DNA from: a virus
IMG/VR virus record: IMGVR_UViG_3300038425_000174
DNA length: 25,434 bases
Direction: 5' to 3' (one strand)
Shown one piece after another: positions 1 to 25,434 of the stretch (its first letter is position 1; each line of letters opens with the position of its first letter). The notes under the pieces were generated by a model that did not search any database, had not been told where the DNA came from, and saw only the letters and a list, made by a program, of their open reading frames with translations. The position numbers and the translations under genes are program-made.

Positions 1-49
1 GTCGAACTTTTCCCCCCGAGTCTCAGAATCTCTCACCCCAAAGGGCGAA

Positions 50-307
50 ATGGCGAAGCGACCCTCTACGAAGCTCCGCGGATATGGGATCGCCCACCAG
101 CGTCTGCGGGCTCACTGGAGCCCCTACGTCGACCGTGGGCAGGTCTCCTGCTGGCGCTGCGGACGGCCGATCCCACCTGGCCAGGCATGGCACCTCGGTC
201 ATGACGACTACGACCGAACACACTATCGGGGACCGGAGCACGTGCGCTGCAATGTCGGCGCGGCGAACAAACGGAAAGCACGGACGAAGCGATCGAGGGT
301 CTGGTGA
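50..307 (+). CDS. HNH endonuclease (phage packaging-associated type)
   Basis: 85 aa with CWRC...WHLGH...GPEHxxCN, the small actinophage HNH pattern; overlaps the next gene (GTGA). Confidence 0.85.
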   Translation: MAKRPSTKLRGYGIAHQRLRAHWSPYVDRGQVSCWRCGRPIPPGQAWHLGHDDYDRTHYRGPEHVRCNVGAANKRKARTKRSRVW

Positions 308-1458
308 TGATTCTTCACGCCGATTGCGTAGAGGCGATGCGGGGGATGTCGGAGAACAGCATCGACGCGATCGTGACCGATCCCCCCTATCACCTGAGCT
401 TCATGGGGCGTAGCTGGGATAAGGCGAGCCCCACCGACTCCCAGGCCATGCATGAGGTCTGGGCACGCGAGGGCCTACGACTCCTGAAGCCCGGGGGGCA
501 TCTTCTCGCCTTTGGCGGCACACGCACCTATCATCGTCTCGCCTGCGGGATCGAGGATGCGGGCTTCGAGATCCGTGACTCACTGATGTGGATTCACGGA
601 CAGGGCTTTCCGAAGTCCAAAAACGTGGCGCTGCTGATCGACAAGGCTGCCGGTCATCCGAACCGCGGACGCGCTATTCCTGCTGCCTCCACGCACTTCC
701 CGACCGGACGGTATGTCGAGGAGAAGTTGACGAGCAACCCGGTCGAGGAATATGAGGCGCGGACGGCCGAGGGTGAGGCGTGGAAAGGCTGGGGCACCGC
801 GCTCAAGCCCGCACACGAGCCGATCGTGATGGCGCGCAAGCCGCTGTCTGGCACGACTGTGAAGAATGTGCTCGCGCATGGTGTTGGGCCGATCAATGTT
901 GATGGCTGTCGTGTCGGGAGCGAGGAGCGGGTCAATACACCTGCCGGGAATAAGCCGGGCGAGGGCTCAGCCCTCTACATGAGCGATTATGGAATGCCAA
1001 CGGACACGACCGGGCGCACGGTGAGGGGACGCTGGCCGGCGAACGTAATCTTGGATGAGGCTGCGGCGATCGAGCTGGATGCTCAGAGTGGCTCGGGGAG
1101 GAGTCGAAAAGGAAAACCCCGCGTGGGGGTCAAGGGTGACGGCTGGGGAATGAGCGCAACCGGCGCGGAGTATGATGACAGGGGCGGCGCATCCCGGTTC
1201 TTCTATTGCGCGAAGGCGGGCCGTAAAGAGCGCGGTGCTGAGAACAAGCACCCGACGGTCAAGCCTCTCGCCCTGATGCGATGGCTGGTGCGGCTCGTGA
1301 CCCCACCGGGCGGGCTTGTACTCGATCCCTTCGCCGGCTCGGGCACCACTGGCCTGGCTGCGATCCGCGAGGGGTTTGAGTTCATCGGGATCGAGCGGGA
1401 ACCTGACTATGTCGCCACGGCGCGCTCGCGGATCTCTCAGGTTTTGGTCAGATCGTAG
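304..1458 (+). CDS. N4-C/N6-A DNA methyltransferase (beta class)
   Basis: Motif IV TDPPY near the N-terminus, HPTVKP, and motif I LDPFAGSGTTG near the C-terminus. Confidence 0.95.
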   Translation: MMILHADCVEAMRGMSENSIDAIVTDPPYHLSFMGRSWDKASPTDSQAMHEVWAREGLRLLKPGGHLLAFGGTRTYHRLACGIEDAGFEIRDSLMWIHGQGFPKSKNVALLIDKAAGHPNRGRAIPAASTHFPTGRYVEEKLTSNPVEEYEARTAEGEAWKGWGTALKPAHEPIVMARKPLSGTTVKNVLAHGVGPINVDGCRVGSEERVNTPAGNKPGEGSALYMSDYGMPTDTTGRTVRGRWPANVILDEAAAIELDAQSGSGRSRKGKPRVGVKGDGWGMSATGAEYDDRGGASRFFYCAKAGRKERGAENKHPTVKPLALMRWLVRLVTPPGGLVLDPFAGSGTTGLAAIREGFEFIGIEREPDYVATARSRISQVLVRS

Positions 1459-1658
1459 GTGCCCGGTGCGACCCTCTCAAATTGCTCGCAGCGTAGCAGG
1501 ATTGCGCCGAGGGTCTGCGAGGGCGTTCTACCTGTGATGTCGAGCTTTTCCCGCCTCAATATGGCCTCGGTCAGGTCGGTCAGTGTCATCGGGCCGCGTC
1601 TGCGCAGGACGGTTTCCGCCTCACTGCGCCAGGTTGGCCTCGTTGTTTTCGCGGGCAT
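1437..1658 (-). CDS. Small winged-helix protein, HARE-HTH-like
   Basis: 73 aa (MPAKTT...VLRRRGPMTLTDLTEAIL...GRTPSQTLGAIL...FERVAPGTYDL); strong RBS GGAAAGGA upstream of ATG 1658; it is the C-terminal part of the listed 1437..2072 ORF. Confidence 0.7.
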   Translation of the reverse strand: MPAKTTRPTWRSEAETVLRRRGPMTLTDLTEAILRREKLDITGRTPSQTLGAILLRCEQFERVAPGTYDLTKT

Positions 1659-1724
1659 GGGAAGTCCTTTCCGTAGTTCGATACCCCATTCTGCCGTTTT
1701 TCGAGCGGAAGTCAAGGAGATGTC

Positions 1725-2282
1725 GTGAGCAAGATCCATCCGGATCTGGAGGCCCTGGCCTTTCCCGTCGAGAAGCTCACCCCCCTGCCGGGTAATCCGC
1801 GGCGCGGGGACGTGGCGGCCGTCGCGCGCAGCTATGCCACCTTCGGGCAGCGTAAGCCGATCGTCGCGAGACGTGAGGGCGACGGCGGGATCGTGATCGC
1901 CGGCAACCACCAGCACGCAGCCGCGAAGGAACTGGGATGGGAGAACATCGCGGTCCTCTGGGTCGACGATGATGATCTCACCGCCAAGGCGTTTGCCCTC
2001 GCCGATAATCGCACCGCCGATCTCGGCTCCTATGACAACGCGGATCTCCTGACGATGCTCCAGTCCGTGCATGACGCGGACAGCGGGCTCTTCGAGGCGA
2101 CGGCGTATGACGAGTCGGCTCTCGCCAACCTGATCGAGAAGCTGGAGATCCCCGATCCGGCGGCAGTGGAAATCGCTGAGTCCTACGCGGTCCTTGTCGA
2201 CTGTGAGTCAGAAGCGGATCAGGTGATCCTGCTGGAACGCCTCACCGAGGAAGGATTGAAATGCCGGGCACTCGTATCGTAG
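1725..2282 (+). CDS. ParB/Srx-like N-terminal domain protein
   Basis: LTPLPGNPRRGDV...FGQRKPIV...IVIAGNH...AAKELGW...ALADNRT; RBS AAGGAG upstream. Confidence 0.9.
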   Translation: MSKIHPDLEALAFPVEKLTPLPGNPRRGDVAAVARSYATFGQRKPIVARREGDGGIVIAGNHQHAAAKELGWENIAVLWVDDDDLTAKAFALADNRTADLGSYDNADLLTMLQSVHDADSGLFEATAYDESALANLIEKLEIPDPAAVEIAESYAVLVDCESEADQVILLERLTEEGLKCRALVS

Positions 2283-3370
2283 TCAGCACCCCGGTCAAGG
2301 ACACCCCACGCGTCCTGCAACTGCGCGGGCTCTTTGATATCCCCGCGGAGAAGACCTCGCAGGTGGAATGGGACGTGAGCCTACCCCTGGAGGAGAAGGA
2401 CTGGCAGATCGGCCTCATTGTGGGACCGTCCGGCTCGGGGAAGTCAACTATCAGTCGCGAGCTATGGGATGTGCAGACGGGTTTTCAGTGGCCGGAGGAT
2501 CAGTCCGTGGTGGATGGCTTCCCAAAGGCGATGGGTATCAAGAAGATCACGGGCCTGCTGTCCTCGGTCGGATTCTCAAGCCCTCCCTCCTGGCTGCGAC
2601 CTTATAGGGTGCTCAGCACGGGTGAGAAATTCCGGGTGGACATCGCCCGGGCGCTTGCGGAGTCCGAGGATCTGGTGGTGATCGACGAGTTCACCTCGGT
2701 GGTCGACCGCACCGTGGCTCAGATCGGCTCGGCGGCCATCGCGAAGGCGATCCGTCGGAGCGGCAATCGCTTCATCGCGGTGACCTGTCACGAGGATATC
2801 GAAGCGTGGCTTCAGCCGGATTGGATCTACCGTCCGGCGACAAACGAGTTCACCTGGGGGTGCCTTCATCGACGCCCAGCGATCGTCCTCAGTGTCTCCC
2901 GTGTCTCTCCTTCGGCCTGGACCCTCTTCCGACACCATCACTATTTAGACAGTGACCTGCACAAATCCGCGACCTGTTTCGGCGCCTGGTGGGAAGGACA
3001 GCTCGTCGCATTCTCTGCCTGGCTGCCGCTGGTCGGCAAAAAGGCGACCAAGAGGGCGACCCGCACCGTGTGCCTCCCTGATTACCAGGGTGTCGGGATC
3101 GGCAACGCCCTGGTGAATCACGCGGCGGAAATGTGGGCCGGTCTCGGCATCACATGCAAGGTAGTCTCGGCCCATCCCGCACTCATCAACAGCCGCAACC
3201 GTTCACCGCTGTGGGCGATGACCCGGCAGCCGTCCCGGTCGAGCCGGAGCGCACAGAAGTTTCGTTACATGGACAAAACGGCGGCGAACCGCCGGTTGGT
3301 CACGGGCTTCCGATACGTCGGCCCCGCGATGGAGCGGGAGGATGCCGAACGGCTGCTTCACTCATTATGA
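2261..3370 (+). CDS. ABC-type ATPase fused to a GNAT acetyltransferase
   Basis: Walker A GPSGSGKS, signature LSTGE, Walker B VVIDEF, H-loop VTCH; C-terminal GNAT motif A RTVCLPDYQGVGIG; no membrane partner nearby. Confidence 0.9.
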   Translation: MPGTRIVVSTPVKDTPRVLQLRGLFDIPAEKTSQVEWDVSLPLEEKDWQIGLIVGPSGSGKSTISRELWDVQTGFQWPEDQSVVDGFPKAMGIKKITGLLSSVGFSSPPSWLRPYRVLSTGEKFRVDIARALAESEDLVVIDEFTSVVDRTVAQIGSAAIAKAIRRSGNRFIAVTCHEDIEAWLQPDWIYRPATNEFTWGCLHRRPAIVLSVSRVSPSAWTLFRHHHYLDSDLHKSATCFGAWWEGQLVAFSAWLPLVGKKATKRATRTVCLPDYQGVGIGNALVNHAAEMWAGLGITCKVVSAHPALINSRNRSPLWAMTRQPSRSSRSAQKFRYMDKTAANRRLVTGFRYVGPAMEREDAERLLHSL

Positions 3371-3882
3371 GACCCCCGATCGAACTTCAGATCTGCCGGG
3401 TCCCGACCTCGGTATGGGTGATCTTCCGGCATCATCATTATCTGGACACGAATCTTCACAAAGCCGCGATATGCTTCGGCGCGTGGTGGAATGAGAGCCT
3501 GATCGCGTTCTGCGCGTGGCTCCCGCACGTCGGCCAGAAGAATGCGAAGCGGGTGACACGGACGGTGTGTCTACCGGACTACCAGGGGGTGGGCATCGGC
3601 AACGCGCTGATGGCTCACACCGCGAGTATGTACTCTGGCCTCGGGGTGAAGTGCCGGGTGAGCGCAACCCACCCCGGGCTGATCGCGAGCTGCAACCGCT
3701 CGCCCCTGTGGGCGCTCACGCGCCAGCCGGCGCGGTCGGGCGGGCGCAGTGTGGGGAAGTTCCGCTGTATGGATGCGGCGAAATCCTACCAACGCCTGAT
3801 CGCGTCCTTTCAGTATGTCGGTCCCCCGATGATCCGGGAGGACGCCGAACGGCTCCTGCATTCCCACGTAGAGGGGTCCTAG
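3367..3882 (+). CDS. Stand-alone GNAT acetyltransferase, paralog of the preceding GNAT domain
   Basis: ATGA-coupled start at 3367; shares FRHHHYLD, RTVCLPDYQGVGIGNAL, NRSPLWA and REDAERLLHS with the upstream protein. Confidence 0.88.
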   Translation: MRPPIELQICRVPTSVWVIFRHHHYLDTNLHKAAICFGAWWNESLIAFCAWLPHVGQKNAKRVTRTVCLPDYQGVGIGNALMAHTASMYSGLGVKCRVSATHPGLIASCNRSPLWALTRQPARSGGRSVGKFRCMDAAKSYQRLIASFQYVGPPMIREDAERLLHSHVEGS

Positions 3883-4075
3883 ATGATCCCCCTAGGGGGT
3901 AGGTCCCCCCAGGGGCTCCGGTCCCCTGAGCCCTCCGTGGTCCCCTCCTACGGGGATCGGTTCGGCTCGGAAGGGTCTAGGAAGGGATCGGGAGCCGATC
4001 CCCTTAGGCTCCCCTGGCGCCCCCTGAGGCTCGATCCCCCAGAATCCCCTAGACCCTGGGGGGCTCGATCCCCTC
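3870..4075. repeat. Low-complexity C-run/G-run intergenic region with short repeats
   Basis: Palindrome CCCCCTAGGGGG at 3888-3899; GATCCCC at 3885, 3997, 4033 and 4067; several CCCCT(A/G) motifs; lies between convergent genes. Confidence 0.5.
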
Positions 4076-4423
4076 TCACCCTCTCACCTCAAAGAGTCCC
4101 AGACGTCCCGGGCATCGCCGGAAGGGCCGAGCCCTGGGATTCGCCAGGACCCAGTGCCAGTATCCCTCCAGCGCCCAGGGTGAGGGATAACCGTGGACGC
4201 AATCCACGACATCCACCACCCCGATGATCCCTCCGGTGGGTGGATCGACCGGGAGGGTGAGCCCCAGGTGATCCAGGTACCCCCACCCCCCCGGAGAGTC
4301 CACCCGGGCAGCGTGGATCAGTAACGGTCCACGGTAGGATGTGGGCCAGGTGCGATTCTCCACATCCTTACCTCCCTGGAGGATCGCCCAGGCCCACGGT
4401 TGCTTGACTGATAGGGCTTTCAT
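4076..4423 (-). CDS. ASCH domain protein
   Basis: MKALSVKQPWAWAILQGGKDVENRTWPTSYRGPLLIHA...GRLGLF; ATGA-coupled start at 4423. Confidence 0.93.
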   Translation of the reverse strand: MKALSVKQPWAWAILQGGKDVENRTWPTSYRGPLLIHAARVDSPGGWGYLDHLGLTLPVDPPTGGIIGVVDVVDCVHGYPSPWALEGYWHWVLANPRARPFRRCPGRLGLFEVRG

Positions 4424-4638
4424 CGGTTCACCGTAACCGTATTCCCTGGACGGAACCGCCAGCCGCAATGGGCACAGTGTCGGATCAGCCGTGGCTCCAC
4501 GGCCGGTGGTATTGTGGGATGCCCGCATTTTGGACACCGGTGTTCTTGCTTGTCTGTGGCTTCTCGCAGGTCTCGCAGGATCACCAGAGCCTCCCTCTTA
4601 CTGATGCGGGGTCCCTCGATGCGGTATCGGTGGGTCAT
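4420..4638 (-). CDS. Small Zn-ribbon protein
   Basis: CPKC...CAHC; ATGA overlaps at both ends. Confidence 0.7.
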   Translation of the reverse strand: MTHRYRIEGPRISKREALVILRDLREATDKQEHRCPKCGHPTIPPAVEPRLIRHCAHCGWRFRPGNTVTVNR

Positions 4639-5450
4639 ATCGTCATCACTCCACGGGCTGCCATCTCCGCACACTCTACCTGCTCCTGCTTGAGCTGCTC
4701 TGCGACACCCTCCGCAGCCCGGTTGGCTTCTTCGGTGACGTACTTTGACTCTCCGATGAATCCCCAGCAGGAGTCATAGAATGGCCCCTGCAGATCCTCA
4801 CCGTCGGGTCCCTTGATGATGTATCCGTACACTTCCCCCGCGAGGTAGGCCCCATACTCCGAGGCTTCCGACTTGAGATACCTCAATGCGGCCTCGCGGT
4901 CCCCCGGCCATTCCTTCTCGACGGTCTCACGGTCGCACACGATGATCCCGTTACAGGACTCCGGATCACTCTCCCCACAGCGGCTCCCACTGGAGCCATA
5001 GTCGTCAAACCGGATCGGCAGGAACACCGAACCGGCTCCGTACTCAGACGCGACCCATTCATCGAGGTCGGCCTCCCGCTTCCCCTCACCTTTGCAGAGG
5101 GAGCACGTGGCTGCCCTCACGCTCAGGCTGGCCGGATCACGATCGCACTCGTGTTCCATCGACTCCCGGGAGCCGATCCCAACCACCTTACCGAGGAACC
5201 TTCCCCGGATGAGTTCGGTGCGCTTGGGATCGTCTCCTGTCCCTTCACATCGGGGACACTCCAGCTCCAGGTACTGGGGATCGATGCTCACCTGCTCGTC
5301 TCCCCAGGAATACCGGCTGCCGTAGCCTCCCTCGTTGAAGTAGATCATGACCCCCGCGTGGTCGGGCTCCTTACGGGGATCGAATTCACTGTCATCGTAG
5401 TGTAGCTCCACCGTCACTCCGGCGTGCTCGTATGTGTCAAACGGCTCCAT
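4635..5450 (-). CDS. Acidic phage protein with GEVYGY/DSCWGF motifs and a DnaJ-type Zn finger
   Basis: CPRCEGTG...CSLCKGEG; YLAGEVYGY...DSCWGFIG; RBS GAAAGGTG before ATG 5450. Confidence 0.8.
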   Translation of the reverse strand: MEPFDTYEHAGVTVELHYDDSEFDPRKEPDHAGVMIYFNEGGYGSRYSWGDEQVSIDPQYLELECPRCEGTGDDPKRTELIRGRFLGKVVGIGSRESMEHECDRDPASLSVRAATCSLCKGEGKREADLDEWVASEYGAGSVFLPIRFDDYGSSGSRCGESDPESCNGIIVCDRETVEKEWPGDREAALRYLKSEASEYGAYLAGEVYGYIIKGPDGEDLQGPFYDSCWGFIGESKYVTEEANRAAEGVAEQLKQEQVECAEMAARGVMTI

Positions 5451-5652
5451 CTGTTTCACCTTTCATGATTGCAGCGATATGCAGACGGACTGCCTGAGCC
5501 CCCATATAGGAGACTCCTCCTCGATCGGGGTCGGGCAGCCCATTGCGTATCACCTGCTGGTAGTAACGCTCGGCATAATCACGCTTCGACTTGTTCCGTA
5601 TCCGGTCGATGTACCGCCGGATCTCATTGTGTGCTGTGAGTAGATCGTTCAT
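5437..5652 (-). CDS. Hypothetical protein (71 aa)
   Basis: MNDLLTAH...; TGATG coupling with the upstream gene. Confidence 0.7.
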   Translation of the reverse strand: MNDLLTAHNEIRRYIDRIRNKSKRDYAERYYQQVIRNGLPDPDRGGVSYMGAQAVRLHIAAIMKGETDGAV

Positions 5653-6014
5653 CACGCTGCCTTCAACTGCACGCCGTACTTGGGGTCGATCCTGCGCGCT
5701 GTCAGTGCCGGGCGTTTTTTGGCCCTCGGTTTGAATCCCCATCCGACTCGGGGACCGAACCAAATCGCACCATTGAACGGTGGCTTGGCTTCTGCGATCA
5801 GCGCGACTTCCCGCGCCGTTCGCCCGGTAGGTAGGGTTGTGACCTTGGTCGACTTCCGCTCGGAGAGCCCCCGAGCCTGGTAGCCGGCCATGAACGCACC
5901 CGCCAACCCGAGATCATCGAAGGTCTCCAGTGTGCTCCATCCCGTAGGGGTGATGAGCACCACGGCGACTTCACCGTTCTCGTGATCGGTGATTTCTACT
6001 GCTGTCTTTCTCAT
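5652..6014 (-). CDS. Hypothetical protein (120 aa)
   Basis: RBS AAGGAG before ATG 6014; fits the operon tiling. Confidence 0.72.
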   Translation of the reverse strand: MRKTAVEITDHENGEVAVVLITPTGWSTLETFDDLGLAGAFMAGYQARGLSERKSTKVTTLPTGRTAREVALIAEAKPPFNGAIWFGPRVGWGFKPRAKKRPALTARRIDPKYGVQLKAA

Positions 6015-6023
6015 GTCTGCTCC

Positions 6024-6236
6024 TTACTCTGGTTTCCTCGTCGGTCCGAAGTGCGCGTAACGCACCGCGTCGACGATCTCCTCAACGTCGATCCCTTCCC
6101 GCACCCACCGACTGATATTCTCATCGGTGAAGGTTCGGGTGATCGGGTGAGGTTCGATGTCCTCCCGGTTGACTGTGACTCTTCCGACAAGCTCACCGTC
6201 GGGTGTGGTCACGTTGATGTAAGCGACGACGCTCAT
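6024..6236 (-). CDS. Hypothetical protein (70 aa)
   Basis: MSVVAYINV...; ATGA coupling at 6233-6236. Confidence 0.68.
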   Translation of the reverse strand: MSVVAYINVTTPDGELVGRVTVNREDIEPHPITRTFTDENISRWVREGIDVEEIVDAVRYAHFGPTRKPE

Positions 6237-6421
6237 GTGATTCTGATCCTTTCCGAGTTGGCGATCAGCGTGTCCAGGTCCTGCGCCCACGCTGCTGTCT
6301 CCTCCCAGGTTTCCCCGACCCCGTCGCGACCCACCCCCGCTGCCTTGCAGAGGGCACAGGTCGACACGTAACTCTGGAGTGCCGCCCGGATGATCCGTTC
6401 CTGTCTCGCATTGAGTGTCAT
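6233..6421 (-). CDS. Hypothetical protein (62 aa)
   Basis: RBS GAGGAG; ATGA coupling at both ends. Confidence 0.68.
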   Translation of the reverse strand: MTLNARQERIIRAALQSYVSTCALCKAAGVGRDGVGETWEETAAWAQDLDTLIANSERIRIT

Positions 6422-6639
6422 TGTGTCTCCTCAATCGTGCCGTGGTAGCGGTGGCTCAACTCCTCCACCGTGCGATAGTCATCATCATCGAGGTCCCCCG
6501 GACCGTCCATCGATTGACGCCAACAGTCGCCCGATAGGCCATCGTGGGTCCACCAGCCAGTAAGTTGTAGGGTGATCGGACGCCCACAGTCTGGACAGGT
6601 TCCCACGGGACGCTTACTGATGTCTCTCTCGGTAGTCAT
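6418..6639 (-). CDS. Hypothetical protein, possible metal-binding (CPDC...H...C)
   Basis: ATGA-coupled; CxxC motif. Confidence 0.65.
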   Translation of the reverse strand: MTTERDISKRPVGTCPDCGRPITLQLTGWWTHDGLSGDCWRQSMDGPGDLDDDDYRTVEELSHRYHGTIEETQ

Positions 6640-6854
6640 TGCTGCGTCGCTTTCATCTGGTCGTGTACCGTCTTACGTGTTACGCCTGCGATGGTGGAGA
6701 TCTCGGTGATCGAGATCCCCGCCTCCCTACACTGCTCAGCAAGCGTTCCTAGCTCGATGCGCAGTTCACTGAGTTGCCTTTCCGTGGTCTCCCTCCGTTG
6801 GCGATAATCCCGCAGGAGGGCGCGACACTTCTCGGGTTTGATTGGACGGGTCAT
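6636..6854 (-). CDS. Helix-turn-helix DNA-binding protein
   Basis: N-terminal coiled coil followed by REAGISITEISTIAGVTRKTVH. Confidence 0.8.
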   Translation of the reverse strand: MTRPIKPEKCRALLRDYRQRRETTERQLSELRIELGTLAEQCREAGISITEISTIAGVTRKTVHDQMKATQQ

Positions 6855-7228
6855 CCGTAGATCCTCCCATCGTCACCGACGTACAGATACGCCTCACCCG
6901 CACCGGTTCGATCCCAATATCCGCACCCGTGACCATTGCGAGTTAGCCACAGGTCGTGTCCGGCGTAGGCCATCGGCTCGCCCTCGGCAGGGTTGTAGGT
7001 GATCTTCTCGCAGTACTCTTCGAGATCGCCCGTGTGCTCCGTCATGAACCCGAGGCAGTCTTCGCACATGGTGTCGAAGGTGTCCGGGTCGATGTCCCGT
7101 CCGGTGTAGTTCTGGTCCAACGGCTCACCTCCCTGTTCATTGCTCTGATCACTTGACGACCATAGGGCGCACGTGATGTAGCCGTGTATGAATTCCCCGA
7201 CGTCCCGGGTTGTGAATGTGAAGGTCAC
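6851..7228 (-). CDS. Conserved phage protein (GHDxWLTRNGHGxGxWDR family)
   Basis: GYITCALWSS...AGHDLWLTRNGHGCGYWDR...LYVGDDGRIY; function unknown. Confidence 0.8.
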   Translation of the reverse strand: MTFTFTTRDVGEFIHGYITCALWSSSDQSNEQGGEPLDQNYTGRDIDPDTFDTMCEDCLGFMTEHTGDLEEYCEKITYNPAEGEPMAYAGHDLWLTRNGHGCGYWDRTGAGEAYLYVGDDGRIYG

Positions 7229-7509
7229 TTGGACTCACCGTCCCAATCGTAGGTTGTGAACTCGCCGGTCTCCACCTCGGTCATCAGCTCACGCATGGGC
7301 CAGAACCGCTCCCAGCCCTCGCGCGTCGTGACCCGCAGGTAGAGGTCCCGGATGTCATCGTCCGACTGTCCGAAGGCGCCGGTCTGATCGCCGACGCTCC
7401 GGGCCGTGCCATAGACGACTGTTCCATCGTCATAGGCACGCGCTACCTTGGCACAGGTCTGCGCGGTGCGCAGCACCTCAGCCGCTGCTAGCGTTTCCTG
7501 GATGTTCAT
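7225..7509 (-). CDS. Hypothetical protein (94 aa)
   Basis: RBS AAGGAG; coupled at both ends. Confidence 0.72.
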   Translation of the reverse strand: MNIQETLAAAEVLRTAQTCAKVARAYDDGTVVYGTARSVGDQTGAFGQSDDDIRDLYLRVTTREGWERFWPMRELMTEVETGEFTTYDWDGESK

Positions 7510-7685
7510 GATCGCTCCTTACCGTCCTCGGTGATGTAGTGGTGGGTCCCGTCCTCACACTGGACGTGGACCAGGATACCTGCGGTCGAGAGGGTCACGT
7601 TGACCTCGCAGGTGCCGTGCTCCAGGCACAACGCCTCGATCGCGTTCTGCTGCTCTCGTGTCTCTGGGATGTGTTCGCCTCTCAT
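7506..7685 (-). CDS. Hypothetical protein (59 aa)
   Basis: ATGA-coupled start at 7685. Confidence 0.62.
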   Translation of the reverse strand: MRGEHIPETREQQNAIEALCLEHGTCEVNVTLSTAGILVHVQCEDGTHHYITEDGKERS

Positions 7686-8290
7686 GACCGACCCCCCAAC
7701 CCGCACGCGGTCTCGATCGAGCGCGCGATGGTGTCTACCGTCTCGGCGTGTTTCTTGATCGCGGCGAGATCCCCGTTCTCACCCCATCCTGCGATGTAGG
7801 GGATCGACTCACCCGACGTGTCCAGTCCCAACGAGCCGCACACGATCGTGGCCGCGGTCTCTACGATCACCTCAGCTTCACCGCGGGTGTATTCCTTATA
7901 GGTCACGCCGTGGGCGTGCGCCAGCTCGTGAATCAGCGTCCGCACCTTGCCATTCGGCGCTAGGTCGGTCGAGATCACGATCCGCTTGCCCTTCTCATCG
8001 TAGAATCCCTGGGCCTCGCTCGTCGGCTCGTACTCGTAGACCGTGAGATCCATCGAGCGCGCCAGTGCCTTCAATGGCTCCAGGTAGTGCTCGTGTGAAT
8101 CTCCGGTGATCGGCTCGCGTGGAACCTCCGGCAATGACTCACCGTCGGTCTGCGATATATCGAACTGTAGTCGTGGAACGTCGCCCGGGTCTCGCCTGCG
8201 CCAACCATCGGACGTGAGAAGCTCGCGAACAGCGCGCTCGACCTGCTCGCGCTGCTCGGCTCGCCTCTGCTCCTTGTCCTGGGTGCTCAC
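7682..8290 (-). CDS. ArdC-like protein with an intact HExxH zincin-like domain and an internally deleted ssDNA-binding domain
   Basis: LLTSDGW...FDISQTDG...GFY...TLIHELAHA...AEVIVETAA...LGLDT..S..YIAGW; an out-of-frame relic ETRATFHDYS lies at 8193-8164. Confidence 0.8.
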   Translation of the reverse strand: MSTQDKEQRRAEQREQVERAVRELLTSDGWRRRDPGDVPRLQFDISQTDGESLPEVPREPITGDSHEHYLEPLKALARSMDLTVYEYEPTSEAQGFYDEKGKRIVISTDLAPNGKVRTLIHELAHAHGVTYKEYTRGEAEVIVETAATIVCGSLGLDTSGESIPYIAGWGENGDLAAIKKHAETVDTIARSIETACGLGGRS

Positions 8291-8469
8291 TTGTTGCTCC
8301 TTATGTTGAACTTGTGAACCTCGTACAGCGGTCCGAGTGGGTTGCTACGGACCATGTAGAAGTTCGGGGTCTCTTCTACTACTTCCCACGTCCCCGCACC
8401 GATAGTGCAGGACTTGAGATCCTCATTGTGCGCCCCGGTCGGCGCCGTGAGTGTGATTGTTGAGGTCAT
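8287..8469 (-). CDS. Hypothetical protein (60 aa)
   Basis: Fills the gap between ArdA and the ArdC-like gene; GTGA coupling. Confidence 0.6.
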   Translation of the reverse strand: MTSTITLTAPTGAHNEDLKSCTIGAGTWEVVEETPNFYMVRSNPLGPLYEVHKFNIRSNK

Positions 8470-8472
8470 CGG

Positions 8473-9039
8473 TTAGCACCGGTAGAATACGAAGACGCCA
8501 CCGCCGGGAGCGTCAACGCTGTGGAAGCCTTCCATCAGCTCCTCCGTGGCGCGGTCCCAGTCGATGCAGTTGTACGGCCACCGCACCTCGCCAGCGGCGT
8601 TTCCACACCTTGCACACTCGCTGTCCTCTTTGACTGCTCCCGTCGACTCCGCCCACTCTTCGGCGAAGGCGCGGTCACTATCCCAGTGTCCTGCTTTTGC
8701 CTCCTCGAACCTCGCCTCATCGAGAGGGTCGTCGGCGTCTTCGGCCCACGCGATGTATTCATCACCGTGCTTCTCGATCAGGGCGCCGATCCGAGCGACC
8801 CGATCCAGTTGCTCGTATTCACCGATGAGGTCGCCGAATCCTTCCCGATCCATCAGTGCGAACTCATCCCCTGCTTCCAGGGGACCGACCTTTGCGACCG
8901 CCTCCCGCTGAACGCCCTCCTGCGCCTCGCGCAGCTCATCGACGTCGGTGGCATCCACCCACCTGCCGATCAGGTGCCCGGAGTTGTAGGCGCCCAGCGA
9001 GCCGATCCACACTCGTGGGGTTGTGTTTGTTGCCTGCAT
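8473..9039 (-). CDS. ardA: Antirestriction protein ArdA (DNA mimic)
   Basis: PRVWIGSLGAYNSGHLIGRWVDA at the N-terminus; IGEYE; FEEA..G.WDS...FAEE; IDW; VFVF at the C-terminus; highly acidic; RBS AAGGAG. Confidence 0.9.
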   Translation of the reverse strand: MQATNTTPRVWIGSLGAYNSGHLIGRWVDATDVDELREAQEGVQREAVAKVGPLEAGDEFALMDREGFGDLIGEYEQLDRVARIGALIEKHGDEYIAWAEDADDPLDEARFEEAKAGHWDSDRAFAEEWAESTGAVKEDSECARCGNAAGEVRWPYNCIDWDRATEELMEGFHSVDAPGGGVFVFYRC

Positions 9040-9065
9040 GATCTTGCTCCTTCTCTCGTGGTTGG

Positions 9066-9317
9066 TTAGCGGTTGAGCCCTAGCTCATCTGCCAGGTCGT
9101 AGTGATGAATCGCTGCGTCCAATGCCGGGTCATTCTCCACTCCGATGTAGACGAAGACGTTAGGCACTCCGTCGTCCGTATCGTCACTCGGGTTGAAGTA
9201 GATCGTGGTTTCTTTCGAGCCATCGTCCGTCCGCACGATGTAACCCACTCGCCCGTCGTTGTAAAACGGGATGTAATACACCCCATCCGAGGTGTAGATT
9301 GCTGGAAAGCGTTTCAT
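9066..9317 (-). CDS. Hypothetical acidic protein (83 aa)
   Basis: MKRFPAIY...; RBS AAGGAG before ATG 9317, directly downstream of hammerhead 3. Confidence 0.75.
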   Translation of the reverse strand: MKRFPAIYTSDGVYYIPFYNDGRVGYIVRTDDGSKETTIYFNPSDDTDDGVPNVFVYIGVENDPALDAAIHHYDLADELGLNR

Positions 9318-9339
9318 GATTCTCCTTGTCCTTGTTCTT

Positions 9340-9408
9340 TGGCTTGACTTCGTCAGCACGGCGGGAGCCACCCGCTCGTGGACCGGGACCGGAGCCCCGG
9401 TTTCGTCA
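9340..9408 (-). ncRNA. Type II hammerhead ribozyme 3 (core CUGACGA plus an extra A)
   Basis: UGAC-GAAA-CCGGGGC(UCCG)GUCCCGG-UC-CACG A GCGGG(UGGCU)CCCGC CGUG-CUGACGA-A-GUCA-AGCCA; tail AGCCA pairs with loop I UGGCU; predicted cut after C9381. Confidence 0.9.
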
Positions 9409-9621
9409 CCATTCACCTCCGATCCCTTCCGCGCGATCGGCGCACCGATCACACTGATACCCGCGCGCCACGTCCAACGGTGTGAGCACGTTCTTTGCTC
9501 CGCAGTTCGGGCACGGCAGGTTGCGGGGGTTCCGGCGGGTCGCGGCACGTAAGGCGCTGCGCCCACCCGGCTCAGCGAATCCAACCCCGTCGATCGGCTC
9601 GTCGTCCCAGTCGTGGGTCAT
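9406..9621 (-). CDS. Small Zn-ribbon protein (71 aa)
   Basis: VGFAEPGGRSALRAA...NPRNLPCPNCG...GYQCDRCAD; ATGA-coupled. Confidence 0.8.
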   Translation of the reverse strand: MTHDWDDEPIDGVGFAEPGGRSALRAATRRNPRNLPCPNCGAKNVLTPLDVARGYQCDRCADRAEGIGGEW

Positions 9622-9941
9622 GGTGAACATCTCACGTAGGAGTCGCGACTGTTCACCGCTTCGCTCAGGCAATGTTCGATGCACTCCTGCGTGTGTCCAC
9701 CACCCCACAACGCTTTCCGGATCGCAACCCGCCGTGGTGTGACGGATCGTGTGTGCCCCTGCCACTTGCGCTGTGACAGGGTGACCCAGGTGAGCCAGCG
9801 TCGTCGGGCCGCCTTTACTATCTCCAGCGCCTCTGGATCGCCACTCCTGATCGCGTAGACCGCCTTCGCCCTGTCGATCCCACCTTTCGTGAGATTCCCG
9901 TACATCAGTTCCAGGGCGCGGGTTTTCTCATAGCTCGTCAT
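9618..9941 (-). CDS. Hypothetical protein (107 aa)
   Basis: RBS GGAGGT; fits the operon tiling. Confidence 0.65.
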   Translation of the reverse strand: MTSYEKTRALELMYGNLTKGGIDRAKAVYAIRSGDPEALEIVKAARRRWLTWVTLSQRKWQGHTRSVTPRRVAIRKALWGGGHTQECIEHCLSEAVNSRDSYVRCSP

Positions 9942-10263
9942 CGCTATTCACCTCCGCTACTCGGGACTCAGCAGCGGCGACGCTCTCGAAGCTCTCCGCC
10001 GTCTTGAATCCATAGTTATCGGTCCAGAGAATGAACCGACCGAATCTCGCTGCGTGCCCGTCGGCGAATTCGACGTTCCCGGCTGACTCGTCCTCCCCAC
10101 CGACTCCGGTGAGGATGTCGAGCGCTACCACGAGCGCCAGATCATCGGCGCCCTCGTAGCGACCGGGACGCGCCGCGCTCGCCTCGGACGCCATCGCCTC
10201 CGGATCGATCTTCTCGGCGTGCTCGATTAGTTCGAGTCTGTCTTTGTCATCTAGTGAGTACAT
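9928..10263 (-). CDS. Hypothetical acidic protein (111 aa)
   Basis: Fits the operon tiling; PGRYEG and ILWTDNYGF motifs. Confidence 0.75.
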   Translation of the reverse strand: MYSLDDKDRLELIEHAEKIDPEAMASEASAARPGRYEGADDLALVVALDILTGVGGEDESAGNVEFADGHAARFGRFILWTDNYGFKTAESFESVAAAESRVAEVNSDDEL

Positions 10264-10266
10264 TAC

Positions 10267-10593
10267 CTACTCGCCTCCCTTTGGGAAATCGTAGCTGCGG
10301 AAGCTGCTCGCTTGGTAGGCGATCTCACCCACCTCATCGCAGTACACCTCTGCCTGCTCACCCTTCACCCACACCTTCGCGCCACGCTTGAAGACGCGCC
10401 GTACGGTGTAGGTGTCGTTCGCAGCGAGGTCGACGGTCACGGTATAGCCGCTGCCAACGGGCAGTGTCACACCGGTCTCGCGGACGAGCACGCGCCCGCC
10501 GCTGATGGCGAGGATGTTCATCCGTCCGATCTGCGCGAGCAGTTCCCGTGCGTCGCACTCGCGAAACACCTCTGTGGTTACTCTCTCTTGCAT
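10267..10593 (-). CDS. Conserved phage hypothetical protein (108 aa)
   Basis: QIG..NILAISGGR...DLAANDTYTV...VYCDE; RBS AAGGAG directly downstream of hammerhead 2. Confidence 0.8.
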   Translation of the reverse strand: MQERVTTEVFRECDARELLAQIGRMNILAISGGRVLVRETGVTLPVGSGYTVTVDLAANDTYTVRRVFKRGAKVWVKGEQAEVYCDEVGEIAYQASSFRSYDFPKGGE

Positions 10594-10610
10594 GGTCACT
10601 CCTTGTTCGT

Positions 10611-10674
10611 TGACTTGGCTCATCGGCGAGTGAGTAGTCAGCTCACCCGGACCGGGCTCGCGCCCGGTTTCGCC
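10611..10674 (-). ncRNA. Type II hammerhead ribozyme 2 (variant core CCGAUGA)
   Basis: GGC-GAAA-CCGGGC(GCGA)GCCCGG-UC-CGGGUGAG(CUGACUA)CUCACUCG-CCGAUGA-GCC-A-AGUCA; tail AGUCA pairs with loop I UGACU; predicted cut after C10650. Confidence 0.87.
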
Positions 10675-10676
10675 GC

Positions 10677-10919
10677 TCACTTCCGAGTACACGGGAACAC
10701 CCTGTAGATGAATCCCTCTTGCTCCTGTGCGGCCCAATCCGCTTCGTCCTCGGCGATGTAGGCCTCGACGCTCTCGGCGGTCAGTCCGTGGTAGACCTCG
10801 CAGCCGTAGCGCGCCTCGGCCCTCCCGACGTCTGCGCAGCCGCACTTGTGGATGCCGAAGTCGTACTCGTTGTTCAGGCGCGTGTTCACCGTGTTCACTA
10901 TGTCTAGCGTGACGCTCAT
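10677..10919 (-). CDS. Hypothetical protein (80 aa, HxxxC...PC possible metal site)
   Basis: RBS AAGGA; ATGA-coupled start at 10919. Confidence 0.72.
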   Translation of the reverse strand: MSVTLDIVNTVNTRLNNEYDFGIHKCGCADVGRAEARYGCEVYHGLTAESVEAYIAEDEADWAAQEQEGFIYRVFPCTRK

Positions 10920-11041
10920 TGCCGTCCTTCTTGGTCGAGTTGAATGATTGATGTGGCGGGGATCACCCGCACACGCCTCATGCGTTGGGGGAGGAAGAGG
11001 GCACGTAGCCACTCGCCCCAGGTAATGTCAGTGTTACTCAT
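10916..11041 (-). CDS. First small ORF of the leftward operon (41 aa)
   Basis: RBS AAGGAG before ATG 11041, directly downstream of hammerhead 1; stop coupled to the next gene. Confidence 0.6.
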   Translation of the reverse strand: MSNTDITWGEWLRALFLPQRMRRVRVIPATSIIQLDQEGRQ

Positions 11042-11060
11042 GGTGTTGCTCCTTCTAGGT

Positions 11061-11122
11061 TGACGCTCATTCAGCGGGTGCTCGTCACTCACCCGGACCC
11101 GGGGGGCGACCCCGGGTTTCGC
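11061..11122 (-). ncRNA. Type II hammerhead ribozyme 1 (variant core CUGAAUGA, 2-bp stem II)
   Basis: GC-GAAA-CCCGGGG(UCGCC)CCCCGGG-UC-CGGGUG(AGUGACGAG)CACCCG-CUGAAUGA-GC-GUCA; tail GUCA pairs with loop I UGAC; predicted cut after C11096. Confidence 0.87.
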
Positions 11123-11124
11123 AC

Positions 11125-11548
11125 TATCAAAGTTCTGCTTCGCTTCTCGCGGTTGTAGGACGCTTCCTCGCTCCATGTCTCGGTTCGCCTTGTGTGATCC
11201 ACGGCCATCCAATCCTGAAGTGGGATCTCTAGCCCCACGAGTGTCACAGGATGCTGCTGGATGATCGGGCGGGTCAGCCGGTTCCCCGGTTCACTTCGCT
11301 CGTTGTGTCCGTTAGGTGTCGTATTCGCTCGAACACTGCCGATCCTGATCAGGGGGTCGGAGTGATACTCAAGCCGGAGGTCTCACTTCTCCGTTGTCAC
11401 GCCCTAGTCAGTTTCCGGGGGGTTCGGTCGGTGGGATCTGTAGTGTCCCTTCCGGGTCCGGGCCTGGTGCCTTTCACCTTTCAGGTCCCTCGCTTTTCAA
11501 CCCGTGTCCCCGTCCATAGGGGCGATGGGGGGTGTGGACTCACCCTTC
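11125..11548 (-). ncRNA. Candidate large structured non-coding leader RNA
   Basis: No credible ORF or RBS; many nested helices found by eye, with a long-range closing helix (GGUUG/CAACC plus GGGAC/GUCCU) and A-rich junctions. Confidence 0.5.
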
Positions 11549-11579
11549 AACTATGTACCTACAACTGTATAGGCGATAT

Positions 11580-11686
11580 CTAAAGGCTTCCTAAAGGTTG
11601 GCGAGGGGCTATCTAAATGTTGTCTAAAGACCGGATAGACCCTATCTAAACCCTCTCTAAGGGGCTCCTAAAGACCCCCTAAAGGC
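11580..11686. repeat. 11-bp-phased CTAA(A) direct-repeat array
   Basis: CTAA starts at 11580, 11591, 11613, 11624, 11646, 11657, 11668 and 11679, all on one 11-bp register. Confidence 0.9.
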
Positions 11687-11695
11687 GTTTCACCT

Positions 11696-12079
11696 ATGAC
11701 TTCACCTAAACCGGACCCTGAGCAGGACCGCAGGGCGTTGGAGTTACGGAAGGGTGGCGCGAGCAGTGATCAGATCGCACGACTCCTTGAATACCCCGAT
11801 GAAGCGGCCGTCGCCGAGGGGGTCAGTCGCGCGTTGGACACTCACTCCCAGTCACTGGAGGAGATCCGCAAACTGGAGATAGAGCGTCTCGACGCGATGA
11901 TGCGCGGGCTTTGGCCCACGGCGGTTCAGGGTAATCACCTGAAGGTGGACCGCTGTTTGCAGATCATGGAGCGCCGAGCGCAGTTACTCGGACTGGACCG
12001 TCTCCAGCCCCCGCTGGAGGAAGTAGAGGACACGATCGATGAAATCCGTGCCCGACGAGATGCCCGCCGGTCAACCTGA
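11696..12079 (+). CDS. terS: Terminase small subunit (HTH-containing)
   Basis: ALELRKGGAS.DQIARLL, LEIERLD, RRAQLLGLD and C-terminal IDEIRARR; lies immediately before TerL. Confidence 0.8.
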   Translation: MTSPKPDPEQDRRALELRKGGASSDQIARLLEYPDEAAVAEGVSRALDTHSQSLEEIRKLEIERLDAMMRGLWPTAVQGNHLKVDRCLQIMERRAQLLGLDRLQPPLEEVEDTIDEIRARRDARRST

Positions 12080-13529
12080 AGGGGTACAGCAAGCGCGGCT
12101 CTTCACCGCGCCCCCTCGTACGTTCTCCTCTACAGGTGCGGAAGCAATCGAGCTTGCGGAGCTGAGCGGCCTCAAGCTCGATCCCTGGCAGAAGACGGTT
12201 CTCGATCACTCGCTGGGAGAACGCGAGGACCGAAAATGGGCCGCGTTCCAGGTCGGGGTAGTGGTCCCACGTCAGAATGGAAAGGGCGTGCTGCTGGAGG
12301 CCCGAGAGCTGGCCGGTCTATTCCTAACGGACGAGAAATTCATCATCCATTCCGCCCATCTCTATGACACCTCGCAGGAGCACTTCAACCGACTACTGAC
12401 CAGGATCGAAAACTCGTCCGACTTCACCCGTCGGGTCAGGAAGGTCTCTCGCTCTCACAACGAAGAGGGCATCACCCTGACGGACGGGAAACGTCTAAGG
12501 TTTCGCGCCCGCACAAAAGCTGGGGGGCGGGGGTTTACCGCGGATCTGCTCATCCTCGACGAGGCGATGATCCTTCCCGAGAGCTTCCTCGCGTCCCTGC
12601 TGCCGACGCTCTCCGCAGTTCCGAACCCGCAGATCTGGTGTACCGGGTCCGCTGTTGATCAGCAGGTTCACGAAGACGGGGTCGTACTCGCAAGACTCAG
12701 GGAACGCGCGATCAAGCAGGATTCCGCTTCGCTTGTCTACTTCGAGTGGTCCCTTCCTACCGACCACCCTGAAAAGGTAGGCGACGAGCTGGCCGGCGAT
12801 CCAGAGTCCTGGGCTCAGGTGAATCCGGCTCTCGGCATCCGGATCTCGGCAGATTACATCAAGAAGGAGCGTGAAACCCTCGGAGCCCGTGAGTTCGCTG
12901 TCGAGCGCCTAGGTGTCGGGGACTGGCCACGCACCGATGGTCTGCAAGGCGTGGTGATATCCCCCGAGACCTGGGCCAAGCACACCGACCCGCAATCGAA
13001 GATACAGGGGCCGGTCTGCTTCGCCCTAGATGTGACTCCCGATCGTTCACACGCTGCAATCTGCGTTGCGGGTCTGCGCTCAGACGGGCTCTCCCATGTC
13101 GAGGTGGTCGAGCATAAGCGAGGCACGGGTTGGCTGGTCGAGCGGGCCGCGGAGTTAGTAGACGCTCATGATTCGATCGGCGTGGTGCTCGATGCCGCCG
13201 GGCCTGTCGGGTCACTTCTTCCCGAGTTGCTCGCAGCAAGGATCGAGATCACCCCGGTAAACGCCAGGGAGCACGCACAGGCGTGCGGTTCATTCTATGA
13301 CTTGGTAGAGGGGGGCACGCTGCGTCACCTTGGCCAGAGAGGTCTTGCAGAAGCCGTCAGGGGAGCCGTGGAACGGCCCCTGGGTGATGCGTGGGCCTGG
13401 AGCCGCAAGAACTCCGGTGTGGATATATCACCCCTCGTGGCGGCCACCCTCGCGCTATGGGGGGCACACACCCTCGACCGGCACGGTCAGCCGCAGGTGT
13501 GGGACCTACGTCAATTTGGAGAGGCTTGA
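12039..13529 (+). CDS. terL: Terminase large subunit
   Basis: Walker A PRQNGK, Walker B LLILDEA, NPALG, nuclease motifs FALDV and DISPLVAATLA; exact start uncertain. Confidence 0.96.
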   Translation: MKSVPDEMPAGQPEGVQQARLFTAPPRTFSSTGAEAIELAELSGLKLDPWQKTVLDHSLGEREDRKWAAFQVGVVVPRQNGKGVLLEARELAGLFLTDEKFIIHSAHLYDTSQEHFNRLLTRIENSSDFTRRVRKVSRSHNEEGITLTDGKRLRFRARTKAGGRGFTADLLILDEAMILPESFLASLLPTLSAVPNPQIWCTGSAVDQQVHEDGVVLARLRERAIKQDSASLVYFEWSLPTDHPEKVGDELAGDPESWAQVNPALGIRISADYIKKERETLGAREFAVERLGVGDWPRTDGLQGVVISPETWAKHTDPQSKIQGPVCFALDVTPDRSHAAICVAGLRSDGLSHVEVVEHKRGTGWLVERAAELVDAHDSIGVVLDAAGPVGSLLPELLAARIEITPVNAREHAQACGSFYDLVEGGTLRHLGQRGLAEAVRGAVERPLGDAWAWSRKNSGVDISPLVAATLALWGAHTLDRHGQPQVWDLRQFGEA

Positions 13530-13546
13530 ATGCGACGGGATGATCA

Positions 13547-13750
13547 ATGATGGGTCGCCAGAAGCGCAAGGTGCGGATGCACATACAGGACGGTCCGTCG
13601 GTCGAAGGCGTGCTGGCCGGCAAAACACGCAATGAGTACATCATCTGGGCGCCGAGGGTGATCACGGGGGAACCAAACCCCGAGATGGAGGTGTCAGGGC
13701 ATGTTGAGATTCCTCGGGAGCGCGTGGTCTGGTACCAGGTTGTCGGATGA
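13547..13750 (+). CDS. Small beta-rich protein between TerL and portal
   Basis: SVEGVL...GHVEIPRERVVWYQV, a pattern typical of this position. Confidence 0.8.
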   Translation: MMGRQKRKVRMHIQDGPSVEGVLAGKTRNEYIIWAPRVITGEPNPEMEVSGHVEIPRERVVWYQVVG

Positions 13751-13757
13751 GTGTCGG

Positions 13758-14096
13758 ATGAGCGTTGACACTGAGCGGGCGTGGGCAGCCGGCTTCTTTG
13801 ACGGCGAGGGCTCGACGTGCTGTAAGGAAAATGGACGCGCAATTAGCATGTCTATCCAGCAGCTCGATCGAGCGGTCCTCGATCGCTTTGCTGCCGCTGT
13901 TGACGGACAGGCCAAGGTCTATGGTCCGTATGTACGGCGGGGGGGCTGTACCTATTACCAGCTTCAAGCAGACGGGCCGGCTCGGGTGAAGCACATATCT
14001 GAGACCCTGCCTTGGCTTGGGGTCGTCAAGCGTGGGCAGGCGATGCACGCCATAGCGGCGTTTGAGGGTAGCCGACGCGACGCGGTGATCACATGA
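13758..14096 (+). CDS. Free-standing single-motif LAGLIDADG homing endonuclease-like protein
   Basis: AWAAGFFDGEGS motif with downstream Q and LPWL..KR.QA; ATGA-coupled to the portal gene. Confidence 0.85.
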   Translation: MSVDTERAWAAGFFDGEGSTCCKENGRAISMSIQQLDRAVLDRFAAAVDGQAKVYGPYVRRGGCTYYQLQADGPARVKHISETLPWLGVVKRGQAMHAIAAFEGSRRDAVIT

Positions 14097-15400
14097 GCGG
14101 CCATGTGCTCGCCACCCGAGGCGGCGACGTAGAGCTGAGGGGCGCGAATCCTTACCTCGAATGGGGTGTAACCGCTCCCCCGCCGCCGGGCTCCGTAGGA
14201 GGCTCGATAGGTGGCCTGCACGTCACGACCGAGTCGGCGACCCAGATCGCCGCGGTCTACGGCTGCTGCGGCCTGCTCGCCGACAGCGTGGCGTCGCTGC
14301 CGCTCCGGGCACTCGACGCACCCGCGCACATAGTCACCTCGAAAGAGATCAAGACGCCGCCGCTGCTCGAAAATCCATATGAGTTGATCAGTCTGACGGA
14401 CTGGCTGGTGTGCTTCATCTGGTCGCTGGCGCTGAGAGGCAACTTCTTCGGGCAGGTCATCGAACGGGACGGTCTGGGCTATCCGACGCAGATCATGCCG
14501 GTTAGCGCGGACATAGTGCGACCCGACGTGAAGGCGAACGGGGAAGTTCACTGGCGCTACGCGGGAAAACTGATCCCCGACGAAGACGTGTTTCACGTTC
14601 GCTACCAGTCGATGCCGGGGTGGCTGCTGGGTATCAACCCGATCCAGGCGATGAAGTACCCGTTCGGCCTCGCCCACGTCCTCGATGTCCATGCGGAGAG
14701 CTACTTCGCCAACTCGGCCGACCCGCAGGGCGTCCTCGAAGCAAAGGGCAAACTCACCGAGGACTCCGGGAAGAAACTCGCCGCGCAATGGAAGTCCGCT
14801 CACCAAGGACCGAACCTCGGCAGCACCCCGGCGGTGCTGGATGAAGAAACCAAATTCAATCCGATCTCTATCAACCCCGAGGACCAGCAGCTACTTCAGT
14901 CGCGGCAGTATTCTGCGGAAGAGATCAGCGGACTGATCTTCAGGATACCGCCACACATGCTGGGCCTGACCGAACGGAGCACGAGCTTCGGCCGCGGGAT
15001 AGAGCAGCAGGAGCGCGGATTCGTAGCGAACACGCTGTCGGGTTATCTCTGCCGACTGGAGCGCGCCCTCACCGCCTGCCTGCCGAAGGGCACCTACGTC
15101 AACTTCGACATCTCCCATCGCATCCGTGGGGCCGAACTTGAACGCGCGCAGACGGGCTCGCTCGGAATGCTGGGCGGGTTTTTCACGGCCGATGAGGTGC
15201 GCGGCAAGTACTTCGACATGCCGGCGCTGCCGAACGGCGAAGGGAAGTTCCTCAACATTCCGATCAACACGGAGCTGCTGCAGAAAGCGCTGGAGGAACT
15301 GAAAAAGCTGGAAGCGGAACCGGATGAACCGCCGCCGCCACAGATCATCGAAGCCGAACCGCCGAGCGGACAAGGTCTACCGCAGAGCCCCGCCAAGTAA
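14093..15400 (+). CDS. HK97-family portal protein
   Basis: AVYGC..LLADSVASLPL, LALRGNFF, DVFHVR, GINPI, YFAN, IFRIPPHMLG, T.DEVR. Confidence 0.96.
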   Translation: MSGHVLATRGGDVELRGANPYLEWGVTAPPPPGSVGGSIGGLHVTTESATQIAAVYGCCGLLADSVASLPLRALDAPAHIVTSKEIKTPPLLENPYELISLTDWLVCFIWSLALRGNFFGQVIERDGLGYPTQIMPVSADIVRPDVKANGEVHWRYAGKLIPDEDVFHVRYQSMPGWLLGINPIQAMKYPFGLAHVLDVHAESYFANSADPQGVLEAKGKLTEDSGKKLAAQWKSAHQGPNLGSTPAVLDEETKFNPISINPEDQQLLQSRQYSAEEISGLIFRIPPHMLGLTERSTSFGRGIEQQERGFVANTLSGYLCRLERALTACLPKGTYVNFDISHRIRGAELERAQTGSLGMLGGFFTADEVRGKYFDMPALPNGEGKFLNIPINTELLQKALEELKKLEAEPDEPPPPQIIEAEPPSGQGLPQSPAK

Positions 15401-15420
15401 TCGCACCATCGGAGGTGCCT

Positions 15421-16902
15421 ATGACTGAAACGTTGACCGTGGAGCGCGCCCTGGAGCGCGAGTGGCGGGCAAAGTACAAACAAGCCGACCGCGATGAAAT
15501 GGCGAAAAGCGGGAAGGCGATGTCTGACGGGTCCTATCCCATAGCCGACGAAGACGATCTCAAAAAAGCGATCAAAGCCGTCGGCCGCGGTAGCGCCAGT
15601 CACGACTCCATCCGCAAGCACATCATCTCTCGCGCGAAGGCGCTGAAACTCTCCAGCCTGATTCCCGACAACTGGAACGCGGACGGTTCACTCAAGGAAG
15701 AAAAGTCGGTCTGGTCAACCCTTGAGGAGCGGGAAACCTACAACGACCTGCGCCAGGCCGTCGAATCGGCCATCGCCGACTCCCTGCCCAAGAAGAAGAG
15801 CGAAAACGTCTACGGGCCGTACGTAGTAGACATGACGGACGACTGGGCGGTCTACGAATACGAAGGCGACCTATGGCAGGTGAACTACACGGTCGACTCC
15901 GACGGAGAGGTGACTCTTGGCGAGCCAGAGCAGGTGCGTCGGATCACCAGCTACGAGGCGAACTCCCACCGCGCCGACGAAGAGGAAGAAGAGTGCCCCA
16001 CCTGCAAAGGCACCGGGAAAATCAAGGGCGGTTCGACAAAATGTCCCGACTGCGACGGAACCGGGGAGCTAGGAGGGCCGAGCGAGAACGCAGCGCGGGA
16101 TGATCTGGAGCGCCGGGCACGCCACGCCCGCGAGCGCGAAGGCATGGTCGAGTTCCGCTCTATCCCCTCCTTCGAGCTTAGGGACACTGCCGACGGCCAC
16201 GTGCGGTTCTCCGGCTACGCCTCAACGACCGAATCCCCCTATGAGATAGCCGATTTCACCGAGACGGTCGCCAAAGGCGCGTTCAAGCGCACTCTCGGCG
16301 AAGAGCCTGACGTCCGGCTGAATATCAATCACGGCGTCGGCGGACAGCTCCCCCTGGCGAGAACCAAGTCGGGAACGCTGACCCTCAGCGAAGACGCGAG
16401 GGGCCTCAAGGTCGATGCGGATCTCGATCCCAATGATCCCGACGTACGATCCCTGCTTCCGAAGATGCGTCGGGGGGACGTCGACGAAATGTCCTTCGCC
16501 TTCAGGGCCACGGCTCAGGAGTGGAATGAGGACTACACCGAGCGACTGATCCGGGAGTGCGCACTTCACCGTGGTGACGTCTCGATCGTGACGACCGGCG
16601 CCAACCCGGACACCTCGGCGATCATCCGCTCGGCCGACGGGCAGATCGAGCTTCGGATCGGTAAAGCGATCAGCGGTGACCGGGAAGCGGTTATCAAAGA
16701 GGTCCTCGATCACATGACGGTGGCCGACGAGCACATTAGCCAAAGCATGGACAAGCTGTCAGGCGTCGTCGGAACCGTCGACACGGACATCGATGCCGAA
16801 CCGGCTGAGGATCTCGGTCGGTTGAAGATCACGGTCATTCCGCGCTCCTACGTAGAGACCGCAAAGGCGAGACGGGCGAGGCTGATGGGAGGTGGGAAGT
16901 GA
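15421..16902 (+). CDS. HK97-family prohead protease with a multidomain N-terminal extension
   Basis: FSGYAS...GAFKRTL...NH...PLART.SGTL...EMSFAF...DVSIVT.GANP.T; RBS GGAGGT. Confidence 0.93.
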   Translation: MTETLTVERALEREWRAKYKQADRDEMAKSGKAMSDGSYPIADEDDLKKAIKAVGRGSASHDSIRKHIISRAKALKLSSLIPDNWNADGSLKEEKSVWSTLEERETYNDLRQAVESAIADSLPKKKSENVYGPYVVDMTDDWAVYEYEGDLWQVNYTVDSDGEVTLGEPEQVRRITSYEANSHRADEEEEECPTCKGTGKIKGGSTKCPDCDGTGELGGPSENAARDDLERRARHAREREGMVEFRSIPSFELRDTADGHVRFSGYASTTESPYEIADFTETVAKGAFKRTLGEEPDVRLNINHGVGGQLPLARTKSGTLTLSEDARGLKVDADLDPNDPDVRSLLPKMRRGDVDEMSFAFRATAQEWNEDYTERLIRECALHRGDVSIVTTGANPDTSAIIRSADGQIELRIGKAISGDREAVIKEVLDHMTVADEHISQSMDKLSGVVGTVDTDIDAEPAEDLGRLKITVIPRSYVETAKARRARLMGGGK

Positions 16903-18080
16903 GCGATGCGCTAGAGCTTGCGACACCCGAGCCCACCCAGGAGCAGCGTGCCATCATCGAGCGCGCCGAAGCCAACGGTCATCGCGCCGTCGGCGAGCCG
17001 CTGATCTACGAGTACCGGAATCGCCGGAGCTACTGCCGTGACCTCGCCCTTCGTGAGAGTCGCAATACGGCGGCGGGGGAGCGGCTCAGGAAGCACATGC
17101 GCCAGATGCAGGCCGTCCCGAAGCGGGAGATGCGCAGCCTGGAGGGGGTCGAGTTCCGCGTCAACCCAAACCTGACGGCAGGGACGGGTGGTGAGTTCGC
17201 TCCTCCCCTCTGGCTGAACGAGCTGTTCGCTATGGCCAGGCGTCCGGGTGAGGTCATTCAAAGACTCGCGCCGACGTTCGATCTTCCCCCAGGCGTATCG
17301 TCGGTGAACCTGCCAAGGATGACGCAGGGAACCGTCGCGAGTCAGAACGTGGCCGGTACTCCGGTTGACGATCAGGACGTCGAAACGGAAGCCGTCAAAT
17401 CCCCCGCTGCGACGTTCGTGGGAATGTCCGACTGGGCACTACAGGCCCTTGAGCAGTCCCCTGCCGGCGCGCATCTGGATTGGGTGGTCTTCAAGGATCT
17501 CTTCGATTCGCTCGACGCGGAAGTCGAGTACGAACTGATAGCGGGGTCGGGCGAAAACGAACGATTCTACGGATTGATCAACGTCGCGGGGAACAACAAA
17601 ATCACCTACACGTCCGCCAATCCGACGGGTCCGGGGATGATCCCGTACCTCGGCCAGGCAGCGGCGCAGGTCGGTGTGAAACGTCGTCTGCCGCCGGAAG
17701 CGTGGCTAGCTACGACGTCCCGCTTCTTCTGGCTCGCATTCTCCGAGGATAGTGCCAACAGACCGCTATCGATTGAAGACTACCCGCACTCGAACTTCCC
17801 GAACGCCGGGCTCGGAAGTGTGGGGGTCTATTTCGACGACGCGATCACCACCACCCTCGGGGTGAGCAAGGAACAGGATGTCGTGATCGCCTGCCGACCG
17901 TCCGACTTCGTACTCCTGGTCTCGGAACCGAAACCGTCCGTGAAGCTCGACGTGCTGTCGGGCTCTCTGTCGGCGCGGTTCGAGCTGCATCGCTACGTCG
18001 CAGCGATTCTCGGACGCTATCCCTCTGGCATCTCGGTCGTAGAAGGCACGGGCATGAAGACACAGGAAGGCTTCCACTGA
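16899..18080 (+). CDS. Major capsid-like protein 1 (HK97 fold, short N-terminal scaffold)
   Basis: GGEFAPPLWL, LPPGVSSVNLPR, QALEQSP, DVLSGSL..RF; colinear with 19465..21192. Confidence 0.88.
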   Translation: MSDALELATPEPTQEQRAIIERAEANGHRAVGEPLIYEYRNRRSYCRDLALRESRNTAAGERLRKHMRQMQAVPKREMRSLEGVEFRVNPNLTAGTGGEFAPPLWLNELFAMARRPGEVIQRLAPTFDLPPGVSSVNLPRMTQGTVASQNVAGTPVDDQDVETEAVKSPAATFVGMSDWALQALEQSPAGAHLDWVVFKDLFDSLDAEVEYELIAGSGENERFYGLINVAGNNKITYTSANPTGPGMIPYLGQAAAQVGVKRRLPPEAWLATTSRFFWLAFSEDSANRPLSIEDYPHSNFPNAGLGSVGVYFDDAITTTLGVSKEQDVVIACRPSDFVLLVSEPKPSVKLDVLSGSLSARFELHRYVAAILGRYPSGISVVEGTGMKTQEGFH

Positions 18081-18376
18081 TGCCAATTATAGGAAATAAG
18101 ACCAACGAAGCGCTCGCCTCGACCAAGGTCAAAGTCAAAACGACAACCACCGCTGTTGTCGCGGCAAACCTCAACCGCAACGGCCTGGAAATCGTCAACG
18201 AGAGCGCGAACTCGATCTATCTCCAACTCGGCAAGGCCGCAGTGGCCGAAGAAGGCCTCTTCCTCGCCGCGTCCGGAGGATCATGGAACGGCATGGTCGG
18301 ACCGATGGTCTGGACGGGCTCCGTCTTCGGTCTCGCCGCGACGGCTGAATCCAATGTCACGGTGGCGGAAGTCTGA
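18080..18376 (+). CDS. Small beta-sandwich virion protein
   Basis: AANLNRNGLEIVNES..SIYLQLG......G..L pattern; located in the head module. Confidence 0.75.
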   Translation: MPIIGNKTNEALASTKVKVKTTTTAVVAANLNRNGLEIVNESANSIYLQLGKAAVAEEGLFLAASGGSWNGMVGPMVWTGSVFGLAATAESNVTVAEV

Positions 18377-18750
18377 TGGCTGTCCGTAACCCCATTCCCC
18401 TGAGCGCCGAAAGCGTCCCCGCGGCGGCAGCTAAGGTCCCGGCTCAGCCTGCGACGCCCGGGGGCGAATACGAAGTGGCCGTAGCCAACACAGGTGTCGC
18501 CCGCAAGAGCATCACGGTCGTCACCGGCAAAAACGGTGAAACGAAATACAAATTCAAACACCTACTCAACACTACCGCCGTCATCGTGCAGGCGTACAAG
18601 GTGACGACGAAAGTGATCACCGAACCCTACCTGCAGGCCGCTGGCGCGGGCAACTACACCTACAAAGTCTTGAGTGCTACGGAAGTCGAAGTGATCTTCG
18701 GCACGGAACTCAAAGCCACAGAAGAAGCAGCGATAGTCGTTATCGGCTGA
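18376..18750 (+). CDS. Virion structural protein (HNL-type fibre/decoration domain)
   Basis: FKHLLNTTAVIVQAY...VEVIF...IVVIG. Confidence 0.72.
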   Translation: MAVRNPIPLSAESVPAAAAKVPAQPATPGGEYEVAVANTGVARKSITVVTGKNGETKYKFKHLLNTTAVIVQAYKVTTKVITEPYLQAAGAGNYTYKVLSATEVEVIFGTELKATEEAAIVVIG

Positions 18751-18760
18751 GGGGGAGATC

Positions 18761-19051
18761 ATGCTTGCGATCCACGGAGTGAACGTCGCTGCGCTTCCCG
18801 AGGGACTCGGCGAAGGCAACTTCCGCGTCGAGCTGGTAACAGCCCCCGACGAGGAAGCACTGGAACACAAGATCGAGACGACCGCCGCATTGCGCCGAGC
18901 CGTGCTGGTGCTCACGAGCGCCCCGAAAAGGCGAACGGTGCCTGAGGAGTTCTACAAGCCCTATCCACCGGAGCTAGTAGAGGAGACGTACTGCTATGCG
19001 GTCTTTAGTTCATCACCAGCGATCGGAGACAGGAATGCTCTTGGCGATTGA
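18761..19051 (+). CDS. Hypothetical protein, paralog A
   Basis: RBS GGGGAG; LAI.GV.V.ALP..L.EG..RVE and ETYCYAVFSS. Confidence 0.78.
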   Translation: MLAIHGVNVAALPEGLGEGNFRVELVTAPDEEALEHKIETTAALRRAVLVLTSAPKRRTVPEEFYKPYPPELVEETYCYAVFSSSPAIGDRNALGD

Positions 19052-19307
19052 GGGAGTCCTGGTACAAGCCTTGCCGACTAGCCTCCGCGAGGGCACATAT
19101 CGCGTCGAGAGGATCGCCGTAGAGGACGGCACCGAACGCGACCTGAAACGAAAGGTCGCCAGAGAGGCCGAGCGACGTCGTAGCACAGTCGTACTCATCA
19201 GTGACACGAAGCAGGGAACAGCAGCTGCGGGACACCAGTTCACACGGACGCTACCGCAGGAGACCTACTGCTACGCCCTCTTCAGCTCTGACCCGCTCAG
19301 CCCCTGA
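19035..19307 (+). CDS. Hypothetical protein, paralog B
   Basis: ATG 19035; LAIEGVLVQALPTSLREGTYRVE and ETYCYALFSS. Confidence 0.78.
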   Translation: MLLAIEGVLVQALPTSLREGTYRVERIAVEDGTERDLKRKVAREAERRRSTVVLISDTKQGTAAAGHQFTRTLPQETYCYALFSSDPLSP

Positions 19308-19464
19308 TTACTCCCCATCGACCGGCCCCTTGCCGCTCTGATGGCCACAGAACTTACCCGCGTTGGACCCCGCCTGACTGGCGTTGAGCTTACTGCTCGC
19401 CCTGGTGTTGGCCGGTTCTCCGCTCGGGAGAAGCACAGAGACAAACTCCCGAAAGGAACGCAGT

Positions 19465-21192
19465 ATGCCAATAACAGAAACGATCACCAAGCCCACACTA
19501 CTGGAGGACCTGATCCAGCGCAGGGAAACCCTCGGGGCGGAATGGGACACGCTCATTGACGACGCCGAGAAACGCCGGTCAGAGTTCGAGGATCGCAGCA
19601 AAGCCGAGGATGTGGCCGAGCGCCCCACGGACGCGGACCGCGATGCCTACAACCTCGCTGAGGACGAGTTCCGTTCAGCCTCCGAGGATCTTGAGAGCAA
19701 GCTGAAGGTCCTCAATGAGCGCATCGCGCAGCAGGAGGAGAAAGCACAGCGCCGTGCGGTGGCTGAGAAGGAGTCTCGGGTTCATGTCACCGACGTCAAA
19801 GAGCCGCTGACCTACCGGGAAGACAACTCCCACGAAGTTAGCTACTACCGCGACCTCATCTGCACCGACACCGGCTGGAAGGGTCGCATCATGGGGGACT
19901 GGAAAGACGCCGAGGAGCGTCTGCGGCGTCACGGACGGGAGATGGAAGACCGTCTGCCCCAGCGTGAAATGGAACGCGCCCGTGCGGCCGAAGAGGGTAT
20001 CGACAGTGCGGAGCGCGAGTTCCGGTCGAGCTTCCCAGGTCTCGGTGGGACGCTCGAAGCGAGCCCGTTTGAGAAACGGGCGAACCCGTCCAGGGAAACT
20101 GGTCACGGTGGTGAATTCGTGCCGCCGTTGTGGCTGGTGGAGGATGATTTCATTCCCGCCCTCAGGGCCGGAAGGGTTATTGCCCCGCTGTGCCGCAACC
20201 TGCCGGTGCCCCCGGGTACCGACACGATCAAACTTCCGAAGATCAAAGTCGGGACCGAAGTCGCGCCGCAGTTGGCGGACAACGCTGGGGTCGCGTCGAG
20301 GGACGTCGAATCGACCTACGTCGAAGCTGCTGTAAAGACGCTGGCGGGCCAGGAGGACGTGGCGATCCAGCTGATCGAGCAGTCGCCGGGCCAGGTGTTC
20401 GACCGGGTGGTGCAGGAAGACCTCTTGGCGGACTACAACCTGAAGTTCGATCAGAATGTGTCGTTCGGGCAGGGGACAAGCTACACGCAGCTGAACGCAG
20501 GGACGATCAAGGGCCTGTTCCCGCAGGCGAACTGGGCGGCGGGTGTCCGCAACTCGACGAGCGCTACTGCCCCGGCGGTTATCCTCGGCGGGCTGGCCGC
20601 GAACTGGGCGCACATAGCGAAGGAACGCTTCAACGTCCAGAACGTCCACCACGTCATCAATCCCGCCTTCTCGGGCTTCCTGGCGGCGTCCCTGGACGGA
20701 ACGAGCGGGGAAATCGGGCGGCCGATGATAAACGCCACCGACTTCCCGAACTACAACCTCGCGGCCGAGATGGAGCCAGAAACACCCTACGAGGGGTTCT
20801 TCGCGAAGACGCCACTCGGACCGGTCATCTACCACTCGGCGAACATTCCGCCGATCCTGCCGCAGGCAAGCTCGACGGAAGCGGCAGCCAGCATTCTGTA
20901 CGCGACCGACAAAGAAGCCAAAACTCTCAAAACGTCAGGCTCGGAAGTTTACAGCTACGGGCTGACTGCCAAGTTCGACGACGTGTGGGTGTTCGAGTCC
21001 GACCTGCGGACCCGAGTGCTCCCGGAGGTCGTGTCTGGAACCCTCCAGATCCGCTTCCAGGTGTACGCCTACGTGTCGCTGCTCGTGCGTTACTCGCCGT
21101 CGGTGCAGTTCTGCGGTGGTAAAGCATGGAAAGTGGCAGCGGCCTTCACTGAAGCCCCGGTGGAACCGACCCTCGGCGGTTACGCCTTCTAG
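19465..21192 (+). CDS. Major capsid protein 2 (HK97 fold, long coiled-coil delta domain)
   Basis: RBS GAAAGGA before ATG 19465; charged helical N-terminus; GGEFVPPLWL, QLIEQSP, EVVSGTLQIRFQVYAY. Confidence 0.93.
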   Translation: MPITETITKPTLLEDLIQRRETLGAEWDTLIDDAEKRRSEFEDRSKAEDVAERPTDADRDAYNLAEDEFRSASEDLESKLKVLNERIAQQEEKAQRRAVAEKESRVHVTDVKEPLTYREDNSHEVSYYRDLICTDTGWKGRIMGDWKDAEERLRRHGREMEDRLPQREMERARAAEEGIDSAEREFRSSFPGLGGTLEASPFEKRANPSRETGHGGEFVPPLWLVEDDFIPALRAGRVIAPLCRNLPVPPGTDTIKLPKIKVGTEVAPQLADNAGVASRDVESTYVEAAVKTLAGQEDVAIQLIEQSPGQVFDRVVQEDLLADYNLKFDQNVSFGQGTSYTQLNAGTIKGLFPQANWAAGVRNSTSATAPAVILGGLAANWAHIAKERFNVQNVHHVINPAFSGFLAASLDGTSGEIGRPMINATDFPNYNLAAEMEPETPYEGFFAKTPLGPVIYHSANIPPILPQASSTEAAASILYATDKEAKTLKTSGSEVYSYGLTAKFDDVWVFESDLRTRVLPEVVSGTLQIRFQVYAYVSLLVRYSPSVQFCGGKAWKVAAAFTEAPVEPTLGGYAF

Positions 21193-21199
21193 TCGAAAC

Positions 21200-21237
21200 G
21201 GGGGCGGGCTCGTTGACTTGAGCCAGAGCCCGCCCCC
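21200..21237 (+). terminator. GC-rich hairpin after the capsid gene (terminator or mRNA stabiliser)
   Basis: Perfect 12-bp stem GGGGGCGGGCTC/GAGCCCGCCCCC starting 8 nt after the stop; no U-tract. Confidence 0.65.
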
Positions 21238-21301
21238 ACATGCTTACGTCAATGTGCAACCGGCGCACCCGCAATGCAACCTGCGTAAGCAAGCGAAATG
21301 A
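21233..21301 (+). pseudogene. C-terminal remnant of an HNH endonuclease
   Basis: PHAYVNVQPAHPQCNLRKQAK-stop matches the HNH ending H..xN.Q.AH..CN..K; no start or N-terminal part. Confidence 0.7.
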
Positions 21302-21433
21302 AAGCGAAATCAACGACGCATCGCCGAGTGCGCCTCCGTCCCCTGGGGCCTGGCGCGAAGCCATGCTAGGGCGACCCTCACACGCAAGGGTCTGACATCG
21401 GCCTTCGGGTCGCCTCAACCATAGGAGTAATCA

Positions 21434-22051
21434 ATGACTGATCTCGTATCGGGGCGCTACGGCGCCTATGAGCCGCTCTGGCGGCTGCTCGGAATGCCGA
21501 CCAACGCAACGCAGTCCGACGTGCCGGTTCGCACCAACGCCACGGTTCTCGGGCTCTCGACGCTGGTGGACATGACGACCACCAACACGAAAAAAGGGCC
21601 GATGGTCGCTGTGCCGGTCCAGGAAGGCGACGTGTTCACGAAAGTCGCCTGTCTGATCGGAGCCAAAGAAGGTGCTGCGGGGCAGGCGTTCTTCGCCGTC
21701 TACTCGGCCCCGGCGGCGAAAACGGAAGGCACCCTGCTCGGGCAGACGACCTTCTCGGAAGCCGCACAGGTGAAATCCACAATCTTCACCGGGACATTGG
21801 AATCGGCCATCCTCATCACCTCGGCGAACGCCCCGCACGGTTATGTCTACGCGGGGCTCGTGGTGGAAACTGCGACTGTTCCCTCGGAGGTCGGTGTGGA
21901 AGTCCCGACCGTCTGGTCGAAAACCCCGTGGTTCACCGGTTGCCCTGAAGCGCTGTCGGTCGAAGCTACCCAGAAAGCGGCGAAAGTGGCGTCGGCAACG
22001 CTCGCCACCGAAACGGCGATCGCCAAAGTGCCGTTCATCTTCCTCTACTGA
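21434..22051 (+). CDS. Putative capsid decoration protein, paralog 1
   Basis: RBS AGGAG; beta-rich; VPVQEGDVFT and ITSANAPHGYVY. Confidence 0.8.
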   Translation: MTDLVSGRYGAYEPLWRLLGMPTNATQSDVPVRTNATVLGLSTLVDMTTTNTKKGPMVAVPVQEGDVFTKVACLIGAKEGAAGQAFFAVYSAPAAKTEGTLLGQTTFSEAAQVKSTIFTGTLESAILITSANAPHGYVYAGLVVETATVPSEVGVEVPTVWSKTPWFTGCPEALSVEATQKAAKVASATLATETAIAKVPFIFLY

Positions 22052-22061
22052 AAGGGCTGAC

Positions 22062-22676
22062 ATGACCGATCTAGTCAGTGGGCGCTACGGCGCCTACGAT
22101 CCCATGTGGCTCATCTTCGGGAGGCCGGTGAACGCCACCCAGTCGGACGTACCAGCGCGGAGCAACGTGTGGACCCAGAAGTTGACCAAGCTCGAAGACG
22201 GGGCACTCGCCGCCACCGAAGTCGGGTGTGTAGTCCCAGTCCCGGTCCAGGAAGGCGACGTGTTCACAAGCGCCACCTACCTCATCGGAGCGACCGCCGG
22301 CAACACCGTCTCGGCAGGCTTCGCAGCGCTCTACGCTGGGAAAGCCGGCGGGAAACTGCTGGCTCAGTCGAAAACGAAGAACTACGGCGCAATCACAGCA
22401 AGCGAAGCGTACAAGTTCGAACTGGAAAAATCGGTGCTCATCACGTCGGAAAATGCACCGAAAGGGTTTGTGTACGTAGTCCTCGTCCTTGTTAGCGCCG
22501 TGACCATCCCGACGGCGCTCTCCTCACCGGTCCCGAAAGCCTGCCAGTACGAATGGTTCACGGGAGGACCGGAAGTCCTCGCGGGCACCGTAGGAACGGG
22601 CCTGGGTGCTACGGCGGAAGCGACCCTCGGCACCGTCACGTCGAAGGTGAGTGGGCCGCTGGTGTTCTTGCAGTGA
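22062..22676 (+). CDS. Putative capsid decoration protein, paralog 2
   Basis: Same N-terminus MTDLVSGRYGAY; VPVQEGDVFT and ITSENAPKGFVY. Confidence 0.8.
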   Translation: MTDLVSGRYGAYDPMWLIFGRPVNATQSDVPARSNVWTQKLTKLEDGALAATEVGCVVPVPVQEGDVFTSATYLIGATAGNTVSAGFAALYAGKAGGKLLAQSKTKNYGAITASEAYKFELEKSVLITSENAPKGFVYVVLVLVSAVTIPTALSSPVPKACQYEWFTGGPEVLAGTVGTGLGATAEATLGTVTSKVSGPLVFLQ

Positions 22677-22939
22677 GCCAGATCTACGCCCCCACCCGGA
22701 AAGGTAAGTCCGCCATGTTCCGCGAGGCCCTAGCAAACGCCAGGGCACGAGGTGACGTGGGAATGGTGCGGGCGATGAAGGTGGAGCTTGCCATGCTCGG
22801 TGAGACGACCGAGCCCGAGCCGTTGGAGACGGCGGTCCCGGTGAAACCACGCCGGGGCCGTCGCCCGCTCCCGCGCTGTGAGCACGGGATGATTCTCATG
22901 AGATGCCCCGACTGTTCTCCGGAGGAGGTGGTGGCGTAA
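22673..22939 (+). CDS. Hypothetical protein with a C-terminal CxH...CxxC
   Basis: GTGA-coupled start; ETAVPVKPRRGRR followed by CEHG..LMRCPDC. Confidence 0.7.
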   Translation: MSQIYAPTRKGKSAMFREALANARARGDVGMVRAMKVELAMLGETTEPEPLETAVPVKPRRGRRPLPRCEHGMILMRCPDCSPEEVVA

Positions 22940-23115
22940 TGGGTGACTGCGTGCTGTGGGACGGGCCTTGCAATCGTGAAGGATATGGCAAATCTGGAGA
23001 CGAGCTTGGGCATCCACTTGATCACATAACGCGGGGGAAGCGCCACCATCGGCGGTGTCGGCGGTGTGCGGCGACCGCAAGCGCTAGATACCGTCAACGA
23101 AAGAGGGTGGCCTGA
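22939..23115 (+). pseudogene. Internally deleted HNH homing endonuclease
   Basis: N-terminal DCVLWDG..N..GYG joined directly to C-terminal GHPL...RRCRRC..RYR; catalytic core absent. Confidence 0.7.
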
Positions 23116-23369
23116 TGGCTGCGTCTGCGAAGTCCAAAGTGCTGCTGGCAACCGTCAGTACCCTGAAGACGAAGGCATCAACGTCCCCGGAAGCGGCGAC
23201 GGGCGCGCAGGTCGTGCATCTCGTCGTGGAAGACGCCGCGAGCGGCGAGGAGACCCGTGCGGAAGCACTCGTGATCGAGCGGGAACTGGAGGCACCGCCG
23301 ACCGCGGAAGACCAGGCACGGCGTGACCTGCTGATGCAGCGGCTCGCCGGCTTCGCCGCGAGGGCCTGA
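23115..23369 (+). CDS. Hypothetical protein (84 aa)
   Basis: TGATG coupling; codon usage like its neighbours. Confidence 0.68.
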   Translation: MAASAKSKVLLATVSTLKTKASTSPEAATGAQVVHLVVEDAASGEETRAEALVIERELEAPPTAEDQARRDLLMQRLAGFAARA

Positions 23370-23429
23370 TGGGCGGCTTGCTAACGCTCGCATGGGCTCA
23401 CTCTAACACCGTCAAGACAGGAGCAGTAT

Positions 23430-24221
23430 ATGGCGATTCTGAAAAATGAACGCATCTTCGACCTCGCCTACGGCGCGAAGTACGAAATGTTCGAGATCGC
23501 AAACATCATGGGCATCACCGTTCCCGAAGTAGAGGCAGTGCTCGCCAACCTCTCCAACGGCCCGTCCTCGCAGGTGTCCCCGGGTGCCGGCGTGGAAAGC
23601 TCACCCGGCGGGGTTTCGGCGCAGCTGCTTGGCGGCTACAAGCAGGTGGGGAACGCCTCCCGCTACGGTCGATCGAACGCGGACTATCTCGGCTGGGGTC
23701 CGACCATCAAGCAATTGACTGCCGTCGCGACCGAATACGGCGTCTCGGCGCCAGTGCCCGTGCGTACCGGTGACGTCATCACCAAAGTGGGCGTGTTCGC
23801 TATCTCAGCGAGCAAAACGGCGAACATCACCCACCAGCAGGCGGCACTATACGAAGGCAAAGGTGCGGAACCTGCGCTGCTTGCAGAATCCACCGATGCC
23901 CTCAAAACGGAAATTGCGGCCAACTCGGTGTACTTCTGGACGCTGAAAACGCCTCTGACCATCACCGAAGCCAATGCGCCCAACGGGTTCATCTACGCCA
24001 ACTACGTGCTGGTCTCAACGGAACTCCCCGAACTGCTGGGGCAGGTGGTCAAAAAAGACGTCTCTAACTCGGTATCTGGCCTCACGATCGCGGGTCACGA
24101 ACCGCCGCTGTTCCTCGGTGCCTCAAACAAACCGGCCGCAACCCAAGGTGAAAAAGCTGAAAACCCGCTGAAAACGACACTTGCGGTGCTGGAAAAACTA
24201 CCGTACTTCCTCCTGGTGTAG
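23430..24221 (+). CDS. Putative capsid decoration protein, paralog 3, with an N-terminal helical extension
   Basis: RBS AGGAG; PVPVRTGDVIT and ITEANAPNGFIY. Confidence 0.8.
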   Translation: MAILKNERIFDLAYGAKYEMFEIANIMGITVPEVEAVLANLSNGPSSQVSPGAGVESSPGGVSAQLLGGYKQVGNASRYGRSNADYLGWGPTIKQLTAVATEYGVSAPVPVRTGDVITKVGVFAISASKTANITHQQAALYEGKGAEPALLAESTDALKTEIAANSVYFWTLKTPLTITEANAPNGFIYANYVLVSTELPELLGQVVKKDVSNSVSGLTIAGHEPPLFLGASNKPAATQGEKAENPLKTTLAVLEKLPYFLLV

Positions 24222-24223
24222 CG

Positions 24224-24583
24224 ATGGCCGGCTCGCTAACGCTCTCGGGTATGGCCGACGGCCTACTGTCGGGGCAGGTGACGTTCGGTCCGTCGACGAT
24301 GGCGGGGAAAGTCGCGAACAGTGAGATACTGAACATCGAACTGGTCGCCAACACCGACTACGTGGTCAAGGTCCCCAGTGAAGCAGTAGCGTTCGGGGTG
24401 TTCTTCACGTTTGAGGCGACGAGCGCCCCCGAACTCAAACTCGGCTCGAACCTCAGCGCCACGGCCACGGGTTTCCCGGTTCCCGCACAGGGATTCGCGT
24501 GCCTACCACTGTACTTGGGCACGACGGAACTCAAGTTCAAGGCGGTGAGCCCCCCGCCCGTGTTCCAACTGGCGTTTGTCTGA
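24224..24583 (+). CDS. Small beta-rich virion protein
   Basis: 119 aa with alternating hydrophobic strands; structural module context. Confidence 0.7.
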   Translation: MAGSLTLSGMADGLLSGQVTFGPSTMAGKVANSEILNIELVANTDYVVKVPSEAVAFGVFFTFEATSAPELKLGSNLSATATGFPVPAQGFACLPLYLGTTELKFKAVSPPPVFQLAFV

Positions 24584-24592
24584 GGAAGGTCC

Positions 24593-25434
24593 ATGTCCTT
24601 TCCCACGACTGAACTCCTCGACAGCTTCATCCGCCCCGCAGAAGATCCGCTCTCCCTCGAAGGCGCGTGGAAACTCTTTGACAGTGCTCTCACGGGAGCG
24701 ATTGAAGGGGAAGCCTTCCACTCGCTCCACGGGACCGAAAATACGGCGGTCTACTACTGGAGCCCGGGGGAATTCACCGAGCCTGCGGTAAAGGGCGAAA
24801 TCTATAAGATGCCCCATCCTGGGACCGGGGAAGAGCTGGAACTGTGGGCGTGTCTCACGAAAGTGACAGCCCCGGAAAGTCCGAGCGGCTACCGTCTCCA
24901 GCTTCACTACGTAGCCTTCAACAAAACCGGCTTCATCGTGGAACGTATGGACAACGGGGTCCTCCACCTCCTCGGCGAATCGAACATCAGCGAAGCCAGT
25001 GAAGGCGACCAGGTGGGCTTTCAGGTCCTCGCGGGCAAAGTCATCTCCTGGTACAAACACGGAGCGGGTGCGTGGGAAGTCGTCCGCGAAGACACCGACT
25101 CGACCTACACGAAGGGTTATGTCGCCGTTGGGGTCATCGGCCGTGAACCCGCGTGGCGAAACTTCGGCGCCTCCGGCGAAGCGTCCAAAGAACGGAAAAC
25201 CGGCCATCCCCCGATCACGGTTCCCATCGTCGGAAGCCGGGTCCTCGTCGCCGAACACGCCGCGCCCACGGAACACTGCGCGTTCCCCGGTGCGGCGCAC
25301 GTGCTCCCTTCTGGTGAAGTGCTGGCAGTGTACTGCGTGAAAAGCAAACACGAATCAAAAGACGGTGTCATCTACGCGAAGAGATCGTCGAACGAAGGAG
25401 CCACGTGGGGTGTCCCGTACGTCATAGCGAAATC
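24593..25434 (+). CDS. Partial virion protein: lectin-like beta-sandwich plus BNR/sialidase-like propeller (runs off the window)
   Basis: Not in the ORF track; my translation from ATG 24593 (MSFPTTELLDSF...) stays open to the end and includes HCAFPG...GEVLAVY...KRSSNEGATW (Asp-box-like). Confidence 0.8.
   Translation, partial: MSFPTTELLDSFIRPAEDPLSLEGAWKLFDSALTGAIEGEAFHSLHGTENTAVYYWSPGEFTEPAVKGEIYKMPHPGTGEELELWACLTKVTAPESPSGYRLQLHYVAFNKTGFIVERMDNGVLHLLGESNISEASEGDQVGFQVLAGKVISWYKHGAGAWEVVREDTDSTYTKGYVAVGVIGREPAWRNFGASGEASKERKTGHPPITVPIVGSRVLVAEHAAPTEHCAFPGAAHVLPSGEVLAVYCVKSKHESKDGVIYAKRSSNEGATWGVPYVIAK

Follow-up and report, generated by a model that had tools for sequence, protein, structure and literature searches.

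Gene content and setting of the locus

The window analysed here is a viral contig of 25,434 nucleotides (IMG/VR record IMGVR_UViG_3300038425_000174). Its plus strand harbors an HNH gene together with terminase, portal and capsid genes, which mark it as a tailed phage. On the minus strand, a run of about 22 ORFs, most of them small, extends from position 11041 to 4076 (Table 1). Two of the three hammerhead motifs found in the window, HH2 and HH3, occupy the only two long junctions of this run (83 and 88 nt); every other junction is 26 nt or shorter, from which we infer that the part after HH3 is read as a single transcript. A search of the minus strand for a sigma-70-like promoter found none, and this was counted against the interpretation favored below. 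The HNH and TerL genes adjoin in two relatives (L158 and L159) and lie about 11.7 kb apart here, so the packaging site may be close to the gene run.

Table 1. Features of the minus-strand gene run and its upstream region, with the RNAs predicted from cleavage
Feature	Position	Strand	Remarks
Phased 11-bp repeats, TTTAG core on minus strand	11553..11685		Between leader and terminase small subunit gene
Purine-rich leader	11125..11550	-	About 420 nt, without convincing ORF; cut at HH1 would release it
HH1, type II hammerhead motif	11061..11124	-	G12 = 11120; predicted cut after C11096; descriptor and covariance model
AAGGAG RBS and ATG of 41-aa ORF after HH1	11041..11054	-	ORF 10916-11041; basis, sequence
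Product between cuts 1 and 2 (predicted)	10651..11095	-	About 446 nt; two ORFs (41 and 80 aa)
HH2, type II hammerhead motif	10611..10674	-	G12 = 10671; predicted cut after C10650; descriptor and covariance model
AAGGAG RBS and ATG of 108-aa ORF after HH2	10593..10604	-	ORF 10267-10593; weak match to phrog_9437
Product between cuts 2 and 3 (predicted)	9382..10649	-	About 1269 nt; four ORFs (108, 111, 107 and 71 aa)
HH3, type II hammerhead motif	9340..9408	-	G12 = 9404; predicted cut after C9381; descriptor, covariance model and RF02276
AAGGAG RBS and ATG of 83-aa ORF after HH3	9317..9327	-	ORF 9066-9317; basis, sequence
Last product (predicted)	4076..9380	-	At least 5.3 kb; about 16 tightly packed ORFs, ASCH last
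ArdA antirestriction protein, 188 aa	8473..9039	-	PF07275, 71.5 bits (cut-off 27); phrog_2059
ArdC-like ORF, 202 aa	7682..8290	-	Zincin domain kept; internally deleted near 8194 and 8164
ASCH-domain ORF, last gene of the run	4076..4420	-	PF04266, 30 bits

The leader upstream of HH1 was considered as a candidate for a new structured RNA, a proposal that found no support: its folding z-score is -0.48, no 120-nt window upstream of HH1 falls below -1.4, and neither an Rfam match nor a blastn homolog was found for it in the loci searched.

The ardA gene is the second ORF after HH3, with an ORF of 83 aa intervening, and no hammerhead lies downstream of it. The ArdC-like ORF is 202 aa long, whereas the relatives listed have a median length of 283 aa. 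Two deletions, one small near 8194 and the other larger at 8164, have cost it residues 61-125 of an 88%-identical relative, and with them the ArdcN domain (PF08401), to which it has no match; the frame is still open despite these two lesions. The ORF is not an intact ArdC. The deleted gene could mean that the whole block is decaying, and it was counted against the favored interpretation. The ASCH-domain product is not an anti-restriction protein. As for other phages, the early RNA of T7 carries the anti-restriction gene 0.3.

The top genome matches of the ArdC-like C-terminus are Solirubrobacterales MAGs (60-64% identity), suggesting an actinobacterial host, which we consider likely. The Rfam model of type II hammerheads (RF02276) gave no match in three Solirubrobacterales-labelled genomes, and the controls likewise gave none.

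Three type II hammerhead motifs and their core variants

A preliminary description of this DNA had placed three hammerhead motifs on the minus strand, and their order, positions and predicted cut sites were all borne out. The structure descriptor has exactly three matches in the window and none in 60 dinucleotide shuffles. Because this descriptor had been relaxed after the core variants had been seen, a covariance model (R1) was built without the window, by training on 83 hammerheads from viral contigs; it scored HH2 at 59.1 bits, HH3 at 54.9 and HH1 at 33.5, with the next match at 11.7, and recognized no fourth copy in the window. In the Rfam search proposed in the preliminary description, RF02276 recognized HH3 at 32 bits, below its gathering score of 37, and did not list HH1 and HH2 at E-values up to 1. 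The window copies share with RF02276 the permutation, the catalytic residues and the pseudoknot, and differ from it in their subthreshold scores and non-consensus cores. In short, HH1, HH2 and HH3 are confirmed, as sequence motifs, to belong to the type II hammerhead class including its natural core variants.

All three have the three-helix junction in the order II-GAAA-III-NUH-I-core-II', with C3-G8, G5, A6, A9, G12, A13, A14, A15.1-U16.1 and H17 present, GUC triplets intact and helices perfect or near-perfect. HH1 has a stem II of 2 Watson-Crick bp, a stem III of 8 bp and a stem I of 6 bp; HH2 has a stem II of 3 bp, a stem III of 7 bp with a GCGA loop and a stem I of 8 bp; and HH3 has a stem II of 3-4 bp and a bulged stem I. 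Sequence complementarity between loop I and the 3' tail predicts a pseudoknot in each, as had been described, with four Watson-Crick pairs in HH1 (11087-11084 with 11064-11061, without the linker A) and five each in HH2 (10640-10636 with 10615-10611) and HH3 (9370-9366 with 9344-9340). From the end of the pseudoknot to the start codon there are 19, 17 and 22 nt, respectively, and AAGGAG occurs in each gap, in agreement with the 17-22 nt given previously. On the upstream side, HH2 starts 2 nt past a stop codon (10679-10677), and stem II of HH3 overlaps the stop codon of the preceding ORF (9408-9406).

The copies had been described as covarying homologs and not recent duplicates, which suits HH3, the more distant of the three (42/70 and 44/69 aligned columns matching in its two comparisons), better than the other two. 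HH1 and HH2 are identical in 50/69 columns, including the 5' strand of stem I and the UGAC arm of the pseudoknot, so that these two likely share a duplication.

The strict consensus core, CUGANGA directly before stem II, is found in none of the three. The core of HH1 is CUGAAUGA (11074-11067), with an A6a insertion; that of HH2 is CCGAUGA, with U4C at 10625; and that of HH3 is CUGACGA with an extra A (A9349) ahead of stem II, between A9 and G10.1. Each of these departures has a counterpart in the literature. Natural hammerheads with A6a are described as having low activity, and U4C as lowering activity in vitro considerably while leaving enough in vivo for a viroid (PMC3088659); for the CChMVd (+) hammerhead, an extra A10 after A9 is reported to decrease activity moderately (PMC3705267). 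The latter account also states that the nucleotide after A9 matters, with U speeding cleavage 3-4-fold and C or G being detrimental (in vitro order U>A>C,G). These variants were published singly and in other contexts, whereas in the window they stand together in one array. Because every core is a reported rate-lowering natural variant, the self-cutting of the message is likely slow and only partial. By the same comparison, HH3, with the moderate loss expected of its extra A, is predicted to cut best, and HH2 (U4C) and HH1 (A6a and the weakest stem II) would be slower.

Hammerheads in other viral contigs

One pattern scan of viral contigs, covering 21 of 64 parts (about 370 stretches estimated), yielded 133 loci with 202 distinct hammerheads in 115 groups, and some of the loci examined hold arrays with as many as about 15 copies. 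Three features that lay outside the criteria used to find these copies were recorded. A stop triplet lies within 10 nt upstream of 164 of the 202 (control 22%), an RBS and start codon follow within 80 nt in 181, and a pseudoknot of at least 4 bp can form in 118 (control 25%). These three features agree with a role of hammerheads at gene boundaries. Furthermore, the nucleotide inserted after A9, in the 52 copies that have one, is U in 46, A in four, and C and G in one each; these frequencies match the in vitro order mentioned above, an indication that cleavage is under selection in this family. Covariation counts gave 94.5% paired against 66.5% in shuffled controls; these figures are partly circular, the sequences having been picked for pairing, and carry no main weight here.

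Odd or slow cores were found in 30 of 168 model matches (from 55 of the 133 and related loci), or in 17/153 (about 11%) without L047, a degenerate array in which 13 of the 15 copies are odd. Another locus, L033, has variant cores in three of its four copies; without L047, odd cores are not clustered by locus (p = 0.25). Because the seed pattern admitted U4C and excluded A6a, these rates of variant cores are approximate. Of 48 viral loci matched in a full scan for the A6a pattern, 11 hold complete hammerheads with intact helices (10 distinct sequences), which shows A6a to be recurrent and tolerated. As for U4C, a scan of five of 64 parts of the genome contigs gave two descriptor matches in 120 loci, of which one is convincing.

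No close relatives of the phage were found: its TerL relatives are 38-54% identical and its ArdA relatives at most 56%, the only match to the 80-aa ORF between HH1 and HH2 is that ORF itself, and cultured phages gave only four short, chance-level matches. The stem I pattern shared by HH1 and HH2 was met in no viral locus and in three genome loci, none of which has hammerheads. Successive searches, including a metagenome scan of nine of 64 parts, assembled 84 loci with homologs of genes in the window (24, 3, 2, 3 of 31, 19 of 22, and 33), and model matches to hammerheads were recognized in one of them (L294), directly after a homolog of the 71-aa ORF. Moreover, L263, which has the same ArdC-ASCH/ATPase-ParB layout, has none. 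The ribozymes are thus dispensable for these genes, which was counted against the favored interpretation, and, since homologous loci mostly lack them, the survey of homologous operons suggested in the preliminary description could not show conservation in orthologous operons. Among 111 ArdC loci, the descriptor matched in eight, with a convincing hammerhead only in L272.

These counts also bear on the name 'anti-restriction operon', which proved overstated: ArdA is one of about 22 ORFs in the run and has no adjoining ribozyme, and among the 144 ORFs that come directly after a hammerhead in other contigs, two encode ArdA and one ArdC, most of the 144 having no Pfam family. With Ard genes making up only 3/144 of the ribozyme-led ORFs, a role of the ribozymes specific to anti-restriction was rejected; what they characterize is certain lineages of phages and not this set of genes.

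Probable processing of the early transcript

Standing on the coding strand, each ahead of an RBS, the three motifs probably cut the presumed long early transcript slowly and in part into separate messages; we hold this reading, drawn from motif placement and published variants, with reasonable but far from full confidence. Cutting at HH1 would free the leader, and cutting at all three would give the products in Table 1. Judging from hammerhead chemistry, the upstream piece of each cut would retain its stop codon and end in the stem III hairpin with a 2',3'-cyclic phosphate, and the 5'-OH heading the downstream piece would sit at the base of its stem I hairpin and pseudoknot, 54-63 nt ahead of the start codon, so that the messages would start and end in hairpins. 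Slow cutting would leave a mixture of precursor and products. The purpose may be to give each block its own protected ends and decay rate, independently of host RNases.

Much of this had been anticipated by the preliminary description, in which an early transcript gives a leader and three 5'-OH mRNAs. That scheme remains the best reading, but the slow-type variants in all three cores make it doubtful that the transcript is divided cleanly into four RNAs. The last fragment does carry the ArdA, ArdC-like and ASCH genes, as had been stated; the ArdC-like protein is without ArdcN, however, and ArdA is the second of about 16 ORFs on it. As to the proposed effect on stability, the literature points both ways: a preprint reports that 5'-hydroxyl ends made by ribozymes slow end-dependent decay (10.1101/2020.07.22.216051), but self-cleavage of glmS is described as leading to decay in Gram-positive bacteria, its 5'-OH product being degradable (PMC6765202). 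Unmasking of the RBS by cleavage was also considered and is unsupported, as the predicted accessibility barely shifts, from 0.59-0.67 uncut to 0.65-0.67 cut, in a folding model without pseudoknots.

Counted against slow processing is the frequency of slow-type cores, 3/3 here versus 17/153 odd cores elsewhere, unexpected if speed mattered. The motifs might accordingly be decaying relics, active in an ancestor, of which HH1 and HH2, perhaps all three, are now too slow and persist as RBS-bearing spacers. Besides the three variant cores, the 2-bp stem II of HH1 and its missing linker A, the deleted ardC-like gene, the ease with which single-A duplications (two of the core changes) arise, and the demonstration by L047 that arrays can degenerate would all fit such a history. 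Random damage, however, would hit other core positions or stems more often; here the catalytic residues are spared, every helix and pseudoknot still pairs, all three types of change have been reported as active, and the ArdC-like ORF is in frame after two lesions. We thus regard decay as unlikely, and think it most likely that the core variants are not dead but tolerated, selection for speed being weak.

The same variants can be looked at as a rheostat, in which each core change sets its own reduced rate and thereby grades the proportions into which the early transcript is divided, core variants in phage hammerhead arrays being selected settings and not damage; we rate this, too, as a doubtful proposition. 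Somewhat broader, and in our judgement quite improbable, is the idea that the ribozymes are tuned or triggered, with either three rates or a cue, for instance the departure of a ribosome from the overlapping stop codon, grading or timing expression along the run. If variants arise independently, three different slow ones would be expected together with a probability of about 0.001 (0.11 cubed), and L033 offers a second array rich in variants, but the comparison is post hoc across many windows, variants are unclustered by locus without L047, and no ortholog was found that shows their conservation. The closeness of HH2 and HH3 to stop codons, which would suit such a cue, is explained as well by tight packing and by the avoidance of non-stop messages. 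Regulated, slowly cleaving phage variants were raised as a possibility by Perreault et al. (PMC3088659).

Circular messages, formed if the 5'-OH and cyclic-phosphate ends of a fragment were rejoined by a hybrid hammerhead built from its two ends or by a host ligase of the RtcB type, are very improbable: at the family level, the second stem II pair is shared at 0.81 within and 0.25 between phages (20 groups with at least three copies), a larger excess than pairs of stems I and III show, and 62/85 consecutive hammerhead pairs allow a hybrid stem II of at least 3 bp (control 31%), but such sharing also fits duplication with slow change beside the core, the hybrid stem II in the window has just 2 bp (HH1-HH2) or 1 bp (HH2-HH3), and Perreault et al. 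state that they sought circular or spliced products and found none (PMC3088659).

The arrangement and the idea of processing both have precedents. Perreault et al. (2011) described pseudoknotted type II hammerheads in clusters flanking prophage genes and put forward the processing hypothesis, which is therefore not new here (PMC3088659); the arrangement has been known in phages since 2011 and is common. Triple arrays, including one around ardA in Agrobacterium tumefaciens, are reported to cleave both in vitro and in E. coli (PMC3088659). Like that triple, the present one consists of three close hammerheads among small phage genes, with ardA nearby, for which processing of a polycistronic RNA has been proposed. 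Unlike it, the window has an unflanked ardA (the second ORF after HH3, with no ribozyme behind it), cores that are all variant, cleavage predicted from sequence, and probably an actinobacterial host. Like the clusters of prophages, the window thus has several coding-strand hammerheads set between genes or small groups of genes, and it lacks an ardA cassette of the A. tumefaciens type. The processing of T7 early RNA by RNase III is similar in that a long early phage transcript becomes gene-sized messages, but T7 uses a host enzyme (PMC5371410), whereas the RNA of the window would cut itself, leaving 5'-OH and cyclic-phosphate ends. In a review of 2019, the purpose of phage hammerhead clusters is called still undefined (PMC6765202), and we found no later paper settling it in a search whose reach took in few subscription journals.

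What alone sets this locus apart is that its short array of 1.8 kb combines three different natural variants that each lower the rate, a suggestive observation made post hoc. One construct from this 1.8-kb stretch could test whether the cutting rate sets gene dosage. If it does, phages would tune expression through ribozyme kinetics, and such arrays may supply graded self-processing parts for synthetic biology.

Comparison arrays and the genes beside them

The nearest parallel to the three variant-core hammerheads of the window is the array in L033, one of the comparison loci from other contigs (see the table), in which three of the four hammerheads have variant cores (U4C plus insertions, A6a). 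In a larger array (L047), an odd core or an odd stem II was found in 13 of the 15 hammerhead-like copies, many of which are joined directly to the RBS, and this array is possibly degenerating or repurposed. At L294, a hammerhead directly follows a homolog of the 71-aa ORF, the same order as in the window, and the second hammerhead of this locus has U4C. In other viral contigs, two ArdA genes and a full-length ArdC were recognized directly 3' of hammerheads.

Features of the window and of the comparison loci
Feature	Location	Strand	Remark
Phased 11-bp TTTAG repeats	window 11553-11685		adjoin terminase small subunit gene
Leader, about 420 nt	window 11125-11550	-	A-rich, U-poor
ArdC-like gene	window 7682-8290	-	two internal deletions
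G/C-run repeats with inverted arms	window 3880-4075		far end of minus-strand run
Hammerhead-like array, 15 copies	L047:2962-10663	-	
Four hammerheads	L033:5409-9611	-	
Hammerheads	L294:123-198 and 1037-1115		
ArdA (x2) and full-length ArdC	L016:7336-7911, L036:3680-4174, L008:4481-5395		behind hammerheads

Leader, ArdC-like gene and genome layout

The leader upstream of the first hammerhead (HH1) contains numerous small hairpins, two of which are alike (near 11447-11430 and near 11236-11219). It had no match in Rfam, and blastn found no homolog of it in the loci searched. An open frame without a clear RBS runs from 11212 across HH1 into the first ORF. The two deletions in the ArdC-like gene removed its ArdcN domain, leaving ten codons in the former frame (8193-8164), and the ORF is still open.

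Low-complexity stretches, possibly protein-binding or packaging-site DNA, lie at both ends of the minus-strand run. HNH and terminase adjoin in two relatives (L158 and L159), whereas in the window they are separated by an 11-kb block (304-11690) containing the methylase, ParB-like and ATPase-acetyltransferase genes and the early run. Within 2261-3882 (+), the ORF after that of the ATPase-acetyltransferase appears, from the translations, to repeat the C-terminal part of the latter. Two separate major-capsid-like genes, 16899-18080 and 19384-21192 (+), match phrog_2263.

Stem II in the comparison arrays

In arrays L002-L079, stem II has a near-uniform second base pair inside one phage but a variable one among phages, and a hybrid stem II is possible for 62 of the 85 consecutive ribozymes. 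This is a hint, open to testing, that fragments may self-ligate in other arrays.
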